A DNA stretch of 64,000 nucleotides, taken from contig DFFP01000009.1 of NCBI GenBank assembly GCA_002372275.1, positions 5,833 to 69,832 of the forward strand, in the 5' to 3' direction. The notes below the pieces were generated by a model, which did no database searches, was not told the DNA's origin, and saw only the letters and a program-made list of their open reading frames with translations. The position numbers were made by a program, and so were the translations under genes. The stretch is from Alphaproteobacteria bacterium UBA3773 (GTDB taxonomy: Bacteria; Pseudomonadota; Alphaproteobacteria; RF32; CAG-239). How positions within the stretch are numbered: position 1 is the first letter of the stretch; each line of letters starts with the position of its first letter. Below are positions 1 to 64,000 of the stretch, piece after piece.

Positions 1-1063
1 CTTTGCTGATTTGATTTCGCATTGAAGGAGTAAGTTCTAAGGCTTTTTTAATGACGCTTGCTAGACTTTCGGCATCGCCCGCTTTGAAATGAAAGCCTGT
101 AATGCCGTCTTTAATCGTTTCAAGCGAGCCGCCGATGTCGGAGGCCACCACAATTCGCCCCATGGCTTCAGCTTCGGCAGAAATACGCCCGAATGCCTCA
201 GGGTCAAGAGAGGCTGAAACCACAATGTCGGAAATCATCATCATGGCAGGAACATCCGTGATGTTTCGGATAAAAGCAAAACGACCTTCCATTCCTTTGC
301 TTTCAATTGCTTCTTTTAATTCATCGGTGTAGTATTGTCGCCCTTGGTCATCACCAACAAAAACACAGCAAAAATCCATGTCCTTGATTTTTTCAAGCGC
401 ATCAATTAACAGGCGTTGGCCTTTCCAGCGTGTTAAACGCCCGATAAGCAAAATAATCGGCTTGTCATCAGGCAGATGATATTCTTCCATCAATTTAATC
501 ATGCGCTCGGGCGTGACCTTTGAGGAGTCGAATTTTTCAACGTCAACGCAGCGGTATATCAAACGAAGTTTATTTTCGTCACAACCGTAGTTTTCTAAAA
601 TGTGTTTTTTGATGTGCTCGGAGATGGCAATCACTAAATCACCTTTTGTCATAACGCTGTTGTATCTGAGTTTTAACCATCTCGGTTTAAGACCGTATGT
701 GCCGTGAAACGTTGTTAAAAAGGCAGCACCCGCTTTTTTTGCAGCCCAGTAGGCACTCCAAGCCGGTGCGCGAGAGCGGGCGTGAACAATATTGATGTTG
801 TTTTCTTTGATGATTTTATAAAGTTTTTTCGCATTCCACCAAATCTTAAGAGGATTCTTTGTTTTAAGTGGAAGCGTAAAATGTTTGACATGCAAATGTT
901 CAAGTTGATATGCCAAGCGACCGCCTTCGGAAGCGACAAAATTGGTAATCCCTCTTTTTTGGAGATCGCCCGCAATTTCAATCGTTCCACGCTCGACGCC
1001 ACCTTGCCCGAGCTCGGGTAAAACTTGAAGAACAACAGGATTTTTTTCTTTATTTTTAACCAT
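1..1063 (-). CDS. Glycosyltransferase family 4 (group 1); the C-terminus lies beyond the window edge
   Basis: Reverse-strand ORF starting at the ATG at 1063 (MVKNKEKNPVVLQVLPELGQGGVERG...). GT4 N- and C-domain pattern ending GRFAFIRNITDVPAMMMISDIVVSAS. It is absent from the ORF track because it has no stop codon inside the window. Confidence 0.75.
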   Translation of the reverse strand, partial: MVKNKEKNPVVLQVLPELGQGGVERGTIEIAGDLQKRGITNFVASEGGRLAYQLEHLHVKHFTLPLKTKNPLKIWWNAKKLYKIIKENNINIVHARSRAPAWSAYWAAKKAGAAFLTTFHGTYGLKPRWLKLRYNSVMTKGDLVIAISEHIKKHILENYGCDENKLRLIYRCVDVEKFDSSKVTPERMIKLMEEYHLPDDKPIILLIGRLTRWKGQRLLIDALEKIKDMDFCCVFVGDDQGRQYYTDELKEAIESKGMEGRFAFIRNITDVPAMMMISDIVVSASLDPEAFGRISAEAEAMGRIVVASDIGGSLETIKDGITGFHFKAGDAESLASVIKKALELTPSMRNQISK

Positions 1064-1107
1064 TTTCAACTTATATTCCCAGTTAAAGATTTTATTTTTC
1101 TAAAAAG

Positions 1108-1860
1108 GTGCTTTACATGATTTCACATATTTATCACACCGGTTTTACGACAAATTTAGAGTATTTTATTTCAAATCAAAACAAAAAGCCAAAATTTACG
1201 ATCGTTTATACACACGGTTTTTGTTCGGACCCGTGGGGACGCAAGCCTGAAGAGGTCAAAAAATGGTGTGCCGAAAACGGGATTGATTTTTTACGCTATG
1301 AGCTGGCAGGCCATGGCTCGGATATGGATCGTTTCGAAGAAGCGGATATGAATATTTGGAAAGCTCAGATTTTAGAGCTGATTGATGAAGTTATCAAAGG
1401 AGATGTCGTTGTTGTGGGCTCATCGCTCGGTGGCTGGCTTTCGCTGATTGCGGCTATTCAAAGGCCAAACCGTGTCAAAGGCGTTTTGGGACTGGCTGCC
1501 GCGCCTGATTTTACGGCTGACTACGAAAAATCTGCCAGGCCTGAAATTAAACAAGCACTTAAAGAAAACGGAAAATTTTCGTATGAAGGTTCCGGTATGA
1601 CTTTCACAATCACCAAAAAACTTTTGGACAGCGGAAATGAAAATCTGATTTTAGATAAGCCCTCTATTCCCGTTATTTGTCCGGTTGTTTTGATTCAGGG
1701 AATGAAAGATGAAAGTGTGCCCTACCAAAAGGCTATTAAAATCGAAACGCTTTTGGAAAGTCAAAATGTTGTCTTAAAACTCTTAAAAACAGCGACGCAT
1801 CGCTTGAACGAAGATCAGAATATTAAAGAAATTTTATCGGCGCTTGACTCTTTTTTATGA
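1108..1860 (+). CDS. Alpha/beta-fold hydrolase (esterase or lipase-like)
   Basis: Nucleophile-elbow motif GSSLGGW with an HG oxyanion motif. Length is about 250 aa. The true start may be the MISHIY at 1117. Confidence 0.7.
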   Translation: MLYMISHIYHTGFTTNLEYFISNQNKKPKFTIVYTHGFCSDPWGRKPEEVKKWCAENGIDFLRYELAGHGSDMDRFEEADMNIWKAQILELIDEVIKGDVVVVGSSLGGWLSLIAAIQRPNRVKGVLGLAAAPDFTADYEKSARPEIKQALKENGKFSYEGSGMTFTITKKLLDSGNENLILDKPSIPVICPVVLIQGMKDESVPYQKAIKIETLLESQNVVLKLLKTATHRLNEDQNIKEILSALDSFL

Positions 1861-2829
1861 GTTTTTTAGATTTTGTTTAAGAGCATTTTGCTTTTGTAAT
1901 GTGTTGCGCTCCCAAAAAACGCCGTCGGTATAGCCTTGGATGGATTTGTCATTGTCAGCTGCTTTGAGACGCTTTAATGAGAGCATGGCATATTCTTCAT
2001 CTATTTCGATGCCACAGTATTTTCTGTTTAATTTTTTAGCAACAACGCTGCTTGTGCCGCTTCCTAAAAACGGGTCAAAAACCATATCGCCCTCTTTGGA
2101 AGAGGCTAAAATCAGTTTGGCATATAATTTTTCGGGCTTTTGGGTCGGGTGAGGGGTGTTTTCGCTCATGGACCAAAAGGGAATACTGATGTCATCCCAA
2201 AAATTGGAGGGACATGTGTCGCGAAAATTGCCGCCTGCGGTGGCTTGCCAATCTTTAGGCAAACCGTCTTTTTTGTATGGTGCGAGGACACTGCGTCGGA
2301 TTTTAACGGCTTCTAAATTAAAATAGTAGGATTTTGGGTTTTTAACGGCAAACCAAATATCTTCCATGCCGTTTTTCCAATTGTTTGCAGCACCTCTTCC
2401 TTTTTCGCGTTGCCATGTGATTCGATTTAAAATGAAAAGACCCTCTTTTTCAATGGCTCTTTGAAGGCAGGACGTGCATTTGTAATCACCGCATAGGTAA
2501 AGTGAGCCGGTGTCTTTGAGCTTGAGGCAGACTTGATGAAACCATGAATCAAGGTATTTTTCATACGCTTTCGTATTCATGGCGTTAAAAGTTCGATTAC
2601 CGAAATTTTTGGTTAAGTTATAGGGAGGATCAATGATGATAAGATCGGCAAATTCGTTTGGTAAATAAGAAAGTGCCTTAAAAGTATCGGCACAAATTGT
2701 GGTGTTTGTTATATCAGGATGTTGTTTTAAGTCAGATAAAGTGATAAGCCTGTTTTTGAAAACGGATTTGTCTTCCACCGTCAGGGCCATTGTTTTATTG
2801 CGAGATGAATTTTTTTTATTCGTAATCAT
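1855..2829 (-). CDS. Beta-class N6-adenine/N4-cytosine DNA methyltransferase, CcrM/M.HinfI-like
   Basis: IIDPPYNL catalytic motif, then HPTQKPEKL and FDPFLGSGTS (AdoMet-binding). Collinear with CcrM-family MTases but lacks their roughly 80-aa C-terminal extension. Confidence 0.85.
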   Translation of the reverse strand: MITNKKNSSRNKTMALTVEDKSVFKNRLITLSDLKQHPDITNTTICADTFKALSYLPNEFADLIIIDPPYNLTKNFGNRTFNAMNTKAYEKYLDSWFHQVCLKLKDTGSLYLCGDYKCTSCLQRAIEKEGLFILNRITWQREKGRGAANNWKNGMEDIWFAVKNPKSYYFNLEAVKIRRSVLAPYKKDGLPKDWQATAGGNFRDTCPSNFWDDISIPFWSMSENTPHPTQKPEKLYAKLILASSKEGDMVFDPFLGSGTSSVVAKKLNRKYCGIEIDEEYAMLSLKRLKAADNDKSIQGYTDGVFWERNTLQKQNALKQNLKNS

Positions 2830-2879
2830 TTTATTTTCTCTTTTTTCTTTTTAGCATAGGATTTTTTTTCAGTCAAACG

Positions 2880-2921
2880 CAAAAAAAAATCCGTCTGCTT
2901 TTTGATAACAGGCGGATTTTT
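2880..2921. terminator. Bidirectional rho-independent terminator
   Basis: Stem atccgtctg/caggcggat flanked by an A9 run and a T5 run. Lies between the 175-aa gene and the MTase gene. Confidence 0.6.
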
Positions 2922-2929
2922 CTTAAATT

Positions 2930-3457
2930 TCAAGATTGTTTGTGAAAAGCCAGATTGATAACTTCGGCAAATGTCGGATTATATGACATTTGATCATGAG
3001 AAAAATCAGCTCCGACAAACTTAAACAGTTGCATGACCGCAGAAGTGACAGATACTTTTTTGTTGCCATACTTCGCAGGGATACCATCAAGCACGCGGCA
3101 GTTAATGATATCAGGATTTTCCTGATATGCTTTTGAAAGCCCGAGATTGTCTAAAAAAAACTGTTTAACATCTTCAACCGTCTTGTGCTGTTTGTCGTAA
3201 ACAAGGTCGATGACATCGTTGATGGAATACTTCTCAGGTAAACTCTTAAGTAACGAGAGGTTGTCCATAATTTTGATGCCGACGGATTGAAAAATGTCTT
3301 CAATAGCAAAAGCTACACCAAACGATGGTAAGTCTTCGTTGTCAATCAGTCTGGACAACAGTTGCGAATCGCTCAGATAACCTTCTTCTTTACAGACAGA
3401 GCTCGGAAGCTTTAATGCACCTAAAAAGGTGTTTAAAAGTTCAGATTTGCTTTTCAT
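2930..3457 (-). CDS. Hypothetical protein (175 aa), upstream of and co-directional with the MTase
   Basis: ORF with no recognisable motif. Codon usage matches its neighbours. Confidence 0.5.
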   Translation of the reverse strand: MKSKSELLNTFLGALKLPSSVCKEEGYLSDSQLLSRLIDNEDLPSFGVAFAIEDIFQSVGIKIMDNLSLLKSLPEKYSINDVIDLVYDKQHKTVEDVKQFFLDNLGLSKAYQENPDIINCRVLDGIPAKYGNKKVSVTSAVMQLFKFVGADFSHDQMSYNPTFAEVINLAFHKQS

Positions 3458-3611
3458 AATGATTTAATATTTTTAGTGAATTAATTGTAAAATATTGCAA
3501 CTATAATATATTTAAATTTATTTTTTGTCAATTATAAAAAGTAAAAAAAACTTGTATTGTTCGGATTGCTTTGTTATAAGAACTTTACTTTAATATATAA
3601 GGGATTATACA

Positions 3612-5429
3612 ATGCAAATTCAGAATTTATTCAGAAAACATAATGTCGGTCTGTTTTTAATTCATTTTTTTGTTTTTTATGTGCTGGTTATGTTTGCTCG
3701 GTTTTTGACGACATCCGGTAAGCTTGATCTTTGTATGTGGCAGGGATATCAACTTTCGTTTGCTCTTGCATTTGCATCTGTTTCTGCTCTTTTTGATTAT
3801 AATAAAAAAAATACCGTTCTCTTTTTATTTGTCTCATTTTTGTGGGGTGCGGCATGCTTGTGTAAAATAGGGGTTGGGATGGTGTTATCCGAACGCGAAA
3901 TTGTGCAAACAATCGGGTTTGGAACAGTCTCGTATGTTCTTTTTTCTGTTTTGCTTTATCTCACTCTTTTGGTTAAAAATAAATTCTTTGCTTTGCTCTT
4001 AAAGTGTTTTGTTTTGATTTTATTTGCTATTGTACTTTTGCCGCCGCTTTTGGTTATCGGCTATTATGTGGTCAGTGATGGACATATGCTTTCAAGTAAT
4101 ATTTTGCTGACCTTGTTTCAAACAAATGTTGGAGAGGTTTATGCTTATTTGGCTGAACAAAATGTTTGGCTTTGGGGTGTTTCGGTAACGGCAATCGTTG
4201 TCGTTTCTGTTCTTGTTTCTTATTTATTGGGGCATATCCGAGTGCAGGCTCATTTAGGAAAACTTCTTGTTTTTAATTTAATTTTGATTGTTTATTTAAT
4301 TTTCAGCGTTGTGCCGAAGCTCAGTTCGAGTTTTGCAGTTAATATGTTTGTTCGTGTTGCTGATACATTAAAAGAATATAAATCATATGCGTTGAAAAGT
4401 TCAGAACGTGAGGCCAGACTTAAAACGCTCAAAGATGTATTAAGAACAGATGATGAGGCAGGACTTCATGTCTTGGTGATGGGCGAATCAACAGTCAGAC
4501 ATCACTTGGGCGCTTTCGGATATAAGAGAAATACAACGCCGTGGCTTTCTAAAATGGTTGGTGAAAACAAAAATACGATTATTTATCCGAAAGCCTATTC
4601 AAGTAATATCCAAACAGTGATGTCCATTCAATTTGCTTTAACTTCGCAAAATCAGTATAATGGTGTGTCGCTCGGGGATTCATATAGTTTAACGGAAGTG
4701 GCAACTGCTGCCGGTTATGAGACATATTGGATTTCAAATCAGATGCATTTTAATGCTTATGATACACCGATCAGTTCTATTTTTAACGGCGCTGATCACC
4801 GTATTTTTATTAATGATTATTTCGGGACAAGATTGCTCACAACTTATTATGATGAAAAATTGGCAGAAAAATTTCCGAAACTTGATGAAAATAAAAAGAC
4901 ACTGATTGTTTTTCATTTAATGGGATGTCATAACCTTTATATTGACAGATATCCGGCCGATTTTAAAACATTTACGGATGGCGATGATCCGCGTGTTGAC
5001 AGCTATGATGATTGTATTTTGTATAATGACTATGTTTTGTCGCTTTTGTATCAAAAGGCCATACAAAATAAAAATTTCATGTCATTTACGTTTTTATCCG
5101 ATCATGGGGAAGATCCGGATAATGGTTTAACACATGACTATTCAAAATTTACGTGGCGTATGCCTCATATTCCGTTTGTGACAATTTTTTCAAATGATTA
5201 CGCCTTAAAGCATGAAGATATTGTTGGGACACTTCAAGAACATAAAAACAGCTATTGGACGAGTGATTTATTGTTTAATTTGATGACCCATATTTTGGGA
5301 ATTGAAAATGTGCCGCATGATGCGCCGAAGTTTGATCTTTCAAAGCCGGAGTATGCAATGACTAAAGATAATTTGACGATTATTGAGGGCTCACTTCGCG
5401 TGGCAGATGATGATAGCAAGGACAGATAA
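3612..5429 (+). CDS. Phosphoethanolamine transferase (EptA/sulfatase-family LPS or lipid A modifying enzyme)
   Basis: N-terminal polytopic membrane domain, then a C-terminal sulfatase-like domain with HLMGCH and LSDHGE motifs. Confidence 0.8.
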   Translation: MQIQNLFRKHNVGLFLIHFFVFYVLVMFARFLTTSGKLDLCMWQGYQLSFALAFASVSALFDYNKKNTVLFLFVSFLWGAACLCKIGVGMVLSEREIVQTIGFGTVSYVLFSVLLYLTLLVKNKFFALLLKCFVLILFAIVLLPPLLVIGYYVVSDGHMLSSNILLTLFQTNVGEVYAYLAEQNVWLWGVSVTAIVVVSVLVSYLLGHIRVQAHLGKLLVFNLILIVYLIFSVVPKLSSSFAVNMFVRVADTLKEYKSYALKSSEREARLKTLKDVLRTDDEAGLHVLVMGESTVRHHLGAFGYKRNTTPWLSKMVGENKNTIIYPKAYSSNIQTVMSIQFALTSQNQYNGVSLGDSYSLTEVATAAGYETYWISNQMHFNAYDTPISSIFNGADHRIFINDYFGTRLLTTYYDEKLAEKFPKLDENKKTLIVFHLMGCHNLYIDRYPADFKTFTDGDDPRVDSYDDCILYNDYVLSLLYQKAIQNKNFMSFTFLSDHGEDPDNGLTHDYSKFTWRMPHIPFVTIFSNDYALKHEDIVGTLQEHKNSYWTSDLLFNLMTHILGIENVPHDAPKFDLSKPEYAMTKDNLTIIEGSLRVADDDSKDR

Positions 5430-5440
5430 ATTGCAGAAAA

Positions 5441-5787
5441 AAATGCCATTATGAGCATTTTTTTATCCTCGAGCCCTTTCGGGTTCGATTTCCACGGTAC
5501 AACATCAATAAACAAAAAAAAACACTCTTTGGGTGTTTCTTGTTTATTGGAGCAGACAACGGGAATATGTAGCTAAAGCTACTCGCTAATCAAAAATCTA
5601 AATTCGTTGCGGGCGTTTGCACACTTCCTTACTCATTAAAATTTTTGATCCTCTTGCGGTAAAAAATGCCATCTCGGGCATTTTTTATCCTCGAGCCCTT
5701 TCGGGTTCGATTTCCACTGTACAACATCAATAAACAAAAAAAACACCCTTTGGGTGTTCTTTGTTTATTGGAGCAGACAACGGGAAT
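5441..5787. repeat. Two-copy imperfect direct repeat (about 125 bp per copy, period 221 bp). It contains terminator hairpins and the last 19 nt of tRNA-Gly.
   Basis: 5441..5566 aligns with 5661..5787 at about 93% identity. Copy 2 continues into the intact tRNA. Copy 1 ends at ...tggagcagacaacgggaat and then diverges. Confidence 0.85.
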
Positions 5788-5842
5788 CGAACCCGCATTA
5801 AAAGCTTGGGAAGCTCTCATTCTACCATTGAATTATGTCTGC
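5769..5842 (-). tRNA. tRNA-Gly (anticodon CCC)
   Basis: Minus-strand read GCAGACATAATTCAATGGTAGAATGAGAGCTTCCCAAGCTTTTAATGCGGGTTCGATTCCCGTTGTCTGCTCCA. It has a 7-bp acceptor stem, a D-arm, anticodon loop TTCCCAA, a T-arm GGTTCGATTCC and a CCA end. Confidence 0.9.
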
Positions 5843-5892
5843 AACGGTACTCTGTATATAGCACCCTTTTGATATAAAAATCAAGTAGTTTT

Positions 5893-6537
5893 TTATATGA
5901 GCTTTTCTGTTTTAAAAGCAAATGATATTTTTCCGATGATTTTTAATTTTTTGAGACTGCAGGTTGTGCTTTGATACTTTGCGTTGTCTAAAATAACGGC
6001 ACACTCGGATGAGGATATTTGTTGCAGGCGGCGGACATGCCAGCCGTTTGGTAGCTCAATGAGATATAAGCCGTCTGAAGTTAATGAGTTAACAGATGTG
6101 TCAAGAAAAACATAATCGCCGTCTTTTAAGGTAGGAAACATGGAATCTCCCGTGATGCGAAACATCTTTGTTGTTTGAGCAGGGGCTGACGAAAAATTAG
6201 AAAAATCGGATAAAGGAATTGATAGGTAACCTGAAGTTTTTGCTTCAAAATTTTTTGTGGGGGCGAGAGAAATCAATTCAATCAAGGCTGATGATTTTGG
6301 ATCGGTATTATATGTCGATTTTGGAAGAATAATGTCGGTCAATTCTTGTTCTTCGACATCTAAAAGTTCAGCTAACTTGCGGCGCTCGCTTTCCGGTAAA
6401 CGTAAGGGAGAGCCTTTGTTAATAAATTGGTGTAAGTATGCCTCGTTTTTGCCGATGGCAAGCGAAAGAGAACGATAATTTTTGTTCTTTTCTTTGATTA
6501 ATGCGTCAATATGCGCGCGGATTTGGTCGATGTTCAT
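5893..6537 (-). CDS. Prophage CI/LexA-like repressor (HTH plus S24 peptidase)
   Basis: C-terminal GDSMFPTLKDGDYVFLD S24 autoprotease motif. The likely start is MNIDQIRAHID at 6537. Transcribed divergently from the early genes. Confidence 0.8.
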   Translation of the reverse strand: MNIDQIRAHIDALIKEKNKNYRSLSLAIGKNEAYLHQFINKGSPLRLPESERRKLAELLDVEEQELTDIILPKSTYNTDPKSSALIELISLAPTKNFEAKTSGYLSIPLSDFSNFSSAPAQTTKMFRITGDSMFPTLKDGDYVFLDTSVNSLTSDGLYLIELPNGWHVRRLQQISSSECAVILDNAKYQSTTCSLKKLKIIGKISFAFKTEKLI

Positions 6538-6665
6538 GAAGATTCTCCGGTTTTTATGAAGATATAAGATATCTATCATAAAAAAAATATCTGTGCAAAT
6601 AATAAATTTCTTATTGTATTTATAATAAAAATATCATATTTATCCAGGACGAAAGGAGAAAATAT

Positions 6666-7064
6666 ATGATAAAAACTAATTTTGAACGATTATATCATAA
6701 AGGATGGCTAAAATCTAAAACAAGTATGTGGAGAGAAACAGACAGATTTACGGCCGGACAGAAATTATATTTTTCTTATGAAAAAAGTCAGGATTATTCT
6801 GTGGGAGTTATCGATCCGACAAGGTTATATGTTAATTCTTTTTCGATTGAAAAGGGTTTAGGAAATTTTTCGCAAGAAAAAGAAAAATTTATAAAAGCAT
6901 ACGGCGCCGTTCCGATTGGACTTAGAAAAATCATAGAGAATTTGATTTTGAAAAATATTGCCCCAGCTTTGAACGATAAAAAAGAAGTGGCGCAATACAA
7001 AGAAAAACTTTGTTTGGCACTTGATTGTTTGGTTTGTCATTATGTCAGAGGAAATCAAAAATGA
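6666..7064 (+). CDS. Phage early protein, hypothetical
   Basis: First ORF transcribed divergently from the repressor. RBS aggagaa upstream. Confidence 0.5.
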   Translation: MIKTNFERLYHKGWLKSKTSMWRETDRFTAGQKLYFSYEKSQDYSVGVIDPTRLYVNSFSIEKGLGNFSQEKEKFIKAYGAVPIGLRKIIENLILKNIAPALNDKKEVAQYKEKLCLALDCLVCHYVRGNQK

Positions 7065-7366
7065 TTGAAGAAGAAATGGTGAGACGCCAAACGGAATGTA
7101 TACGAATTTGCAGGCTATTTCGGGCTGTGTTGCAGAAAGCCGTTTCTGATGCGTTTGGGCCGAAATGCAGGCTTTCAAAAAGGAGAAAACTGAAAGAAAA
7201 AGCACGCGCATTTTTAAGTGATAATGAAGATTTTAGGCTGATTTGTAAGATGGCTTTTGTGGATCCGATGTGGATTTTAAGCGTTGTTGAACAGCCAAAA
7301 TTAAAAAATAAAGAAAAATATGAGCAAATACTTTTAAATATAAAGGATAATTATTATTATTTTTAA
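7061..7366 (+). CDS. Phage early protein, hypothetical (basic; possible regulator)
   Basis: ATGA start/stop overlap with the preceding ORF. Lys/Arg-rich, 102 aa. Confidence 0.45.
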   Translation: MIEEEMVRRQTECIRICRLFRAVLQKAVSDAFGPKCRLSKRRKLKEKARAFLSDNEDFRLICKMAFVDPMWILSVVEQPKLKNKEKYEQILLNIKDNYYYF

Positions 7367-7458
7367 GATATTTCATATATTTAAGCCTGTTTTCCACAGG
7401 GGATTGACACGTATAATAAAAATCTTATATATATAAGACAATTGATGAAAAAAACGGA

Positions 7459-7488
7459 AACGCAACGAATTATGTTGCGTTTTTTTTG
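7459..7488 (+). terminator. Rho-independent terminator after the early genes
   Basis: Stem aacgcaac/gttgcgtt, then a T7 run. Confidence 0.6.
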
Positions 7489-7632
7489 ATGTTTAATTGG
7501 GTTGCGGCAGAAATGTCTGTTTAACGGGTTTGGGTGGGAAAACGAGAAAATCGGGCTTGAATGTGAGGATATGAATTTGGAAAGAAAAAATGTTGTTCAA
7601 ATAACAATTTTTTAAAAAATGAAAGGAAAATA

Positions 7633-8358
7633 ATGGTTGGAATTTTGGATATTTGTCGTTCGGCTGCGGATATAACGGCATCGCAGAGGCCGGATGATTT
7701 GTTTAGAGTTGATACGCAACATAATGCGATTTTTTTATCAATCGCCGAAAATGAATTGGAGAGTTTACTCAGGTATGGAAATTGGCCCGAATTGATTAAA
7801 GAAGGGCGTTTTAGAACACAGCCGAACAAAACTTATTATGCATTTGATCAAATTACTGCGGATTTCTATTGTTTAACCCATAATACGCTCTTTATTAAAG
7901 ACAGAAATGAACGCGTTTTAGGCTCATTCACGTATGAAGAAGCGATGCAAAGAAAGTATTTAAAAACTTCTTCGGGGGAACTTGAATTTAGAATTGAAAA
8001 TAACGGTTTGCGCTTTTTAAAAGCACCTCTGGCGAATTTGAGTGTTGTGTTTTTGTATCGCTCAAATACGATTTGCTATGACGCGGTGACAGGCGAAGAA
8101 AAATGCAAATTGGAAAAAAATGATGATGTGCCTGTGTTTGATCAGTATATCGTTAAACTCGGTATTATATGGAGATGGCTTAAGCGTAGCGGGATGGATT
8201 ATGCCCAGGAATATAACGATTATCAAAATGAACTGAAAAGAAAATATGCACTAACGCTTGAAACACATGATATTTCGCTTGTTAGCGGATATGAACCTTC
8301 AAGATTTAACAATACAATCAATTTATGTGTCGGTGGAGACGGGTATGACAGAAGTTGA
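7633..8358 (+). CDS. Phage protein, hypothetical (241 aa)
   Basis: ORF overlapping the portal-like gene start by 14 nt. No recognisable motif. Confidence 0.5.
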   Translation: MVGILDICRSAADITASQRPDDLFRVDTQHNAIFLSIAENELESLLRYGNWPELIKEGRFRTQPNKTYYAFDQITADFYCLTHNTLFIKDRNERVLGSFTYEEAMQRKYLKTSSGELEFRIENNGLRFLKAPLANLSVVFLYRSNTICYDAVTGEEKCKLEKNDDVPVFDQYIVKLGIIWRWLKRSGMDYAQEYNDYQNELKRKYALTLETHDISLVSGYEPSRFNNTINLCVGGDGYDRS

Positions 8359-10117
8359 AATTTGGATTGAAAAAATACGTCGATCGGAAAAAAAATATGC
8401 TGATTATTTTGATAAAATTAAAACGATACGTCGCTATTATAAAAATGAAAATTCAAGAAATAAACAAAATATTTTTTGGGCAACGATTGAAACCTTAAAA
8501 CCGTTCTTGTATTTTAAGGAACCGAAAGTATTTATCAAGCAAAAAGAAAAATCAGGGCCGCTTGCGCTTTCGGTCGCTTGTCGAATTTTAGAAAAAGCTT
8601 TGGCTTGGAATATGGAACAAATCGATTTTGACAGCGTGATGAAATATGTCAGAAACGACTTTTTGCTTTTTGGATTTGGGGCCGCTTTTGAAAGGTATGT
8701 GCCGACATTTAAGACGTGTCACGTCAATGAAAACGGACATGATGTTTCACTACAACTCTTAAAAGATGAAAAAATTGAAACGGTTTATATCCCTCCGGAA
8801 GATTTTTTGGCCGATACGGAAAAAGTCAATGTGTGGGAAGATTGCGGGTGGATTGCACGTAAAATCGTTATGAGTTTGTCTGAAATTCGCGCCCAATTCG
8901 GTGAAGAAATTTTTCAAAAAATTGTGCAAAAAAACGGTGCCGACAAAATGGACTCCATGACGGTTTATGAAATATGGGATAAGAAAAGTAAGCGTATTTT
9001 ATATTTGGCTTTGGAATTTGCGTTTGAATTTTTGAAAATCAAAGAAGATGCGTTCGGACTTGAAGGATTTTGGGCCTTTCCGAAACCGTTGTTTGGGACG
9101 CTCGCAAATGACGGGATTATTCCGACACCTGATTTTGACCAATTAAAGCCTCTGCTTGATGAACTCTCCGGTGTGACGGGACGTATGCAACTTTTGATGC
9201 AAGCCATGAAGGTCACAGGGGCATATGACAGCAGTTTTCCGGAACTTGCAAATATCTTAAATAAAGATGTGACATTGGTTGCATTGTCGGATTTTGAGCG
9301 TTTAAAAGAAAACGGCGGTATTAAAGGAGTTGTGGATTTCGCCCCGATTGAACAATATGTGTCGGCGTTAACTGTTTTGGCATCAAGACGCGAGGATATC
9401 ATGACACAAATTTATGATATGACCGGGGTCAGCGATATTATGAGAGGAATGTCGGATAAAACGGAAACGGCAACCGCAGTTGAGAAAAAAACGAACTTCG
9501 GGACACTTCGCAATCAGGACAGACAAAATGATATGGTGCGCTTGATGACAAACCTCTTTCAGATGAAAGCTGAAATGATTTGCAGTTGTTTTGATGCAGA
9601 GCACTTGAAAATGTTTGCAGATTCTGAAACGCCTGATGATGTTGTTCAAACAGCTATTCTAATCTTAAAAGAACAAAAATTACGCGGAATGATTTTGGGA
9701 GTGGAAACAGATACGGCATTTGCGCAAAGTCATATCTTAGAGCAAACGCAAAAAAGTATTTTAGCTGTGCATGGCTTGATTAAAGAGGCATTTGAAATGG
9801 TTTCGATTCAACCTTCGCTGTTGGGGCTGTATCGACAGATGATTTCGACACTTGTTTCGACGATGCCTTGCGCCAGACAATATGAGCCCGTGATGGAGAA
9901 AGTATTTGAACAAATTGATGAAGCTCTTCGTTTGCCGAGTCCGCCTACGCAAGATATTTTGGCCTTGCAGCTCAATCAGCAAAAACAAAAAATGTGGCTC
10001 GACTATGATATTAAAACTAAAGAACTCGCTTTGAAAAAAGAAGAGGTTGAAATCAAAAAAACGGAAGCACTTCATAAGGTTTGTGCCAAAGAACATACCT
10101 TAAAAACAAAGAAGTGA
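8345..10117 (+). CDS. Putative portal (head-tail connector) protein
   Basis: Size (about 590 aa), a position in the head module, and a coiled-coil-like C-terminal tail. This is an architectural assignment only. Start placed at the ATG at 8345. Confidence 0.45.
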   Translation: MTEVEIWIEKIRRSEKKYADYFDKIKTIRRYYKNENSRNKQNIFWATIETLKPFLYFKEPKVFIKQKEKSGPLALSVACRILEKALAWNMEQIDFDSVMKYVRNDFLLFGFGAAFERYVPTFKTCHVNENGHDVSLQLLKDEKIETVYIPPEDFLADTEKVNVWEDCGWIARKIVMSLSEIRAQFGEEIFQKIVQKNGADKMDSMTVYEIWDKKSKRILYLALEFAFEFLKIKEDAFGLEGFWAFPKPLFGTLANDGIIPTPDFDQLKPLLDELSGVTGRMQLLMQAMKVTGAYDSSFPELANILNKDVTLVALSDFERLKENGGIKGVVDFAPIEQYVSALTVLASRREDIMTQIYDMTGVSDIMRGMSDKTETATAVEKKTNFGTLRNQDRQNDMVRLMTNLFQMKAEMICSCFDAEHLKMFADSETPDDVVQTAILILKEQKLRGMILGVETDTAFAQSHILEQTQKSILAVHGLIKEAFEMVSIQPSLLGLYRQMISTLVSTMPCARQYEPVMEKVFEQIDEALRLPSPPTQDILALQLNQQKQKMWLDYDIKTKELALKKEEVEIKKTEALHKVCAKEHTLKTKK

Positions 10118-10140
10118 TGTATGTTTGCAAAGGAATAAAA

Positions 10141-11700
10141 ATGATTAAAAAAAATGTCAACAGGTCTGTGAAATCTTTAGACTTTATTTTGCCGGCGCCT
10201 GTTGGAGGACTCAATAAAAAAGATCCGCTCTCGGATATGCCCCAAAATGATGCCGTGGTGATGGAAAACTATATTCCGATGAACAGTGTGGTCCAATTAA
10301 GGCCCGGATATGAAAAATATGTGTCGCTCGGAGATTTTGTAAATGGCAAAAAAGTGGAAACTCTTTGTTCGTGTCATATGGAAAATAAAAGTAAGATGAT
10401 AGCTGTTTATGACGGATATGCTTATGATGTATCAACAGCCTCAGCGCGCCGATTTGAAAATGTTCAATTTAGCCGTAGCTTATGTCAAACGGTTTGTTAT
10501 CGGGGGCATCTTTATTTTATGAATGGTGCGGATACGCCAAAAGTTTATTATATTGATGACCAGCAAGCAGAACATTTTGAGGATTGGGGATTTGTGGGAG
10601 AGGGGCTTCCTTCGCACAATATTGTTAGTGCCGGCGTCAGTCATGAATTTTTGTGGTTTATTGAACAAAATTCAACGCACGCTTGGGTTTCGGAAGTTGC
10701 CGGAAATATCGCAGGGACACTCAAACTGTTTGATGTTGCGCAAATCTTAAAATGGGGCGGACATTTGATGGCAGTTTTTAACTGGACAATCGACGGCGGG
10801 GAAGGTTTGGATGATTATACCTGTTTAATCAGTAGCGAAGGTGAACTGCTTATCTATCAGGGATATAACCCAAATGATGCAAATCATTTTACATTGATGG
10901 GGTCTTATAAATTTTCAAAGCCGATCGGATATCAATGTGTTCTTCCTTTGAAGGGTGATGTCATTATCATTTCAGAAGACGGTTATTTGCCGCTTTCGCA
11001 AGTCTTAAGCGCCAATAATACGCCCGGAACATTGGCCGCGTTTTCGGATAAAATAAATAATCTTGTGATGGAACGTGCGGCGCTTTATAAAAAAAATGAC
11101 GGGTGGCAAGGAATCATCTACCCAAAAAAAGGGTATGGCATATTTAATGTGCCCGTCAGTAACACATTTGAGCAACATGTAGTTAATCTGCAAACAGGGG
11201 CATGGTGCGTTTTTAAGAATATTCGCTCATTTTGTTGGTGTCTTTATGATGAAAATTTGTTTTTCGGAACGGACTGCGGTATTTGTCGCTTTGATAAGGG
11301 GTATTCGGATAACGGTTTGGCAATTGAAGGACGCATTGAGCAAGCTTATACGAATTTGGGCACAAATGCTTTAAAAAAAATCACACTGATCAAACCACGA
11401 GTGAAGGCAACAGGTAATTTTTTATTGGTCATCGGGACGGATATGGATTTTGAAGACAGAAAAATTTCCGATTCCGTTCAAATGGAATTTGAAAATAAAA
11501 AATTTGCAGTTTGGAATCAGGCGGTTTGGAATGCGGATTTTTGGCAGTCGTCAGGTAAGGGAAAAATACAGGGAAAATGGATTGCAAATTCGGCAACCGG
11601 ATTTAAGGCAAGTGTTGTGTTTGAAACAAAAACAAATGCCAATGATATTCAATGGTATGAAACAGCTCTTCGGATGGAAACGGGAACGGGAATTTTGTAG
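10141..11700 (+). CDS. Phage structural protein, function unknown (about 520 aa)
   Basis: Large ORF between the portal-like gene and the GroES-like gene. No recognisable motif. It could be a tail-tube or nozzle-type protein. Confidence 0.4.
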   Translation: MIKKNVNRSVKSLDFILPAPVGGLNKKDPLSDMPQNDAVVMENYIPMNSVVQLRPGYEKYVSLGDFVNGKKVETLCSCHMENKSKMIAVYDGYAYDVSTASARRFENVQFSRSLCQTVCYRGHLYFMNGADTPKVYYIDDQQAEHFEDWGFVGEGLPSHNIVSAGVSHEFLWFIEQNSTHAWVSEVAGNIAGTLKLFDVAQILKWGGHLMAVFNWTIDGGEGLDDYTCLISSEGELLIYQGYNPNDANHFTLMGSYKFSKPIGYQCVLPLKGDVIIISEDGYLPLSQVLSANNTPGTLAAFSDKINNLVMERAALYKKNDGWQGIIYPKKGYGIFNVPVSNTFEQHVVNLQTGAWCVFKNIRSFCWCLYDENLFFGTDCGICRFDKGYSDNGLAIEGRIEQAYTNLGTNALKKITLIKPRVKATGNFLLVIGTDMDFEDRKISDSVQMEFENKKFAVWNQAVWNADFWQSSGKGKIQGKWIANSATGFKASVVFETKTNANDIQWYETALRMETGTGIL

Positions 11701-11708
11701 GAGGAACG

Positions 11709-11951
11709 ATGAAAGCAATAACAGACAGAGTGTTAATTATGCTTGATGAACAAAATGATGGAAATCTTTTAATTCCTGAAACGATTGAGCGGCCTCAAAC
11801 AACAGGAATTGTGATTTCGGTCGGAAATAAAGTGAAAGATATTCAAAAAGGTGATCATGTCGTTTTTCACGCTTTTGATGAAGTACCTTGTTTGGAAAAT
11901 AGAGTGGTTGCCGTGAGGGATAAATCTATTTTGGCCATATTGGAAGAATGA
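11709..11951 (+). CDS. Phage-encoded GroES-like co-chaperonin (Cpn10 family)
   Basis: The 80-aa protein aligns along its whole length with GroES. ITDRVLIMLDE matches LHDRVIVKRKE, TTGIVISVGNK matches the region around EVLAVGNG, and IQKGDHVVFHAF...ILAILEE matches VKVGDIVIFNDG...DILAIVE. Confidence 0.7.
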   Translation: MKAITDRVLIMLDEQNDGNLLIPETIERPQTTGIVISVGNKVKDIQKGDHVVFHAFDEVPCLENRVVAVRDKSILAILEE

Positions 11952-12184
11952 TGGAAAAAACATTGAAAGAAATATTGGAAAAAATGATGAGGAAAAAAAC
12001 AGTTCGAGAAAGAATTTGTGCTATGCTCATCGGAGAGGCTCAAAACGGGAATTTTAAGGCCTTGGACGCTATTAGAGATATTATAGGCGATAAAGATAAA
12101 TCGCATCGCGATGAGCCTGAGCCGGTGACAAATATCAAAATCGAGGTGATCGATGGGACGCATTATCAAAATCAAGATTGCTAA
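11948..12184 (+). CDS. Small phage protein, possibly the small terminase subunit
   Basis: 78-aa ORF immediately upstream of and overlapping TerL. The assignment rests on position only. Confidence 0.3.
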   Translation: MMEKTLKEILEKMMRKKTVRERICAMLIGEAQNGNFKALDAIRDIIGDKDKSHRDEPEPVTNIKIEVIDGTHYQNQDC

Positions 12185-13472
12185 GCCTTTTTTGCCGCTG
12201 ATCAGCACAAACAAAAGAATTAAATTGTATTGGGGCGGGCGCGGCGGCGGAAAGAGCTATGCATTTGCCGATGCACTTTTGCTTAAAGGGTTGGAGAAAA
12301 AACTTTTAATTGCATGCGTGCGTGAAATTCAAGACACAATTAAAGATTCCGTTCATCGCTTACTTTCAGACCGAATTGAATTTTATGACTTAAAAGAATA
12401 TGAAGTCAAAGAAAGCGAAATTGTAAATACCTTAAACGGGACACGCTTTATTTTTAAGGGTCTGCGCAATCAGGATGCACATAAAATTAAATCGCTTGAA
12501 GGCGTGGATATTGTTTGGATTGAGGAAGCCCAGACCATTACAAAAAAATCGTGGGAGATTTTGTCGCCGACCATTCGAAAAGACGGGTCGGAAATTTGGA
12601 TTTCGATGAACAGAGAAGAAGAAAATGATCCGCTTTGGGTGCTTTTAGGCAGCCATCAAGATGAGCGTACGCTCATTGAAAAAGTCAACTTTTATGATAA
12701 CCCTTTTTGTCCTGAAGAACTGAAACTGCAAGCCAAAGAATGTCTGGCTCATGATGAAAGCACCTATCGGCATATTTGGCTCGGAGAGCCGCTTTCTCAA
12801 GGGGCACACAAGTTGATTGATGCCGGACTTGTGAAACATGCAATGCAACCGAAAATTTCGGAAAGTACCTCGCCACTTATCATCGGGCTTGATGTGGCGC
12901 GTTTCGGAGATGACCAAACTGTTTTTTGCTTGCGCAAAGGGCGAAAATGTTTGTCTTTTTTATCTTTTGAAAAAAAAGATAATGTCGAAGTGGCAAATAT
13001 TGCGACAAATTTGATTGAAACAAAACGTCCCTTACGTATTTTTTTGGATGCAGGCGGTGTGGGCGGCGGTGTGTTTGATATCTTAAAAGACAGAGGTTTT
13101 AAGGATATCATAAGAGGTGTTAATTTCGGCTCTAAAGCGATTAATGAAGAGCGTTATGCCAACAGAAGAGCCGAAATGTGGGATCATCTGCGGCAATGGC
13201 TGACAGAAGAAGTCGAGTTGCCAAATAATGGTATGCTCTATGATGAATTGTGTACCGTGCGCAAAAAATATGATGCGCTTGGAAGACTCTTACTCGAAGA
13301 AAAAGAAGAAATAAAAAAAAGAATAGGGCGTTCGACCGATTGGGCAGATGCCCTCGCGTTGACTTTTGCAGAGCCTGTTTATGATAAAGGACACACCAGA
13401 TTTTATGGTAACGGGCAGGTTTGTTTGGAAGAAATGTTTCAGGCTTCAAATCAGCGTATGCCGGTGTGGTGA
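12153..13472 (+). CDS. Terminase large subunit
   Basis: Walker A YWGGRGGGKSYAFA, Walker B DIVWIEEAQ, and a C-terminal nuclease-like domain. Length 439 aa. Confidence 0.85.
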   Translation: MGRIIKIKIAKPFLPLISTNKRIKLYWGGRGGGKSYAFADALLLKGLEKKLLIACVREIQDTIKDSVHRLLSDRIEFYDLKEYEVKESEIVNTLNGTRFIFKGLRNQDAHKIKSLEGVDIVWIEEAQTITKKSWEILSPTIRKDGSEIWISMNREEENDPLWVLLGSHQDERTLIEKVNFYDNPFCPEELKLQAKECLAHDESTYRHIWLGEPLSQGAHKLIDAGLVKHAMQPKISESTSPLIIGLDVARFGDDQTVFCLRKGRKCLSFLSFEKKDNVEVANIATNLIETKRPLRIFLDAGGVGGGVFDILKDRGFKDIIRGVNFGSKAINEERYANRRAEMWDHLRQWLTEEVELPNNGMLYDELCTVRKKYDALGRLLLEEKEEIKKRIGRSTDWADALALTFAEPVYDKGHTRFYGNGQVCLEEMFQASNQRMPVW

Positions 13473-13486
13473 TAAGGAATAATCAA

Positions 13487-13696
13487 ATGTTTGAAGAGAT
13501 TTTGTTGCCGGGTGGGGCTGTGGCCTCGTCGGCACAAGAGCTGGATGCTTACCTTAAAGAAAATCAGGTGGCACTTTCAGCAGATTACAGCTTAGCATAT
13601 TTGAAAAATGTGCGGCAGAAAATTAAAGCCGATCAAAGAAGAGAGGCTTTTGAAGATTTCGTTAACGAATATAAAAAAAGGATTTGGAATGAGTGA
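13487..13696 (+). CDS. Small phage protein, hypothetical
   Basis: ORF between TerL and the scaffold gene. Confidence 0.35.
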   Translation: MFEEILLPGGAVASSAQELDAYLKENQVALSADYSLAYLKNVRQKIKADQRREAFEDFVNEYKKRIWNE

Positions 13697-14552
13697 TAAT
13701 CTCAGGGAAGAATTAAAAGAAAATTTTGCTTCGGCTGATTTGCAAAGCAAAGAAAATGTGGCAGATAATACAGAGGAAGGAATTTCGCAAGATCAAAGTC
13801 TGGCGGAAAATTCGATTCCCGCGCCTCAAAGTTATCCGAAAGAATTTCAGGAACTTTTTAAGACGCTTTCGCCAAAATGGCAGGGATATTTGCTTGAGCG
13901 CGAAAAACAAGTCGAAAAAGGTTTTTCTGAACTTGGAAATAAAGTAAGCAGCTATAAATGGTCAGACCAAATTTTTGAAGACAGAAAGGAAAGATTAAAG
14001 GCACTCGGATATAACGGCGCAAAAGATTATATCCAAAAATTGATTTCAATTGATGATGCCTTGTATCAAAATCCGGCAGAAACTTTGAAAAAAATAAATG
14101 ACATTTACAGCTCACAAACAGTCAATAACAATGTTTCTATGACAGATGAGCAAAGAAAAATTTGGGAAAATATTGCGCTTGCTTCAAAAATGTTTGAACA
14201 AAAACAAAATGAGGCCGCAATGTTTGATTTGAAGCGATTTCAAGATGCTGTGACAGAGGACGGAAAATTAAAACATCCTTTTTATAAAGAGCTTGGCTCT
14301 GAAATGATCGGTGTTTTGAAAAGCGGGGCAGCCGGCAATTTGGAAGAAGCTTATCAAAAAGCTTTGTGGCTCAATCCTGCTACGCGTGAAAAAATGATTG
14401 AAGAGAAAATAGGAAATGTTTTGGAAGAAAAATTTTTGGCTGCTCAAAAAGCAACCGAAGCCTCTTTTTCGCCTTCATCAAAAACAGAACAAAAAGTTCA
14501 AGAACTTTCTTTGCGCGAAGAATTGGAAGCAGCTTTTAGAAAGGAAATTTAA
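13689..14552 (+). CDS. Putative scaffolding protein
   Basis: Acidic, Gln/Glu/Lys-rich, predicted helical protein located immediately upstream of the capsid gene. Confidence 0.5.
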   Translation: MSDNLREELKENFASADLQSKENVADNTEEGISQDQSLAENSIPAPQSYPKEFQELFKTLSPKWQGYLLEREKQVEKGFSELGNKVSSYKWSDQIFEDRKERLKALGYNGAKDYIQKLISIDDALYQNPAETLKKINDIYSSQTVNNNVSMTDEQRKIWENIALASKMFEQKQNEAAMFDLKRFQDAVTEDGKLKHPFYKELGSEMIGVLKSGAAGNLEEAYQKALWLNPATREKMIEEKIGNVLEEKFLAAQKATEASFSPSSKTEQKVQELSLREELEAAFRKEI

Positions 14553-14555
14553 TTT

Positions 14556-15539
14556 ATGACAGTCAATACAAATTATGATGCGATTTTTACAACAACAATT
14601 GAAAATCGCTCAAAAAAACTGGCCGATAATGTAACAAAAAATAATGCCTTGTTGCAAAGATTATCGGCAAAAGATAAAATCAGAACCGTAGACGGCGGCT
14701 CGAAAATTTTGGAAGAATTGGAGTATGGCAACGGTGATCTTGTATGGTATTCGGGATTTGATACAATTTCGTACAGCGGTCCGGAGCTCTTCTCGGCAGC
14801 CGAATATGCTTTGAAACTTTGTGCTGTTCCGGTAGCCGTTTCGGGTGAAGAAATGCTTAAAAACGCCGGCACTGAACGGATGATCGATTTGTTTGAAAAA
14901 CGTATTCAAAATGCCGAAAAAACAATGGCAAATAAAATTTCGGAAGCTCTTTATTCTGACGGCACAGGCAGCTCCGGTAAGGAAATCGGCGGTTTAAAAC
15001 TTTTGGTGGCGGATTCTCCTTCAACAGGAACAGTCGGTGGGATTAACCGTGCAACCACCGGAAACGAATTTTGGCGCAATCAATCAAGCGTTATTTCTTC
15101 TGCTGCCGGCGCACTTTCATCATCAACCATCTTAAAAAAAATGAATGATGTGTATTTGGCTTGTTCAAGAGGAACAGATAAGCCCGATTTGATTGTGACG
15201 GACGATTATTTATATGATATGTTTGAAAGTGCTTTGCAACCATCACAACGCTTTTGTGACCCGAAACTTGCCGACGCCGGATTTCAATGCTTGAAATATA
15301 AAGGCGCTGATGTGATTTTTGACGGTGGACAGGGCGGAAGTTGTCCTTCAAAGCATATGTATTTCTTAAATACGAATTATCTCTATTTAAGACCGCACAA
15401 AGATCGTAACTTTAAGGTTATCGGTGGCGAAAGACTTTCGATTAACTCTGATGCCATTTACAAAATCATCGGCTGGGCAGGAAATTTAACTATGTCTAAT
15501 GCTGCGCTTCAAGGTGTTCTCGTCGATTACATCGCTTAA
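14556..15539 (+). CDS. Major capsid protein
   Basis: 327 aa. Position after the scaffold gene, with a composition typical of HK97-fold coat proteins. Followed by a strongly structured repeat. Confidence 0.65.
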   Translation: MTVNTNYDAIFTTTIENRSKKLADNVTKNNALLQRLSAKDKIRTVDGGSKILEELEYGNGDLVWYSGFDTISYSGPELFSAAEYALKLCAVPVAVSGEEMLKNAGTERMIDLFEKRIQNAEKTMANKISEALYSDGTGSSGKEIGGLKLLVADSPSTGTVGGINRATTGNEFWRNQSSVISSAAGALSSSTILKKMNDVYLACSRGTDKPDLIVTDDYLYDMFESALQPSQRFCDPKLADAGFQCLKYKGADVIFDGGQGGSCPSKHMYFLNTNYLYLRPHKDRNFKVIGGERLSINSDAIYKIIGWAGNLTMSNAALQGVLVDYIA

Positions 15540-15540
15540 A

Positions 15541-15842
15541 AAACGCGTCTAGCTGGTATCTAATACAAAAAAGTCTGTTTGCGTTCGGTCGTGTACGAAT
15601 AAGTACACTCGTCTCACTCAAGCAGACTTTTCTTATTATATACGCACGCCATCCGTGTTTTTTTGCATTTATAGTGGAAGTTCTATTCTGCGCACCCTTA
15701 AAAAATGTTCGCTCTTTTGGTGAAAACGCGTCTAGCCGGTATCTAATACAAAAAAGTCTGTTTGCGTTCGGTTGTGTACGAATAAGTACACTCGTCTCAC
15801 TCAAGCAGACTTTTCTTATTATATACGCACGCCATCCGTGTT
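15541..15842. repeat. Two near-identical 119-bp tandem direct repeats (period 183 bp), each forming a long nested hairpin
   Basis: 15541..15659 and 15724..15842 differ at about 2 positions. Each copy has a 13-bp stem aaaagtctgtttg/caagcagactttt enclosing a gtgtac...gtacac hairpin. Confidence 0.9.
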
Positions 15843-15873
15843 ATGACGCTTTTTAGAAAAGGAGTATTCATCA

Positions 15874-16896
15874 ATGGCAAGAATGGATGAACAAACATAT
15901 AAAATCATACGTGGTATGAAAACAATTCAAAGACAGCACCCTCAAAAAGGGGAGAGTAAGTGGTATTATTTGGATCCGCGGGGTGCAACAAGAATAGCCG
16001 ATATGGGGGTGATAGACGTTGAAAGTGAGTATGCGCCTAACCCTTATGCAAGAGAAATTTTAATAGATGATATGAAACGCCATGAAGAAGATTATTATAT
16101 TTGGCGGACAAAAGGTGATGAAAAAGTAAGGGCCAGTCATGAAGAGCGTGAAGGAAAAGTTTATAATAGAAATTTGCCGCCTGATGGGGGTAATCCGGGA
16201 GAAGAACATAACTGCAGGTGTTGGGAAGAGGAATTTAAGTTTGAGAAGATGAAAAATGTTGATATGATTGATCTATTGGAAGAAATTGGTGCAGAATTAT
16301 CAGATGATGAGTTATATGACCGAATGTGGGAGAATATTAAAAGATTTGAAGATATTAAAACGTATCCATACCTTGACACAAAAGGATTAATTACAATTGG
16401 TGCCGGTGCAAATGTAAACAATTTGGATGTTTTTTTGAGTTTAAATTTGACAGTCAACGGATTTTCGGCAACAAGAGAACAAAAGTTAGAAGCATATAAA
16501 CAGTTGAAATGGTTGAGTGAACAAAAAGATGAGAAAGGAATGTATCTATATTATAATAGAAGAGCAAAATTTTTTGAAAAAGAAACAAATGTCCGTTTAC
16601 CTGATGTAGAAATACGGCAATTAGCACAAAGGCATATGACAAGTGATTTAAAACATTTGCGGCAAGAATTTGAAAGTTTTGACGAATTTCCTTTACCGTT
16701 AAAAGAAATATTACTGGATATTCAATATAATGTCGCAGGTGGATTGAGTGAAAAAAAATGGCCGAAGTTATACAGAGCTATACGTCAAAAAGATATGTTA
16801 GGCAAAGAAGGAATTGCAGAAAATGTGAATAGGCCGGATGTCGGAAAAAGTCGTAATGATTGGGCAAAAGGAATGGCGCGTTCAATCAGATTCTAA
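15874..16896 (+). CDS. MuF-motif minor head protein fused to a GH24 phage-lysozyme domain
   Basis: N-terminal region carries DEKVRASHEEREGKVY...PGEEHNCRCW, the C-terminal signature of the Phage_Mu_F/gp7 domain. The C-terminal region carries FEDIKTYPYLDTKGLITIGAGA, matching the T4-lysozyme E...D...TIGxG motif. Confidence 0.6.
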   Translation: MARMDEQTYKIIRGMKTIQRQHPQKGESKWYYLDPRGATRIADMGVIDVESEYAPNPYAREILIDDMKRHEEDYYIWRTKGDEKVRASHEEREGKVYNRNLPPDGGNPGEEHNCRCWEEEFKFEKMKNVDMIDLLEEIGAELSDDELYDRMWENIKRFEDIKTYPYLDTKGLITIGAGANVNNLDVFLSLNLTVNGFSATREQKLEAYKQLKWLSEQKDEKGMYLYYNRRAKFFEKETNVRLPDVEIRQLAQRHMTSDLKHLRQEFESFDEFPLPLKEILLDIQYNVAGGLSEKKWPKLYRAIRQKDMLGKEGIAENVNRPDVGKSRNDWAKGMARSIRF

Positions 16897-17319
16897 TTTA
16901 TCGGGAGGTGTGACGCAATATATATCATTTGCAAACTCCTGTTCTTGTGTGTAGTCTTCCCATATATCAAAGTCATTTTCTGCTATTCTTAAACAATCTT
17001 GCGTAATCCGTTCTGTTATTTTAAAAACAAAATATTGTTTAGGACCTTTTTTATCGGGATTATGCCAATACAAATCACATAAAAGAGTGATACGATTTTG
17101 GGTGTTTTCAATAAGTTGACAGTCTCCGGTCATAGCTACCAGATTGTCATCTAAAGGAGTTCGGCTATCAATAGATGTGGGGGTAATGTATGTTAAAGTA
17201 GAGCTTCTGCCTAAAGGCTTCAGAGGCTGATTAAAAATAGGATTAACAAACTGCTCCTTAGCGTTTGCGGTCAAAATAAAAAGAAAAACAAAAATGAAAA
17301 GAAAGAACATTTTTTTCAT
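16882..17319 (-). CDS. Secreted moron protein (signal peptide, Cys-containing), paralog A
   Basis: MKKMFFLFIFVFLFILTANA signal peptide. Shares the C.LIEN...LLC motif and a conserved upstream sequence with 17720..18139. Confidence 0.6.
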   Translation of the reverse strand: MKKMFFLFIFVFLFILTANAKEQFVNPIFNQPLKPLGRSSTLTYITPTSIDSRTPLDDNLVAMTGDCQLIENTQNRITLLCDLYWHNPDKKGPKQYFVFKITERITQDCLRIAENDFDIWEDYTQEQEFANDIYCVTPPDKLESD

Positions 17320-17354
17320 TCATTATACCTCGCTTTAAAGATTCTATATAGGGT

Positions 17355-17726
17355 TTGTTAAAATATGATAAAGGAAATTATGTAAATCATAATAAACGAG
17401 CGACAGCTTTTATTAATGATAGCCCTTTGCGAATTTCAAAAGAGTATATGATTGAACGGATGATGAATCATTTAAGAGAAGATTTAAAACGGGCAAAATC
17501 TAAAAGGAAAGATTTTGATACATACCCAACTCCATTAAAACTTATTATATTAGATTTTTATTATAATAAAGGTAGTTTTTATAATCAACCAGGATTACCT
17601 CAAGCATTAGATGAACGAAATGCGATATTATTTCAAGAAAAAATGGTAAGACATATGAGAGATAGAGATGAATGGACGCAACGACAATTTAACCGTATAA
17701 ATCAAAATTTTTGGAAAATTTATTGA
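17355..17726 (+). pseudogene. Lysozyme C-terminal fragment, a remnant of a module duplication
   Basis: The ORF uses a TTG start inside the repeated promoter sequence. Its product aligns only with the C-terminal half of the lysozyme domain of 15874..16896 (PLKxIxLDxxYN) and lacks the catalytic N-terminus. Confidence 0.5.
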
Positions 17727-18139
17727 TAAGGAGGAATAGTTATTAAACCATCATTTGTGAGGATTTCCTCAAAAATTATGTTTCCAAGATTATCGTAAAT
17801 TTTATGATTAATAATGTATTGTTCCGGTGTCGTTTGGTCTTTTGTTAAAGAAAAAGAGTGATTTGTATTTGTGTGAGATGTACATTCAAGGTTAAGGCAC
17901 TCATTACAAAGCATTTTTATATAAGATTCTTGATTTTCAATAAGAGAACAAGGAATATTTAAGGTAATATTGTTTCGCGAATTTTCATAATATTTCGAAC
18001 TTGGTGTTAAAACATAAAATGCTTCTTTGTCAGAAGTTACTAATTTTTGATAGAAAACAGGATGTAAAAAAAACGTTTTAGTTTGAGCATAAGCATTGAT
18101 GCTCACAATAAAAATGAAAAGAAAGAAAAATTTTTTCAT
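17720..18139 (-). CDS. Secreted moron protein, paralog B
   Basis: MKKFFFLFIFIVSINAYA signal peptide. The same 45-bp upstream element (agattctatatagggtttgttaaaatatgataaag) occurs at 17322..17380. Confidence 0.6.
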   Translation of the reverse strand: MKKFFFLFIFIVSINAYAQTKTFFLHPVFYQKLVTSDKEAFYVLTPSSKYYENSRNNITLNIPCSLIENQESYIKMLCNECLNLECTSHTNTNHSFSLTKDQTTPEQYIINHKIYDNLGNIIFEEILTNDGLITIPPYQ

Positions 18140-18204
18140 CTATGACACCTCGCCTTAGAGATTCTATATAGGGTTTGTTAAAATATGATAAAGAGGGGAT
18201 GAAT

Positions 18205-18453
18205 TGTATGAGCTGTTTTTTTGATTTTGATTGACAATTTTTGTAAATTGTGCCATCCTTAAAATAAGGCAGGGTGGTATCTGCCCCGAGGATTAGAACC
18301 CTCTCACTCGTTGCTAATGAAAGCGTAAAATTTCCTTCCGGTTAAGGCTGGAAGGAGGCTAATAATCGATTATTGAAAATATGCCCGCTATTTCGAGTGA
18401 ATAGGTTCTAACTTCCAGTCGCCTTACCAAGGCGAATTTTTTTATGGAGGCAT
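18205..18453 (+). promoter_or_regulatory. Structured 5' leader with an intrinsic terminator just upstream of the RBS (attenuator- or riboswitch-like)
   Basis: TTGACA at about 18229. Long-range helix ggattagaacc...tcactcg/cgagtga...ggttctaa. Hairpin ccttccggttaaggctggaagg. Terminator cgccttaccaaggcg plus a T8 run ending at 18445. The gene's ATG is at 18454. The antiterminator candidate ggctggaag/cttccagtc overlaps the terminator. Confidence 0.5.
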
Positions 18454-19176
18454 ATGATGAAAAAAATATTTATTATCGGGATATTCAGCTTTATGATTAA
18501 TTTTTCTGCACATGCAGAAATTATAATAGGTTCGGATTGCAATAATAAATGTACTTGGTTTTATGATACGCAAACGCAAGATTTAAGAATTGCTCCAAAT
18601 GCAGGCGCATCAGGGGATTTAGTTGTTGGAAATGGTGGTTCATCTTTTGGAGGTATCACAATCAACAATGTGACAATTGAAGAAGGAATTACAGGTTTTA
18701 ATGCTAACAGATTTAACACGGGGATGGGAACAGGATATACAGGAAAAGGAACATTAAAACTGCCGGAAAGTTTGAAGATGACAACAGCATCCGGAAATAT
18801 AGATTTGGCTTTTCAAGCTCTTGATTTGACGGCGACAAATTTGCAAAGCGTCGATTCACTGTCTATACGGCGTTTGCAAAATGTTATCTTAACACCTAAA
18901 GAAGGTTTTGTATTTCCGAGTAATTTTTTGGGAAGATGGAGAAACAGTAAATATACCGGTGCTTATATTGAAGGGGATATCACTATTCAGTGCCGCGGGG
19001 AAATGGCGCTTTGTGAGCAAATGATGGCTAAAGTGAAAGAATACGAAAATAGTCTCGGGGTTGATTTTTTTGTTCGTTATTTTGATAATAGAAAACGCCG
19101 AATTTATACGATTGACGAGGCTGTTGAGGCTCTGGGTAAGAATAATAAAAATACGTTTAGGTTAAAGTATCGGTAA
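18454..19176 (+). CDS. Secreted protein, paralog of 30952..31809 (conserved KRRIYxIDEA...KNxxTFxLKYR C-terminus)
   Basis: Signal peptide MMKKIFIIGIFSFMINFSAHA. Shares a GS[DE]C...CT[WY].YD N-terminal motif and the C-terminal about 25 aa with the ORF at 30952..31809. Confidence 0.7.
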   Translation: MMKKIFIIGIFSFMINFSAHAEIIIGSDCNNKCTWFYDTQTQDLRIAPNAGASGDLVVGNGGSSFGGITINNVTIEEGITGFNANRFNTGMGTGYTGKGTLKLPESLKMTTASGNIDLAFQALDLTATNLQSVDSLSIRRLQNVILTPKEGFVFPSNFLGRWRNSKYTGAYIEGDITIQCRGEMALCEQMMAKVKEYENSLGVDFFVRYFDNRKRRIYTIDEAVEALGKNNKNTFRLKYR

Positions 19177-19400
19177 GGGAAAAAATAAGGAAAAATCGCC
19201 TTTGAAAGCGCAAAAGCGCGGGCGATTAAGCTCAGATCCCTTAATGACCTGACGCGCCGCGCAGGTCAAGGGATGACAGGGTAAGGTGAAGATGCCTGAC
19301 GCTTTGCTTTTGGCATTACCGGTATGACAGAAAAGAGGATGGCGGTTTCAATATTTTATGTGCACGCTGAAATTTTTTTTAGCGTGTTTTTTTAATACTA

Positions 19401-19961
19401 ATGAAAGGAAAGAAAATGAGCGTTGAATTTTCAATGTTTCAAAGTGCGGTCAGTTCGCAAAATACAAATAACGGTGTTTTTGCAAGGTTTTATGATCGGT
19501 ATGTTAAAACAGGCGAGATGTTAAAAAACGGATTGCCGGAATTTAAAACAAAACTTTATGTCGAAATCAAGGTTAAAGATCAATATGACGTTTTTGATCA
19601 GCCGGCAGAAGAAATACACATCAGGCGTTTTCCAAAAGCGTATGAAATGTATTTACATGAGAAAAAAGAATTACAAAGCGGTACGCCGCTTTTTTTGTTT
19701 GCTTTTTTGGATCAGGGACAAATTGAAACATGTCGGTTTCGGGGAATATATACCGTTGAAAAATTAGCTTCGTTGAATGATTTGGATGCAAAAAATTTGG
19801 GGCTTGAAAAAGAAAAAAAATTGGCACTGAAATTTTTGAAAGCCTCTCAAAATAATCTGGCTGTTTTAAAAGCACAAAATAAAGAAGAATACTACTTGGC
19901 GGAAATTCAAAAACTCAAAGATGAAATTTCGGAGCTGAAAAAAAATGCCGTCCAAATGTGA
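19401..19961 (+). CDS. Phage protein, hypothetical (C-terminal coiled coil)
   Basis: 186-aa ORF whose 3' end overlaps the GNAT gene. Confidence 0.45.
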   Translation: MKGKKMSVEFSMFQSAVSSQNTNNGVFARFYDRYVKTGEMLKNGLPEFKTKLYVEIKVKDQYDVFDQPAEEIHIRRFPKAYEMYLHEKKELQSGTPLFLFAFLDQGQIETCRFRGIYTVEKLASLNDLDAKNLGLEKEKKLALKFLKASQNNLAVLKAQNKEEYYLAEIQKLKDEISELKKNAVQM

Positions 19962-20385
19962 GATTATTTCGGATTTATCAGGCGAAGTGGTGCACTTTGT
20001 GTGTCGGGGATTAAATGAAAATGAAGATTGGGTGGGGCAAAATATTACGCTCGGCATCAAATTAAATCATGAGTTAATTGCAGGAATTATTATCAACGAT
20101 ATCAGAGCAGGTCTTGATTGTTGGCTCACCATTTTTTCGTGCGATAAGAGGTGGTGCAACAAAAGAGTGCTGAGGGCCGTTTTTGATGTGGTTTTTGATT
20201 TTTTAAAATGCAAGCGCGTCGGGGTTATGGTTGATGTTCAAAATGCCAAAAGCCGGACATTGGTCGAGAGGCTCGGATTTCAAAAAGAAGGAATTTTGCG
20301 CGCCTTCTTAAATAACGGACATGATGCGCTGATTTATTCAATGTTAAAAAAGGAATGTCAATGGAGGACAAAAGATAATGAGTAA
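19945..20385 (+). CDS. GNAT-family N-acetyltransferase
   Basis: LVERLGFQKEGILRAF is the acetyl-CoA-binding motif A of GNAT enzymes. Length 146 aa. Confidence 0.7.
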   Translation: MPSKCEIISDLSGEVVHFVCRGLNENEDWVGQNITLGIKLNHELIAGIIINDIRAGLDCWLTIFSCDKRWCNKRVLRAVFDVVFDFLKCKRVGVMVDVQNAKSRTLVERLGFQKEGILRAFLNNGHDALIYSMLKKECQWRTKDNE

Positions 20386-21058
20386 AAGTTTAAACGTTTT
20401 CAGTAAGGTAGGTAATGGTTTGAAAGTTGGCTATAACAGTCAACCGACAAACGATTTTTTGAATTACTTAAATAATTATAATACTTCAAATGTGGATCAT
20501 ACCTTAAACAATTTAACAAGCTGGGCATCAAGGGCCAGCGATAATTTGCAAAATATGGGCGGGTATACATTTCAGATTGACGGCTCGGAAGATTTGAAAA
20601 ATAATATCACAAATGCAATGTATCAAAATTATTTAAGTAAACTTTTGCCGCAATATGAAGCCGAGCAAAATGATTTGCAAACAAGGCTCTTAAATCAGGG
20701 ATTGGGGGTGAATACTGCCGCCTATCAAAATGCGATGAATAATTTGGTATCGGCTCAAAACGGGGCCTTAAATGATGCGATTTCAGAGGCAGTTAATGCC
20801 GGAAATACGGCATATAACAATGATATTCAAAATCAAATAGCTATTGGAAATTTTCAAAATAATGCGGCGCAAAATTATATCAATTTATTGCTTTCGGCGC
20901 TCGAAAATTCGCTCAGCTCTTATGATGTGGCACAAAATAAATATGAGGCCGGAAATAATTTATCGGCAGCGCAAAGCAAAGCGCAAAATCAATCGGTTCA
21001 AAATCAATTAAAGGCTATTAAGATTGCTGCGGATACGGCAAAATCTTTGTGGAGCTAA
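20378..21058 (+). CDS. Asn/Gln-rich phage tail-associated protein
   Basis: Low-complexity N/Q/A-rich 226-aa ORF immediately upstream of the tail-collar fibre gene. Confidence 0.4.
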   Translation: MSKSLNVFSKVGNGLKVGYNSQPTNDFLNYLNNYNTSNVDHTLNNLTSWASRASDNLQNMGGYTFQIDGSEDLKNNITNAMYQNYLSKLLPQYEAEQNDLQTRLLNQGLGVNTAAYQNAMNNLVSAQNGALNDAISEAVNAGNTAYNNDIQNQIAIGNFQNNAAQNYINLLLSALENSLSSYDVAQNKYEAGNNLSAAQSKAQNQSVQNQLKAIKIAADTAKSLWS

Positions 21059-21069
21059 AGGAGGATAAA

Positions 21070-21828
21070 ATGGCTTTTGACAGTGAGGGTAATTTTACAC
21101 GTTTGCATAATTGGGAAAATGATAGATTAAACGATATTGCAATTATTGCAGACAGACACGATGAAGAAGATAACGGCTTTGCACAAGGGTTAAATGAGTG
21201 TTTTTTAAGAGATGGTCGTGTGAGCCTTTCAGGTTCGCTTAAAATGGGAGATCATCAGATTAAAAATTTGGCACCGGCAACTGTTTCAACAGATGCCGTG
21301 AACAAGGCTCAGCTTGAAAATGCATCATCCAATGTGACTGAGGCTTTAACAATTTTGCTCAATAAACTTTTTAAGATCGGCGATATCAAAGCCTCAACAA
21401 GGGCAGCTAATCACGATCACTGGTTTTTGTGTAACGGGCAGGCCATCTCTCGAACAGCGTATTCACAATTGTTTGCACTTATCGGAACAAATTTTGGGGC
21501 AGGTGACGGGACAACAACATTTAATTTGCCGGATTATAGAGGAAAATTTTTGCGCGGCCTTGGCGGGGATTCTGAAGCTGATATTTATACAACCCAAGCC
21601 GAGGGACTACCTAATATTACGGGTTCAGCTTATGTTTATTCGAGAGTGAGCGGTGAGGGCGCTTTTGAAGGTAGCAATAATCAGGCTGGCGGTATTGATA
21701 ATAATGGTTCAGGTAATAAAACTCTTTCATTTGATGCCTCGCGTTCATCAGCGATTTACGGAGCATCAGAGCATGTGACGCCCATCAACCAGGCCGTCAA
21801 TTATTTTATAAAAGTTTTGGAGGAATAA
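21070..21828 (+). CDS. Tail fibre protein with a phage tail-collar domain
   Basis: TTFNLPDYRGKFLRGLG matches the tail-collar motif (FxLPDLRGRF). RBS aaggagg before the ATG at 21070. Confidence 0.75.
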   Translation: MAFDSEGNFTRLHNWENDRLNDIAIIADRHDEEDNGFAQGLNECFLRDGRVSLSGSLKMGDHQIKNLAPATVSTDAVNKAQLENASSNVTEALTILLNKLFKIGDIKASTRAANHDHWFLCNGQAISRTAYSQLFALIGTNFGAGDGTTTFNLPDYRGKFLRGLGGDSEADIYTTQAEGLPNITGSAYVYSRVSGEGAFEGSNNQAGGIDNNGSGNKTLSFDASRSSAIYGASEHVTPINQAVNYFIKVLEE

Positions 21829-21829
21829 T

Positions 21830-22189
21830 ATGACAGGTGTGATTAGAGAAAATGGCAATTTAATTGAAGTCAGGCAAGGGGACAGTTTTGAAATCGACAT
21901 TTGTATCTGTAAAGAAAATGAAAATGTAGATTTAACAGGCGCGACCATAAAAATGCAATGTCGTCAAAAAAGTGATGATGCACTTGTATGGAGCTTAACC
22001 GGCACAGCAGTTGATGTTTTGCATGGGAAAATTTCGCTGATTTTAACACCTGAAAATACTTCGATTGATGTTGGGGATTATAAAACGGATATTGAGGTTC
22101 GATTTTCAGATGGGACAGTTCATACGATTTTTCCGCAGGATGTAAATAAAATCGGAACACTTCGGATAACTGAGCAGGTGACAAAATGA
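21830..22189 (+). CDS. Phage tail-associated protein, hypothetical
   Basis: 119-aa ORF within the tail-fibre cluster. Confidence 0.4.
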   Translation: MTGVIRENGNLIEVRQGDSFEIDICICKENENVDLTGATIKMQCRQKSDDALVWSLTGTAVDVLHGKISLILTPENTSIDVGDYKTDIEVRFSDGTVHTIFPQDVNKIGTLRITEQVTK

Positions 22190-23046
22190 GAATAAAAGAT
22201 GAGAGTGCTCAATTAAATGCGGATCTATCATCAAAAAGTGAGATTATGGTTGATATTAAACCTCAACAAGCTTTTGAGATTGTGTGGCGTGAAGGTGCAC
22301 AAATAGATGTTAAAACCGCATTAAAATATATTAAGTCCGGTGAAAAAGAAATTGATGAATATGTTCAAACATCACTTGAAAGCGCCTTAGAAGCTAAGCA
22401 AGATGTAATCGAAGATTTAGAAAATATCAGATCGGGGGCAAATTTAGGAATAACTTCAGTTCAACCTTCTGATTTGATACTTGCGCTTGAGCAAAAACAA
22501 GACACACTTGTTTCAGGAACGAGTATTAAGACAATCAACAATCAATCTTTATTGGGAAGTGGTAATATTGATATTCAAGAAAGTGGAGCGGTTGACAGCG
22601 TCAATGGTAAAACAGGAACTGTTGTTTTAAGTACAAATGACTTAACAAATGACAGCGGATATATTACAACTTCGGCATTGGCACCTTATGCTTTATCATC
22701 AAGTCTTGCAAGCGTTGCTTTAAGCGGCGATTATGATGATTTGATTAACAAACCCGGTTTTATGCCTGATTACAGCGCAGGAGTAAGTGTTTCTACATCT
22801 CAAGGAAATACATATACGGTTCCTGCAGATGGTGTTATTAAAGCGAAAATAAATTGGAGTGGCTCAACGGTTCTTGATATACGTGAAAATAATAGTAGTG
22901 GAGAACAACTGATTTATTGTTGGCAACAAAACAACAACGGTTCAACTTGTTATATACCTGTCTCAAAAGATATGGTTCTTTATTTTACCGAAAGAAATGG
23001 TGCAGATGTTCAGTTTTATCCATACAAAGGAGTTCAAAATGCTTAA
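22186..23046 (+). CDS. Tail fibre protein
   Basis: VNGKTGTVVLSTNDLTNDSGYIT fibre-repeat motif. Position next to the tail-collar fibre. Confidence 0.6.
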   Translation: MRIKDESAQLNADLSSKSEIMVDIKPQQAFEIVWREGAQIDVKTALKYIKSGEKEIDEYVQTSLESALEAKQDVIEDLENIRSGANLGITSVQPSDLILALEQKQDTLVSGTSIKTINNQSLLGSGNIDIQESGAVDSVNGKTGTVVLSTNDLTNDSGYITTSALAPYALSSSLASVALSGDYDDLINKPGFMPDYSAGVSVSTSQGNTYTVPADGVIKAKINWSGSTVLDIRENNSSGEQLIYCWQQNNNGSTCYIPVSKDMVLYFTERNGADVQFYPYKGVQNA

Positions 23047-23389
23047 ATACGCAAAAATATCAGAAGAACAAACAAAAAAATGTGATGTTGGTTTAGGTTC
23101 TAATATAGCTTTTTATAAATCTATCGGTATGACAGAGATGGATGTTGAACAAGCCTATAACGGGCAGTGGTATGTGAAAGGATATGCACCGTTAAAACCT
23201 GAGCCGACAGATGAAGAACAAAAACAAAAAAGAGCGGCAGCTTATCAAGCAGAAGTTGACCCGATAACGGCACATATTCAAAGGCTTCGTGATGAAGAGG
23301 GAGAGGAAGAAAAAATCAAAGAGCTTATTGAACAGCGCAAACAAAAAGTCGAGGAAATTAAAGAGCGCTACCCTTATAAAGGAGAATAA
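23039..23389 (+). CDS. Putative tail-fibre assembly or chaperone protein
   Basis: Small acidic ORF directly downstream of and overlapping the fibre gene. Confidence 0.35.
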   Translation: MLKYAKISEEQTKKCDVGLGSNIAFYKSIGMTEMDVEQAYNGQWYVKGYAPLKPEPTDEEQKQKRAAAYQAEVDPITAHIQRLRDEEGEEEKIKELIEQRKQKVEEIKERYPYKGE

Positions 23390-23392
23390 ATA

Positions 23393-23668
23393 ATGAACGA
23401 TATTAAGATACTTTGGTTTATTGTGATGGCGGCGATTGTTTCCGCCATTTTGCGTTTTAAAAACATAACTCAGCTCTGCTTTGACGGATTGCTCGGTTTT
23501 GTGATGGGCTATTCTTTTTATCTGCTCTTGGGTTATTGGATTGCAGATGGGGCAACAAGGGCCGGCTTTACGGGGGTGATTATTTTATGTTCACGCCCGT
23601 TATATGACGGGCTTAATCACATTCTTTCAAGCAGGCTTGAAGATTTATTGGAACGGTATTTAAGATAA
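23393..23668 (+). CDS. Putative holin
   Basis: 91 aa with 2 to 3 predicted transmembrane segments, immediately upstream of the spanin pair. Confidence 0.5.
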   Translation: MNDIKILWFIVMAAIVSAILRFKNITQLCFDGLLGFVMGYSFYLLLGYWIADGATRAGFTGVIILCSRPLYDGLNHILSSRLEDLLERYLR

Positions 23669-23895
23669 TGAAACGTTTGCTCTTTTTATTTTTAAGTGTT
23701 TCGTGTTTGTGCCTTTTTTCGTATTTGGCGGGATATAATAGAGCGTTCCAAAAAATGAAAAATGCACATATCAAAGAGCTTGAACAAAAAACTGAGGTGA
23801 TTAAAAATGAAAATCAAAAACGCGCTCAAATATGGGCTCAGCCTCATGCTTTACATCATGAGCTTATCGGGTTGTTCCTGCAAAACAAATTATGA
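23668..23895 (+). CDS. i-spanin (Rz-like)
   Basis: N-terminal transmembrane segment plus a coiled coil. ATGA overlap with the holin stop. Confidence 0.6.
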   Translation: MKRLLFLFLSVSCLCLFSYLAGYNRAFQKMKNAHIKELEQKTEVIKNENQKRAQIWAQPHALHHELIGLFLQNKL

Positions 23896-24049
23896 GTATT
23901 GCCCCGTTTATCCTTTGGGTGGCGAAAAGGTCGGGCATGAACTTGAAAAACTAAACGGGGAAGAATTTGAAGCCACATTTGAGTGGATAGCCAGAATAAA
24001 TAAACTAAGGCTTGAGCTTGAAGAATGTCAAAATAAACAAATGAAATAA
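23807..24049 (+). CDS. o-spanin (Rz1-like lipoprotein) overlapping the i-spanin out of frame
   Basis: Lipobox LSGC, a second Cys, and a start embedded in the Rz-like gene in a different frame. The true start may be the internal Met at 23849. Confidence 0.6.
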   Translation: MKIKNALKYGLSLMLYIMSLSGCSCKTNYEYCPVYPLGGEKVGHELEKLNGEEFEATFEWIARINKLRLELEECQNKQMK

Positions 24050-24050
24050 A

Positions 24051-24084
24051 AAAAGACGACTTCTTATAAGAAATCGTCTTTTTC
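24051..24084. terminator. Bidirectional terminator between the convergent o-spanin and outer-membrane-protein genes
   Basis: Stem aagacga/tcgtctt with an A-run and a T-run flanking it. Confidence 0.6.
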
Positions 24085-24086
24085 AT

Positions 24087-24614
24087 CTAAATCGGGAATT
24101 TCAAACCAAGTTCAGGTGTGAGCATGGTCACATCAAATTTCCCGGCAAAGCGTGCCTTAAAACCTGCCGTGAGGTAGACGTTTTGGTGCAGACGCCACTC
24201 GGTTGCAAGCCCGACACTTAAAAGAAAGGCAGCGCCTAAAGGCTTGGCATCCGAATCTAATACGACGTATGCTCCTGTCTCAATCACAGGACCGAACAAA
24301 CCGTATTTACCGGCTGTTATCATGTCTTGAAACCTCAGACCTGTGGCAACAGCATAGCGCCACGCATAACTCGTGCCGTAATCGGCAAACGCACTTAAGG
24401 TCAGAACACCGTCGTGAAAGGTGTTAAAGCCTCGGCCGACTTCAAGTGATCCTTGAAAACAGGGATCTCCGATACGTTTTTCTCTGTCAATGGAGGCAGC
24501 GTGGAGTTCTGCACGGCCAGCAATAAACCAACGGTTCATGTACGGCGCTTCGTTTTGTGCATGCAAAAGAAGCGAAGCCATTACGCAAATGGCTGATAAA
24601 AATAATTTCTTCAT
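24087..24614 (-). CDS. Small outer-membrane beta-barrel protein (Opacity/OmpX/PagL-like)
   Basis: Signal peptide, alternating amphipathic beta-strands with aromatic girdles. 175 aa. Locally higher GC content. Confidence 0.55.
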   Translation of the reverse strand: MKKLFLSAICVMASLLLHAQNEAPYMNRWFIAGRAELHAASIDREKRIGDPCFQGSLEVGRGFNTFHDGVLTLSAFADYGTSYAWRYAVATGLRFQDMITAGKYGLFGPVIETGAYVVLDSDAKPLGAAFLLSVGLATEWRLHQNVYLTAGFKARFAGKFDVTMLTPELGLKFPI

Positions 24615-24772
24615 GATTTAATAAATTTAAATTGATGGTGTCATTGTAAACGAAAAAAAATTTTTGTCCAGTATTTTTTTTAAAAGAAAGGATTTTTTTT
24701 TAATAATATTGGACTTGAATTTTTCAAAGGTATGTCATAATATGTAACAAATTTTGAAAAGAAGGTTTATCA

Positions 24773-25741
24773 ATGAAAAAAGTTTTATGGGTTTTGACAG
24801 ATAATAGAATGGGCAGTGTCGGGCAAGCAAGAGGCATTACGGCACAGCTCAATGCCGCGCATTTTGAAGTGCTTGAAAAAAAAATAGAATACACGAAACT
24901 TTCAGGATTGCCGAATTTTATTCGTCAAAAAACTTTAATCGGTTTAAGCTCAAATTCTAAAAAAGAAATCGTTTCGCCGTGGCCGGATATGGTTTTATCT
25001 ATCAGCAGAAGAACGGTGCCCGTGGCCAGATATATTAAAAAGAACTCGCCAAGCACAAAACTTATTCAGTTGATGTATCCGGGAGAAACAGGACTTGATG
25101 ATTTTTCACTCGTTATTTTGCCGGAGCATGATAAAGATAAGCCTTATCACAAAAGTTTCAGGTATATTATCGGGGCGCCGCACCGCGTGACAGATAAGGT
25201 CTTAAAAGAGGCAGCCTTAAAATGGAAGAAAGCATTTGAAAAATTGCCGAAACCATGGACGGCTCTGATTGTCGGCGGAAGTGTGAAAGGAAGACCCTTT
25301 TCACTTGAAAATATTGATGAATTTGCAAAAAAAGTGGCCGCTTTTAAAAAATCAACAGGTGGATCGCTTTTGATAACAACATCGCGCCGAACAGGATCGG
25401 ACGCCGAACAAATCATTTTAGATGCCTTAAAAGATGTGCCATCCTATAATTATCTTTGGGGGGATACGTCAGAAAATCCGTATCTCGGATTTTTAGCGCT
25501 TGCAGACAACATTATCGCCACAGGCGATTCTGTTTCGATGGTTTCGGAAGCCTGCGGAACGGGAAAACCTGTTTTCGTGTTTGAGGGGAAAAGCTGGCTT
25601 TCAAAAAAGCATTATCGCTTTATTCATGCCCTTTATGAAAACGGATATGCTGCGCCGCTTGATGTACGCTACAAAAACTTTCAACCGACAAACACCTTAA
25701 ACGCTGCAATCGACGCCGCGCGCGAAATTGAACGACTTTAG
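24773..25741 (+). CDS. ELM1/DUF1022-family protein
   Basis: WTALIVGGSVKGRPF...GGSLLITTSRRT pattern, typical of the mitochondrial-fission ELM1-like family common in alphaproteobacteria. Confidence 0.6.
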   Translation: MKKVLWVLTDNRMGSVGQARGITAQLNAAHFEVLEKKIEYTKLSGLPNFIRQKTLIGLSSNSKKEIVSPWPDMVLSISRRTVPVARYIKKNSPSTKLIQLMYPGETGLDDFSLVILPEHDKDKPYHKSFRYIIGAPHRVTDKVLKEAALKWKKAFEKLPKPWTALIVGGSVKGRPFSLENIDEFAKKVAAFKKSTGGSLLITTSRRTGSDAEQIILDALKDVPSYNYLWGDTSENPYLGFLALADNIIATGDSVSMVSEACGTGKPVFVFEGKSWLSKKHYRFIHALYENGYAAPLDVRYKNFQPTNTLNAAIDAAREIERL

Positions 25742-26832
25742 ATTTTTTCAAAGTTGATTCGGGGATCAACCAGAAAATACGTGATGTCGCTGATAAGTTT
25801 TAAGACAAGTCCTAAAAGCGCAAAAATGTAAAGTGTGCCGAAAATAACGGGATAATCGCGAGTCATAATGGCTTCATAGCCAAGTAAGCCTATACCATTG
25901 AGCGAAAACACAACTTCAATTAACACAGAGCCCGTGAAAAGCATCTTGATTAAAACGGACGGAAAGCCCGCAATAATAATCAGCATGGCATTTTTGAAAA
26001 TGTGTTTATATAAAATCGCTTTTTCAGATAAGCCTTTGGCTCTGGCCGTGACCACATACGGTTTTGAAATCTCATCTAAAAACGAATTTTTGGTCAGCAT
26101 CGTCAGGCCCGCAAATCCGCCGATTGAAATTGAAATAACGGGAAGCGTGATATGCCAAAAATAATCTTTTATTTTAGCAAACAGGGTCAGCGATTCAAAA
26201 TTATCGGAAGTCAGCCCGCGCAAAGGAAACCATTGAAGATATGTGCCGCCGGCTAAAAAGACAATTAAAAACACGGCAAACAAAAAGACAGGAATCGCCG
26301 AGCCGATTGTTAACACCAGTGTTGTCGTCAGATCAAAATTTGAGCCGTCTTTGAGCGCTTTTTTCACCCCAAGCGGGATTGAGATAAGGTAAATTAAAAG
26401 TGTGGACCAGAGCCCAAGCGAGATTGAAACGGGCAGGCGCTCGCCAATCAGCTCTAAAACGGTTTTATCCTGATAATAACTTTTGCCGAAATCAAAGCGC
26501 GCATAATCTTTAACCATTTTATAAAAGCGTGTGTACCATGGCTTGTCAAAGCCGAACTGCTTGTTGAGTTCATCAACTAAATCTTGTGGGACACCGCGTG
26601 CGCCTTGGTAGGTAGAGGAAGATTTTGAAGCACCGGCTGAAGGGGTAGATGTAAATTGTGCTTTGCTGTCGGTGTTCATGCCCTGATATTTGGCTAAAAT
26701 ATATTCAACCGGGCCACCGGGGGCAAATTGGATGATGGCAAAGTTGATAATCAAAATGCCAAGGAGCGTGACCGGAATGAGAAGAAGTCTTTTGATGATA
26801 TATGCACGCATGATTATTTTTCCTTTTCCCAC
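25738..26832 (-). CDS. yejB: ABC transporter permease, YejB-like (oligopeptide or microcin C family)
   Basis: 364 aa, six predicted transmembrane segments, BPD-transporter signature. Follows yejA. Confidence 0.8.
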   Translation of the reverse strand: MGKGKIIMRAYIIKRLLLIPVTLLGILIINFAIIQFAPGGPVEYILAKYQGMNTDSKAQFTSTPSAGASKSSSTYQGARGVPQDLVDELNKQFGFDKPWYTRFYKMVKDYARFDFGKSYYQDKTVLELIGERLPVSISLGLWSTLLIYLISIPLGVKKALKDGSNFDLTTTLVLTIGSAIPVFLFAVFLIVFLAGGTYLQWFPLRGLTSDNFESLTLFAKIKDYFWHITLPVISISIGGFAGLTMLTKNSFLDEISKPYVVTARAKGLSEKAILYKHIFKNAMLIIIAGFPSVLIKMLFTGSVLIEVVFSLNGIGLLGYEAIMTRDYPVIFGTLYIFALLGLVLKLISDITYFLVDPRINFEKI

Positions 26833-28649
26833 CAGGTGAGGGGTTGAAAACCGACTTTTTCATTTGTTTTTGGAATACCGAACTTGTTTTTATAGCCCAC
26901 TCTGTTGTTTTTCGAATACCACTGAAAAATCAGGTAATACTCGTGAAGAAGAACGCGATCAAGCGCTTTAACATAAGCCTCATATTCTTCTTTTTGATCG
27001 CTTGCGATGATTTTTTCAATCAGGCTGTCGACAACTTCATTTTTAATTCCCATAATGTTATAGCTGCCCGGGGTATCGGCAGATTGACTGCCATAGAGTT
27101 CTTTGAGTTCATTTCCGGGCATGGCGCTTGTTCTGTATGACATAATTGCCATATCATAATCAAAATGGTCCATACGATTTTTGAAAACGTTGACCTCTAA
27201 ATTGCGAAAAGTCATCTTCACGCCGATTTTTTTCAAATTATCAATAAACGGGAGCATCACACGCGTAAATGTGTGCCCATTGGCCGAGTTGCTCAAAACC
27301 TCAACTTCAAAAGGAAGGCCTGTTTGAATGTTTGTCATCACCTCATTTTGAATTTCGTAACCTGCCAGGCGGAAGAGTTCCACAGCTTTTTTTAAGTTAT
27401 CTCTGATTTTTTTGGGGCTTGAGTTATCGGGGAGTTCAAAGGGCTCAACAAAAACAGTAGGATCCAGTTTATCTTGATAATGGCTTAAAATTTCTTTCTC
27501 GATTCCTTGAGGAAGCGCAGTGGCTTCCATACCGGTGTTTGTAAAATAACTATATAGTCTTGTGTAGGTATGATAAAAAAGTTTGTCATTTGCCCAGTCA
27601 AAATTAAAAGCTAAATCAAGAGCGCGGCGAATGCGTTTATCTTTGAATTTTTCTTTTCGGGTGTTGATGGCAAAAAATTGTAAAACAGCCGGATTGTTAT
27701 GTTCAAATTCTTGTTTAATTACACGACCGCTTGAAACCTGGTCGTTATTGTAGCCGGTGGCCCAAATTTTGGCGATATATTCTTCTCTTAAATCAATATT
27801 TCCGGAAAATAAGGCTTGTAAGGTCACGGTTGTGTCTTGATAATAATCAATGCGGATTTCATCAAAATTGAAAAAACCTTTGCGTGAGGGGAGATCTTTG
27901 GCCCAATAATTTTTGTTGCGCTCTAAAATAATGTATTTTCCGGCTTTGAAATCTTTGATTTTATAAGGCCCAGAACCAAGCGGAATTTGAAGCGACGGTT
28001 TGGAAAAATCTCTATTCTCCCAATCTTTTTTCGGAAAAATTTTAAATTCGGTTAAAATCAAAGGAAGCTCTCTGTTTTTTACCATGGGGTCAAAATAAAA
28101 ACGAACGATGTGATCTGAAATTTTTTTCACATCTTTAATGTCGGCAAAATAAATTTTATAAATCGGGGCGCCTTTTTCAAGCAGAATATTAAAACTGAAT
28201 ATTACATCATCTGCCAAAATCGGGCTACCATCTTCAAAAACGGCTTTTTCATTTAAGATAAAATCAATATGGTCTTCTTTTAAATCAAAAGCCTTGGCAA
28301 TTAACGGGTAGGCAACCGAAATGTCATCAGAAGGTGTTACGGCTAAACTGTCCCATATCAGATTTGCAACCGTGCTTGAAGCTGTGCCTTTGAAAATGTA
28401 AGGGTTAAAATTATCAAATCCGCCGTATTCAGGCATGACCAGTCTGCCGCCTTTGGGGGCGTTCTCATTGACATATGAAAATGATTGAAAATTATCCGGA
28501 TATTTGGCGGCTCCATATAACGCGAGCTTATAATCTTTGGCCGATAAAACACATGGCTCTAAAAGCAGGCATAAAACAAATATGAGATACTTAATCTTTC
28601 GAAACATCTGTCCAACCGTTAAAAGGATAAGCCAAATTTTCATTATCAT
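26814..28649 (-). CDS. yejA: ABC transporter periplasmic substrate-binding protein, family 5 (YejA-like)
   Basis: 611 aa, signal peptide, SBP_bac_5 architecture. Confidence 0.8.
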   Translation of the reverse strand: MIMKIWLILLTVGQMFRKIKYLIFVLCLLLEPCVLSAKDYKLALYGAAKYPDNFQSFSYVNENAPKGGRLVMPEYGGFDNFNPYIFKGTASSTVANLIWDSLAVTPSDDISVAYPLIAKAFDLKEDHIDFILNEKAVFEDGSPILADDVIFSFNILLEKGAPIYKIYFADIKDVKKISDHIVRFYFDPMVKNRELPLILTEFKIFPKKDWENRDFSKPSLQIPLGSGPYKIKDFKAGKYIILERNKNYWAKDLPSRKGFFNFDEIRIDYYQDTTVTLQALFSGNIDLREEYIAKIWATGYNNDQVSSGRVIKQEFEHNNPAVLQFFAINTRKEKFKDKRIRRALDLAFNFDWANDKLFYHTYTRLYSYFTNTGMEATALPQGIEKEILSHYQDKLDPTVFVEPFELPDNSSPKKIRDNLKKAVELFRLAGYEIQNEVMTNIQTGLPFEVEVLSNSANGHTFTRVMLPFIDNLKKIGVKMTFRNLEVNVFKNRMDHFDYDMAIMSYRTSAMPGNELKELYGSQSADTPGSYNIMGIKNEVVDSLIEKIIASDQKEEYEAYVKALDRVLLHEYYLIFQWYSKNNRVGYKNKFGIPKTNEKVGFQPLTWWEKEK

Positions 28650-29781
28650 CGTCGTTCGGATCGTCTGTTGTCGGCGTTTCTTCTAAAAAGGCTTTGAGGC
28701 TTTTCTCTTGGTGGGATTGTAACTCTTGAGAAGAAAAAGCCTTTTCATCATCAAAGGGTGTTTGCGAAATTTGAAGCCGAGGCTCATCTGAATTTTCGAT
28801 ACTTTGGGCGTTTAGATGCGGCTCGTTTTCATTCGTTTCGGCCATACGTTGTTTGAGGGTTGAAAAAAAAGCATCGTCATCTGTTTCGGGCGAAAAGGTG
28901 CTTTTTTGTTTTTCTTTGACAGGACGTTTGGCAAGTGTGGATAATTTTTTAAATACGGAAACCGGTGCTTCGTCGGTTGGGGCTTTGATGGCACTTATTT
29001 CGGCTGAAATTTCAGCTGCCTCTGCCGTTTCGGTTTGTAGAGCAATTTCTTCTTTGTTTTCTTCTTCTTTTTGAAGAACAGGTGCGGTCAATTCTGAAAC
29101 AACCGGGGCAAACATGGAATAAACCTTTCCCATCACACCTGTTTCTAAAATGGTGATAAATACGCGCTCGCGGTCATGTTGCTCAAGCAGATTTGATAAG
29201 TTTTGATAGCGCGAGCAAAACTCCAAAAGTGTTCCCTTAAAAACAGGGTCGCGTCCGGCTTTGTCTTTGAGATAGGTTTCAAAATTTTCGCGTGAATTGG
29301 CATTTTCGATAAAAGCTTTGGCAATACTCCAACGTTCGCCGTTTTTAACACGTTTCCACAGTTCGTCGATTTTAAGGGATGACGCTGTGTTTGAACGCTG
29401 AGCAATGTCGGCCAAAATTTCGTTCATATCGGCCACAAAAACATCAAATTTGCTCACAACAAATCCGTCTTTAATTTCGTGCTCGGCATCTAACATCACA
29501 CGAACCACTAAATCGGTGTAATCTTGATTTTTTTTCATTTGAGCAAAAAGTTGTTCGAGGCGCTTATTTGTTTCTTTGCTCTTAAAGTATTGATTGATGC
29601 TTGTAAAAATCTGCCACATCAGCCAAATCGGAAGCACAACAAGCCCTGCATAAAGCGCAAGTGTATATGCATCGACAGATGTGACATCAACCATGGAAAA
29701 ACGATTGTGAATAAATATTCCGACATAAATCAGCCACAAAAGTGACGAAAACATGGAAGCAAAAAATAAAAATGTGAGCAA
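28591..29781 (-). CDS. Membrane-anchored protein with an acidic C-terminal tail, hypothetical
   Basis: Two N-terminal transmembrane segments and a long Asp/Glu-rich C-terminus. Overlaps the yejA start by 59 nt. Confidence 0.45.
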   Translation of the reverse strand: MLTFLFFASMFSSLLWLIYVGIFIHNRFSMVDVTSVDAYTLALYAGLVVLPIWLMWQIFTSINQYFKSKETNKRLEQLFAQMKKNQDYTDLVVRVMLDAEHEIKDGFVVSKFDVFVADMNEILADIAQRSNTASSLKIDELWKRVKNGERWSIAKAFIENANSRENFETYLKDKAGRDPVFKGTLLEFCSRYQNLSNLLEQHDRERVFITILETGVMGKVYSMFAPVVSELTAPVLQKEEENKEEIALQTETAEAAEISAEISAIKAPTDEAPVSVFKKLSTLAKRPVKEKQKSTFSPETDDDAFFSTLKQRMAETNENEPHLNAQSIENSDEPRLQISQTPFDDEKAFSSQELQSHQEKSLKAFLEETPTTDDPNDDDNENLAYPFNGWTDVSKD

Positions 29782-29949
29782 GGAATGTCTCCAAAAAAAT
29801 CAAGATATAAACACCGATATGCTACATAATTTTATGTTTGTTTTCAACTTCGAGAATAAAAAAATCAACAGATAAGAAAATAAAACTGTTTTTTTCTTTT
29901 AAATGATGGTATGAAAAAAAGAACTTTGATAATTTAAAAAGGCAGATTT

Positions 29950-30948
29950 ATGGCTGAAGAAATCTCTAATGTGGTTCTTGATTTTGAACAAGAAATTGTG
30001 ACGGTTGAAGAAAAAATCGCACATCTTGAAGAACTTTCAAAAACAGAAGATATTGATGTTGCAAAAGAAATTAAGCGCTTAAAAACAAAGTTGAACCGCT
30101 TGCTCGGTGAAGTTTATCAGAACTTAACACCTTGGCAAAAAGCGCAAATTGCACGTCACCCGAATCGTCCGCATACGCTTGATTATATTGAGGCTTTGAT
30201 TGAAGATTTTGTGCCGCTTGCAGGTGACAGATGTTTTGCAGATGACGAGGCGATGATTGCCGGAATCGGAAAATTTGAGGGTATATCTGTTGTCGTTATC
30301 GGGCAAGAAAAAGGCTTTGATATGGCAACGCGTATGAAGCACAATTTCGGAATGGCCAGACCGGAAGGTTATCGAAAAGCACAAAGGTTGATGGATTTGG
30401 CCTCTCGTATGAATTTGCCTATTTTAACCTTTGTGGATACGGCAGGTGCGTATCCGGGGGTAGATGCCGAAGAAAGAGGACAGGCTGAAGCTATTGCCAA
30501 AACAATTGAAAAAAGTTTTCAAATTAAAACGCCGATTATTTCGACAATTATCGGTGAGGGCGGTTCCGGCGGGGCAATTGCCATTGCAACGGCAAATGTG
30601 GTTTTAATGCTCGAAAATTCAATTTATTCGGTGATTTCGCCTGAAGGATGTGCCTCTATTTTATGGCGTTCGGTGGATAAAGTCCAAGAAGCAACCGAAG
30701 CCCTCAAATTAACGGCAAATGACTTGAAAAAACTTAAAGTCATTGATGAAATTATTGCAGAACCCATCGGTGGGGCGCATCGAAATAGAAAAGCCGTGTT
30801 TGACAATTTAAGAGAAGCCATACGAAAGTATTTGAAAGAATTGCTTGCATTAACGCCTGCTGATTTAAAGAAAAAACGCAGCGAAAAATTTTTGGAAATG
30901 ACGCGTAACTTAAAACCAGCCACACCAACCCAGAAGAAAAAGAAATAG
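29950..30948 (+). CDS. accA: Acetyl-CoA carboxylase carboxyltransferase alpha subunit
   Basis: Whole-length AccA pattern (FVDTAGAYPGVDAEERGQAEAIA, GEGGSGGALA). Confidence 0.9.
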   Translation: MAEEISNVVLDFEQEIVTVEEKIAHLEELSKTEDIDVAKEIKRLKTKLNRLLGEVYQNLTPWQKAQIARHPNRPHTLDYIEALIEDFVPLAGDRCFADDEAMIAGIGKFEGISVVVIGQEKGFDMATRMKHNFGMARPEGYRKAQRLMDLASRMNLPILTFVDTAGAYPGVDAEERGQAEAIAKTIEKSFQIKTPIISTIIGEGGSGGAIAIATANVVLMLENSIYSVISPEGCASILWRSVDKVQEATEALKLTANDLKKLKVIDEIIAEPIGGAHRNRKAVFDNLREAIRKYLKELLALTPADLKKKRSEKFLEMTRNLKPATPTQKKKK

Positions 30949-30951
30949 GCT

Positions 30952-31809
30952 TTAACGATATTTTATCGAAAATGTGTTTTTACCTTCGGTGACGGCCGTT
31001 GCTTCATCAACACGATAGATGCGGCGTTTGGATCCATCGGCCATGAATGAACCTAAGAAATTTCCGTCTCCATCATATTTTTTATAGTCACCATTTGCTA
31101 AATACTTGTAGGAATAAGTCTTTTTGCCGTTTTCATCCCATATTTCTATTGGATTTCCGTTATTATCATACCCAATATAATATTCATAAGTTACGTTAGT
31201 ATTTCTGTTCTTTATCATGCTTTGACATTTTTGTATATCACCGCGACATTTGACTTGAATATGTTCAGGAAAACCCCAATTATTAGAATCATTACCATTA
31301 ATAAAACGTTCTATCGTATAATTCATATTATCAGATGCGGTTATAATTAATGTATGGGAGTTCGTCATTCCTAAAGGCATATATACTGTTTGTTCAGAAG
31401 TATTAGGAGAAACTTCAATGGTTCCGAAATTATTATCCCAAATTACAGGCAAATAGTTGCCCCACGTGGTGTGAACAAAGGTACTTGGAATTTTGAGTAT
31501 ACCATCACTGGTTCCCCAACCCATAGTAAATCCAACTGTAGCTCCCGTAATTCCTTCATTAATAATGAGATTTTTTACCAGCATTCCTTTTTTTTGCATA
31601 TATTCAAAAAAATCGTAACCTCCACCTCCGTTCGCTCGTGCTCCTGTTATATCACCGGTGCCGGAAAAGGTCATAGTATAAGTTTCCGAATCATATTCAT
31701 AAGTGCAAGTCCCGTGACATTCTGATCCGGTATATTTTTCTGCCCATGTATTTGCTGTCAATATGCTGTAACATAAAGAACATGATGCCAATAAAATAAA
31801 CTTTTTCAT
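30952..31809 (-). CDS. Secreted protein, paralog of 18454..19176
   Basis: Signal peptide. GSECHGTCTYEYDSETY N-terminal motif and C-terminal KRRIYRVDEA...KNTFSIKYR. Confidence 0.7.
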   Translation of the reverse strand: MKKFILLASCSLCYSILTANTWAEKYTGSECHGTCTYEYDSETYTMTFSGTGDITGARANGGGGYDFFEYMQKKGMLVKNLIINEGITGATVGFTMGWGTSDGILKIPSTFVHTTWGNYLPVIWDNNFGTIEVSPNTSEQTVYMPLGMTNSHTLIITASDNMNYTIERFINGNDSNNWGFPEHIQVKCRGDIQKCQSMIKNRNTNVTYEYYIGYDNNGNPIEIWDENGKKTYSYKYLANGDYKKYDGDGNFLGSFMADGSKRRIYRVDEATAVTEGKNTFSIKYR

Positions 31810-32150
31810 GAGTGTTCTCCTTATATTTTTCTGAGATTCCGAAACAAGTTCGGAATGACAATAGAGTTAAAAAAACCGCCCAATCAGGCGGTCGGAGAGT
31901 TGAACAATCATGTTAGGTGAAATGACTCTTTTGGCCTTTAGGAATACCTTGTACATTCGCCAAAAGCTCCCCGACCAACTGGATATCGGGGATAAATATG
32001 CATTCCTTTTAAAAATAAAAAGGACAGCACATATTGCAGTGTTATCCGGCACTGCACCTAACAAAGAGCTGTTCAAAGCTCCGCGCCTTATTTCAGGCAC
32101 TTGATATATTTCTATACCATGTCATCATATTAACATTTTTTATAAAAAAT
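31810..32150 (-). promoter_or_regulatory. Long structured leader with an intrinsic terminator about 60 nt upstream of the start of 30952..31809
   Basis: Minus-strand promoter TTTACA-N17-TAATAT (about 32140..32110). Stem-loops gcagtg/cactgc, ccccga/tcgggg and cttttggc/gccaaaag. Terminator ccgcctgattgggcgg plus a T7 run at about 31870..31895, then a further hairpin before the RBS. Confidence 0.5.
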
Positions 32151-32205
32151 GTAAAGAAAAAAACCGTCTTGTGTGTGGCAAGGCGGTTTTTTTAGTTTTA
32201 AGAGG

Positions 32206-32409
32206 TTATAAAATTTCGATATTTCCGGCAGCAATACGTCCGCGGTCATCATATGGTTCATAACTGACGCGTTGGCCGTCAATTAAGCGTCTTAAACCCT
32301 TTTCTTCAAGTTTTGTGATATGCACAAAAATGTCTTTGCCTCCTTTTTCAGGTTCAATAAAACCATATCCTTTGCGCGTATTAAACCATTTTACAGTTCC
32401 GGTCGTCAT
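32206..32409 (-). CDS. cspA: Cold-shock protein (CspA family)
   Basis: GTVKWFNTRKGYGFI RNP1-like motif. Bidirectional terminator downstream. Confidence 0.9.
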   Translation of the reverse strand: MTTGTVKWFNTRKGYGFIEPEKGGKDIFVHITKLEEKGLRRLIDGQRVSYEPYDDRGRIAAGNIEIL

Positions 32410-32538
32410 CAATGTTCCTTTCATTTAAGTTGAAGTTGATTTAAGTTTGCGGATAACCGCTCTTTCGTCACGGTTTAAATATATATCCGCTTTCATAAAA
32501 ATCAACTAAAAAGTTTAATGATATAAAATAGTATATTA

Positions 32539-32853
32539 TTAGTTGTGTATAACTTCAGAAAAGTTGTATATTTGAGTGAGTTTTTCAATATATGCGCGCC
32601 GTGAGGCTTTGAGGTGCTTTTGATAAAATGTTTCTTTCAAGATTTTTAAAATGGGCTCTTTTTCGTTTGTTTTATGTGCCGCGATGGCGCATAAATAATA
32701 AACGGCAGCTTCAAAAACGGCATCTTGCGGACTTTTAAGATCGCGTGCGATGAGAAGATAAGTCGGGGTATACCCAGACTGATTTTGTTCAACTTGAACA
32801 GTGGATTGTTGTTCTTTTAGAAAACAGATTTTTTTTATAAAATTTTCAAACAT
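32539..32853 (-). CDS. Hypothetical protein (104 aa)
   Basis: ORF only. Confidence 0.35.
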   Translation of the reverse strand: MFENFIKKICFLKEQQSTVQVEQNQSGYTPTYLLIARDLKSPQDAVFEAAVYYLCAIAAHKTNEKEPILKILKETFYQKHLKASRRAYIEKLTQIYNFSEVIHN

Positions 32854-32976
32854 GGAACCTCTCTTGTTTTGATTTAATTTAATATTCTAAAATTTGTTTG
32901 ACAAGAAAAAAACTTGATATTCAGTCGAATTTATGCAATTATAAATTATGTACTTATATGGTGAAAGAAAATAAAT

Positions 32977-34341
32977 ATGGTGAAAAATGTAGATGATTAT
33001 GTTAAGCGTTTTCAAAAATATATACCTGATAAATTTGAGGGTGATCGCGCTGAGCTTTTAATGGAATCAAGTTATGTCAAAGAAGATTACATTGCAGATC
33101 AAAAGTTAAAGATAAAACAAGAATTATCGGCATATGGTATTACAAGCGGGCAAGAACAGGGTGTGCCGGAATATAGCAACAGTAAAGCCAAATTTGTTTG
33201 GGAATCATTGAAGGTGAGGGATGTCATAAATTCTAATCAAGATGTTATTGAATATATGATGAATAATAAGTACTGGCGATCAGTTGCTGCTCATTCTATT
33301 GCGGCGACCGGCTTAAGAGATGGGTATAGACATCCTCTTGATATTATAAAGCAAGTCGGATCAAATTTATGGCATCAAAATGGATTTAAGGAAGATAAGC
33401 GTATCAAGGCAGATAAAATTTATGATCAAGCCCGTTACGATGAAAAGTATTTGATTGATTATGAAAATACTGTTCGCTTGATGGATTATTACAATTTTTA
33501 TAACGGTATTCCTCAAGAATTTAATACTTTAGATGTAAGTGCTTGGCGACCGCAGAATATTGCTCCAGACAATGATAAAGCGGATTTTTATAAAGATAAC
33601 AATATCAGTTCTACATTAAAAGAAAATTTATCAACAGTTTTGCTGAAATGTAAGGAAACTATGGAGAATCAGCCGCTTGATGCAAATAAAAACGAAGAAA
33701 AAGTTGTTAAAGGCCTTGCAACAGATATTATTGCCGAAGCATTATATTCTCAAAAATATAACGGAGCGACAGGTTGGGATTTATATACAAAATTAAATGA
33801 GCATGAGTTAAACACCGTTGGCGATCAACTCGGTCATTATTCTTTAAGCATCGGTCGTGATGAAAGAGGTTGTTATCTTTCATATTATGATAACTGGAAC
33901 CTCTCATTTGATGAGGCATGCACAGGTCAAAGAGTGTCGGAAGATAAAAACTTAGAGTGGGGCACACCGATGGAAATTTATGATCGAATTTATTTTGATC
34001 CGAAGACTTTACAGCCAATTGATGTCAGATCTCCGTTAGATATTGCCGAAGAAAGACATGAAAAAATACTTGCAGCATTAATTGAGTATGACAAAAAGTA
34101 TAGAAATGATATTAATTATGCGATGGAAAAGGAAAGCACGACATTAGCAGTCGATACGCCAGACAGAATGAAATTGGATATGGCCAGATATCAACAATTT
34201 ATTGATACAAGAACAGATTATCTTGAGGCGAATCTGTCTGAACTTAAACAAGAAAATTTAACAACAAATGAGCGAACAGAAGAACATGCTGCGGCTTCAA
34301 CGCCCGATGCTCGGACTTTTAAGCAATATTCCGGTCGATAA
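32977..34341 (+). CDS. Hypothetical protein (454 aa)
   Basis: Long ORF with no recognisable motif. Lies directly upstream of tRNA-Gln. Confidence 0.45.
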   Translation: MVKNVDDYVKRFQKYIPDKFEGDRAELLMESSYVKEDYIADQKLKIKQELSAYGITSGQEQGVPEYSNSKAKFVWESLKVRDVINSNQDVIEYMMNNKYWRSVAAHSIAATGLRDGYRHPLDIIKQVGSNLWHQNGFKEDKRIKADKIYDQARYDEKYLIDYENTVRLMDYYNFYNGIPQEFNTLDVSAWRPQNIAPDNDKADFYKDNNISSTLKENLSTVLLKCKETMENQPLDANKNEEKVVKGLATDIIAEALYSQKYNGATGWDLYTKLNEHELNTVGDQLGHYSLSIGRDERGCYLSYYDNWNLSFDEACTGQRVSEDKNLEWGTPMEIYDRIYFDPKTLQPIDVRSPLDIAEERHEKILAALIEYDKKYRNDINYAMEKESTTLAVDTPDRMKLDMARYQQFIDTRTDYLEANLSELKQENLTTNERTEEHAAASTPDARTFKQYSGR

Positions 34342-34437
34342 AGACAACAAAAAGGATCAAACACATCAGGTTTTGAGGAGAAAAAAGATTTGACTTTGAG
34401 TAAAAAAAAGCGTATATACTTGAGCGAGTTCGTTTGA

Positions 34438-34511
34438 TGCTTCATCGTCTAATGGTAGGACAGCGGATTCTGACTCCGTCAATATTGGTTCGAGTCCAGT
34501 TGAAGCAGCCA
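34438..34511 (+). tRNA. tRNA-Gln (anticodon CTG)
   Basis: TGCTTCATCGTCTAATGGTAGGACAGCGGATTCTGACTCCGTCAATATTGGTTCGAGTCCAGTTGAAGCAGCCA. Acceptor stem TGCTTCA/TGAAGCA, anticodon loop TTCTGAC, CCA end. Confidence 0.9.
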
Positions 34512-34750
34512 ATAAAAAAAAGCACCCTTGCGGTGCTTTTTTTGTTGGCTATTTCAATATGGGTGAAGAACCAATGGTTCGGAGCGGATAGTAGGTGAAA
34601 ACAAGCTTAAAAAGCGCCGTTTGAACCTTACGACGCGAGGAGGACCCGCTTGCGGGAGTACCCAGTCCAGTTGAAGCAGAGGGTAAAAAAAGCACCCTTT
34701 GAGGTGCTTTTTTTGTTGGCTATTTCAATATGGGTGAAGAACCAATAGGT
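34493..34750. repeat. Two-copy direct repeat (about 86 bp, period 171 bp) containing the last 16 nt of tRNA-Gln plus its terminator
   Basis: 34493..34578 aligns with 34664..34750 at about 90% identity. Copy 2 carries agtccagttgaagcag and then its own terminator hairpin. Confidence 0.85.
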
Positions 34751-34845
34751 TTGAATTTCAGAGAAAAAAACTTGACAGAAAAACAAAAGAAAGTAAAATA
34801 AAGTGAAATAAAGGTTCAGAAAAAGGTACATAAAGGGCTCTTAGC

Positions 34846-36117
34846 ATGCATATCATCGGGATTGAAAGCAAAATGACAGGCACGGATAATCAGATGCGCG
34901 GGGTTGTGGTACAGGGCGCAAAATTGCTCAAAAAAGGTGAAAAAGTACCTGTATCACGTGAGGCTTTGTTAAAAGCACCTGACGGCACAACTTTACACCC
35001 GAAAAATTTTTCTTCCCTATCTGATTTTAAAAAAGCCGTTGAGGTGCGTGTTGATGCTTATTTAAAAGAAAACAAAGCACCGGATTTTGTAGTTTTACCT
35101 TTTGACCAGTCTAAAAATAAAGAAGAAAACGAGGATGTAGACCTACTCTCTTTTGTTGTTAAAAAGGCTTTCAAAGCACGCGGCTATAAAGTTAAAACAA
35201 TGGTTTTGTTAAGTAACCTTTATGATTATAAAAATGTTGATTTAATCAATGTGGGTAAACATCAGCTCTCTGATTTGGATGAGGCTGTTTTGAAATCAAA
35301 TTTAAAGCTTAAATCCAGAGTGGTGGAAACACTGGGTGCCGCGAGTAATATTAATTGGAAAGCAATTCGAAATCTTGCTCATCAGCCGAACGCCGAGAAA
35401 GTCTTGGCAAAATATCGGTCTTCCAAAAAAGTTTCGGCTGAAAAGCCTCTTTTGGAAAAAGGTGTGGAAAGAAGCAAAAAAACAGTGTTGTTTTCTGTTG
35501 GGGGAATGACGAGTGATGGTGCCATCGATTTTGATATAAAAGATGCTGCCAAACTCATTAAGGCGGCACGCAAATTGCAGAAAAGGGGCTATAATGTTAT
35601 TTTCACGAACTCTCCGCGTACGCCTTCTGATGTGACCGATTATTTGTTTGAAAGGTGCAAACTCTATCGTATGGAATTTTTTAATTCCAAAAAAATTGCC
35701 CAAAATGATGAGGAGGCGAAAAATTTCCGCAATTACAGCGGAAAATATAAAAAGGAATTTGAAAAACAAGCAAAAAATATCGGTAATATTTATCCGGCCG
35801 CTTTGGATGTGTGTGAATTTGTGGTCAACACGCATGACAGTTTTTCATATACTTCGGATGTGGCGGCCTTGGGGATTGTGAGCGTTGTTTATACAGGAAA
35901 TTTTATAGATAAAAAAAGGCGTCCTGACTGTTATAAGCTCTTTGATTTATGCCACGAGAAAGGATATGTGATTTCGCTTGATGAAGCAATGGAAAGGATT
36001 GAACGCGGTGAAGAGATAAAAACAAAAAAGATGGACGATGTTTCAACCCAGCTTGTGGCGGCAATGACAAAATCTTTGGGCCTTGAACGCCAAAATGCAA
36101 ACGGTGTTTGCAGATAA
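34846..36117 (+). CDS. ELM1/DUF1022-like protein, second paralog with an N-terminal extension
   Basis: VLFSVGGMTSDGAIDF...YNVIFTNSPRTPSDV parallels ALIVGGSVKGRPF...SLLITTSRRTGSD of 24773..25741. Confidence 0.45.
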   Translation: MHIIGIESKMTGTDNQMRGVVVQGAKLLKKGEKVPVSREALLKAPDGTTLHPKNFSSLSDFKKAVEVRVDAYLKENKAPDFVVLPFDQSKNKEENEDVDLLSFVVKKAFKARGYKVKTMVLLSNLYDYKNVDLINVGKHQLSDLDEAVLKSNLKLKSRVVETLGAASNINWKAIRNLAHQPNAEKVLAKYRSSKKVSAEKPLLEKGVERSKKTVLFSVGGMTSDGAIDFDIKDAAKLIKAARKLQKRGYNVIFTNSPRTPSDVTDYLFERCKLYRMEFFNSKKIAQNDEEAKNFRNYSGKYKKEFEKQAKNIGNIYPAALDVCEFVVNTHDSFSYTSDVAALGIVSVVYTGNFIDKKRRPDCYKLFDLCHEKGYVISLDEAMERIERGEEIKTKKMDDVSTQLVAAMTKSLGLERQNANGVCR

Positions 36118-36187
36118 AAGAGTTTAAAAAATTATATATGTTTTGAACGAAACACTACCGGCTCACGCCGGTAGTGTTTCATTTCTC

Positions 36188-37945
36188 TTACAAGAGTTTT
36201 TCGATGTCTTCAATGATTAAAGGCGTTGTGAGGCGAAGCTCTTCAAGTAAATGCTGTGGGTTATAGCGGTCATAAAATTCTTTTTTGAGGCCGTAGTTTT
36301 TAACTTTCATCTTTGAAGAACTGTAAAACGCCGCGATTTTTTGCCCGAAACCGCCATCTAACACGCCGTCTTCAAGGGTGATGACGATGTCATGATTTTT
36401 TTGTAAATTCTTAAGCATTTTTTCATCTACCCCGTTTGCAAAACGCGGATTAATCAGCGTTGGCGTAAAGCCGAATTTTTTCTGAACGGCTTGAGCCAAT
36501 TCTTCGCCTTTTTGATAAAAATCACCGAGGGCTAAGATGGCGATTTTTTCGCCTTGTTGTTCTATTTTGAAAGTGTTGATAGCGCTGAAATCTTGATCGG
36601 CATCGCGTGATGTGACGGCATTTCCGGGCATTAAAATCATCACCGGGTGCTCTTTTTGTTCAATCGACCATTCAAGCATATTTAAGTATTCTTCTTTAGA
36701 GGTTGGCGCTAAAATCACTAAATTCGGGATATTTGAAAACGCAGACAAAGCAAAAATACCCAAGTGCGTGACATCCGTTAAACTGTCAAATGAAGCAAAA
36801 TTGAGTAAAATTGTGACCGGCGTGTTGTTGATACAAACGTCTTGCGAGATTTGGTCATAAGTGCGCTGAATAAAGGTGGAAGCCGTTCCGAGAAGCGGTT
36901 TTGCACCGGCTTTGGCAATACCGGAAGCAAAGGCAACCGCGTGTTCTTCGGCAATACCTGTATCCACATATTGTGCGCCCATGCCGGCACGCAATTCGGG
37001 CGATAAAGCAAAAATGTTCGGCATGGCGGGCGTAATAAACACAAAATCTTTATCTGACTTTGCTTTGTTTAGGATATATTCAGCTGTAAGCGACGGATAA
37101 CTCTCAAGAGGAAATCTGCCTTTTGAGATGCCTGTTTTTCTATCAAACGGCATGCACCAGTGCCAGGCTTCTTTGTTTTCTTCGGCTATTTTGTAACCTT
37201 TGCCTTTTTTTGTGTTGATATGAACAACAATCGGGTGATCAATGTCTTTAACTTTTTGAAGGACCTTAATCATCGCTTCAATGTCGTTGCCGTTTTCTTC
37301 ATAAATATAGTCAAGCCCGAATGCTTTGAAAATATTGTTTTTTGCTTCACCCTTGCTTTCGCGAAGCTCGTTTAAGTTCTGATAGAGCCCGCCGTGAACT
37401 TCGGCAATAGACTGTTGATTGTCGTTTATAATAATGATGAAATTTGACTTGATTTCAGAGCCTGCAAAATCAAGCGCTTCCAATGCTTCGCCACCGCTCA
37501 GCGATCCGTCCCCGATTAGGGCTATAACATTATATTTTTCTTTTTTCAAATCACGCGCTTTGACCAAACCGGATGCCAGTGAAACAGAAGTTGAGGTATG
37601 GCCGATGTTAAACAAATCATGTTCACTCTCAAGAGGGTTCGTGTAGCCGGAATCTTCGGCAAAACAAGCATCATCGATATAGCCTTGTTTGCGCCCCGTC
37701 AACATTTTGTGCGTATAGCTTTGGTGTGAAACGTCAAATACAAATTTGTCTTTCGGGCTGTCAAAAACATAGTGCATGGCAATTGTGGCCTCGACAATTC
37801 CGAAATTCGGCCCAAAATGTCCGCCGATTTTGGTCAATCTGTTAAAAAGAGCTTCGCGGATGTCAGAGGCTAAGATGTTTAATTGATCAATATTTAATTT
37901 TTTGACATCTGCGGGAGAATTGATTGTTTTTAAAATATCGTACAT
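36188..37945 (-). CDS. 1-deoxy-D-xylulose-5-phosphate synthase-like transketolase
   Basis: GHFGPNFG, VSHQSYTHKMLTGR, GHTSTSVS, LIGDGSLSGGEALEAL and IINDNQQSI are collinear with DXS. It is 585 aa, shorter than canonical DXS. The N-terminus resembles Firmicutes-type DXS more than alphaproteobacterial DXS. Confidence 0.7.
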   Translation of the reverse strand: MYDILKTINSPADVKKLNIDQLNILASDIREALFNRLTKIGGHFGPNFGIVEATIAMHYVFDSPKDKFVFDVSHQSYTHKMLTGRKQGYIDDACFAEDSGYTNPLESEHDLFNIGHTSTSVSLASGLVKARDLKKEKYNVIALIGDGSLSGGEALEALDFAGSEIKSNFIIIINDNQQSIAEVHGGLYQNLNELRESKGEAKNNIFKAFGLDYIYEENGNDIEAMIKVLQKVKDIDHPIVVHINTKKGKGYKIAEENKEAWHWCMPFDRKTGISKGRFPLESYPSLTAEYILNKAKSDKDFVFITPAMPNIFALSPELRAGMGAQYVDTGIAEEHAVAFASGIAKAGAKPLLGTASTFIQRTYDQISQDVCINNTPVTILLNFASFDSLTDVTHLGIFALSAFSNIPNLVILAPTSKEEYLNMLEWSIEQKEHPVMILMPGNAVTSRDADQDFSAINTFKIEQQGEKIAILALGDFYQKGEELAQAVQKKFGFTPTLINPRFANGVDEKMLKNLQKNHDIVITLEDGVLDGGFGQKIAAFYSSSKMKVKNYGLKKEFYDRYNPQHLLEELRLTTPLIIEDIEKLL

Positions 37946-38051
37946 GTTTTTCCTTTCATTTTATTTTTTTTAAATAAGGCGATATGTTTGCCGAGCTCAA
38001 CGCTTTTTGCAAATGCTCTAGAAATTGCTCGTCTTTGATGGTCGGTGTGTA

Positions 38052-38564
38052 TTACAGGTTTTGGGCAAATTCTCTGATTTCATTTAACTTGGCCTCCGAT
38101 CCGTTTTCACGACCGGCTGCCGTTATCACACCTTTATCTTCAAGGCCCATATAGCTCATGATGTCACGATAAATCGAAATGGCACCGGTATAAACACCGC
38201 GCGAGGCCGAGCTCAAAAGCAAGGCAGCCTTGGTGGCTTTTGTGGGTTTTCCGATAGCATAAATTCTTTGCATGACAGCTGTGAGTTGTGCCGAAAGGTT
38301 AAAATAATAAATAGGCGACGCATAAACAATCATGTCCGCAGTTAAATAGGCCGGCATGACTTTGGTCATATCATCTTTTTGAATGCATTGACCGTTTCCT
38401 TTGTTGTGGCAGTATTCACAAGCCAGACAACCTGCAATTTTCATTTTACCGACGTGCAAAACTTCAACTTCATGTCCGGCTTTTGTGGCGCCCTCAACAA
38501 AAGCTTTGACCATGGCTGTGGTATTCATGTTTCGCGGACTGCCGTTTAAAATTGCAATTTTCAT
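38052..38564 (-). CDS. Flavodoxin-like fold NAD(P)H-dependent FMN reductase or iron-sulfur flavoprotein
   Basis: MKIAILNGSPR N-terminus. CLACEYC cysteine cluster. Confidence 0.6.
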   Translation of the reverse strand: MKIAILNGSPRNMNTTAMVKAFVEGATKAGHEVEVLHVGKMKIAGCLACEYCHNKGNGQCIQKDDMTKVMPAYLTADMIVYASPIYYFNLSAQLTAVMQRIYAIGKPTKATKAALLLSSASRGVYTGAISIYRDIMSYMGLEDKGVITAAGRENGSEAKLNEIREFAQNL

Positions 38565-38713
38565 ATTATTTTCCTTTTTTATTTTAATGATATATAAGCT
38601 TATTTTTCTTATATTTTTTTAACAATATAAGCCATTCGTGTCAATGTTTTTGTGAAGATTTTTGTTTTAGAGCTTATCGGTCGGAAAAAAACTTAATTGA
38701 AGTTTAAAATTTT

Positions 38714-39487
38714 TTATTTTTCGTTCCATATTTTAGGGTAAATATCTTGCCAATTTTTGTTATGTGTGGCATTTTTTAGTTTATAAATTAATCGATCGTT
38801 TTGAAGAAATTTTTCGGTCAGTTCATAAGGAACAACCTCATCTTTTTGGCCGACATAGTGCATTTGAGGAATTTTGATAAATTGAGAATAATAATTTTGT
38901 AAATTCATTGAATCTTTTAAGCTTGGCAGATGATGATAGTTTGTCCATGACCTGTGGTCGAGATTGCCGGCAATAGTGATGAGTTTTTTAACGTTTAGAT
39001 CTTTTTTTGTAACAGCAACCAGTGAGGCTACCAAGGCGCCGCCTGAAAAACCGATTAAAATCACATCATTGTTGCCTGCAATACTTTTGATGGCTTCATA
39101 CGAACTTTCAATGACTTCAGGCGAAAAACGTGCGGTTGTCCAATATTTTTGTTCGCACATTTTGCTTTTTTGATATTGGCAAGGTCTGGCCAAATAAATA
39201 ACGTTTGCACTCGGATCCGAAAATGCAATCTCGCGCATCAAGACCCCTTTAGGCGTCGGGTCAGATGTCGGAAGGCCGTGTGCGTTGAAAGCATAACCGT
39301 CACCTTCAATATATATTTTATAGACGCTTTTTTCAGAGGTTATCTTTTGAAAAGATGTGAGGGTAAAATATTTCGTTTGAATATCGTAACGAGTATATGC
39401 CGTCGGCACCTGAACAGATGCGCAGGCACTGATTAAAAAAAATGTTAAAATGAAAATCATCTGTTTCATAGGGCAATCATATCGCAA
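38714..39487 (-). CDS. Lipoprotein alpha/beta hydrolase
   Basis: Lipobox LISAC. GFSGGA nucleophile elbow. Confidence 0.6.
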   Translation of the reverse strand: MRYDCPMKQMIFILTFFLISACASVQVPTAYTRYDIQTKYFTLTSFQKITSEKSVYKIYIEGDGYAFNAHGLPTSDPTPKGVLMREIAFSDPSANVIYLARPCQYQKSKMCEQKYWTTARFSPEVIESSYEAIKSIAGNNDVILIGFSGGALVASLVAVTKKDLNVKKLITIAGNLDHRSWTNYHHLPSLKDSMNLQNYYSQFIKIPQMHYVGQKDEVVPYELTEKFLQNDRLIYKLKNATHNKNWQDIYPKIWNEK

Positions 39488-39558
39488 AATTAAAAAAAAG
39501 AAACTTTATTTTTTTAAAATATTTTATATACTTTAGAAAAAAAATAAGGAGAAAAAAA

Positions 39559-39975
39559 TTGAAAAAAATTTTTTGTTTTGCCATTTTAAGTATTTTTTTA
39601 AGTTCTTCGGCTCAATCGCAGATGACGGATGCCCTTGGCGCACTTGCCATCGGCGGCGCGATGGGGGTGGGTGATATGCAAATGATCTCCAAAGGGCAGG
39701 GCGCGATGAATAATTTGCGCTTTCAAGAAGATTTAACGCGTTTGATGACGGATGCCCAACTTTATGGTGCCGGCCAAAGCACCTCGTTTGACGGTTTTAG
39801 GGGGCTTGATTGGAACATTTCAAGCGAGGGCTCTGAAACGGTTCTTGAATTTAATCATTTAAATGCGGCACTTTGTTTGATTTGCAAACAAAATGAGCCG
39901 GCCGTGAACCGCATTGAAATCAACGGCGGAAGTGCGTGTGGGGCAGAAGATAATCACGTTAAAATATATTTTTAA
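39559..39975 (+). CDS. Secreted hypothetical protein (138 aa)
   Basis: Signal peptide. Gly/Ala-rich. Confidence 0.4.
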   Translation: MKKIFCFAILSIFLSSSAQSQMTDALGALAIGGAMGVGDMQMISKGQGAMNNLRFQEDLTRLMTDAQLYGAGQSTSFDGFRGLDWNISSEGSETVLEFNHLNAALCLICKQNEPAVNRIEINGGSACGAEDNHVKIYF

Positions 39976-40039
39976 GTTTTGCGCACCACATAAAAAAACC
40001 GCCCGTAAAAACGGACGGTTTTTTTTTAAGATTTAAATC

Positions 40040-41725
40040 TTAGTTTGCTTTTTTCAAAGCTTCGCCTAAAGCATCACCGAGTGAAGTGTTGGCATTGTCA
40101 GAATTAGAGTATTCTTCCAAAGCTTTTTTCTCTTCGTCGATTTCAAAGGCTTTGACTGAAACACCGAGTTTGCCGTTTTTCTTATCGACAGATGTCAATT
40201 TGGCCTCTAAAACATCACCTTCGTGATAATTTTCAGGGTTTTGACCTTCTTTGTCTTTCGAAAGATCGGCTTTTTTGATGACAGCCGGAATACCTTCAAC
40301 TTCAACGTTGACACCTTTGTCATCAATAGAGGTGACAATAGCTTTGACAACATCACCTTTTTTGAGGTTTTCAAGTGCTAAAGCAGCATTGTTTTCATCA
40401 AGTTGTTTGATGCCTAAACTGATGCGTTCTTTATCAACATCAACATCAATGATTTTAGCTTTAATGACTTGACCTTTTTCATAATTTTTAACAGCCTCTT
40501 CGCCGGCAACACCCCATGCAATGTCTGAAAGGTGAATCATACCGTCGATTTCATCTGTTAAGCCAATGAACAAACCGAATTCTGTGATGTTTTTGATTGT
40601 TCCTTCAATAACAGAACCTGCCGGATGTTCTTCAATGTAGGCAGCCCAAGGATTGGGTTGGCATTGTTTGATACCAAGGCTGATTCTTCTCTTTTCGGGA
40701 TCAACTTCCAAAATTTTGACTTCAACTTCTTCAGAGGTTGAAACAATTTTGCCCGGGTGAACGTTTTTGCGTGTCCAGCTCATTTCAGAAACGTGGACTA
40801 AACCTTCAACACCGTCTTCGAGTTCAACAAATGCACCATAATCGGTGATGTTGGTGACAATACCTTTGACAACATCACCAACGTGATATTTTTCTGTCAC
40901 GGCTTCCCAAGGATCATTTTCAAGTTGTTTCATACCCAAGCTGATACGTTGTGTATCTTCGTTGAATTTAATAACTTGAACTTTAATGGTTTGTCCGACA
41001 GACAAAACTTCAGACGGGTGATTGATACGTTTCCAAGAAATGTCGGTCACGTGTAACAATCCGTCAACACCGCCTAAATCAATGAATGCACCGTAATCTG
41101 TGATGTTTTTAACAATACCGTCTAAAACAGCACCTTCTTTGATGGCACCAATGAGTTCGCTTCTGGCTTCAGCTCTGGTTTCTTCCAAAACAACGCGGCG
41201 AGAAACAACGATGTTGCCTCTTTCACGATCCATTTTCAAAATTTGGAACGGTTGAGAAATACCCATTAAAGGTGAAATGTCTTTAATCGGGCGAATATCA
41301 ATTTGTGAACCGGGCAAGAAAGCAATAGCGCCTTGCAGGTCAACCGTAAAGCCGCCTTTAACACGGCCGAAAATAATACCGTTGACGCGTTCGCCGGCAT
41401 TCATGGATTTTTCAAGTTCAACCCATGCTTCTTCTCTGCGTGCTTTTTCACGTGAAAGAACAATGTTGCCTTCTCTGTCTTCATAGCGATCGACCATGAC
41501 TTCAACTTTATCGCCGACTTTGAGTTCCGGATTTTGACCGAATTCACGAAGCGGAATGCGACCTTCGGATTTCAAACCGACATCAACTGTGACATAGTCA
41601 TCTGTTAAACGTACAACGGTTCCTTTAACAACACGACCGACTAAACCTTGATCACCGAATTGTTCGTTCAAGAGTTCTTCAAAATTTTCTGTTGTTTCGG
41701 GAATTTTAAATTCTGTATTTGTCAT
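40040..41725 (-). CDS. rpsA: 30S ribosomal protein S1
   Basis: Six S1 repeats. 561 aa. Confidence 0.95.
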   Translation of the reverse strand: MTNTEFKIPETTENFEELLNEQFGDQGLVGRVVKGTVVRLTDDYVTVDVGLKSEGRIPLREFGQNPELKVGDKVEVMVDRYEDREGNIVLSREKARREEAWVELEKSMNAGERVNGIIFGRVKGGFTVDLQGAIAFLPGSQIDIRPIKDISPLMGISQPFQILKMDRERGNIVVSRRVVLEETRAEARSELIGAIKEGAVLDGIVKNITDYGAFIDLGGVDGLLHVTDISWKRINHPSEVLSVGQTIKVQVIKFNEDTQRISLGMKQLENDPWEAVTEKYHVGDVVKGIVTNITDYGAFVELEDGVEGLVHVSEMSWTRKNVHPGKIVSTSEEVEVKILEVDPEKRRISLGIKQCQPNPWAAYIEEHPAGSVIEGTIKNITEFGLFIGLTDEIDGMIHLSDIAWGVAGEEAVKNYEKGQVIKAKIIDVDVDKERISLGIKQLDENNAALALENLKKGDVVKAIVTSIDDKGVNVEVEGIPAVIKKADLSKDKEGQNPENYHEGDVLEAKLTSVDKKNGKLGVSVKAFEIDEEKKALEEYSNSDNANTSLGDALGEALKKAN

Positions 41726-41886
41726 AAAAAATATATTTCAAAAAAATGCCAGACCTTAATAGATAAGCGGACTTGTGCGTGTGAAAAAACTTTTAAAAAA
41801 CCGCACCGTTTGATTAAAAGATGCGTTCTTTATACACGAAAAATTTAATTTTTCAAGCTTTTTATGATTGAAAGATCATAAATTTT

Positions 41887-42627
41887 TCAGTATGTGACTT
41901 TTGCAAAATAAAGCCCGCATGCCGGTGCCGTGACGCCGGCCTCGGCGCGTTTTTTGAGTTTTAAGATTTTTTCAACGTCTTGCGGGGTTAAATGTCCGTC
42001 GCCGACCATTTTTAAGGTGCCGACCATATTTCGAACCTGATGATATAAAAACGATTTGGCTTCCGTTTTAAAAATTATTTCATCACCCTCTTTTGTGATC
42101 TCGAGCTTGTCGAGCGTTTTTAAGGGAGATTTTGCTTGGCAACCTGCCCCTCGAAAAGAGCTGAAATCGTGATAGCCGATGAGGTATTTTGCGCCCTCGA
42201 TCATTTTTTGAACATCTAAAGGGTAGTTCACATGCCATACTCTGTTTTCCAGCAAAACAGAAGGGGCACGACGGTTTAAAATGCGGTAGATATAACTTCG
42301 TTTTAAGGCCGAAAAACGTGCGTTAAAATCAGGGCTGACCTGCTCGACCTCAATCACATTGACGGGGGCATTTTTTTCTCTGAGTTTGGCGTTAAAGGCC
42401 TCTCTGATATGGTATAAATCCATATTCAAGGTCGCATCAAAGTGCGCCACCTGCGCAAGCGCATGCACGCCGGCATCCGTTCGGCCGGCAGCCGTCATCA
42501 AGGCCTTTTGGTGCGAAAAAGCAAAAAGTGCTTCTTCTAAATCTTGCTGAACACTTTCACCCACCTCTTGACGCTGCCAACCGACGAGATTTGTGCCGTC
42601 GTATTCTATGTTAATTTTGTATCGCAT
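41887..42627 (-). CDS. truA: tRNA pseudouridine(38-40) synthase TruA
   Basis: MRYKINIEYDGTNLVGWQRQ N-terminus, with the catalytic Asp and RTDAGVHA. Start placed at the ATG at 42627. Confidence 0.85.
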   Translation of the reverse strand: MRYKINIEYDGTNLVGWQRQEVGESVQQDLEEALFAFSHQKALMTAAGRTDAGVHALAQVAHFDATLNMDLYHIREAFNAKLREKNAPVNVIEVEQVSPDFNARFSALKRSYIYRILNRRAPSVLLENRVWHVNYPLDVQKMIEGAKYLIGYHDFSSFRGAGCQAKSPLKTLDKLEITKEGDEIIFKTEAKSFLYHQVRNMVGTLKMVGDGHLTPQDVEKILKLKKRAEAGVTAPACGLYFAKVTY

Positions 42628-42917
42628 TTTCTTTATTCTAAATTTTAATGTATCATTGATAATTGATATTTGGCAAAAAAGCAAGAAGATATCCAAAAAA
42701 ACTTGACTGATTTGTAAAAAAATATTATACTGAAATCAATAAAAAGTATTTATGTTAATTGTTTGGTTTATTAGTAGTCTGTTTTTTGGGTTTTCTCAAA
42801 GAAGAGCTGGTATGTGCTAAATGATTGATTTTAATATAACATCCTTGTCCTGGATGATAATTTATTTAGCTCATACAAAGGACAATTGTATGAGTACACC
42901 TTATTAAATTTTTTTTT

Positions 42918-43166
42918 ATGGAAGCTGTAATTTTTTACGTTGTCTATTTTGCTCTGTTGTGTCTTGGTTATTGCTTAGTAAGTAAAACATATAAGATCAA
43001 ACAGAACTGGTTGAGAAGCACTCTTCGGATTATAGGTATAATTATAAACATAATTTGCTACATCTTTGCATTTTATTTTATGATAGAACCTGATGGTTGT
43101 TATTCCTGCATGATGAGTGGTTTTATTTTGTTTGGTATGACTTTCTTGTATGGAAGCATGGTATAA
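42918..43166 (+). CDS. Small membrane protein (82 aa, 2 transmembrane segments) inside a 619-bp insertion
   Basis: Hydrophobic ORF followed by its own terminator at about 43190..43240. Confidence 0.4.
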   Translation: MEAVIFYVVYFALLCLGYCLVSKTYKIKQNWLRSTLRIIGIIINIICYIFAFYFMIEPDGCYSCMMSGFILFGMTFLYGSMV

Positions 43167-43246
43167 GCAGAATAATTTTACCCAACGAACTAAAAAATAA
43201 CCCTCGATAGCTTAAAACTATCAGGGGTTATTTTTTTTAGTTATTT

Positions 43247-43296
43247 TCAACCGACGAGATTTGTGCCGTCATATTCAATCGTTAGCTTAAAACGTG
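43247..43296 (-). pseudogene. Displaced duplicate of the truA 5' end (start codon plus 16 codons)
   Basis: Minus-strand atgacacgttttaagctaacgattgaatatgacggcacaaatctcgtcggttg translates to MTRFKLTIEYDGTNLVG, matching MRYKINIEYDGTNLVG of the intact truA. The DNA is about 94% identical over 33 bp. Confidence 0.7.
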
Positions 43297-43326
43297 TCAT
43301 ATGATATGAAAACCGTGAGAAAAGTT

Positions 43327-44340
43327 TTAAGCGGCCTTAACAAAAGATTGTGCCGAGCCTAAAAACCCGAGTTTACGCTCGATTTCCCAAATGACTTTTA
43401 AGGCCTCTAACGCGCGCTCACCCGTGACGCGTGGTGTGGTCCTGCCGCAGACGCAATCAATAAAGTGTTTTTGTTCTGAAAACAGAGGTTGAGCCGAGGG
43501 GATGAATAAGTCTTCGGATGTGCCTTTCAGGCCATAGTTCATCCATTCGGGCAAGTTTTCTTTGTTGACGTAGTTAGATCTGCCTTGCCAACAAACTTTA
43601 ATGCTTTGATTGATGAAATCCATATCCATATAGTTTTCATCTGTGGTGACGGTTAGGGTGCGAACGCGCGATTGTGTGATTCGGCTGGCCGTTAAGTTGG
43701 CGGTCACACCATTTTCAAACTGAAGAAGTGCTGAAATATAATCTTTGCCTTCGGGCTTATCAGCAGTTTTAACGGACATGGCTTCAACGTTAATGACTTT
43801 GGATTTAACAAGTGATTGAACCACTTCAACATCATGAATCATCAAATCCATTGCCACATCAACATCAGTAATTCTGCCGCTGGCCGCTGACATACGCTGG
43901 GTTGTGATTGAGCGGATTTTAGACGGATCATTCAAAATCTTGCTCATTTGTTCAACAGCCGGATTAAATTGTTCGATATGACCGACGAGCAAAACGGCAC
44001 CGCTCTTTTGAGCGGCATTAATCAATCTTTGGCACTCAATTTCTGTGGTGGCAAGCGGTTTTTCCATCAAACAATGAATGCCTTTATTTAAAAAGAATTC
44101 CCCCACATCCGCGTGCGTGACAGAGGTTGTCACAACGCTGACGGCATCAACATTTGAAGCCACTTCTTCAAGTGATGAAAAGGCTTTAATATGAAAAGTT
44201 TCAGCAGCACTTAAAGCAGCTTCCTTAATAACATCATAAACGCCGACGAGCTCAACACCCGGAACGGTTTGATATGTTTTGATGTGATTTTTTCCCATCA
44301 TACCTGCGCCGATAACGGCAACGCGAACATTATTTGTCAT
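43327..44340 (-). CDS. Gfo/Idh/MocA-family oxidoreductase
   Basis: N-terminal Rossmann motif VAVIGAGMMGKNH. 337 aa. Confidence 0.8.
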   Translation of the reverse strand: MTNNVRVAVIGAGMMGKNHIKTYQTVPGVELVGVYDVIKEAALSAAETFHIKAFSSLEEVASNVDAVSVVTTSVTHADVGEFFLNKGIHCLMEKPLATTEIECQRLINAAQKSGAVLLVGHIEQFNPAVEQMSKILNDPSKIRSITTQRMSAASGRITDVDVAMDLMIHDVEVVQSLVKSKVINVEAMSVKTADKPEGKDYISALLQFENGVTANLTASRITQSRVRTLTVTTDENYMDMDFINQSIKVCWQGRSNYVNKENLPEWMNYGLKGTSEDLFIPSAQPLFSEQKHFIDCVCGRTTPRVTGERALEALKVIWEIERKLGFLGSAQSFVKAA

Positions 44341-44516
44341 TTGATTAAAATTCCTTTTAAAATGTTATGAACTGGAGAGTTATATACCACTTTTTAAGAT
44401 TAGATGTGACTAAAAATATGTTACATTTTATTTCATGAAAAAATCCATAAAAATTTTTGCTCATTTATTTAAAATCAGTTTCATGCGGATTACATCGTTT
44501 TTGAAAGGAGAAAAAA

Positions 44517-44945
44517 ATGTCCATATTATCGCCGTTTTTATTTGTTGTTCTTGCTTCTGCCGAAGTTTCGGGCTCTGAAGTCACCATTGTCGGTTCGGCC
44601 TCAACGCCGAGCGGAAAAGAAATTAAAGAAGAAATGACTTTGCCCTCTGATGATACATATGCTCCGTTTCCAAACGTGGTCAAAGAAAGTCCAAGTGCGC
44701 CAACAAAGACACCGACCTTAAATGTGCAACATCAAAATGAACCCTTAAAAGAAGTGAACGAGTGGTCAGAGCAAAACCCCAAACCTTTTTCTATTTCGCC
44801 CCAAAAACAAGAAAACGAAATCGAAAATACACTTTATGAAGGTGGGGATCGCATTTATGATGTTCAATCTTATCCGATTAAGGACATTCAAACCATCACG
44901 GAGCCAAACATTGATCCGACAATTACAAATTATCCGGCATATTAA
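44517..44945 (+). CDS. Secreted hypothetical protein (Pro/Ser/Thr-rich)
   Basis: Signal peptide. Low complexity. Confidence 0.4.
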   Translation: MSILSPFLFVVLASAEVSGSEVTIVGSASTPSGKEIKEEMTLPSDDTYAPFPNVVKESPSAPTKTPTLNVQHQNEPLKEVNEWSEQNPKPFSISPQKQENEIENTLYEGGDRIYDVQSYPIKDIQTITEPNIDPTITNYPAY

Positions 44946-45667
44946 ATTTTTTGATATTCAAAAAACACAGGGCGTCTGCCCTCATTTAAGGCCTTTTTTT
45001 GATATTTCGTTTCGACCCAGTCTTTCGGGGGATAGCGCCAATCATTTGAGCTTTTTGCGGTCCAGATAAAATCAGGGCATTCGTGCATGGTGCGCAGAAC
45101 GTGTGCTTTATAAACCGGGTGATCGGTTGCAATCTGTAAAATACCGCCTTTTTTTAAGATTCGAGCCAATTCTTTTAAATTATCCGGGTTGATAAAGCGT
45201 CTTTTGGCATGGCGTTTTTTGGGCCACGGGTCCGGAAACAGTAAATATATTTTATCAAGAGAATGACTTTTAATACGTTCAAACAAAAGCCGAACATCAT
45301 CATCAAAAATGCGGATATTATCGGCTCGATCTGAGGTCAGCGAAACATCATCCGTGATGGCTTCGGCATTTTTTATGCCGGTTAAAGATGTTAAAAGGGA
45401 GGCTACGCCGTTTTTAAAAACCTCAACACCGATAAAACCTGTTGTTTTTTCTTTAAGCGCAAGGCCTGCCAAATGGGCCCCGTCGCCAAACCCGATTTCA
45501 AGACAGATTTTTTGAAATTGAGAGGAAAATAACGTATCAAAATCGAGCATTCCTTGCTTGGGCACACTGATTTGAGATAAAAACTCATCAAGCAAAAAAC
45601 TTTTGGCTTTTCGGATGACACGGCCTTTGCGGCGTCCGAAAAATTTCGGGGTTTGTATTTCGTTCAC
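44942..45667 (-). CDS. trmB: tRNA (guanine46-N7)-methyltransferase
   Basis: LEIGFGDG AdoMet-binding motif, and ...PDPWPKKRH... Confidence 0.85.
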   Translation of the reverse strand: MNEIQTPKFFGRRKGRVIRKAKSFLLDEFLSQISVPKQGMLDFDTLFSSQFQKICLEIGFGDGAHLAGLALKEKTTGFIGVEVFKNGVASLLTSLTGIKNAEAITDDVSLTSDRADNIRIFDDDVRLLFERIKSHSLDKIYLLFPDPWPKKRHAKRRFINPDNLKELARILKKGGILQIATDHPVYKAHVLRTMHECPDFIWTAKSSNDWRYPPKDWVETKYQKKALNEGRRPVFFEYQKI

Positions 45668-45670
45668 AAT

Positions 45671-46171
45671 TCAGCTCCGTTTGGTTTGATTTTCTTCGCT
45701 TAAATTGACGTCTGATTTTGAAACGGCGACAATTAAATCAAACAAATATTTTGCGATTTTTCGATTGTTGATTTTGTAGTAAGCCGTGACGAGTTCAAGC
45801 GTTTCTTTGCGCTTCATCGGGTCATAATCAATCTCGGGGGCGTCTTCGTTGAAATCATTCAAAGGCTTTGAGGTGAGCATCATCGGGCTTTGTTCTTCAA
45901 TCTCAAGGGGCATATCGGCAAAGAAAAAATCCATCGACACACCTAAAACGCGACTGATATCCCACAGGCGGCTGGCCCCCACTCTGTTCAGGCCTTTTTC
46001 ATATTTTTGAATTTGTTGAAACGTCAGCCCCATTTTTTCGGCCATTTGTTGTTGGCTCATATGTAAAACTTTGCGACGCAACTTAATCCGGTTGCCGACG
46101 TGTGTGTCAATCGGGTTCGGTGCACCGGCTGTTAAGCGCCCGCGTGGTGATTTTGTTTGTGTTTCTGTCAT
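45671..46171 (-). CDS. XRE-family HTH transcriptional regulator
   Basis: HTH KLRRKVLHMSQQQMAEKMGLTFQQIQKYEKGLNRV. Confidence 0.7.
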   Translation of the reverse strand: MTETQTKSPRGRLTAGAPNPIDTHVGNRIKLRRKVLHMSQQQMAEKMGLTFQQIQKYEKGLNRVGASRLWDISRVLGVSMDFFFADMPLEIEEQSPMMLTSKPLNDFNEDAPEIDYDPMKRKETLELVTAYYKINNRKIAKYLFDLIVAVSKSDVNLSEENQTKRS

Positions 46172-46240
46172 TGTTCTTTGTTCCTAAAATACAACTATTA
46201 GTTTGTATATAAAATATTATCGCATTTATGTCAACTTATC

Positions 46241-47749
46241 TCAACGTTTATACACTATTGCTTTACATAACAGAAAAACTAAAAATCCGATGAGTACAAT
46301 TAAAAAGTAAATCGAAAAATTGCAGTTGGCGTAAAATGTCGAAACATTGAGCGTTTGGGGCAGATAAACATCTTGAAAGGCTTTTTGATTAAGCTCTATT
46401 TTGGCAATGACACGCCCCATGGGGTCAATGACGGCGCTGATGCCGTTGTTGGCGCTTCGAATAATGGTGATACCTTCTTCAACGGCGCGCATTTTAGCCG
46501 AGCTTAAATGTTGATAAGGGCCGAAACTGTTGCCGTACCAACCATCGTTGCTGACCAAAACAATAAATGAGGGTTTGTTTTGGCGATCAAGAACTTGATC
46601 GGGGAAAATGATTTCATAACAAATGAGGGCTGCAAAAGGGGGTAAATTTTTGAGATTTAATTGTTTATATTTTTGCGTTGTCGAAATATCGGTAATTAAA
46701 TTGGTGACAGGTCGTAAAAAGCTTGGAAGATATTTTCGAAAAGGGATATATTCACCAAACGGAACAAGATGATTTTTATCATAAAAATCAATCATTTGTC
46801 CCTTATCGTCAAAAACCCCCATGGCATTATATATTTTTTTGCTTTTTTCATCAAAACGCAGCATACCTGTCATTAAATATCCGTTTTGAGGGATTGCTCG
46901 TTTAATTTTTGCCTGAAAATAAGGCGAGTGTTCCAAATCAAAAGCGGTCGCCGTTTCACCCCACACAACAAACCGGACATTGTTGAAAGGTTCTTTGGCA
47001 CTCATATCAATATAGGTTTGAAGATTGTTTTCAAGCGCGTTTTCATCCCATTTTAAGGATTGAGAAATGCTCGGTTGAACAAGCCGCACTTTAATCTCTG
47101 AATCGTTTTGTGATATTGATTTTAAGCGCAAGGTCCCAAATGAAAACATTAAAATCATCAATATACTTAAAACGGATATGCCGCTTTTATATTGTTTTTT
47201 GAGGGTAGCATAACAGCTTGCGCTGATGATGCAGACAATAAATGATAAGCCATATGTTCCGATAACCGAAGCACTTTGAATAAACGTGTCTGAAAAGGCA
47301 AAGACGGTGCCTGCCATATTCCACGGAAAGCCTGTGAAAATATATGCTCTTAAATATTCCATCAAAACAAAAGATGAGCTGAAGGCTAAAAGGCGTATCC
47401 ATAAATTTTGATTTTGAAAAAAGCGCCAAATCAAAAACGGAAAAATAAAAAATATACCAAAAACGGCACCTATACCAAACAAGGCGACAGGATAGAGCCA
47501 TCCAAAGGTTGGAATATCAATAAGCAAAGCATTTGAAATCCAATAAAAACCGACCATAAAGTGACCAAAACCGAACAAATAGCCGGTGAGAGCTGTTTTT
47601 TTATAACTTTGAATTTCACTTAAAATTTGCCACATCAGCACAAACGCAATGACAAAACAAAACAACCAATAAAGCGGTGCAAATGAAAGAGCCGATAAGG
47701 CTCCCAAAAAAAATGCACTGCTTAAAGGGTGTTTTTGTAAAAATTCCAT
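46241..47749 (-). CDS. lnt: Apolipoprotein N-acyltransferase
   Basis: N-terminal polytopic membrane domain plus a C-terminal nitrilase-like domain. 502 aa. Confidence 0.85.
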   Translation of the reverse strand: MEFLQKHPLSSAFFLGALSALSFAPLYWLFCFVIAFVLMWQILSEIQSYKKTALTGYLFGFGHFMVGFYWISNALLIDIPTFGWLYPVALFGIGAVFGIFFIFPFLIWRFFQNQNLWIRLLAFSSSFVLMEYLRAYIFTGFPWNMAGTVFAFSDTFIQSASVIGTYGLSFIVCIISASCYATLKKQYKSGISVLSILMILMFSFGTLRLKSISQNDSEIKVRLVQPSISQSLKWDENALENNLQTYIDMSAKEPFNNVRFVVWGETATAFDLEHSPYFQAKIKRAIPQNGYLMTGMLRFDEKSKKIYNAMGVFDDKGQMIDFYDKNHLVPFGEYIPFRKYLPSFLRPVTNLITDISTTQKYKQLNLKNLPPFAALICYEIIFPDQVLDRQNKPSFIVLVSNDGWYGNSFGPYQHLSSAKMRAVEEGITIIRSANNGISAVIDPMGRVIAKIELNQKAFQDVYLPQTLNVSTFYANCNFSIYFLIVLIGFLVFLLCKAIVYKR

Positions 47750-47752
47750 CTT

Positions 47753-48265
47753 TTATTCCTGATACGGATCGGGCACGCCAAGAAGTGATAAAATATCAAT
47801 CTCGATTTTTTCCATCTCTAAGCGCTCGTCATCATCGATGTGATCATAACCTAAAATATGAAGAATGCCGTGTGTTAAAAGATGCTCAAAATGGTCTTTG
47901 AAAGGTATATCGAGTTCTTTAGCCTCAGCTTGCAAGCGTTCAAACGAAATGATGATGTCGCCGAGCTCAATGTCCGTTTGCTTTTCTAAATTATCTTCAA
48001 AATCTTCGCCGTCAATGTTGGCAAACGAAAGAACGTTTGTCGGTTTATCCATGTTTCGAAAGGTTTTATTTAAATGGTGAACCGTTTCGTCGTTGCTCAA
48101 ACAAAGGTTGATGGAAAAATTTTTGTTTTCTTTTAAAAACCAAACCAAATCCGTAACGACTTTTAGCGTGCTGTTTTTCACACTTTCAATCGTTTCTGAA
48201 ACGGAAAACGAAAGAGTTTCCCACGCTTTGTCATCAATGTTATAAAAAATGTCGAATTTATTCAT
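47753..48265 (-). CDS. ybeY: rRNA maturation endoribonuclease YbeY
   Basis: HGILHILGYDH zinc-binding motif. The start is probably MNKFDIF, 2 nt after the phoH stop. Confidence 0.8.
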   Translation of the reverse strand: MNKFDIFYNIDDKAWETLSFSVSETIESVKNSTLKVVTDLVWFLKENKNFSINLCLSNDETVHHLNKTFRNMDKPTNVLSFANIDGEDFEDNLEKQTDIELGDIIISFERLQAEAKELDIPFKDHFEHLLTHGILHILGYDHIDDDERLEMEKIEIDILSLLGVPDPYQE

Positions 48266-49229
48266 TTTCTTTTTTCTGTAATTCTTTATAGCGGTTTTCA
48301 TATGCTTGAACGATTTTGGCAACTAAACCATGGCGCACAACATCTTTTGAAGAAAATTCAACAGATGAAACACCCGCAACATTTTTTAAGATACCCAAAG
48401 CATCTTTTAAGCCGGAAATAACACCTCGCGGCAAGTCAATTTGGCTTAAATCGCCGTTGACGACCATGCGTGAATTTTCACCCAAACGCGTTAAAAACAT
48501 TTTCATTTGCATCGGGGTTGTGTTTTGAGCTTCGTCCAAAATCACAAATGCGTTGGCAAGGGTGCGCCCGCGCATAAAAGCCAGCGGGGCAATTTCAATT
48601 TCGCCAAGCGAGAGTTTTTTATCCACCGTTTCGGCCGGCAACATTTCATACAAAGCGTCGTATAAAGGTCTTAAATACGGATCGACCTTTTCTTTCAAAT
48701 CGCCCGGTAAAAAGCCGAGATTTTCGCCTGCTTCAACGGCCGGTCTGGATAAAATAATTTTATCGATTGTGCCCTCAAGCATCATCGAAACAGCCAGTGC
48801 AACGGCTAAATAAGTTTTACCGGTTCCGGCAGGTCCCAAACCGAAAACGAGTTCGTTTTTCATCATGGCTTCAATGTATTTTGCTTGTGTGGCAGATCTG
48901 GGGTAAATATAACGTTTTTTTGTTTTGAGGACAATTTCGTTTAAATTGTGCGCTTCGGTTTCATTTGTTGTTCCGCCCGACATACGAATGGCCGCTTTGA
49001 CTTCTTCTTCGCCGATATTAATGTTTTTGCTTGCTTTGTCATAAAGAAGCATGAGGGCTGTTTTGGCATAATCTATATCTTGTTTGTTGCCTTTGATTGT
49101 AATCTCGTTTCCGAAATTTAAAATTTCGACGTTAAGCATTTTTTCAATCAACCTTAAATTGGCGTCTGCCGCGCCGACAAGTTTTTGAATGAGTTGATTG
49201 TTGTATAATTCAAAGTTCAGTTCTGCCAT
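48258..49229 (-). CDS. phoH: PhoH-like ATPase (YbeZ)
   Basis: Walker A GPAGTGKT. 323 aa. Confidence 0.9.
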   Translation of the reverse strand: MAELNFELYNNQLIQKLVGAADANLRLIEKMLNVEILNFGNEITIKGNKQDIDYAKTALMLLYDKASKNINIGEEEVKAAIRMSGGTTNETEAHNLNEIVLKTKKRYIYPRSATQAKYIEAMMKNELVFGLGPAGTGKTYLAVALAVSMMLEGTIDKIILSRPAVEAGENLGFLPGDLKEKVDPYLRPLYDALYEMLPAETVDKKLSLGEIEIAPLAFMRGRTLANAFVILDEAQNTTPMQMKMFLTRLGENSRMVVNGDLSQIDLPRGVISGLKDALGILKNVAGVSSVEFSSKDVVRHGLVAKIVQAYENRYKELQKKENE

Positions 49230-49231
49230 TT

Positions 49232-50563
49232 TTAAATAACCTTTCCTTTCAGTGAATTTGTTGTGGCGTCTTCAATCAAAACTTTTTGAATATGAAACAT
49301 GTTTTCTTCATTTGTGACAACATGAACATTTTGCATATAAGGTGTGCGACCGATGAGCTGCCCCTTATGACGTCCTTTTTCTTCAAATAAAACATCCATA
49401 ACCTTTCCGATGCTTGCTTTGTTGAAATTTTCTTGCAAGGTAAACAGTTTGTTTTGCAAAATATCAAGGCGCTCTTTTTTGACTTTTTCTTCAACCTGAT
49501 TTTCCATCACGGCAGCCGGTGTGCCGGGGCGTTTGCTGTATTTGAAAGAAAAAGCCTGAATGTATTGAACCTTTTGGACCAAATCGAGTGTTTGCTCAAA
49601 ATCTTCATCCGTTTCTGAGGGAAATCCGACAATAAAATCTGACGACATTTCAAGTTTGGAATTGGCCTCTTTTAATTTTTGAACGGTTTCAAGATATGTT
49701 TCGCGCGTGTGGCGTCTGTTCATCAATTTTAAAATGCGATTGGAGCCTGATTGAACAGGTAAATGCAAATAAGGCATTAAAATTTCAATATTATGGTGGC
49801 AAGCAATTAATTCGTCCGTTACATCTGCCGGATAAGAGGTTGTGTAACGAAGCCTTTTGAGCCCGTCTATTTCGGCAACTTTATTGAGTAAATATGCCAG
49901 TGACCTTTCATGTCCGTTTTCATCTTCACCATGATATGAGTTCACATTTTGCCCGAGTAAATTAAGCTCGAGTGCACCGCTTGAAACCAATCTTTTGGCC
50001 TCACTAATAACATCTGCAATGGGCCTTGAGTATTCAGCACCTCTGGTGTAAGGCACGACGCAATAGGTGCAAAAATTGTTGCATCCCTCTTGTATGGCTA
50101 AAAAGGCTGTGCCACCGTGAGCTTTATTTTCAGGTAAGAAATCAAATTTTGACACAGCCGGAAAATCGGTATCTAAAACGTTTTCGGCTTTCTTTTCTTT
50201 GATTTTTTTCAAAATTTCGGGCAGCCTGTGATAGGTTAAGGGACCGAATGCAAAATCAACGTAAGGGGCACGCTTAAAAATTTCTTCATCTTCGGCCTGA
50301 ACAACACAACCGGCTACGCCAATCACGGTTTTTAAACCTTTTTCCAAGCGTTCGTTTTTAATAAGTAAAGCACGTCCTAAATCCGAAAAAAGTTTTTCGG
50401 CAGCCTTTTCTCTGATGTGGCATGTGTTAAACAATACGAGGTCTGCCTCGCTCTGTTTTTCGGTTTTTTCATACCCCATGGCTTCAAGCATAGAGGCCAT
50501 GCGGGCGCTGTCATAAACATTCATTTGACAGCCGTATGTTTTGATAAAATATTTTTCACTCAT
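49232..50563 (-). CDS. miaB: tRNA-2-methylthio-N6-dimethylallyladenosine synthase MiaB
   Basis: YFIKTYGCQMN N-terminal MTTase motif, radical-SAM CxxxCxxC (CNNFCTYC) and a TRAM domain. Confidence 0.9.
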   Translation of the reverse strand: MSEKYFIKTYGCQMNVYDSARMASMLEAMGYEKTEKQSEADLVLFNTCHIREKAAEKLFSDLGRALLIKNERLEKGLKTVIGVAGCVVQAEDEEIFKRAPYVDFAFGPLTYHRLPEILKKIKEKKAENVLDTDFPAVSKFDFLPENKAHGGTAFLAIQEGCNNFCTYCVVPYTRGAEYSRPIADVISEAKRLVSSGALELNLLGQNVNSYHGEDENGHERSLAYLLNKVAEIDGLKRLRYTTSYPADVTDELIACHHNIEILMPYLHLPVQSGSNRILKLMNRRHTRETYLETVQKLKEANSKLEMSSDFIVGFPSETDEDFEQTLDLVQKVQYIQAFSFKYSKRPGTPAAVMENQVEEKVKKERLDILQNKLFTLQENFNKASIGKVMDVLFEEKGRHKGQLIGRTPYMQNVHVVTNEENMFHIQKVLIEDATTNSLKGKVI

Positions 50564-50660
50564 GTTTTTTCTTTTCACTTTGGTAAATATGCTACGGCAA
50601 AGCTTAATTTTTTTCAAACATTTTTTATGATAATTGCGCTTTTTTTTCAGGTAAAGTTTT

Positions 50661-51224
50661 TTATTTGAAGATAATTTCTTTTAAAACGGCTTTGAAAGGC
50701 TGGCCTTGGGGCGCTGCGATATAAGCTCCGGCTTTGAGTTCATCATCGGCTCCTTTTAAATAAAATTGACGCAACCTGACGTAATTTTGCCCGTCAAAGG
50801 AATAAGAACACACAAAATCATCCTCTTGACGCTTGAGTTTATAATAAATCTCCTGAGGCATACGTTTGATTTTGGCACCTGCCCAGTCGGAGTGTCCGGA
50901 TAGGGTCAGGCATGTGCCGATTTCAATATGATTTTCATCGGCTGACATCAGTGAGGCCTTAAACCAGTTTCGCTCATCAATTCGGACCATGATGCCGCAC
51001 TGATTAAAATTGATTGCGTTTTCAAACGACCATTTCAGGGTCAGATTGAAATTATTTGTTGTTCTTTTGAAAAAAAATGAGCCGTTGTCTTTTTTGAGCC
51101 CATGATGAACAGATTGCCAAAAGTCTGTGTTTGCAGCTGCCTCAACACTCATTTGCCCGTTTGAGAGAACGACATTTTCAGGCTCATTTAACCATTCAAA
51201 ATCAAGAAGACCTTCCAGTATCAT
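50661..51224 (-). CDS. DUF1349-like (concanavalin-fold) hypothetical protein
   Basis: WLNEPE...TDFW pattern. 187 aa. Confidence 0.4.
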   Translation of the reverse strand: MILEGLLDFEWLNEPENVVLSNGQMSVEAAANTDFWQSVHHGLKKDNGSFFFKRTTNNFNLTLKWSFENAINFNQCGIMVRIDERNWFKASLMSADENHIEIGTCLTLSGHSDWAGAKIKRMPQEIYYKLKRQEDDFVCSYSFDGQNYVRLRQFYLKGADDELKAGAYIAAPQGQPFKAVLKEIIFK

Positions 51225-52159
51225 TAAAAGTTCCTTTTCGCTGCCTCACCCGTTTCGTTTAAGACTTGTTCCAAAAGCTGATTTTTTTCGCTTGGGGCGA
51301 CAATTTTTAAGGTAATGATTTCATCGCCCGATCCTTTTGCAGAAGAAAGGCCTTTGCCTTTTAACCTTAATTTTTCGCCGGATGATGAATAAGGCGGAAC
51401 AGTGATTTTAACTTTTCCGCTGACGGTCGGAACAGTGATTTTTGCACCCAATACGGCTTCTTTGATTGAGATCGGAAGCTCTAATTCCACATTTAAGCCC
51501 GAAAGCGTAAAATAGGGATGCGGACGCATTCTTATTGTGATGAGAACATCGCCTGGTTGACCGCCGTAAGGGCTTGGGTTTCCCAAGCCTTTGAGACGTA
51601 AAACCCCACCGTTTTCAAAACCGGCCGGAATTTTGACATTTACGTTTTTACCATTGATATTGAGCTTTTTTTCAGCGCCTTTGGCAATATCTAATAAATC
51701 AACATCTAGAGTATAAGAAATATCTTGTCCTTTCGGCGCAGCTGACCCAAACGGATTTTGAGCACCGCTTGTTCTTCTTTTCGCGCCACTAAAAGCGCTC
51801 ATAATATCATCGCCGAAAATAGAAGAAAAATCAAATCCGCCCGCCCTAAACGGGTTCGAAGAACTCGAATATGTGCGGTATGTACCGCCGGTAAAAGGAT
51901 TTTCACCGCCGAACCCGCCGGCACCGAAACCGGTCGGTTTGCCTGAGGCGTCAATTTCGCCTGCATCATATTTTTGGCGTTTGTCTTTGTCTCCTAATAT
52001 TTCATAGGCGGATGAAACTTCTTTAAATTTTTCGGCGGCTGCTTTGTCGTCTTTATTTAAATCCGGATGATAACGGCGCGCCAGTTTTCGAAATGCAGAC
52101 TTAATTTCTGCATCTGTTGCGGACCTTGAAACACCTAAAACATCATATAAATCTGCCAT
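51224..52159 (-). CDS. DnaJ-family co-chaperone lacking a zinc finger (CbpA-like)
   Basis: J-domain DLYDVLGV...HPD with KFKEVSSAYEILGDKDKRQKYD. The C-terminal DnaJ_C part has no CxxCxGxG repeats. Confidence 0.8.
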   Translation of the reverse strand: MADLYDVLGVSRSATDAEIKSAFRKLARRYHPDLNKDDKAAAEKFKEVSSAYEILGDKDKRQKYDAGEIDASGKPTGFGAGGFGGENPFTGGTYRTYSSSSNPFRAGGFDFSSIFGDDIMSAFSGAKRRTSGAQNPFGSAAPKGQDISYTLDVDLLDIAKGAEKKLNINGKNVNVKIPAGFENGGVLRLKGLGNPSPYGGQPGDVLITIRMRPHPYFTLSGLNVELELPISIKEAVLGAKITVPTVSGKVKITVPPYSSSGEKLRLKGKGLSSAKGSGDEIITLKIVAPSEKNQLLEQVLNETGEAAKRNF

Positions 52160-52217
52160 TTTATTAAAGCCTTTAAAAACATTCATTCCTAAAGGTTTAT
52201 ATAGGAAATTTTATTTT

Positions 52218-52601
52218 CTATTGCAAGTCAACGCAATCAAATGTTGCAAGTCTTGAATGATTTTCGCGCATGACAATTTCACGAAGCTTAGCTGTTTGTT
52301 TTTGATTTTTTTGATTGCAATAATGTGCGGCCAAAGGCGTCAGTTCATCTATTCTGACATCACGATATTCATAAGAAACAGAGGTTTCATTGCGACGTTT
52401 TTCAACAATGTTTTCTTTATATCTATTAAGGTCAATGTCTGAAATATAATTTTTTTCTTCCATACGCACATTTGTTTCATCGCTTTGCGCCGGCATGTTT
52501 GAATATGAAACGTTGTTATCGTCTTTAATCAGCGGACCTTGTCTGATACAACCGGTTAAAGCAAAAAACATAAATGCGGCCATGATTTTTTTGATGTTCA
52601 T
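52218..52601 (-). CDS. Lipoprotein, hypothetical
   Basis: Lipobox LTGC. Confidence 0.4.
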   Translation of the reverse strand: MNIKKIMAAFMFFALTGCIRQGPLIKDDNNVSYSNMPAQSDETNVRMEEKNYISDIDLNRYKENIVEKRRNETSVSYEYRDVRIDELTPLAAHYCNQKNQKQTAKLREIVMRENHSRLATFDCVDLQ

Positions 52602-52664
52602 CTTTTTACCCTTTATAAATGGTTTTATTTTGGGTCAGTCTAGCAAAGATATCTAAAGAAATTG

Positions 52665-52985
52665 TTAATTCAGCTGGTTATAAATTTGAGCACCCGAATC
52701 ATGTAAAATGTTATAAATATTTTGGTTTTTGCCGTTTTTATTTTTGGCGTTTGAAAGTTCTGACAAAGATTTTTCAAGCCATTCGTTGAACTTTTTATTT
52801 TGCCTTAATTTTTCAAGGTCATCTTTAATTTTTTCATCTTGCATTTTATAATCTAAAACGGCTTTAAGCGTGGCAAAATAAGCCGCTTCTTTTTGCGAAC
52901 TCATGACAGGCGCTGCAAAAACCGAAAAAGCGAGTAATTGAAAAATGGCGATAATAAAGATCAGTTTTTTCATTTCAGAACTCAA
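52665..52985 (-). CDS. Secreted hypothetical protein
   Basis: Signal peptide. 106 aa. Confidence 0.35.
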   Translation of the reverse strand: MSSEMKKLIFIIAIFQLLAFSVFAAPVMSSQKEAAYFATLKAVLDYKMQDEKIKDDLEKLRQNKKFNEWLEKSLSELSNAKNKNGKNQNIYNILHDSGAQIYNQLN

Positions 52986-54420
52986 TAAAATTTGAATTTT
53001 TTTGTTTCGTTTTTGTTTTGATATTGGAGTTCTGTTTTGAAGAAATTTTTAATTTTTTTAAGATTCTGTCTTTAACGCGAGAAAATGCTTTTTCATTTGC
53101 TTTCATTTTGTTTTCATGCTCGGTAATGTTGCCACGCCCCAATCCCCATTGTTTCATTTTTTCGAACCATTTATTTTTAGGCATTTTCCATCCCATGGAC
53201 AGAATATCATTCGGTACGATTCCTTTAATTTTGACACGTAAATTATGCGCTGATTTTTTGATTTGTTCATCAACGATTTTTGGGTCTTCCCATTTGTTGA
53301 ATTTGTGTTGCATGGCAGATAAAATTTTCAGAACCGAGGCGACCTTTGTATCTGTTCCGGCAAGCTCATTTGCAACGTTTGGATACGAATACACAAGAGA
53401 AATCGGAAGTAAGCACTTGTATTCATCAGGATATTCTCCCAGATTTGAATGATATCTGGTTTCGGGATCATCACGATAAGGGTGAGCCAAACAATTGCCG
53501 ATGATGATATCTTTGGCAATACCGTCTAAATTGTCATAAGAAAAATATCTTTTCTTTTCATCGGTTTCAACAGGTGTATCTGCAATATAAAAATTCGTTC
53601 CGGCAACTTTTTTCTCATCTTCCATTTGTTGAAATTTAAGCGAAAATTCAGATGCAATACGCGTCTGATAAGCCGGATATGTGAACATCATGAAATTGAC
53701 GTCTTTCTTTTGATCAAAAAATTTATTACGAATTTCGCCAAGTAATTTAATATTGTCTGCCGCTGAAACATCATTCGGTGTGACCAAACATTCTTTTAAA
53801 ATGTCTTTACTAACACCGAGTGCTTCAAAATAATGCTTATACATCTCAACTTCGGAACCGACATTAAATTTGAGATCTTTATTTTCAAAATTGGTGTTAC
53901 CTTGATTATCGTGCAAACCGAGGAAAATAATTTTTTTAGGCTTTCCCGTTTTTAAAAAGTCATTATACCAAGACCAAACGGCGGCCTCAGCAGACCCGGG
54001 GTGACCCGAAAACACGACAAGCGCATCCACTTCTTGAGGAACATCCATATAATCTGCTCCTTTGATCTCACGCTTATAACCATCATAACGAATCGTTTCG
54101 CCTGCTTTGATGCGTCCTTTGTCTTCAGCTTCTAAAACGGTTTTCTTTTCAGCATCCGTTAAATGAAAAGTGAGCATATCCTTTAATTTATTTTCTTGAA
54201 CGTGCTCTTTTGCCATATTAGCTAAAGCCACAATTCCTTTGTCCTGATTATTTTCAACCAAAGAAAGAGCATATTTAATATCTCTTTTAAGGAGAATAAA
54301 ATCTTTTTGTGTATGTCCGCGCTCAGCCCATTCTTTTTGATCATAAGCGCTTAACGGTAAATCTTTTCCGTTTGTCATGTCTGTGACGATTTGTTCATAA
54401 ATTGTGGGCGTATAAGACAT
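52975..54420 (-). CDS. DUF218 (YdcF/ElyC-like) domain protein
   Basis: VVFSGHPGS...KIIFLGL pattern. 481 aa. Confidence 0.45.
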   Translation of the reverse strand: MSYTPTIYEQIVTDMTNGKDLPLSAYDQKEWAERGHTQKDFILLKRDIKYALSLVENNQDKGIVALANMAKEHVQENKLKDMLTFHLTDAEKKTVLEAEDKGRIKAGETIRYDGYKREIKGADYMDVPQEVDALVVFSGHPGSAEAAVWSWYNDFLKTGKPKKIIFLGLHDNQGNTNFENKDLKFNVGSEVEMYKHYFEALGVSKDILKECLVTPNDVSAADNIKLLGEIRNKFFDQKKDVNFMMFTYPAYQTRIASEFSLKFQQMEDEKKVAGTNFYIADTPVETDEKKRYFSYDNLDGIAKDIIIGNCLAHPYRDDPETRYHSNLGEYPDEYKCLLPISLVYSYPNVANELAGTDTKVASVLKILSAMQHKFNKWEDPKIVDEQIKKSAHNLRVKIKGIVPNDILSMGWKMPKNKWFEKMKQWGLGRGNITEHENKMKANEKAFSRVKDRILKKLKISSKQNSNIKTKTKQKNSNFIEF

Positions 54421-54485
54421 CGAATTTCTCCTTTGATGCGAAATTTAATGTCAGTATACATATTTTTTGACAAAAATCAAGGATT

Positions 54486-55604
54486 TTAAACAAATTTTTC
54501 CGTGCGGAAATCTAAAATTTTTTGTTTGAACTCTTTATCTTTTTTCAAAGTTTCAAATGAGGGCATATCAGTGGCATGAAGAGATTTTTGAATTTCAAAA
54601 TTAAGACGCAGACGCTCGATATTTTTTTGTAAAATTTCTTTTAAGAATACTTTGTTTTCATCTGCTTCTAATTCTGTTAAAGCCGCTTCAAAAACCGATT
54701 CAAGACGTTCTTTGTTTTGAAACCGAGAAACATGATTTAGAAATAAAATCATGTCTTTTGCAAAGGGGGACTTTTCAAATAAAATATCTTTGTTTTGATG
54801 ATAACATTTTGCAAAGTCGGAATATATTTTAGGGATTTTTAGGCGTTTTTCAATGTTTTGAATTTGCTCAAATGTTAAATCAGAAACAAACAGAGCGTAT
54901 TTGATGACGGGTTTTAAAACTGAATCGTTTTGAAAGAGTTTTTGCCATTTTTGGATATGGCTTTGATATAAAAGTTCAATTTCGGGCAAAATTTCGTTTA
55001 AGGCAAAGCACTCATGCATCGAAATGAGAAATTTTTCAAAATGCTTGGTTGTGAGTGCCTTTTCAAATTCTTGAAAAATACGCTCGGGCGACAAATTTTT
55101 CAAATCACCCTTTGTGACCATTATTTTTGCGAGCTCTAACGTTTGAGAGGCAATTTCAAAGTCAAGCTGTGCAGAAAATCGACACATTCGAAGAACACGC
55201 AAGGGGTCTTCGGGAAAGTGTTTATCCGTGATATGGCGGATTATTTTGTTTTCAATATCGATTTTACCTCCGACCAAATCAATGAGTTCATGATTTTGCT
55301 CGTTATACATTAAAGCATTCATCGTAAAATCGCGGCGCAAAACATCTTCTTCTTTTGTAACGTCTTTGGAAAAATCAAACTTAAAATCGGTATGTTTTAA
55401 ACCCGTTTTAATTTCGCGTCTGGCAAGAGCATATTCTTCTTTTGTAACGGGGTGCAAAAAGACCGGAAAATTTTTGCCGACCTCGATAAAACCGAGGTTT
55501 TTCATTTCATCGGGTGTTGCCCCGAAAACGACATAATCTTTGTCGCTTTGAGGGAGTTTTAAGAGCATATCGCGTACAGCACCGCCGACTAAATATATTT
55601 GCAT
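54486..55604 (-). CDS. CCA tRNA nucleotidyltransferase/poly(A) polymerase family protein
   Basis: IYLVGGAVRDMLL...DKDYVV nucleotidyltransferase head motif. Confidence 0.8.
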   Translation of the reverse strand: MQIYLVGGAVRDMLLKLPQSDKDYVVFGATPDEMKNLGFIEVGKNFPVFLHPVTKEEYALARREIKTGLKHTDFKFDFSKDVTKEEDVLRRDFTMNALMYNEQNHELIDLVGGKIDIENKIIRHITDKHFPEDPLRVLRMCRFSAQLDFEIASQTLELAKIMVTKGDLKNLSPERIFQEFEKALTTKHFEKFLISMHECFALNEILPEIELLYQSHIQKWQKLFQNDSVLKPVIKYALFVSDLTFEQIQNIEKRLKIPKIYSDFAKCYHQNKDILFEKSPFAKDMILFLNHVSRFQNKERLESVFEAALTELEADENKVFLKEILQKNIERLRLNFEIQKSLHATDMPSFETLKKDKEFKQKILDFRTEKFV

Positions 55605-55758
55605 TGACACCTTCTTTCAAACGAAAGATTAATGCATCTTATTGATAAAATCAATTTTTAAATAGCATTGAGCTGATGCGAAAAATTAAATGCTTGACTA
55701 TTGACTTGAAATGTCTTAAGAAAAAAATCAGTTTTAATCAATGGAGTGTGTAAACAAA

Positions 55759-56253
55759 ATGAAAAACTTTTTAAATGAATTCAAAAAATTTGCCATGCGC
55801 GGTAATGTGATTGACATGGCCGTCGGTATCATTATCGGTGCCGCTTTCGGTAAAATCGTTAATTCACTCGTAGAAGATGTTTTAATGCCCCCGATCGGAC
55901 TTATTTTGGGTAAAGTTGATTTTTCAAATTTACAGCTGAATTTGTCTGAAGGTGTTGCTATTCGTTACGGTGCATTTATCAATGCTTTAATCAGCTTTTT
56001 GATTGTGGCTTTTGCTGTGTTTTTGCTCATTAAAGCCATTAACACCATGCAAGAAAGATTGGATAAAAAAGAAGCCGCAGCTGAGGCAAAGGCGCCGACA
56101 ACAAAAACATGTCCTTATTGCATGAGTGAAATTGCAATTGCTGCGACACGTTGTCCGCATTGTACATCTGAATTAAAAGATAAAACACAGCTGGCCTCAA
56201 AGGCTGCGCCTGCCACAGCAAAGCGCCGTCCCGGTCGTCCGAAGAAAAAATAA
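55759..56253 (+). CDS. mscL: Large-conductance mechanosensitive channel MscL with a C-terminal Cys4 extension
   Basis: [24 protein letters not shown] is the MscL TM1 signature. The extra C-terminus carries CPYC...CPHC. Confidence 0.85.
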
Positions 56254-56296
56254 ATAAGGTTCAAGCGCCTGTGATCAAACAGGCGTTTTTTTTGCC

Positions 56297-57382
56297 ATGT
56301 TCAAACCGCTGTCCGTTTATTTTCACTGGCCTTATTGCAAGAGCAAATGCCCTTATTGCGACTTTTTTAAAAAAGTCCAAAAAAATGTTGATGAAACAAG
56401 CTTGGTAAAAGAATATATAAGTGAGCTTGAGTATTATCAAAATCTTGTGCCTCAAAGAAAAGTGCAATCAATTTTTTTTGGTGGCGGAACACCCTCGCTG
56501 ATGAACCCTAAAACGGTCGAAAAATTGATTGAAACGGTTTTTTGTCTTTGGAAACCTCAAGAAAATCTCGAAATTACCTTAGAGGCTAATCCGAATTCTG
56601 ACAGGCCTCATTTGTTTTCTGATTTAAAAAATGCGGGGGTGAACAGGTTATCGCTTGGGGTGCAGGCCTTAAATGAAAGTGATTTGAAGTTTTTGGGGCG
56701 GACACATACATTAAAAGAGGCATACAAAAGCATTGATGAGGTGTTAAAAGTTTTTGATAATCACTCCATCGATTTAATTTATTCAAGACCGCATCAAAAG
56801 CTTGAAGATTGGGAAAAAGAACTTCAACAGGCAGTTTCATTTGGTTTTAAGCATCTTTCGCTTTATCAGCTGACTATTGAGGAAGGAACTGTTTTTTTTA
56901 ATAAAGGCGTGCAAGCGCTTGAAGATGAAAAAGCTTCAAAAATGTATCAAACAACGGTTGATTTTTTAAGAGAACATGGTTATCCGCGTTATGAAGTTTC
57001 AAATTTTGCAATGCCTGTTTATGAATCTATACACAATAAATGTTACTGGCAAGGTGATGATTATATCGGAATAGGTGAGAGTGCACATGGCAGATTAAAT
57101 ATAAGTGAGCAAAATTTTGCTTATGTTCATCCGCATATTTCAGAAAAATTAAGCTCTCATGAACGCGCCGAAGAATTGCTGATTATGGGCTTGAGGCTTC
57201 AAAAGGGAATAAATAAAACGCATTTTAAAGAAATTTGCGGCTTGGATTTTGACACTTTCATCGATCAGGAAAAACTTCACACGCTTGTGGCGGAAGGATT
57301 TTTAATCGACAAGCCAAATGTTTTGAGAGCAACCGATCAGGGATTTTTAGTCCTTGATAAGCTCGTTTTGGAACTTTTTTGA
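56297..57382 (+). CDS. hemW: Radical-SAM HemW-type heme chaperone (coproporphyrinogen oxidase-like)
   Basis: YFHWPYCKSKCPYCDF radical-SAM motif plus a HemN_C domain. Confidence 0.8.
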   Translation: MFKPLSVYFHWPYCKSKCPYCDFFKKVQKNVDETSLVKEYISELEYYQNLVPQRKVQSIFFGGGTPSLMNPKTVEKLIETVFCLWKPQENLEITLEANPNSDRPHLFSDLKNAGVNRLSLGVQALNESDLKFLGRTHTLKEAYKSIDEVLKVFDNHSIDLIYSRPHQKLEDWEKELQQAVSFGFKHLSLYQLTIEEGTVFFNKGVQALEDEKASKMYQTTVDFLREHGYPRYEVSNFAMPVYESIHNKCYWQGDDYIGIGESAHGRLNISEQNFAYVHPHISEKLSSHERAEELLIMGLRLQKGINKTHFKEICGLDFDTFIDQEKLHTLVAEGFLIDKPNVLRATDQGFLVLDKLVLELF

Positions 57383-57450
57383 TAAAAAAAACGGTTTTAT
57401 AACTCAAAGACCTGCTTGAAATTATTTTAAAAAAATGTATACTTCTCGGT

Positions 57451-58749
57451 ATGGGACGAAAATTTAATAAATTCTTTCAAGTTTTAATTTCCTTGATCGT
57501 TTTGACGGCGGTTTTGGTGCCGCTCAAAGTTTGGGCCGAAGAAAGCGAAGAAACACCGCCCAAAGAATGGATGGATTTTTTAAGTAATCTCAAAAAAGAT
57601 ATGATTTCAAAAGGTATTTCTGAAAAAACGATCGAAAAAGCTTATGGCAACCGTTCGTATTATCACAAAAAACCTGAGGTTAAAGCGCTTGAACAAATGC
57701 AAGCCGAATTTATTTTAACTTCCACAGATTACATTAACAGAATTGTCACAAAATCAAGGGTTGAACAGGCACGCAAAAAATATAGAAAACTTCAAAAAAA
57801 ATATGGCAAAATTGAAGAAGAATACGGGGTGCCTCTTTCGTATTTAACGGCATTTTGGGCTGTTGAAACCAATTTCGGGCAAAATAAGGGAAAACATCAT
57901 TTAATTGATAGTTTAACAAATTTAAGCTATAAAGGAAGGCGTGCAAAATTTTTCAAAAACGAGCTCTATCACGTTTTGAAAATTATGGATAAATTTGACT
58001 TGTCGCATGAAAAAATCAAAGGCTCATGGGCCGGCGCTATGGGGCATTTTCAATTTATGCCCTCAACATATAACGCTTATGCCAAAGATTATGATGGCGA
58101 CGGGGTGGCTGATATTTGGGATGAGTTTTCAGACGCTTTGGCTTCAGCTGCCAACTATTTAAGCGATTTGAAGTGGAAAAAAGACGAACCTTGGGGACAA
58201 GTCGTTTCTTTGCCGTGGAATTTTGATTATCACCAGACGGGAAGAAATATTAAGAAAACAGTCAAAGAATGGAAAAAAATCGGGGTCACAAAACCGGACG
58301 GCAAACCTTTGGAAGTTGATGATGATTTGAAGGCCTCAATTATTATGCCGGACGGATATAAAGGGCCGACATATATCGTGTTTTCAAATTTTAACCGGAT
58401 TATGATTTGGAACAGATCGGATAATTATGCCTTGGCGATCGGAATTTTGGCAGATTATGTTTCATCTGATCAGCCCTATCAGCCTGTTGCAGGGCCTCAA
58501 AGACACGCTTTAACCAATAAAGATATTGCAGTTGTTCAAAAATTTTCAAATAAGTTTTTCAAAACGAATTTAAAAGTAGATGGAAAATTGGGTCCCAAAA
58601 CAAAAGAGGCCGTTAAAAAAATTCAGAAAAAAGCAAAAATGCCCGAAGACGGTGTGCCGAGTTATAGGTTGTTGCAGCAAATTAAAAATTATAATCCGAA
58701 AACCGGATTTGCCCCGCCGCTTCCGGAAAAAAAGAAAATTTTAAAATAG
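57451..58749 (+). CDS. Lytic murein transglycosylase (MltB family) with a C-terminal peptidoglycan-binding domain
   Basis: Signal peptide. AFWAVETNFGQN catalytic region. PG_binding-like C-terminus. Confidence 0.75.
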   Translation: MGRKFNKFFQVLISLIVLTAVLVPLKVWAEESEETPPKEWMDFLSNLKKDMISKGISEKTIEKAYGNRSYYHKKPEVKALEQMQAEFILTSTDYINRIVTKSRVEQARKKYRKLQKKYGKIEEEYGVPLSYLTAFWAVETNFGQNKGKHHLIDSLTNLSYKGRRAKFFKNELYHVLKIMDKFDLSHEKIKGSWAGAMGHFQFMPSTYNAYAKDYDGDGVADIWDEFSDALASAANYLSDLKWKKDEPWGQVVSLPWNFDYHQTGRNIKKTVKEWKKIGVTKPDGKPLEVDDDLKASIIMPDGYKGPTYIVFSNFNRIMIWNRSDNYALAIGILADYVSSDQPYQPVAGPQRHALTNKDIAVVQKFSNKFFKTNLKVDGKLGPKTKEAVKKIQKKAKMPEDGVPSYRLLQQIKNYNPKTGFAPPLPEKKKILK

Positions 58750-58833
58750 TTGTATAAGCTTGAAATCTTGCTTGATGAAAGCAAAAAAAAAAGATACTCT
58801 CTTTTTGAACTTTAATAACAGAAAACAGTGATA

Positions 58834-59652
58834 ATGAAAAAAAACTTTTTATTCTTATCTTTGAGCCTTGTTTTACTCGGTTGCTCTAATGCCGGAACGC
58901 CCGAGGTCGGCAATTTGTCGCCTAAAGCGCAAGCTGTTGTGATTAAGCAATACGGCGGTGTTTATAAGGTGGGTAATCCCTATCAAATTATGGGGCGTTG
59001 GTATTATCCGAAAGAAGATTATAATTACTCCGAAGTCGGTATGGCCAGCTGGTATGGTGATGATTTTCATGCCAAAAAAACGGCAAATGGTGAAAAGTAT
59101 GATATGAACACTTTAACGGCAGCGCACCGCACCTTACCGCTTCCATCTATTGTGAAAGTGACAAATTTAGAAAACGGAAGGTCGCTTGTGGTGCGGGTCA
59201 ATGACAGAGGTCCGTATGTGAAAGAACGTATCATCGATCTTTCAAAACGTGCGGCAAGTCTGCTCGGCTATCAAACCAAAGGAACGGCAAAAGTTAAAGT
59301 CGAGGTGTTGGAAAAAGAAAGCAAAGCCTTAAAAGCCGCCATGCTCGGCCAGGAATATTCCGCAGGTGTTCTTCAAGCAGATTCCGTTATGCCGTCAAAC
59401 GAGGACCTAAATACGCAATTTTCATTTGATGATTATTTTATACAGGTTGGTTCATTTCGAGAAAAATCTTTGGCAAACAACTTTGAAGCAAAACTTAAAA
59501 AATTCGGACATACAAATGTTGCAAGCGCCGAGGTAAACGGTGCAAAATATTATCGTGTGCGCGTCGGGCCTATTCCAACCAAAGATATTGCCGAAGAAAA
59601 ACTTTCGGAAATTCAATCCAAAGGCTTTCATGATGCCAGAATCGTACATTAA
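58834..59652 (+). CDS. rlpA: Septal ring lytic transglycosylase RlpA (DPBB plus SPOR domains)
   Basis: Lipobox LLGC. MASWYGDDFHAKKTANGEKYD and VRVNDRGPY (DPBB). C-terminal SPOR domain. Confidence 0.85.
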   Translation: MKKNFLFLSLSLVLLGCSNAGTPEVGNLSPKAQAVVIKQYGGVYKVGNPYQIMGRWYYPKEDYNYSEVGMASWYGDDFHAKKTANGEKYDMNTLTAAHRTLPLPSIVKVTNLENGRSLVVRVNDRGPYVKERIIDLSKRAASLLGYQTKGTAKVKVEVLEKESKALKAAMLGQEYSAGVLQADSVMPSNEDLNTQFSFDDYFIQVGSFREKSLANNFEAKLKKFGHTNVASAEVNGAKYYRVRVGPIPTKDIAEEKLSEIQSKGFHDARIVH

Positions 59653-59668
59653 ATAAAGGAGAAAAAAA

Positions 59669-60802
59669 TTGAAGAAAATTTTATTGATTTTGGGAATTTT
59701 GTCGGCGTATGCCGGTATGGCTGAAGCTTTTGAAACAAAGGCAGAAAATGCCATTTTGGTCGATTATGATACAGGCGCTTATATTTTTGCGAAAAATCAT
59801 GATGTGCAATTACCGCCGGCTTCAATGAGCAAACTCATGACCATTTATATTATTTTCGATAAACTTCAAAAAGGCGAGTTGTCGCTTGATGATGAATTTT
59901 TAACAAGCGAAAATGCTTGGCGCAAAGGTGGTGCGGCAAGCGGCGGTTCGACTATGTTTTTAAATATCGGTGAAAAAGTTAAAATAGATGATTTAATCAG
60001 AGGAATTATCATTCAATCGGGAAATGATGCTTGTATTGTGGCAGCGGAAAATATTGCAGGCAGTGAAGAAGATTTTGCAAAGCTTATGAATGAAACGGCC
60101 GAAAAAATAGGGTTGAAAAATTCGATTTTTGCCAATTCAACGGGACTTCCTGATGAAAACCAGAGAATGTCGGCTGAAGATTTGGCAATCCTTGCACATC
60201 GCTTAATCAGTCAGTTTCCGGAGTATTATCATATTTTCAAAGAAAAAGAATTTACACATAACGGCATTAAACAAGGTAACCGCAACCCGCTTTTATATTC
60301 TATGGAAGGGGCAGACGGACTTAAAACAGGACATACGGAAGAAGCCGGTTTTTGTTTAACGGCCTCGGCTGAGCGTGGTGGCCGCCGTTTGATTGAGGTT
60401 TTGGCAGGGCTTTCAAGTAATCAGGAGCGTTCGGAAGAATCTGAAAATTTGATGAGTTACGGCTTCAGGGAATTTGATAATTATCAACTGCTTCAAAAGG
60501 GTGAGGTGGTCGCTTCAGCCTCTGTTTGGTATGGCGTTGAAAATGCAGTTGATTTAGAGGTCAGTCAATCGATTGTTGAAACCCTGAAAAGAAATACGCA
60601 AAAAGGATATACTTATAAAGTTGTTTATGATGAGCCGTTAACAGCGCCTGTTTACAAAGGGCAGGTTGCCGGTTATGTTGCGTTAACTTCGCCTGACGGT
60701 AAAGAAAAAAAGATAAATCTCGTTGCGGCCAAAGATGTGGCAAGAATCGGTTTGGTGCAAAAGTTTTGGAAAAACCTTAAATATTATGTGGGCATAAAAT
60801 AA
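59669..60802 (+). CDS. dacC: D-alanyl-D-alanine carboxypeptidase (PBP5/6 family)
   Basis: SMSKLMT (SxxK), SGN and KTG motifs. Confidence 0.9.
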   Translation: MKKILLILGILSAYAGMAEAFETKAENAILVDYDTGAYIFAKNHDVQLPPASMSKLMTIYIIFDKLQKGELSLDDEFLTSENAWRKGGAASGGSTMFLNIGEKVKIDDLIRGIIIQSGNDACIVAAENIAGSEEDFAKLMNETAEKIGLKNSIFANSTGLPDENQRMSAEDLAILAHRLISQFPEYYHIFKEKEFTHNGIKQGNRNPLLYSMEGADGLKTGHTEEAGFCLTASAERGGRRLIEVLAGLSSNQERSEESENLMSYGFREFDNYQLLQKGEVVASASVWYGVENAVDLEVSQSIVETLKRNTQKGYTYKVVYDEPLTAPVYKGQVAGYVALTSPDGKEKKINLVAAKDVARIGLVQKFWKNLKYYVGIK

Positions 60803-61449
60803 TGAAATTTAAGGCTCCTTTTATTACTTTTGAAGGCGGCGAGGGAAGTGGAAAATCGACACAAATTCAGCTCTTGCAGACTTTTTTAAATCAAAAAGGA
60901 AAAGATGTACTTCTCACCAAAGAACCGGGCGGCACACCGCTCGGCGTTCATTTGAGGCATATCCTTGTTGAGGGAAGTACAGATAAAATGGATGCGAAAA
61001 CAGAAGCGCTTCTCTTTTTTGCAGACCGGCGTGCTCATTTACAAAATAAAATTTGGCCGGCCTTAAAAAGCGGACAATGGGTTTTAAGCGACAGATATGC
61101 CGATTCAACAATGGCTTATCAGTATTATGCTTATAACAGAAGACTTTTCAAAACGGATATTGAGCGGTTATATCGCTTTGTTGCCGGAAATTTTGAGCCG
61201 GATTTGACGCTTATTTTAGATATTGAGCCTTCAATCGGCTTAAAAAGATCTTTTGCTAAAGCAGAACAAATGGAAATTAAAGAAACACGTTTTGAAAATC
61301 ACGTTTTGGAATGGCATCAAAAATTGCGTGAAGGCTATATCAAAATTGCTCAAAATAACCCGAAACGGTGCGTACTCTTAAACGCAAATCAAACAGTTGA
61401 AGATTTAGCAAGTGATATTCAAAAAGTTGTTTTGGAAAGGCTGCTTTAG
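60802..61449 (+). CDS. tmk: Thymidylate kinase
   Basis: FITFEGGEGSGKST P-loop with the DRY motif. Confidence 0.9.
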   Translation: MKFKAPFITFEGGEGSGKSTQIQLLQTFLNQKGKDVLLTKEPGGTPLGVHLRHILVEGSTDKMDAKTEALLFFADRRAHLQNKIWPALKSGQWVLSDRYADSTMAYQYYAYNRRLFKTDIERLYRFVAGNFEPDLTLILDIEPSIGLKRSFAKAEQMEIKETRFENHVLEWHQKLREGYIKIAQNNPKRCVLLNANQTVEDLASDIQKVVLERLL

Positions 61450-62499
61450 ATGGAGATTGAGCCTCGAAATAATCCGTATTTCATCGGCCACGAAAAAGCT
61501 GAAAATGCTTTTTTGGAAGCTTTTTCAAGAGGCGCTCTGCATCATGCCATTTTAATTGACGGCATTGAGGGAATAGGAAAAGCCACTTTTGCGTATCGGA
61601 TTGCACGTTTTTTACTTGATAAAGCCTCTGAAACACAAACATATCATTCACTTGCCGTGTCGCCGACCAGCGCCGCCTTTGTTCAGGTTGCAAGCGGTTC
61701 AAACCCGAATTTTAAGGTTATTGAAAGAGGCTTTACCGAAACGGACACCAAAAAAATTATCAAAGCCATTCAAAACGGCACACCGATGAGCTCAAATGAA
61801 CTGCAGGATTTGAAAAGATCATCGGTGATTAAAATTGATGAAATTCGCGAAATTAATGAGTTTTTGAGTAAAAAATCGTTTGATGGTTCGTGGCGCATTG
61901 TGCTGATTGACAGTGTTGATGATTTAAATGCGGCCTCATCAAATGCGATTTTAAAAATTTTGGAAGAGCCGCCTTTGAAAACGCTTTTGCTTTTGGTTTC
62001 GCATCAGCCGGCAACGTTACTTCCGACTATTCGCTCGCGGTGTATTAAATTTCATTTAGAACCTCTATCTCAAGACGATATTGCTTCACTTTTGCGTCGA
62101 TATATGCCCGAACTGAACCCAAAATCTGTGAATGGTTTGGCTCTCATCAGCGGCGGAAGCATCGGTAAAGCCTTGAAATATGCTTCAAACCATGGTTTGG
62201 AAATGTATGAAAAATTACAGGCTGTGTTTTATAAAGGTGCAAAATACGACTTAAATATTGCACTGGAACTCGCCTCAGAAGTTTCATCAAACGAAGAAGT
62301 GTGGTATTTGATGATTGATTTGATTTTGGAATTTGTTTCAAATTTAGCTCGGAGTGGTTCAAATGCAGAGGAGTTACTTGCTTTGTATGATGAAGTTTCG
62401 GCTGCGGCAAGTGAGGTTGTGCGCCTCAATATGGATAAAAGGCAAGCGCTGATTTGTTTGCTCGATAAAATTGCAAAGGTGACGGAAAATGCTTGTTGA
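61450..62499 (+). CDS. holB: DNA polymerase III delta-prime subunit
   Basis: AAA+ clamp-loader pattern GIGKATFA...EEPP...SRC. Confidence 0.8.
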   Translation: MEIEPRNNPYFIGHEKAENAFLEAFSRGALHHAILIDGIEGIGKATFAYRIARFLLDKASETQTYHSLAVSPTSAAFVQVASGSNPNFKVIERGFTETDTKKIIKAIQNGTPMSSNELQDLKRSSVIKIDEIREINEFLSKKSFDGSWRIVLIDSVDDLNAASSNAILKILEEPPLKTLLLLVSHQPATLLPTIRSRCIKFHLEPLSQDDIASLLRRYMPELNPKSVNGLALISGGSIGKALKYASNHGLEMYEKLQAVFYKGAKYDLNIALELASEVSSNEEVWYLMIDLILEFVSNLARSGSNAEELLALYDEVSAAASEVVRLNMDKRQALICLLDKIAKVTENAC

Positions 62500-63271
62500 C
62501 AGCCATTGTCATTTATCATCGCCTGAATTATATAATGACTTAGAAAATGTGATGGAACGTGCAAAATCAGCCGGCGTTTCGTACATTTTAAATGCGGGTG
62601 GAAAGTTTGACGAACTTGATAAACAGCTCGAAATTTCAGCGCGTTTTGAAAATGTTTGGACTGTGGCGGGCGTACATCCGCATGATAGCTTGGAAGCTCA
62701 AAGTGTGACGGCTGACGATGTTTTGAAAAAAACGCTGCACAAGAAAGTTGTGGCCATCGGAGAATGCGGGCTTGATTATTTTTATGATTTTTCGCCGCGT
62801 GATGTGCAAATCAAAGTGTTCAGAGAAATGATTAAAGCCGCGCAAGAAAGCAAACTTCCTTTGATTGTGCATACAAGAGAAGCAGAATCTGATACGATGG
62901 ACCTCATTTTTGATGCTTATCAAAAAAAGCCGTTTTCAGGTGTGATACATTGTTACAGCTCGTCATATGAGCTGGCCAAAGAGATGCTTTCTGTCGGGTT
63001 TTACATTTCAGCTTCCGGCATGATTACTTTTAAAAATGCCGAAGATTTGCGAGAGTCTTTTAAAAAGGTGCCGCTTGAAAAACTGCTTATTGAAACAGAC
63101 AGTCCTTATTTAGCTCCCGTTCCGATGCGAGGAAAGGTCAATGAACCCTCTTATGTGGTGCACACGGCTGAGGTTCTTTCTCAAATAAAAGGGCTTGAAT
63201 TTCAAAAACTTTCGGCTATAACAACAGAAAACTTTTTTAAGTTGTTTTCAAAGGCAAAGGTTCATGAGTAG
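62489..63271 (+). CDS. tatD: TatD-family metal-dependent hydrolase
   Basis: DSHCHL, GECGLDY and HTREA motifs. Confidence 0.9.
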   Translation: MLVDSHCHLSSPELYNDLENVMERAKSAGVSYILNAGGKFDELDKQLEISARFENVWTVAGVHPHDSLEAQSVTADDVLKKTLHKKVVAIGECGLDYFYDFSPRDVQIKVFREMIKAAQESKLPLIVHTREAESDTMDLIFDAYQKKPFSGVIHCYSSSYELAKEMLSVGFYISASGMITFKNAEDLRESFKKVPLEKLLIETDSPYLAPVPMRGKVNEPSYVVHTAEVLSQIKGLEFQKLSAITTENFFKLFSKAKVHE

Positions 63272-64000
63272 AGTCATCATTACAGGTTCGGGGGCGTCAC
63301 CGGGGGTTCCGTCTGTTTCAAGAGGTTGGGGAGAATGTAACCCGCATAATCCGAAAAATTGTCGCCGACGCACAGGAACATACGTTCAAATCGGTTCGGC
63401 TTCGATTTTGATTGATACATCGCCTGATTTAAGGATGCAGCTTCTTGATAACCAGATCAAATATGTGGATGCAATTTTATATACGCATGCGCATGCCGAT
63501 CATGTCAACGGCATTGATGATGTGCGCGAACTTAATCGCGTCATGGGAAAACCGATTGATTTTTATACCATTAAAGAAAGCATGAGCGAAATTGCAGGGC
63601 GCTTTAATTATTTGGTTGATAGCGGTGATACGGGCGGATATCGTGCCAATTTAATCCCTCATGTTGTGAACTCGGAACACGATTTTTATATCAAAGATGT
63701 CAAAATAGGTGTTTTACCTCTTGAAGGGCATAATGTGCCTTCAACCGGATATATTTTTAATGACGGGCAGTTGGTTTATATCGGAGATTGTCGGGATATA
63801 TCTCAAGCAGCGCTTTTAAAAATTAAGGTTCGGCCGAAATTGATGATTATGCCGCTGACCATTCTTAAATCCGACTGTGTCGAAAAAATTCATATGGGTC
63901 TTGATAAAGTTTTGAAATATGTTAATCTGATTAAACCTGAAAAAACCATTGTCAATCATATGGCTGCCGAATGTGATTATGATAACGTGAACAAATTGAC
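63264..64000 (+). CDS. MBL-fold metallo-hydrolase; the C-terminus lies beyond the window edge
   Basis: YTHAHADHVNGIDD (HxHxDH) motif. The ORF runs off the window end. Confidence 0.7.
   Translation, partial: MSRVIITGSGASPGVPSVSRGWGECNPHNPKNCRRRTGTYVQIGSASILIDTSPDLRMQLLDNQIKYVDAILYTHAHADHVNGIDDVRELNRVMGKPIDFYTIKESMSEIAGRFNYLVDSGDTGGYRANLIPHVVNSEHDFYIKDVKIGVLPLEGHNVPSTGYIFNDGQLVYIGDCRDISQAALLKIKVRPKLMIMPLTILKSDCVEKIHMGLDKVLKYVNLIKPEKTIVNHMAAECDYDNVNKL

Follow-up and report, generated by a model that had tools for sequence, protein, structure and literature searches.

A structured leader upstream of a prophage-borne secreted-protein gene

The window, i.e. the whole 64,000-nt stretch of DNA that was analysed, carries on its plus strand a prophage-borne gene for a 240-aa protein with a signal peptide, directly preceded by a conserved and highly structured region of about 190 nt (leader 1; 18245-18454, +). 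The minimum free energy (MFE) of leader 1 is -76.5 kcal/mol, compared with -52.8 +/- 4.5 for shuffled sequences (z = -5.26), and none of 200 shuffles was as low. The elements of the locus are as follows, where states 1 and 2 denote two predicted folds described further below.

18221-18249, +: alternative promoter, TTGATT (18221-26), 17 nt, TAAATT (18244-49)
18231-18259, +: candidate promoter from sequence reading, TTGACA (18231-18236), 17-nt spacer, CATCCT
18268-18285, +: H1, 5′ hairpin GGCAG-GGUGGUAU-CUGCC, present in the MFE structure
18288-18303, +: hairpin A region, strand A5 GAGG (18288-91), segment a UUAGAACC (18293-18300), strand A3 CCUC (18300-03)
18305-18310, +: segment b, 5′ strand of P2′, CACUCG, with partner CGAGUG at 18394-18399
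18313-18324, +: P3 hairpin GCU-AAUGAA-AGC
18334-18341, +: 5′ copy, CCUUCCGG, pairing with the middle (P4) in state 1; hairpin partner CUGGAAGG at 18348-18355
18346-18355, +: middle, GGCUGGAAGG, common partner of the 5′ copy (P4) and the 3′ copy (P1alt, the putative antiterminator)
18357-18385, +: P5, outer stem GGC/GCC, AAUA on both strands of an internal loop, inner palindromic hairpin
18361-18374, +: palindrome AAUAAUCGAUUAUU, the inner hairpin of P5
18388-18404, +: hairpin B (Pb), strand B5 CUAUU (18388-92), loop b′ CGAGUG (18394-99), strand B3 AAUAG (18400-04)
18404-18411, +: segment a′, 3′ strand of P2, GGUUCUAA
18412-18420, +: 3′ copy, CUUCCAGUC; CUUC pairs in P1 in state 1 and the entire segment in P1alt in state 2; overlaps the terminator stem
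18419-18443, +: intrinsic terminator from a terminator scan, UCGCCUU-ACC-AAGGCGA (18419-18435) followed by U7 (18437-18443)
18446-19176, +: ribosome-binding site (RBS) GGAGG (18446-50) and the controlled gene, ATG at 18454, encoding the 240-aa signal-peptide protein

The elements that the initial annotation had pointed out, that is, the TTGACA box, a long-range helix, a hairpin, a palindrome, the terminator, the RBS and the start codon, are all present, except that the run of eight T residues given for the terminator counts seven. The long-range helix is formed by UUAGAACC (18293-18300) with GGUUCUAA (18404-18411), together with CACUCG (18305-18310) and CGAGUG (18394-18399). Transcription would start at about 18256-18267, judging from the position of the candidate promoter, and in relatives of leader 1 a promoter of the form TTGACA/TTTACA-N17-TAnnnT lies about 8-10 nt upstream of hairpin H1. 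No plus-strand promoter-like site was found between 18185 and 18778 in the leader 1 region. The U-run is separated from the RBS by 3 nt, and the terminator stem covaries among relatives. As stated initially, no plus-strand gene ends upstream of this terminator, the adjoining ORF (17720-18139) being on the minus strand. The 240-aa protein belongs to no Pfam family. Its AF2 model has a pLDDT of 70.8, and a TpLRR-like fold was dismissed, the best PDB match being non-significant (E = 0.28).

A related leader upstream of the paralogous gene

A paralogous gene at 30952-31809 encodes a 285-aa protein that is 25% identical to the 240-aa protein of leader 1. It had been described as having a similar leader, which turned out to be correct, the leader in question (leader 2, assigned to class A) being located on the minus strand.

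31857-32155, -: leader 2 with promoter (leader proper 31857-32123)
32127-32155, -: promoter TTTACA-N17-TAATAT
32083-32100, -: H1
32065-32082, -: hairpin A and segment a
32055-62, -: segment b
32037-54, -: P3
31986-91, -: 5′ copy, CCCCGA
31967-76, -: middle, GGUCGGGGAG
31928-66, -: P5 equivalent
31908-25, -: Pb
31900-06, -: segment a′
31890-99, -: 3′ copy, CUCUCCGACC
31869-93, -: terminator
30952-31822, -: RBS (31815-22) and the paralogous controlled gene (30952-31809)

Leader 2 is also strongly folded (z = -7.37). A covariance model built from relatives of leader 1 (model R1) detected leader 2 with 25.9 bits (E = 2e-4), and the two leaders are therefore related.

Homologous leaders and their gene context

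A pattern scan and model R1 together yielded about 45 homologous leaders (E down to 4e-46), some of which were found independently of the pattern. They occur in at least 20 metagenome-assembled genomes, mostly labelled Alphaproteobacteria from animal or human guts. The genome pattern search (GGCTGGAAGG..AACTTCCAG) gave 120 matches, of which about 28 were kept after inspection by eye; most of the 120 corresponded to coding sequence, e.g. a GWKG...NFQ motif recurring in Sphingomonas and Rhodanobacter contigs. In 28 sequences the search pattern prescribed GGCUGGAAGG and AACUUCCAG, and the invariance of both in class B is biased accordingly. A protein-based scan of genome contigs with alignment A2 produced 92 pattern matches, none of which was confirmed, and scans of viral contigs with two class B patterns produced chance matches in coding regions only.

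The leader always shares the strand of the gene that follows, at a distance of 23-74 nt. At 28 of 32 loci a called ORF follows, and two more ORFs are cut by the end of the locus; MITE-like repeats are sometimes found between terminator and RBS in the relatives. Every member of the secreted-protein family that was found carries such a leader, despite differing genomic neighbourhoods. The initial proposal of a so far undescribed cis-regulatory RNA family thus finds support, although the restriction to this protein family does not hold: genes downstream of the homologous leaders encode type IVb pilins (many of the PilS/bundlin type), BspA-type leucine-rich repeat (LRR) proteins, lipoproteins and other envelope proteins. 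Several copies may occur in one genome, e.g. three within 8 kb in L079. Nearly all that is known of the carrier lineages comes from metagenome-assembled genomes of the rumen and the human gut, and we know of nothing on how colonisation factors are regulated in them. A multi-copy leader upstream of pilin, adhesin-like and lipoprotein genes as well as a prophage-borne moron points to a common control of the cell surface at the RNA level.

As a separate observation, GGAAG-type RBSs, which the middle would mimic, are only about three-fold enriched downstream of the leaders (9/28 vs. 15/154), with start-codon calls being imprecise, and RBS mimicry is given no weight here.

Covariation supports two mutually exclusive folds

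In the first fold (state 1), the 5′ half of the leader pairs with the 3′ half. On alignment A4, 85.3% of the cells are paired in state 1, compared with at most 49% when the partners are slid, and 38 of the 60 pairs are changed on both sides. Segment a pairs with a′ to form P2, segment b with b′ to form P2′, and GAGG (18288-91) with CUUC (18412-15) to form P1. Pairs of P2 and P2′ show 11-16 compensatory cells each, and in P2′ compensatory changes are seen at all eight pairs on A4 (e.g. CACUCG/CGAGUG in leader 1 vs. CACAGA/UCUGUG in L005). P3 is 87.9% paired, with changes on both sides at 6/6 pairs. P4, between the 5′ copy and the middle, is canonical in 27-37 of 37 sequences depending on the pair and compensates where the middle varies. 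In class A (alignment A6), 98.3% of state 1 is paired and 18 of 50 pairs are compensatory. The column pairs of hairpin H1 are variable and only 66.5% paired (A4). A pairing of the H1 loop GAUAGU with CACUAU was discarded, since it is confined to one subgroup and leader 1, L079, L051 and L122 show no covariation for it.

In the second fold (state 2), hairpins A and B form locally, GAGG (18288-91) now pairing with CCUC, and the middle pairs with the 3′ copy to form P1alt, which in leader 1 consists of GGCUGGAAG (18346-18354) and CUUCCAGUC (18412-18420). On A4, 94.9% of the cells are paired in state 2 and 19 of 30 pairs are compensatory, a level reached by none of 500 shuffles; on A6, 98.2% are paired. 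The helices specific to state 2 remain 98.4% paired, with 9 of 17 pairs compensatory, on alignment A5, which was fitted to the state-1 structure. P1alt itself is 99.4% paired on A5 and has three compensatory pairs; its compensatory evidence comes from about 10 pattern-independent copies. The hairpin A stem is 96.6-96.8% paired and changed on both sides at 4/4 pairs. Pb is 98% paired, in the variants CUAU/AUAG, CUGU/ACAG, CCAU/GUGG, CAUU/AAUG and CCGU/ACGG.

The 5′ copy, the middle and the 3′ copy vary jointly between subclasses, giving five triplets (5′ copy / middle / 3′ copy):

CUUCYGGUC / GGCUGGAAG / CUUCCAGYC
CUUCUAACC / GGUUGGAAG / CUUCCAACC
ACAUUCGUC / GGCGGAUGU / ACAUCCGCC
AACUCC / GGGGAGUU / ACUCCC
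CCCCGA / GGUCGGGGAG / CUCUCCGACC (subclass of leader 2)

Taken together, the covariation in these alignments supports two mutually exclusive folds. In principle, kissing-type pseudoknots might allow hairpins A and B to exist alongside P2 and P2′, in which case part of the state-2 covariation could belong to a single complex fold. Regarding the competing pairing noted earlier (ggctggaag/cttccagtc), it is indeed conserved and compensatory, but its overlap with the terminator stem is confined to the first 2 nt in leader 1 (4 nt in most relatives) and does not extend over the whole 5′ half.

The outer-stem pairs of P5 show 11, 12, 2 and 6 double-sided changes, and its AAUA motif is invariant or nearly so (A4). 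The AAUA/AAUA internal loop is the sole sequence conserved between the classes. Conserved bases are few in the junction, where strand a′ varies and covaries with a, and no conserved ligand pocket was identified in the leader family. In one subgroup only, P5 resembles an 11-nt tetraloop receptor.

Energetic balance between the two states

P1alt was absent from the MFE structure of all 30 full-length RNAs, and the terminator kept at least 6 bp in 28 of them. When the 3′ domain was folded alone, P1alt appeared in 25/30 and the mean terminator length dropped from 6.4 to 4.3 bp; in leader 1 the terminator stem shrinks from 7 to 5 bp when P1alt is present in this isolated domain. Imposing P1alt on full-length RNAs costs about 5-20 kcal/mol (17 RNAs scored). 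The middle:3′-copy duplex is more stable than the 5′-copy:middle duplex in 37/37 RNAs (-16.3 vs. -12.4 kcal/mol). Therefore, it is the long-range helices that decide the outcome. With state 1 being 5-20 kcal/mol more stable at 37°C, an RNA thermometer operating at equilibrium is unlikely. Given the short overlap of P1alt with the terminator (2 nt in leader 1, 4 nt in most relatives), antitermination may be partial.

A candidate transcription-attenuation mechanism and its alternatives

We propose that the leader is probably a cis-acting transcription-attenuation element of a previously uncatalogued RNA family, made up of an anti-antiterminator, an antiterminator and a terminator. An intrinsic terminator lies between promoter and ORF on the same strand, and a conserved alternative helix (P1alt) shares nucleotides with it, as expected of an attenuation leader. 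The purine-rich middle (GGCUGGAAGG in leader 1) would have two pyrimidine partners, the 5′ copy upstream and the 3′ copy running into the terminator stem. In state 1, the MFE state, the 5′ half would zip onto the 3′ half through P1 (GAGG with CUUC of the 3′ copy), P2 and P2′ and the 5′ copy would hold the middle in P4, so that the terminator hairpin can form and transcription would stop a few nucleotides upstream of the RBS. In state 2, hairpins A and B would form locally in place of the long-range helices, and pairing of the middle with the 3′ copy would give P1alt, the closing helix of a three-way junction that also contains P5 and hairpin B. As a result, the first base pairs of the terminator would be lost, letting RNA polymerase read into the gene. 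The 5′ half of the leader would thus act as an anti-antiterminator. That is, the long-range helix noted initially is real and, as we propose, more than a scaffold. The predicted default thermodynamic state is OFF, and turning on the envelope or secreted-protein gene would need a signal that disfavours the long-range helices or stabilises the junction. Such a signal may come from a small molecule, a protein or kinetic control. We infer termination, read-through and the existence and nature of an effector from these structures, and the RNA is best described as a candidate for a new cis-acting attenuator or riboswitch family in which ligand sensing is putative.

The attenuator reading leaves room for more than one kind of signal. 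Possibly, the state-2 three-way junction (P1alt, the P5 AAUA/AAUA loop and hairpin B) is an aptamer stabilised by a metabolite or second messenger, i.e. a small-molecule ON riboswitch switching on surface-protein genes, a reading that refines the attenuator model and does not exclude it. The two-state build with a terminator overlapping a P1-like helix, the concentration of conserved unpaired nucleotides in P5 and the junction, and the many copies per genome upstream of functionally related envelope genes are all in line with a riboswitch, and type IV pilin genes are riboswitch-controlled elsewhere. However, very few junction nucleotides are conserved and a′ covaries with a, the sequence differs between subclasses far more freely than is typical of metabolite aptamers, no known aptamer model matches, and the controlled genes offer no metabolic clue. 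A conceivable alternative, on which we place about the same weight, is protein-dependent antitermination or attenuation, in which a global RNA-binding regulator acting on the P5 AAUA/AAUA loop or the 5′ hairpins would shift the P4/P1alt balance in the manner of BglG/SacY, PyrR, TRAP or ANTAR. The structural evidence for the attenuator applies equally here; the main motif conserved across classes is a symmetric internal loop, and the combination of widely varying helix sequences with a fixed topology fits a protein recognising shape or loop. The many copies per genome (three in 8 kb in L079) also speak for this reading. On the other hand, a non-systematic look at the adjoining loci revealed no candidate regulator gene, and the Rfam PyrR, T-box and L10/L20 leader models gave chance-level scores.

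Two further readings dispense with switching in cis, and we regard both as improbable. The RNA could be a stand-alone, trans-acting small RNA gene, with the downstream gene transcribed by incidental read-through or functionally unrelated. A strong promoter-like site and a strong terminator would delimit a discrete transcript of about 190-240 nt, MITE-like repeats can separate terminator and RBS, exposed CUUCC motifs are complementary to GGAAG-type RBSs, and there is a weak resemblance to the trans-acting sRNA-Xcc1 (31.6 bits). Yet the RNA keeps its place and orientation directly upstream of a gene at about 30 of 32 loci and moves with the gene into different neighbourhoods, there is no space for a separate promoter in leader 1, and the conserved competition for the terminator stem would be purposeless in a plain sRNA. 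A terminated leader with a secondary role in trans could nevertheless be envisaged. The RNA could also adopt a single static pseudoknotted fold in which P2, P2′ and stems A and B coexist, serving for stabilisation, for processing or as a constitutive partial terminator that holds expression at a fixed low level. The linkers flanking both hairpin loops (1-3 nt 5′, 0 nt 3′) fit a kissing-type geometry, and state 1 is strongly favoured thermodynamically. But P4 and P1alt compete for the same nucleotides and exclude each other, and still both are kept by compensatory changes; furthermore, the 3′ copy is the better partner in 37/37 RNAs and overlaps the terminator. Without an exchange between the pairings, this would be hard to account for.

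A more far-reaching version of the attenuator reading, which we put forward only tentatively, is that of a signal-sensing riboswitch class (for a metabolite or second messenger) with an unusual 5′ anti-antiterminator docking through two loop-strand helices. In uncultured Alphaproteobacteria associated with the gut, this class would exert master control over the exported surface proteome, namely type IVb pilins, BspA-like adhesins, lipoproteins and phage-borne morons. If a ligand exists, the family would constitute a new riboswitch class. An RNA family with covariation support for both switch conformations is uncommon, and an unusual anti-antiterminator design is added here. The leader also provides an experimentally tractable handle, being an RNA of about 200 nt with two defined conformations and clear mutational predictions.

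Comparison with known RNA systems

With Rfam 15 (4227 covariance models, including all curated riboswitch classes), only two tRNAs in the window, and only tRNAs among 16 homologous loci, passed the gathering score, in agreement with the initial failure to match the leaders to a known riboswitch. Permissive scans of leaders 1 and 2 returned sub-threshold matches only. No earlier description was found in the literature on the motif sequence or on pilin or BspA riboswitch candidates.

Three-layer terminator platforms are exemplified by the trp leader with its 1:2/2:3/3:4 pairings, T-box leaders, PyrR attenuators and the pbuE adenine ON-switch. Like these, the present leaders are promoter-proximal, have an intrinsic terminator immediately upstream of the regulated ORF and, as supported by covariation and energetics, contain an antiterminator helix that shares terminator-stem nucleotides and an upstream element that would sequester the antiterminator. 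They differ in that the anti-antiterminator would be a 5′ domain of about 90 nt engaging the 3′ domain by two hairpin-loop-to-strand helices. The T-box, PyrR and purine models do not match the leaders; for the T-box, RF00230 gave no match even at E <= 10, and the GGUGGUA of the leader 1 H1 loop is not conserved in relatives. There is no leader peptide and no conserved ORF. Leader-peptide attenuation was rejected, as an SD-like GGAAGG followed by AUG is present in some members only, the position in the P5 loop reading AAUAUG or AAUAAR.

The c-di-GMP-II riboswitch upstream of pilA1 in Clostridioides difficile controls a type IV pilin and likewise is an RNA leader with a terminator upstream of a major pilin or surface-adhesion gene. 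Its RNA is unrelated to the present leaders, which match neither the c-di-GMP-I nor the c-di-GMP-II model, and the hosts here are Alphaproteobacteria. The DNA order of promoter, RNA, terminator and protein gene is also that of type III toxin-antitoxin systems (ToxIN). However, the proteins encoded downstream have signal peptides or pilin leaders and do not resemble ToxN, and a ToxI-like antitoxin was rejected since TRF finds no tandem repeat in 18100-18500.

The resemblance to sRNA-Xcc1 (RF02221), an integron-associated trans-acting sRNA of Xanthomonas (PMC2996969), does not amount to membership, the scores of leader 1 (31.6 bits) and leader 2 (20 bits) being below the gathering score of 53; the model gave no match at E <= 1 on the close relatives L027 and L005. 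sRNA-Xcc1 further differs in being described as a free-standing sRNA and not as a leader equipped with a competing 5′ domain. The whole of the 87-nt model can be aligned with the leader 1 state-2 domain, albeit at a sub-threshold score, and this similarity is not seen in the closest relatives of leader 1. The features in common in this alignment would be a 9-bp closing helix, a first hairpin with flanking AAUA-type internal loops, a short second hairpin and a single-stranded joiner before the 3′ strand.

The leader upstream of the prophage-borne gene

Upstream of the gene encoding the 240-aa secreted protein, direct reading of the sequence located every element that the initial annotation had listed for a structured leader, the T-run comprising seven T rather than eight. 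The elements of this RNA (leader 1) are:

18231-36, +, promoter box TTGACA
18268-85, +, 5′ hairpin
18293-18300 / 18404-11, +, long-range helix part 1, UUAGAACC / GGUUCUAA
18305-10 / 18394-99, +, long-range helix part 2, CACUCG / CGAGUG
18334-41 / 18348-55, +, hairpin, CCUUCCGG / CUGGAAGG
18361-74, +, palindrome
18419-35, +, intrinsic terminator (sequence reading and terminator scan), then seven T at 18437-43
18446-50, +, GGAGG (RBS), with the ATG at 18454

The 221-nt leader folds at -76.5 kcal/mol, compared to -52.8 ± 4.5 kcal/mol in dinucleotide shuffles (z = -5.26). Since the adjoining upstream ORF (17720-18139) lies on the minus strand, there is no plus-strand gene on that side that the terminator could serve, as had been pointed out. 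A paralogous gene at 30952-31809 (-), the product of which is 25% identical to that of the leader-1 gene (E = 5e-17), has the same arrangement, again in agreement with the earlier reading: upstream of it on the minus strand is leader 2, which is more structured than leader 1 (z = -7.37) and has its own terminator. A cold-shock-domain gene with its own terminator (32210-32407, -) lies directly upstream of leader 2, an arrangement that is kept in an orthologous metagenome contig (L004, 866-1069) and absent at other leader loci.

PHROGs matches around leader 1 (portal, large terminase, major head, head morphogenesis and tail fibre proteins) place the locus within a prophage structural module. Because of this location, and because a second terminator is found 3′ of the ORF (19362-87, terminator scan), the promoter-to-terminator unit looks like a moron. 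Beside it, the minus strand has two small ORFs with signal peptides, 16882-17319 and 17720-18139, and a lysozyme/pesticin-like fragment (17355-17726, +) adjoins it within the structural module; the 16.9-19.4 kb stretch looks like an accessory (moron) gene insertion between head and tail genes. The window contains tRNA genes at 5772-5842 (-) and 34438-34508 (+), the former just outside the phage portal/terminase block, where it could mark the prophage integration site.

A superfamily of related leaders

A search of 5.8 billion proteins brought up hardly any relatives of the 240-aa protein, and searching with the paralogue added eight, all in a few ENA metagenomes. Their gene neighbourhoods are unrelated (beside accA and csp, between secY and mutY, after groEL, near recG). 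Every retrieved relative is directly preceded by a structured RNA of 200-240 nt, with a sigma-70-like promoter in front of it and an intrinsic terminator and RBS behind it. The initial annotation had called for a comparison with orthologues, and these genes do carry a conserved, covarying leader; its interpretation of a cis-regulatory leader, possibly of an undescribed family, was essentially right. By sequence, the RNAs were divided into class B (leader 1, L005), class A (leader 2, L002, L004, L007, L009) and class C (L008), where L-numbers denote homologous loci from metagenome contigs or metagenome-assembled genomes (MAGs).

A pattern scan of metagenomes added two RNAs, one preceding a lipoprotein gene (L027) and one preceding the gene for a BspA-type LRR protein that shares the C-terminal motif (L028). 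In genome representatives, the pattern GGCTGGAAGG-N42-72-AACTTCCAG matched at least 120 loci; the majority of the matches listed were chance occurrences in coding sequence, and about 28 were clear homologues with the whole architecture. They are spread over at least 20 MAGs, most of which bear an Alphaproteobacteria label; the sources are the rumen of roe deer and yak, the human gut (Hadza and Nepali), and UBA and UMGS bins. The few other labels possibly reflect mis-binning. One locus in a Deferribacteraceae-labelled bin (L099, 634-860, -) has the full RNA core without a U-run terminator, and may represent a translational expression platform or a wrong bin label. One rumen MAG locus (L079) has three leader copies in 8 kb, at 629-850 (+), 6769-7000 (-) and 7710-7940 (-), at least two of which precede small secreted-protein genes (~180 aa). 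A single genome clearly carries multiple copies of the RNA.

A covariance model built from 31 class-B sequences (R1) recovered all input sequences and identified exactly two leader copies in the window. It also detected copies independent of the search pattern, one ahead of an LRR_5 gene (L002 5578-5801, 143 bits) and an additional pair in L079 (117 and 109 bits), as well as further variants that precede LRR_5 genes. Class-C RNAs scored 51-59 bits, and class-A RNAs gave weak but significant matches (25.9 bits, E = 2e-4, for leader 2). These scores argue that classes A, B and C are one superfamily of leader RNAs.

Two alternative conformations

All members share the element order H1 / A5-a-A3 / b / P3 / 5′ copy-loop-middle / P5 / B5-b′-B3 / a′ / 3′ copy, in which the 3′ copy overlaps the terminator. 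Two sets of pairings can be drawn. State 1 consists of P1 (A5 with the first part of the 3′ copy), P2 (a with a′), P2′ (b with b′) and P4 (the 5′ copy with the purine-rich middle), and leaves the terminator intact. State 2 consists of hairpin A (A5 with A3), hairpin B (B5 with B3) and P1alt, a helix between the middle and the entire 3′ copy that closes a three-way junction with P5.

State 1 is the minimum free energy structure in the class-B sequences scored. In leader alignment A4, 85.3% of its cells are paired, compared to at most 49% with slid partners, and double-sided changes occur at 38 of the 60 pairs (11-16 compensatory cells per pair in the P2 core, and many in P2′). In class A, 98.3% are paired and 18 of the 50 pairs show compensation. 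For state 2 in A4, 94.9% of cells are paired, with compensatory changes at 19 of 30 pairs, the search pattern having fixed the middle and 3′ copy in most class-B sequences. Alignment A5 was fitted to the state-1 structure and takes in the pattern-independent and class-C copies; here, the helices found only in state 2 are 98.4% paired with compensation at 9/17 pairs, a result reached by none of 500 shuffles. The most telling evidence for two states is the joint change of the 5′ copy, middle and 3′ copy across subclasses:

Standard class B: 5′ copy CUUCYGGUC, middle GGCUGGAAG, 3′ copy CUUCCAGYC
L079: 5′ copy CUUCUAACC, middle GGUUGGAAG, 3′ copy CUUCCAACC
Class C: 5′ copy ACAUUCGUC, middle GGCGGAUGU, 3′ copy ACAUCCGCC
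L001, L007: 5′ copy AACUCC, middle GGGGAGUU, 3′ copy ACUCCC
Class A, leader 2: 5′ copy CCCCGA, middle GGUCGGGGAG, 3′ copy CUCUCCGACC

In the class-A comparison, L008 shows A to G in both copies, and L009 has U-A in place of A-U in P1alt.

The hairpin stems could instead coexist with P2 and P2′ as kissing-type pseudoknots, for which the linker lengths fit; however, P4 and P1alt are strictly exclusive, yet both are maintained. The leader is best described as real and as representing a new family, or better superfamily, of cis-regulatory leader RNAs, with a predicted conformational switch, supported by covariation, at an intrinsic terminator.

Link to the terminator and possible mechanism

The 3′ copy shares its final 2-4 nt with the start of the terminator stem; in leader 1, this overlap is small (2 nt). 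When the 3′ domain was folded alone, P1alt of at least 7 bp formed in 25 of 30 RNAs and the mean terminator length fell from 6.4 to 4.3 bp, whereas full-length folds contained P1alt in no case, and 28/30 kept a terminator of 6 bp or more. Imposing P1alt on the full-length fold carried a penalty of about 5-20 kcal/mol across the 17 RNAs scored, the leader-1 energies being -66.5 vs -46.8 kcal/mol. Because the middle:3′-copy duplex is stabler than the 5′-copy:middle duplex in 37/37 RNAs (mean -16.3 vs -12.4 kcal/mol), P1alt is predicted to be intrinsically preferred, and only the zipping of the 5′ domain, by way of P1, P2 and P2′, would override it. That is, the 5′ half of the leader would act as an anti-antiterminator.

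The best-supported model is transcription attenuation, predicted to be OFF by default, from an inferred transcription start. Regulation probably acts on how the long-range helices form; each would be nucleated from a hairpin loop, that of hairpin A containing a and that of hairpin B containing b′. Since only the AAUA/AAUA-type internal loop of P5 and a few junction bases are conserved across classes, a small ligand, an RNA-binding protein and purely kinetic control are all candidates, any of which may trigger state 2.

Comparison with known RNAs

The initial annotation could match neither leader to a known riboswitch consensus, and an Rfam covariance scan at gathering thresholds indeed reached no leader family: only two tRNAs were reported in the whole window, and only tRNAs in 16 homologous loci. 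Permissive scans of both leaders gave one notable sub-threshold match, sRNA-Xcc1 (RF02221), membership of which was rejected: leader 1 reached 31.6 bits and leader 2 reached 20 bits, with the gathering score set at 53. The state-2 junction of leader 1 (18346-18428, +) aligns end to end with this model, sharing a 9-bp closing helix, an AAUA-loop hairpin and a second hairpin, but the resemblance is below threshold, and the close relatives L027 and L005 gave no match at E ≤ 1. The common outline could reflect distant kinship or convergence. No ToxI-type tandem repeat was found in leader 1. In function, the leader resembles the trp leader, T-box and PyrR systems, which are three-layer attenuators, and terminator-type ON riboswitches. 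We found no description of the motif in the literature. A large catalogue (PMC8040213) lists unnamed RNA candidates from gut microbiomes; its main text mentions neither pilins nor Alphaproteobacteria, and it may include a candidate overlapping this family.

Genes under predicted control

At 28 of 32 loci, the conserved 3′ motif is followed 23-74 nt later by the start of a same-strand ORF, and two of the other four are cut by the locus end. The products include type IVb pilins with PilS_N and Bundlin domains and an N-terminal methylation motif, BspA-type LRR proteins, one RgpF-like protein, and several lipoproteins and signal-peptide proteins. The family is predicted to control exported and surface proteins in uncultured gut Alphaproteobacteria, including the prophage-borne gene in the window. 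An AF2 model of the controlled protein was of moderate quality (pLDDT 70.8), and its best PDB match, TpLRR, was not significant (E = 0.28).

The C-terminal ~45 aa of the controlled proteins (window 18454-19176, +, and 30952-31809, -) are strongly conserved, GDYxxYDxDGNFLGSFMADGSKRRIYTVDEAxAVTGxKNTFSIKYR. The BspA-type LRR protein of L028 (490-1326, -) ends with a shorter version, the KRIYTVEEA...KNTFSIRYR part only, and the protein downstream in L056 with a degenerate one (RLRYTPAEAAEV...VTITFRK). No Pfam model was found for this stretch, which may act as a shared domain for sorting or anchoring.

Several class-A loci contain MITE-like short palindromes (GTCATTCCG...CGGAATC and CGTCATTACGAGCGAAGCGTCGTAATCC types) between leader terminator and RBS (window 31835-31859, -; L002 ~9925-9975; L007 ~3880-3990; L009 ~3950-3990), and these repeat insertions evidently indicate that length variation of the spacer is tolerated. 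Many controlled genes have a AAGGAAGU-type RBS (e.g. L038, L058, L093, L122, L145; L005 3980-4000) that resembles the leader middle and is complementary to both CUUCC copies. GGAAG occurs in the RBS of 9/28 controlled genes, compared to 15/154 background ORFs, and the likeness to the middle hints at an additional translational layer.

Follow-up and report, generated by a model that had tools for sequence, protein, structure and literature searches.

A structured leader RNA precedes secreted-protein genes in a lineage of uncultured Alphaproteobacteria

Comparison of related loci identifies a previously undescribed, lineage-restricted structured leader RNA of about 250 nt, here called Type A, between cspA and a gene for a secreted protein in a 64,000-nt stretch of alphaproteobacterial DNA (the window, by which we mean the whole stretch analysed). 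The comparison of its copies establishes the RNA structure, its conservation and its strand, the spacing of its promoter, its terminator and its strict association in cis with secreted-protein genes. The original prediction had placed a leader, driven by its own promoter and ending in an intrinsic terminator, ahead of the secreted-protein gene; this was borne out, and the terminator proved to be conserved. The promoter, the three stem-loops, the terminator, a small further hairpin, the RBS and the ATG at 31809 that it had listed were all found on the minus strand (Table 1).

Table 1 Positions of the Type A leader, its parts and associated genes in the window.
Feature	Position	Strand	Source or remark
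cspA stop	32206	-	
cspA's own terminator	32188..32157	-	
Sigma70-type promoter, TTTACA-N17-TAATAT, with TG extended -10	32155..32127	-	promoter scan
Predicted TSS	near 32120	-	
5'-terminal hairpin, GGUAUA-GAAA-UAUAUC	32118..32103	-	MFE fold
P0 hairpin, GUGCCU-GAAAUA-AGGCGC, bearing the AUAAGGC motif	32100..32083	-	
P1 5' strand, GGAG..UUGAACAG..GUUAGGU	32082..32056	-	
P2 hairpin, GCAGUG/CACUGC, with an almost invariant GGAUAA loop	32055..32036	-	
P3 hairpin, variable in length	32034..31996	-	folds, alignment
J3/4 (UUAU) and P4 (UCCCCGA/UCGGGGA)	31995..31968	-	
P5 (CUUUUGGC/GCCAAAAG; as DNA CTTTTGGC/GCCAAAAG)	31966..31928	-	
P5 interior, conserved internal loop GAAUGUWCA/CUAAAG and short inner helix		-	
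Junction J5/1 (AGUCAUUUC), conserved	31927..31919	-	
P1 3' strand, ACCUAAC-AUGAUU-GUUCAA-CU-CUCC, pairing with 32082..32056	31918..31894	-	
Intrinsic terminator, GACCGCC-UGAUUG-GGCGGUU and U7	31893..31869	-	terminator scan
Small REP-like palindrome in the spacer, GUCAUUCCGAA..UUCGGAAUC (as hairpin GTCATTCCGAA..TTCGGAATC)	31859..31835	-	
RBS AAGGAG	31822..31817	-	
ORF for 285-aa signal-peptide protein, ATG at 31809	30952..31809	-	ORF list
Gene for paralog of the window protein	18454..19176		25% identical to window protein

The centre of the predicted fold is P1, a long-range helix of about 25 bp that closes a five-way junction around P2, P3, P4 and P5. P0, P1 and the terminator follow one another without linkers, the terminator directly adjoining P1. 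With 8 pairs, 5 of them GC, followed by U7, the terminator has the make-up of an intrinsic (Rho-independent) terminator, and, as had been proposed, it does not serve the preceding gene, since cspA has a terminator of its own. Consensus scans of the window taken alone did not rise above chance, either for promoters (14 found against 11.8 expected) or for terminators (3 against 2.3). Helix P1, the variable hairpin P3, P0 and the 5'-terminal hairpin are additional to the elements originally listed.

Loci for comparison were gathered through the contigs of homologues of the downstream 285-aa protein, of which there were only a handful of close ones, and these loci were then searched with nhmmer profiles. 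This gave 13 copies of Type A at 12 independent loci, one of them on a viral contig and the others from three or more related uncultured Alphaproteobacteria. Beyond the window the copies lie at L003, L004, L006/L007, L005 (two), L020 (two), L022 (two), L030, L041/L040 and L039, the last being an IMG/VR viral contig. The GC-rich stem and U-tract of the terminator are present in all 13. In the copies read at that position the -10 hexamer stands exactly 8 nt before the 5' hairpin, and three copies (L004, L006 and L005b) have a perfect TTGACA-N17-TATAAT promoter; this spacing and consensus strength place the start of the RNA at the hairpin and make a high rate of synthesis probable.

The 257-nt transcript has a predicted MFE of -100.7 kcal/mol, compared with -63.2 for shuffled sequences (z = -8.0, with none of 200 shuffles as stable). 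The opposite (plus) strand folds to -86, a difference of 14.7 kcal/mol in favour of the minus strand. Pairing and covariation were measured on an alignment of 11 Type A copies (A5), in which 93% of cells pair and compensatory changes occur at 31 of the 64 pairs. None of 500 shuffles of the alignment reached the observed values on any of five measures, and sliding the 3' partners by 1–3 columns as a control lowered pairing to 38–46%. Independent sequences thus carry the compensatory substitutions that mark a structured non-coding RNA. Numerous conserved G-U pairs are possible on the minus strand only, and, together with the covariation, they show that the element is an RNA made from the predicted strand.

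Covariation reaches almost every position of P1 and P5: 14 of the 21 P1 pairs are compensated, as are all 8 outer pairs of P5 (97.7% of cells paired). P2 is 98.5% paired, with three pairs compensated in L020b, and P0 is 97% paired with two pairs compensated, L039 having GCGCCA/UGGUGC at that position; the P0 loops differ in L022a and L022b. P3 forms a hairpin in every copy and varies in both length and sequence. P4 is 97% paired and five of its seven pairs never vary, its loop is hypervariable, and in L041, the most divergent copy, it shows a compensatory change from A-U to C-G. Lower values were obtained for the 5'-terminal hairpin (79% paired across the 11 copies, 2 of 6 pairs compensated) and the terminator helix (89.5% paired, one pair compensated, loop free to vary). 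A local hairpin within the 5' strand of P1, GGAGCU/AGCUCU, is 95.5% paired with two compensated pairs.

Amid these freely covarying helices stand invariant nucleotides, GGAUAA, UUAUCCCCG, G.AUGU.CA, CUAAAG and UCAUUU, in the manner of an aptamer. UCA..U of J5/1 is invariant or nearly so across the 11 copies, AUGAUU and CUCC of the P1 3' strand are nearly invariant, and the bottom four pairs of P1 almost never change. The GGAUAA loop of P2 is complementary to UUAUCC at 31995..31990; the pairing is conserved in the A5 copies and is kept by compensation in L020b and L039 (GGAUAU:AUAUCC). The two may make a loop–junction tertiary contact, or pseudoknot.

How strongly the RNA is conserved can be seen at L003, a syntenic locus with cspA, the element, a homologue of the secreted protein and accA in the same order. 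Between the window and L003 the RNA differs at one position outside the terminator loop and the promoters are identical, compared with coding-sequence identities of 90% for cspA, 86% for accA and 80% for the hypothetical gene upstream; the ORF downstream of the leader is 62.5% identical at the DNA level and 43% at the amino acid level. By this comparison, purifying selection on the Type A RNA is much stronger than on the housekeeping genes that adjoin it. The sequence AAGGAGAAC..ATG is also conserved in relatives.

In each of the 13 copies the leader points the same way as an ORF with a signal peptide at its start and precedes it by 11–180 nt, while the other neighbours all differ (cspA/accA, groEL/dnaN, SLT/FGase, recG, sufD, tRNA pseudouridine synthase and others). 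Such a constant position and orientation upstream of a related gene set is that of a cis-regulatory 5' leader, with which the ORF is presumably co-transcribed. Three groups of downstream ORFs can be told apart: members of the window protein's family, BspA-type LRR_5 proteins, and two secreted nucleases, namely an SNase homologue (L020b) and a PLD-like protein (L039). The first two groups have in common a Cys-rich N-terminal motif and a conserved C-terminal tail, (K/R)RIYT(V/I)DEA...KNTFSIKYR. The predicted structure of the window protein (pLDDT 73.8) ends in a C-terminus of beta-hairpin repeats and had no significant fold match in the PDB, functional clues being limited to the LRR_5 relatives and that C-terminus.

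The spacer between terminator and ORF differs from copy to copy. In L020b the RBS starts about 2 nt past the U-tract and falls within about 14 nt of it, and in L020a it starts about 20 nt past it; at these distances there is no room for a promoter belonging to the ORF, so the terminator must be read through for the gene to be transcribed. Longer spacers (L004, L006, L005, L022 and L030) hold REP-like palindromes, GTCAYY...RRATC, that vary in sequence and number, and the spacers of L020a and L020b are without them. The palindrome is probably an optional secondary insertion outside the RNA core, judging from this distribution.

Type A is one of several leaders found upstream of this protein superfamily. 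The paralog of the window protein had been placed in a prophage, and the genes around it agree (a CI-like repressor, portal, terminase and major head protein). Its leader, Type B (18205..18453), has no detectable sequence homology to Type A; it is conserved in two other loci, L008 and L030, where its helices covary. Type C was found at L005 and Type D at L004, L020, L025, L029 and L040, the latter with 9 compensated pairs, in both cases upstream of the same superfamily. The four types have one layout: promoter and 5' hairpin come first, then a long helix that encloses several hairpins, and finally a terminator and an RBS. Of the regulatory logic that the original prediction supposed the paralog pair to share, the common layout is borne out and recurs in many relatives; the two RNAs themselves are different. 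The pair had also been said to begin alike after the promoter. ATAAGGC does follow soon after the promoter in both (32091..32085 and 18264..18270), and AUAAGGC or a near match is present in at least one member of each of the four types; the 7-mer occurs 11 times in the whole window, against about 7 expected.

In the more distant MAG GCA_017475525.1, the slot between cspA and accA holds a Type D leader and a gene for a 467-aa LRR_5 protein, so leader and gene are exchangeable as a module. At another locus, compared between two assemblies, the flanks and the Type D leader are 97–98% identical and the proteins 23.5%, so that the leader there marks, on this comparison, the conserved 5' boundary of a replaceable ORF.

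None of the leaders scanned could be assigned to a known RNA family. Rfam 15 returned only two tRNAs for the whole window at the gathering threshold, and permissive scans of 31700–32300 and of the two L022 copies (the most divergent full copies) gave nothing significant on the strand of the RNA. In permissive scans of the two window leaders cmscan hit sRNA-Xcc1 (RF02221) weakly, with 20.0 bits (E = 0.79) for Type A at 31882–31976(-) and 31.6 bits for Type B at 18346–18428(+); both are far under the gathering score of 53, and membership was rejected. Type B does have a similar outline to sRNA-Xcc1, with a closing stem GGCUGGAAGG/CUUCCAGUC around two hairpins, whereas the architecture of Type A differs.

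Given a strong promoter, a stable fold, a strong terminator and an ORF that has to be transcribed along with them, we lean towards the view that Type A works in cis as an attenuator whose default state is off. A strong sigma70 promoter of its own would drive transcription of an RNA that folds into the 5' hairpin, P0 and the P1-closed five-way junction, with the terminator right after P1. By default most transcripts would end at that terminator, leaving a stable RNA of about 250 nt, and the downstream gene would be expressed only through read-through, presumably raised when a trans factor or a ligand binds the invariant loops and junctions. We infer from the arrangement of the leader that termination is both partial and conditional.

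A convincing conserved antiterminator, mutually exclusive with the terminator, was not found among the Type A copies. One candidate pairs the 3' arm of P4 and two further nucleotides, (GG)UCGGGGAG, with CUCUCCGA(CC), which consists of the foot of P1 and the first 2–4 nt of the terminator stem. This helix is 92.7% paired, and its single variable position covaries in two copies (from A-U to U-A in L006 and to U-G in L022b); the invariance of four segments, in P4 and at the base of P1, is as expected if each has two pairing partners. However, the helix crosses P1, lies +12 to +24 kcal/mol above the MFE, overlaps the terminator by 2–4 nt only and, in L041, shrinks to 6 bp and loses the overlap, and we therefore treat it as a weak hypothesis. 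A pairing of the P0 loop with J5/1 (GAAAU:AUUUC) was rejected, being missing in L022a, L022b and L020b. A leader-peptide attenuator was likewise rejected: reading frames are broken by indels in P3, and the sole AUG-initiated frame (AUGAUU) is not conserved, meeting a stop after 3 codons in L004 and having CUG for AUG in L006. Type A resembles classical attenuators in having a promoter-proximal hairpin and then a terminator that needs read-through, but differs from them in having no leader peptide.

It is possible, though on the unlikely side, that Type A is instead an independent gene for an abundant trans-acting small RNA, from which the downstream gene receives incidental leak-through, or that it has a dual function. 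A strong promoter followed by a strong terminator predicts an abundant stand-alone terminated RNA just as directly as it predicts an attenuator; with promoters of consensus strength, this would be a discrete, highly expressed RNA of about 250 nt. The compact, linker-free junction of P0, P1 and terminator looks like that of a self-contained stable RNA, unlike a typical riboswitch expression platform, and the near-perfect nucleotide conservation, above that of the neighbouring cspA, fits the same idea. An alphaproteobacterial precedent exists in Bartonella, where nine structured Brt RNAs of about 200 nt each lie directly upstream of a poorly transcribed paralogous gene and have been proposed to act both in cis (as an attenuator or riboswitch) and in trans (as an sRNA) (PMC5387305). 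The adjacency of all 13 copies to a signal-peptide ORF, in fixed orientation and among otherwise different neighbours, is not what a free-standing RNA gene would require; the ORFs of L020a and L020b, which lack space for a separate promoter, seem to depend on the leader transcript, and no candidate target complementarity was identified.

Brt1–9/trp1–9 are the closest functional analogue that we found in the literature (PMC5387305), the likeness being functional and architectural only. Both sets of RNAs occur in Alphaproteobacteria, are multi-copy, lineage-specific, highly structured and about 200–250 nt long, and each copy stands directly upstream of a gene of one paralogous family and ends in a terminator-like structure. 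The Brt RNAs differ in being reported as Bartonella-specific (PMC5387305) and in preceding genes for HTH regulators rather than for secreted LRR proteins and nucleases. The leaders described here differ in turn in comprising at least four structurally distinct types.

A riboswitch of a new class, responding to a small molecule or second messenger, with the five-way junction as aptamer and the terminator as expression platform, we regard as unlikely. The pattern of conservation speaks for it: invariant nucleotides gather in loops and junctions (GGAUAA, UUAUCCCCG, GAAUGUWCA/CUAAAG and UCAUUUC), the possible GGAUAA:UUAUCC pseudoknot has one compensatory event, and the P4 and P1-base segments are invariant as if each had two partners. 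c-di-GMP-I/II transcriptional riboswitches occur in many copies upstream of surface-protein genes, and Type A, with several copies per genome ahead of surface or secreted proteins, is generally reminiscent of them; it also combines a conserved fold of several helices, invariant nucleotides at the junction and an intrinsic terminator behind them. It differs from them in having no Rfam match, no clear alternation of terminator and antiterminator and a taxonomic range that is, so far as seen, very narrow. The regulated genes give no metabolic clue, and the occurrence of four structurally different leader types for the same protein superfamily, in the same genomes, argues against a single small-molecule aptamer.

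We consider it improbable that Type A is a constitutive structural 5' UTR without a switch, one that stabilises the mRNA or insulates transcription and whose terminator is leaky. Hairpins 1–2 nt from the TSS are typical of 5' stabilisers, and the 5'-terminal hairpin begins at just that distance from the predicted TSS; the failure to find an antiterminator is also as expected. Yet a conserved GC-rich stem of 7–8 bp followed by U7 would be costly if only a stable mRNA were needed, and a junction with invariant unpaired nucleotides exceeds the needs of stabilisation.

An antitermination site like those of lambda nut or rrn, loading Nus factors or an N-like protein, is very improbable. P0 (GCCU-GAAAUA-AGGC), which would be its boxB, resembles lambda boxB, and the arrangement of a promoter-proximal hairpin before a terminator that needs read-through is the same. 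AGCUCUUUG would be its boxA: against the gamma-proteobacterial consensus GYTCTTTAANA (PMC5725501), in which C4 and T6 are critical, the window copy GCTCTTTGTTA matches 9 of 11 positions. Of the leaders, one belongs to a prophage and another to a viral contig. However, the reading fails because the boxA-like stretch is not conserved across the Type A copies: C4 is T in many of them (L004, L006, L020a, L030 and L022a), and its 3' half, being part of the covarying P1, is free to vary. The would-be boxB varies as well in its loop (L022a and L022b), and Nus/boxA complexes are reported mainly to counter Rho-dependent termination.

That the element acts as DNA, its inverted repeats belonging to something invertible or mobile, is barely credible and was rejected on strand asymmetry: P1 is indeed a long imperfect inverted repeat flanking about 150 bp, and different genomes hold different leader-plus-gene modules in one and the same slot, but G-U pairs are conserved on the transcribed strand only and the sense strand is the more stable by the margin given above, the internal hairpins covary, polarity is fixed by promoter and U-tract, and no recombinase is associated.

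One well-supported RNA family, with three more hinted at, all missing from Rfam, stems from a clade with no cultured representative, in which AccA relatives stand at 70–91% identity. The downstream proteins are among the fastest-changing of the genome, with 23–43% identity between strains where the flanks are 82–97% identical. The combination is of note: strong covariation, extreme conservation beside hypervariable secreted-protein genes, four parallel types and no obvious switch visible. Should the leaders gate transcription, the genes behind them would make up a regulon of surface and secreted effectors, and the leaders would offer a route to the inducing signal; should they prove to be no more than abundant terminated RNAs, they would still be well suited to mapping in metatranscriptomes. 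As a speculation, and an unlikely one, we raise that Types A–D are new RNA sensors, whether riboswitch classes or targets of one dedicated antiterminator. On this view they would respond to a signal from a host or a protist and jointly switch on, in an uncultured clade of rumen Alphaproteobacteria, an entire secretome made up of secreted nucleases and hypervariable BspA-type LRR proteins, and the terminated leaders may also be abundant trans-acting RNAs.

Motif scans of larger collections gave few matches. The 5' motif AAGTGNCTGAAANAAGGCNCGGAG had no matches in GTDB representatives or in IMG/VR, and a GTDB scan with TCGGGGNGC-N8-GAATGTNCANGG gave nine matches, all by chance; both patterns proved stricter than the divergent L022 and L041 copies allow, and the lack of matches therefore does not establish absence from GTDB. 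A Type B pattern matched six times in IMG/VR, always in unrelated coding sequence. In JGI metagenomes AAGTGNCTGAAANAAGGCNCGGAG was found in a single contig, AUXO015074941, from the sheep rumen metagenome AUXO01, whose source study also reports data on gene expression (PMC4158751). Related proteins, by their source names, and the neighbouring genes, which encode a Tim44-like protein, SecB and CarD, point to a clade of uncultured Alphaproteobacteria.

At two pairs of loci, the gene behind the leader appears to have been replaced while its surroundings stayed in place. The related loci L029 and L020 (9740-11059) share 98% identity in their leaders, which are of a further type (Type D), and 97% in the HlyIII gene downstream, but only 23.5% in the encoded LRR proteins. 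When the window was compared with the syntenic locus L003 (cspA, Type A leader, homologue, accA), the part of the ORF that aligned was likewise confined to its final ~65 codons. Both pairs retain conserved flanks around a replaced ORF, which suggests that the secreted proteins undergo cassette-like exchange or are under diversifying selection. The cspA–accA slot of a more distant MAG (GCA_017475525.1) is occupied by a leader of Type D with a 467-aa LRR_5 gene, where the window has the Type A leader and the 285-aa gene.

A candidate signal for sorting or anchoring is the C-terminal tail (K/R)RIYT(V/I)(D/E)EA...KNTF(S/K)(I/L)(K/R)Y(R/K), which is conserved in the products of both window ORFs (30952..31809 and 18454..19176) and in ~18 related proteins. 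The middle parts of the tail-bearing proteins are unrelated to one another or consist of LRR_5 repeats; within the subfamily to which the 285-aa window protein belongs, YD-like beta-hairpin repeats lie N-terminal to the tail. Comparison of an AlphaFold model of the 285-aa protein (pLDDT 73.8) with the PDB gave no significant match.

The Type B leader and the gene it precedes, the paralog of the 285-aa gene (18205..19176 in all), are located within a prophage spanning window 5893-24000, and resemble a cargo (‘moron’) gene of that prophage. A Type A variant was found on a viral contig, 5′ of a gene for a PLD-like nuclease with a signal peptide and the HKD motif. The nearest kin of this variant is the L020 copy (19212-19474) that precedes an SNase homologue.

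Coordinates of prophage, leader and palindrome features
Feature	Locus	Position	Strand	Remark
tRNA	window	5772..5842	(-)	left edge of prophage
CI-like repressor	window	5893..6579		prophage
Portal	window	8258..10117		prophage
Amidase	window			prophage
Large terminase	window	12153..13472		prophage
Major head protein	window	14556..15539		prophage
Type A variant	L039	3110-3364	(-)	IMGVR_UViG_3300029734_000183
Type D leader	L040	6600-6775	(-)	GCA_017475525.1
REP-like palindrome	window	31835-31859
REP-like palindromes	L004	2885-2985
REP-like palindromes	L006	2936-2975
REP-like palindromes	L005	200-290 and 5630-5670
REP-like palindromes	L022	9830-9960 and 13225-13330

Spacers between leader terminator and RBS hold REP-like palindromes, starting (C/T)GTCAYY and ending RRATC, whose sequence and copy number differ among spacers; none was present in the spacers of the two Type A copies of L020 (L020a and L020b). 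Their appearance is that of small mobile palindromes inserted preferentially at the site directly 3′ of terminators.

Rfam sRNA-Xcc1 matched the Type B leader at window 18346-18428(+) with a score of 31.6 bits (E = 8.5e-4, 351 nt searched), below the family gathering score of 53. The sRNA-Xcc1-like closing stem, GGCUGGAAG/CUUCCAGUC, was also chosen by RNAalifold from three Type B copies. Weak plus-strand Rfam matches in 32100-32200 were all explained by the cspA terminator (32160-32195, both strands), whose flanks, an A-tract at one end and a T-tract at the opposite end, make it look bidirectional.

Distinct from the structured leaders, a ~36-nt stretch, ctttatcatattttaacaaaccctatatagaatct, occurs in two near-identical minus-strand copies (window 17338-17373 and 18158-18193), each 5′ of a small signal-peptide ORF (16882..17319 and 17720..18139, respectively); the pair may represent a duplicated promoter or 5′ region.

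Follow-up and report, generated by a model that had tools for sequence, protein, structure and literature searches.

In Escherichia coli, phage 21 and e14 integrate into icd and replace the 3′ end of the gene; the integrated prophage or element is complete and encodes an integrase. Integrative DNA lacking a recombinase of its own is represented by IMEX, which use the host XerCD at dif. CIMEs are likewise recombinase-less: they are remnants of decayed ICEs or IMEs of streptococci that have retained both attL and attR (PMC5704250); classical CIMEs are 1.2–13 kb in size, and microCIMEs are 130–220 bp (PMC7563491). A CIME originates through deletion from an ICE or IME with an integrase specific for its att sites, and accretion of another element in tandem at the site allows it to be mobilized in cis. 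The 5′ end of a gene is occupied by SpyCI, which lies within the opening codons of mutL, the second gene in its operon, and uncouples mutL from the gene upstream (PMC3430984, PMC4689407). SpyCI are large phage-like chromosomal islands with genes for an integrase and for phage-like functions, and they are dynamically excised (PMC4689407, PMC3430984). In Streptococcus pyogenes Manfredo, SpyCI is decayed, and an internal promoter maintains the expression of mutL (PMC3430984).

We analyzed a 64,000-nucleotide stretch of DNA (the window) in which an inserted unit of 670 bp, consisting of one 23-nt core and 647 new bases, was found at the 5′ end of truA. Like CIMEs and microCIMEs, the insert is flanked by att-like sites, sits at one end of a conserved housekeeping gene, carries tiny or no cargo, and has no integration or transfer genes; its size is between those of microCIMEs and classical CIMEs. 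As expected of a CIME, an exact 23-nt direct repeat bounds it, six empty sites each combine the left flank of its attL with the right flank of its attR, and genes for integration, excision, or transfer are absent from it. For the truA insert, unlike CIMEs, neither a cognate ICE or IME nor an integrase that recognizes the core is known; it is solitary, with no tandem element, and occurs in an uncultured gut alphaproteobacterium. The target also differs, being the 5′ end of truA versus gene 3′ ends for the composite islands surveyed (PMC7563491). With SpyCI, the insert shares its position in the first codons of a gene that it has parted from its upstream neighbor; it differs in its size of just 670 bp, in the absence of a recombinase, and in that its excision was not found. 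By analogy, the decayed SpyCI with its mutL-rescuing promoter is a close functional counterpart of the truA insert. Site-specific integrative elements have a gene for a tyrosine or serine recombinase next to the att site, and the insert has none; this lack is shared with IMEX, but the truA core lies inside a protein-coding gene and, judged by eye, does not resemble dif.

The intact truA (41887–42627, minus strand) encodes a protein of 246 amino acids, the tRNA pseudouridine 38–40 synthase TruA, assigned by Pfam PF01416 and by TIGR00071 with a score of 190 bits against the equivalog cut-off of 142.85. Its start codon is at 42627 and its sequence begins with MRYKINIEYDGTNLVGW. A second truA start of 17 codons (MTRFKLTIEYDGTNLVG) followed by TGA is located at 43247–43300 on the same strand, behind the gene of a Gfo/Idh/MocA-family oxidoreductase (hereafter, Gfo; 43327–44340, minus strand; PF01408, PF22725), the conserved upstream neighbor of truA. 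The ATG of this displaced fragment occupies 43300–43298, 26 nt downstream of the Gfo stop codon, which corrects the position of 43296 given in the original prediction. Its TGA (43249–43247) spans the junction, with TG belonging to the core and A to the insert. The two starts share the exact 23-nt core GACGGCACAAATCTCGTCGGTTG, which encodes DGTNLVGW and is present on the minus strand as an attR-like copy on the truA side (42578–42600) and an attL-like copy on the Gfo side (43248–43270). Likeness runs on to 42609 and 43279, respectively, resulting in repeat copies of 32 nt each (42578–42609 and 43248–43279) with 94% identity and a start-to-start distance of 670 bp. Allowing for up to three mismatches, the core was found at two sites of the window and at none in 100 dinucleotide-preserving shuffles; the duplication of the truA start, from which the original prediction proceeded, is real. 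The dyad within the core is feeble (CGACG-N10-CGTCG, by eye). Between the two starts, 620 bp of unique DNA (42628–43247) with a G+C content of 27.6%, compared with 41–46% in the flanking genes, was absent from every relative examined.

The empty site was found in six contigs of close relatives with TruA at least 90% identical: L001, L087, L088, L089, L090, and L093. They originate from different samples, the last five representing five samples beyond that of L001. In all of them, the Gfo stop codon is followed after approximately 26–29 nt (29 nt in L001) by a single truA; this is the arrangement that the original prediction had expected of an uninterrupted locus, and it confirms a true insertion, as opposed to chance similarity between two truA-like stretches. 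The alignment of the empty-site contigs with the window extends to 43248 and resumes at 42608, with an overlap of 31 nt corresponding to the repeat; in L093, where likeness reaches slightly further, the alignment resumes at 42618 and the overlap is 41 nt. A three-way alignment showed that the left flank of the displaced copy and the right flank of the intact copy together make up the empty site. More distant relatives (TruA 75–88% identical) also have Gfo directly before truA without the insert, and therefore the insertion is the derived state. In all relatives for which the gene context was read, the two genes were adjacent, 21–77 nt apart. At the species level, the nearest genomes are MAGs of uncultured gut or rumen-type alphaproteobacteria, with TruA at most 72% identical.

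The closest TruA protein, P0001 (98% identical, contig L001), begins with MTRFKLTVEYDG, as the displaced copy does. Within the cluster formed at 90% identity, four of the five TruA alleles begin like the stub with MTR[FY]K or MARYK, and MRYKIN occurs in the window allele only; the next relatives (74–88% identity) begin with MTR[FY]K or MARYK as well. A 265-amino-acid TruA variant is the same gene called from a start further upstream. Since the closest alleles begin as the displaced copy does, the present start, MRYKINIEY, arrived with the insert. Judging from these alignments, the displaced copy is the ancestral start of truA, as originally proposed. It is 96% identical to the truA start of L001, with ATG and frame intact, and this lack of decay indicates that the insertion was a recent event. 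The known carriers of the insert belong to one lineage: contigs L002 and L092, assembled from two separate data sets (Logan SRR873606; ENA ERZ12302850, the 190-kb NODE_35), match the window with 100% identity over both junctions.

The truA gene of the window is thus chimeric: codons 1–9 are derived from the insert, codons 10–17 are the shared core, and from there on, the sequence is that of the host. The insert-borne codons (ATGCGATACAAAATTAACATAGAATAC, 42601–42627, minus strand), delimited by pairwise and three-way alignments, encode MRYKINIEY; they share 17 of 27 positions with the ancestral start, from which they differ in length by one codon, and 23 of 27 nucleotides with the truA start of L004, a member of a clade with 246-amino-acid TruA. 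From 42608 downwards, truA has 90.8–94.8% nucleotide identity with truA of the empty-site relatives. Residues R2, K4, E8, Y9, G11, and T12 are invariant in an alignment of 30 TruA sequences, and all of them are present in the new start; the insert supplies a new N-terminus, as the original prediction held, and the chimeric TruA should therefore be functional.

A bidirectional hairpin resembling an intrinsic terminator was found at 43188–43242 (both strands), a few bases away from where the displaced truA fragment ends. It consists of an A-tract, a stem of approximately 20 bp, and a T-tract, with the inverted repeat at 43192–43236, and its calculated folding energies were −21.8 kcal/mol (z = −6.9) on the plus strand and −22.8 kcal/mol (z = −5.2) on the minus strand. 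The hairpin of the terminator assumed originally within the insert is present and strong, and it should stop transcripts arriving from Gfo as well as those from ORF82, an open reading frame on the opposite strand. A search of the region against Rfam gave sub-threshold matches only, centered on the hairpin (for instance, ohsC with 24 bits versus a gathering score of 50). A His_leader match (31.6 versus 49 bits), which reflects the attenuator-like look of a short ORF followed by a terminator, was rejected.

Regarding promoters, two overlapping sigma-70-like sites (42635–42676, minus strand), each matching 9 of 12 consensus positions, are located immediately upstream of the new ATG of truA: TTGCCA-18-TACATT (42676–42647) and TTATCA-16-TAGAAT (42662–42635). 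The best promoter-like site of the insert (TTGACT-17-TATACT, 42703–42731, plus strand; 10 of 12) faces ORF82. Seven such sites were counted in the region versus 4.3 (standard deviation of 1.9) expected from shuffles, i.e., not above expectation. The new promoter that the original prediction had seen here therefore comes down to weak consensus matches, no commoner than in shuffled sequence, and the two sites before truA are candidates for a replacement promoter, which would lie within the insert.

ORF82 (42918–43166, plus strand; 82 codons) is the sole ORF of at least 40 amino acids wholly inside the insert. The predicted reading frame is present; its hydropathy profile, however, contains 2–3 hydrophobic segments and not clearly the two transmembrane ones predicted. 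Shuffling the insert 2000 times yielded frames of at least 82 amino acids in 25 cases. The G+C contents at the three codon positions (0.28/0.31/0.35) lack the GC1 > GC2 pattern of the four host genes compared. ORF82 was left uncalled as a gene in the carrier contigs L002 and L092. We failed to find its exact sequence in a collection of 15 billion proteins, a family for it in Pfam, PHROGs, PADLOC, or NCBIfam, homologues by word search of 5.8 billion proteins, or any match in viral contigs and genome contigs. A phmmer search against 1.84 billion representatives returned a single repetitive protein of 1004 amino acids, aligned over residues 54–76 only, which was judged to be low-complexity noise; a match of 30 residues in the metagenome contig L006, an unrelated contig without coherent ORFs, was ascribed to chance. 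Type I toxins, which are paired with an overlapping antisense RNA, are hydrophobic as ORF82 is, but usually shorter than 60 amino acids with one transmembrane segment, versus 82 amino acids and 2–3 hydrophobic segments in ORF82. The interpretation of ORF82 as a genuine gene is doubtful.

In agreement with the original prediction, no recombinase was detected by Pfam within 42601–43270 or among the neighboring genes S1, truA, Gfo, trmB, and XRE. Among the approximately 40 larger ORFs of the window, neither an integrase nor an excisionase was found with Pfam or PHROGs. A prophage-like region is present at about 5.9–24 kb of the window, with no integrase identified there. The insert DNA had no match among phages and plasmids searched in distant mode, and further copies, a search for which was suggested originally, were not detected in the rest of the window or in 92 fetched loci, where the sole match was the chance-like one in L006. 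Neither the reconstructed attP junction nor the hairpin sequence had a match among viral contigs, and a degenerate pattern of the truA core likewise revealed no match and no 5′ fragment of truA there. The predicted TruA of the excised state had no entry by exact look-up in the collection of 15 billion proteins. Thus, no circular or excised form of the insert was found by the attP search in viral contigs or by this look-up.

No second truA start was present among 80 truA loci of species-level genomes; weak matches of this kind in L008 and L027, devoid of a DNA repeat, were ascribed to chance. A truA gene occurred in one viral contig only, with its 5′ end facing away from the viral part, the wrong orientation for 5′ integration. 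These two results leave truA unsupported as a recurrent attachment site. The literature on truA as attB yielded nothing relevant; the gene is mentioned as a typing marker.

The identity between the two copies is 23/23 in the core and drops suddenly to 17/27, together with the length difference of one codon, upstream of it. Directly past the core, the bases of the intact gene are of the host type and identical to those of L001 and L093; they encode WQRQEV, and the clade that the insert start resembles has WQKQ. Because host-type sequence follows the core immediately, both joints lie inside the same 23 nt, and for two joints in one 23-nt stretch, a single reciprocal crossover with a circle is the expected origin. 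We therefore consider it very probable that the insertion is recent, specific to one lineage, and the result of one crossover in the 23-nt core, by which codons 1–9 of truA were replaced and truA was parted from Gfo.

According to the proposed mechanism, a circular DNA of at least approximately 670 bp would have recombined once, reciprocally, within codons 10–17 of truA (DGTNLVGW). The incoming circle would have borne the same 23-nt core, preceded by its own truA-like codons 1–9 with their upstream region and followed by unrelated DNA beginning with the terminator hairpin; such a layout would be that of an attP that restores the 5′ end of its target gene. The reconstructed attP junction reads ...ATAGAATAC-core-AAAATAACTAAAA..., and the isogenic attB reads ...ACGATTGAATAT-core-GCAGCGTCAAGAGG.... 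Integration left the original start as a 17-codon stub behind Gfo, supplied truA with a new functional N-terminus, and put the bidirectional terminator between the two genes. With a terminator in this position, transcription of truA would have to start inside the insert, and the co-transcription of Gfo and truA would be lost. Having no recombinase, the remnant is on its own probably immobile today.

The source of the circle is a separate question. About even chances may be given to a site-specific integrative element that has decayed to a recombinase-less, att-flanked (CIME-like) remnant, or to a miniature derivative of such an element. This reading is favored by the organization of the insert, in which the core equals the target, the element's own gene start and upstream region come before it, and a terminator comes after it, as well as by the fact that recombinase-less remnants with both att sites are common and documented as CIMEs. 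Besides the circular intermediate, this reading would involve a site-specific recombinase. Of the integrative-element origin proposed originally, as CIME-like or a relic, the att-type scar stood; an integrase, a larger relative, and an excised form were not found.

Host homologous recombination is the main rival, though a less probable source. A circularized fragment of a foreign truA locus, spanning a divergent small gene with its terminator, the promoters between the genes, and the initial 50 nt of truA, may have been inserted in the Campbell manner by one crossover through the 23 nt, with no mobile element involved. A single host crossover would leave exactly the same scar, the minimum required by RecA-dependent exchange in E. 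coli is about 23 nt, and neither a recombinase nor an element family was found. DNA from a genuine truA locus would also bring a working promoter along, and codons 1–9 of the insert do resemble a real start, namely MRYKI[T/I]IEY of the 246-amino-acid clade, to which L004 belongs. However, no donor locus with ORF82 arranged next to truA was present in any collection searched, and in each relative whose context was read, the gene directly upstream of truA was Gfo. The perfect identity over 23 nt would be unexpected as well, with truA of the sampled relatives L003, L004, and L005 each differing at 3–4 of the 23 positions, and two rare steps would be needed, the circularization of 670 bp and then a crossover within 23 nt. 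An active non-autonomous mini-element, for which a helper or another part of the genome would provide the recombinase in trans, is rather unlikely. The intact and identical core copies, the undecayed stub, and the compact unit, bounded by a terminator on one side and by a promoter plus start on the other, would suit it, and mobile DNA does occur in this genome, as the prophage-like region of the window indicates; against it stand the single copy in the window, the one carrier lineage with 100% identical sequence, the absence of a circular junction or excised allele from the searches, and the lack of an identified helper. Slightly less likely still is its fullest form, a living recombinase-less micro-element that would target the highly conserved DGTNLVGW stretch, be trans-moved by an unlinked recombinase, and rewire Gfo–truA, possibly reversibly, with its cassette of terminator, promoter, and start; here, the sole cargo would be ORF82, an orphan membrane protein.

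Homology-facilitated illegitimate recombination can add foreign DNA beside a short anchor, so that a linear fragment might in principle have been the source, but two independent joints would fall inside one 23-nt stretch only by luck. Duplication of the truA start, subsequent divergence, and an unrelated insertion cannot give 0/23 changes in the core beside 10/27 and a codon indel, with the stub 96% like that of relatives; together with the linear fragment, this route is very improbable. An assembly artifact or chimera might be suspected, as the window is probably metagenome-assembled and the relatives are all MAGs or metagenome contigs. The chance of it is nonetheless negligible: the carriers from two other data sets are identical over both junctions, and a chimera cannot create 620 bp of unique sequence with both junctions. 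An integron cassette was considered and rejected, as was a MITE or IS: no inverted repeat links the ends of the insert, it is present in a single copy in the window, and the duplication comprises 23–32 nt of a gene and extends into divergent sequence, versus the 2–10 bp of a target-site duplication.

The remnant of an integrative element, our preferred reading, belongs to a known kind, the att-flanked remnant that restores its target gene; new are the 5′ end of truA as the target, the host group, and the tiny size combined with start replacement. The truA insert does not open a long-standing question, and a specialist will find it tidy more than surprising. It is a clean natural case, with empty sites, of how a very small foreign DNA can be accommodated at the coding start of a housekeeping gene without harm: the foreign piece swaps the first nine codons, severs truA from its former operon, and would provide new signals for expression. 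Provided that a recombinase was indeed involved, remnants of the CIME/microCIME type, so far cataloged mainly in streptococci, extend to gut Alphaproteobacteria, and the 5′ end of truA is a new integration target. Such scars can flag integration hot spots and account for N-terminal mosaicism in conserved proteins.

The reading frame of truA (41887..42627, minus strand) was open for 23 codons upstream of its true ATG, extending into the insert as far as a TTG at 42696 (42628..42696, minus strand). One public annotation of the same gene, the 265-aa protein record P0125, places the truA start inside the insert; this call is probably too long, because all truA homologues begin at the MRYK or MTRYK position. 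A match to the Rfam His_leader family that stayed below the gathering score of 49 (31.6 bits, E = 0.006) was found at 43192..43307 on the minus strand. The matching sequence consists of the stub, i.e., the displaced ancestral truA start (43247..43300, minus strand), as an ORF, followed by the terminator-like hairpin (43188..43242). The relic imitates a leader peptide and attenuator layout, and the match is probably without meaning.

The two flanks of the insertion differed in their divergence from the same relatives: identity was 81–88% on the side of the Gfo/Idh/MocA-family oxidoreductase gene (Gfo; 43248..43899) and 91–95% on the truA side (41884..42608). Among the empty-site contigs of close relatives, L089 and L090 were similar to the window in the Gfo–truA spacer, and L001 and L093 resembled it on the truA side. 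These patterns suggest mosaicism at the strain level, produced by recombination around the insertion site.

Elsewhere in the window, a prophage-like region (5769..~24000) adjoined tRNA-Gly(ccc) (5769–5842) and encoded an S24/CI-like repressor (5893..6579), a tail protein (7633..8358), portal (8258..10117), amidase (10081..11700), large terminase (12153..13472), major head protein (14556..15539), Mu-F-like protein (15874..16896), and tail-collar protein (21049..21828). Among the window ORFs scanned, none was identified as an integrase.

Three close relatives (L087, L088, and L089) carried an extra 279–286-aa gene just upstream of Gfo (8008..8847 in L087), with an N-terminus that looked signal-peptide-like by eye and no Pfam family on record. 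The window, in which the equivalent position is ~44440 (between a 142-aa ORF, 44517..44945, and Gfo, 43327..44340, minus strand), has no copy of this gene, and a paralogue with 35% identity is located elsewhere in it, at 30952..31809 (minus strand); the Gfo–truA neighbourhood is therefore variable on both sides. In the more distant relative L003 (6041..8192), truA is followed by EcoRI-methylase-like and GmrSD/HNH genes, a restriction or defence pair, whose place is occupied by rpsA (S1) in the window; this difference in gene content next to truA is another sign of a variable spot.
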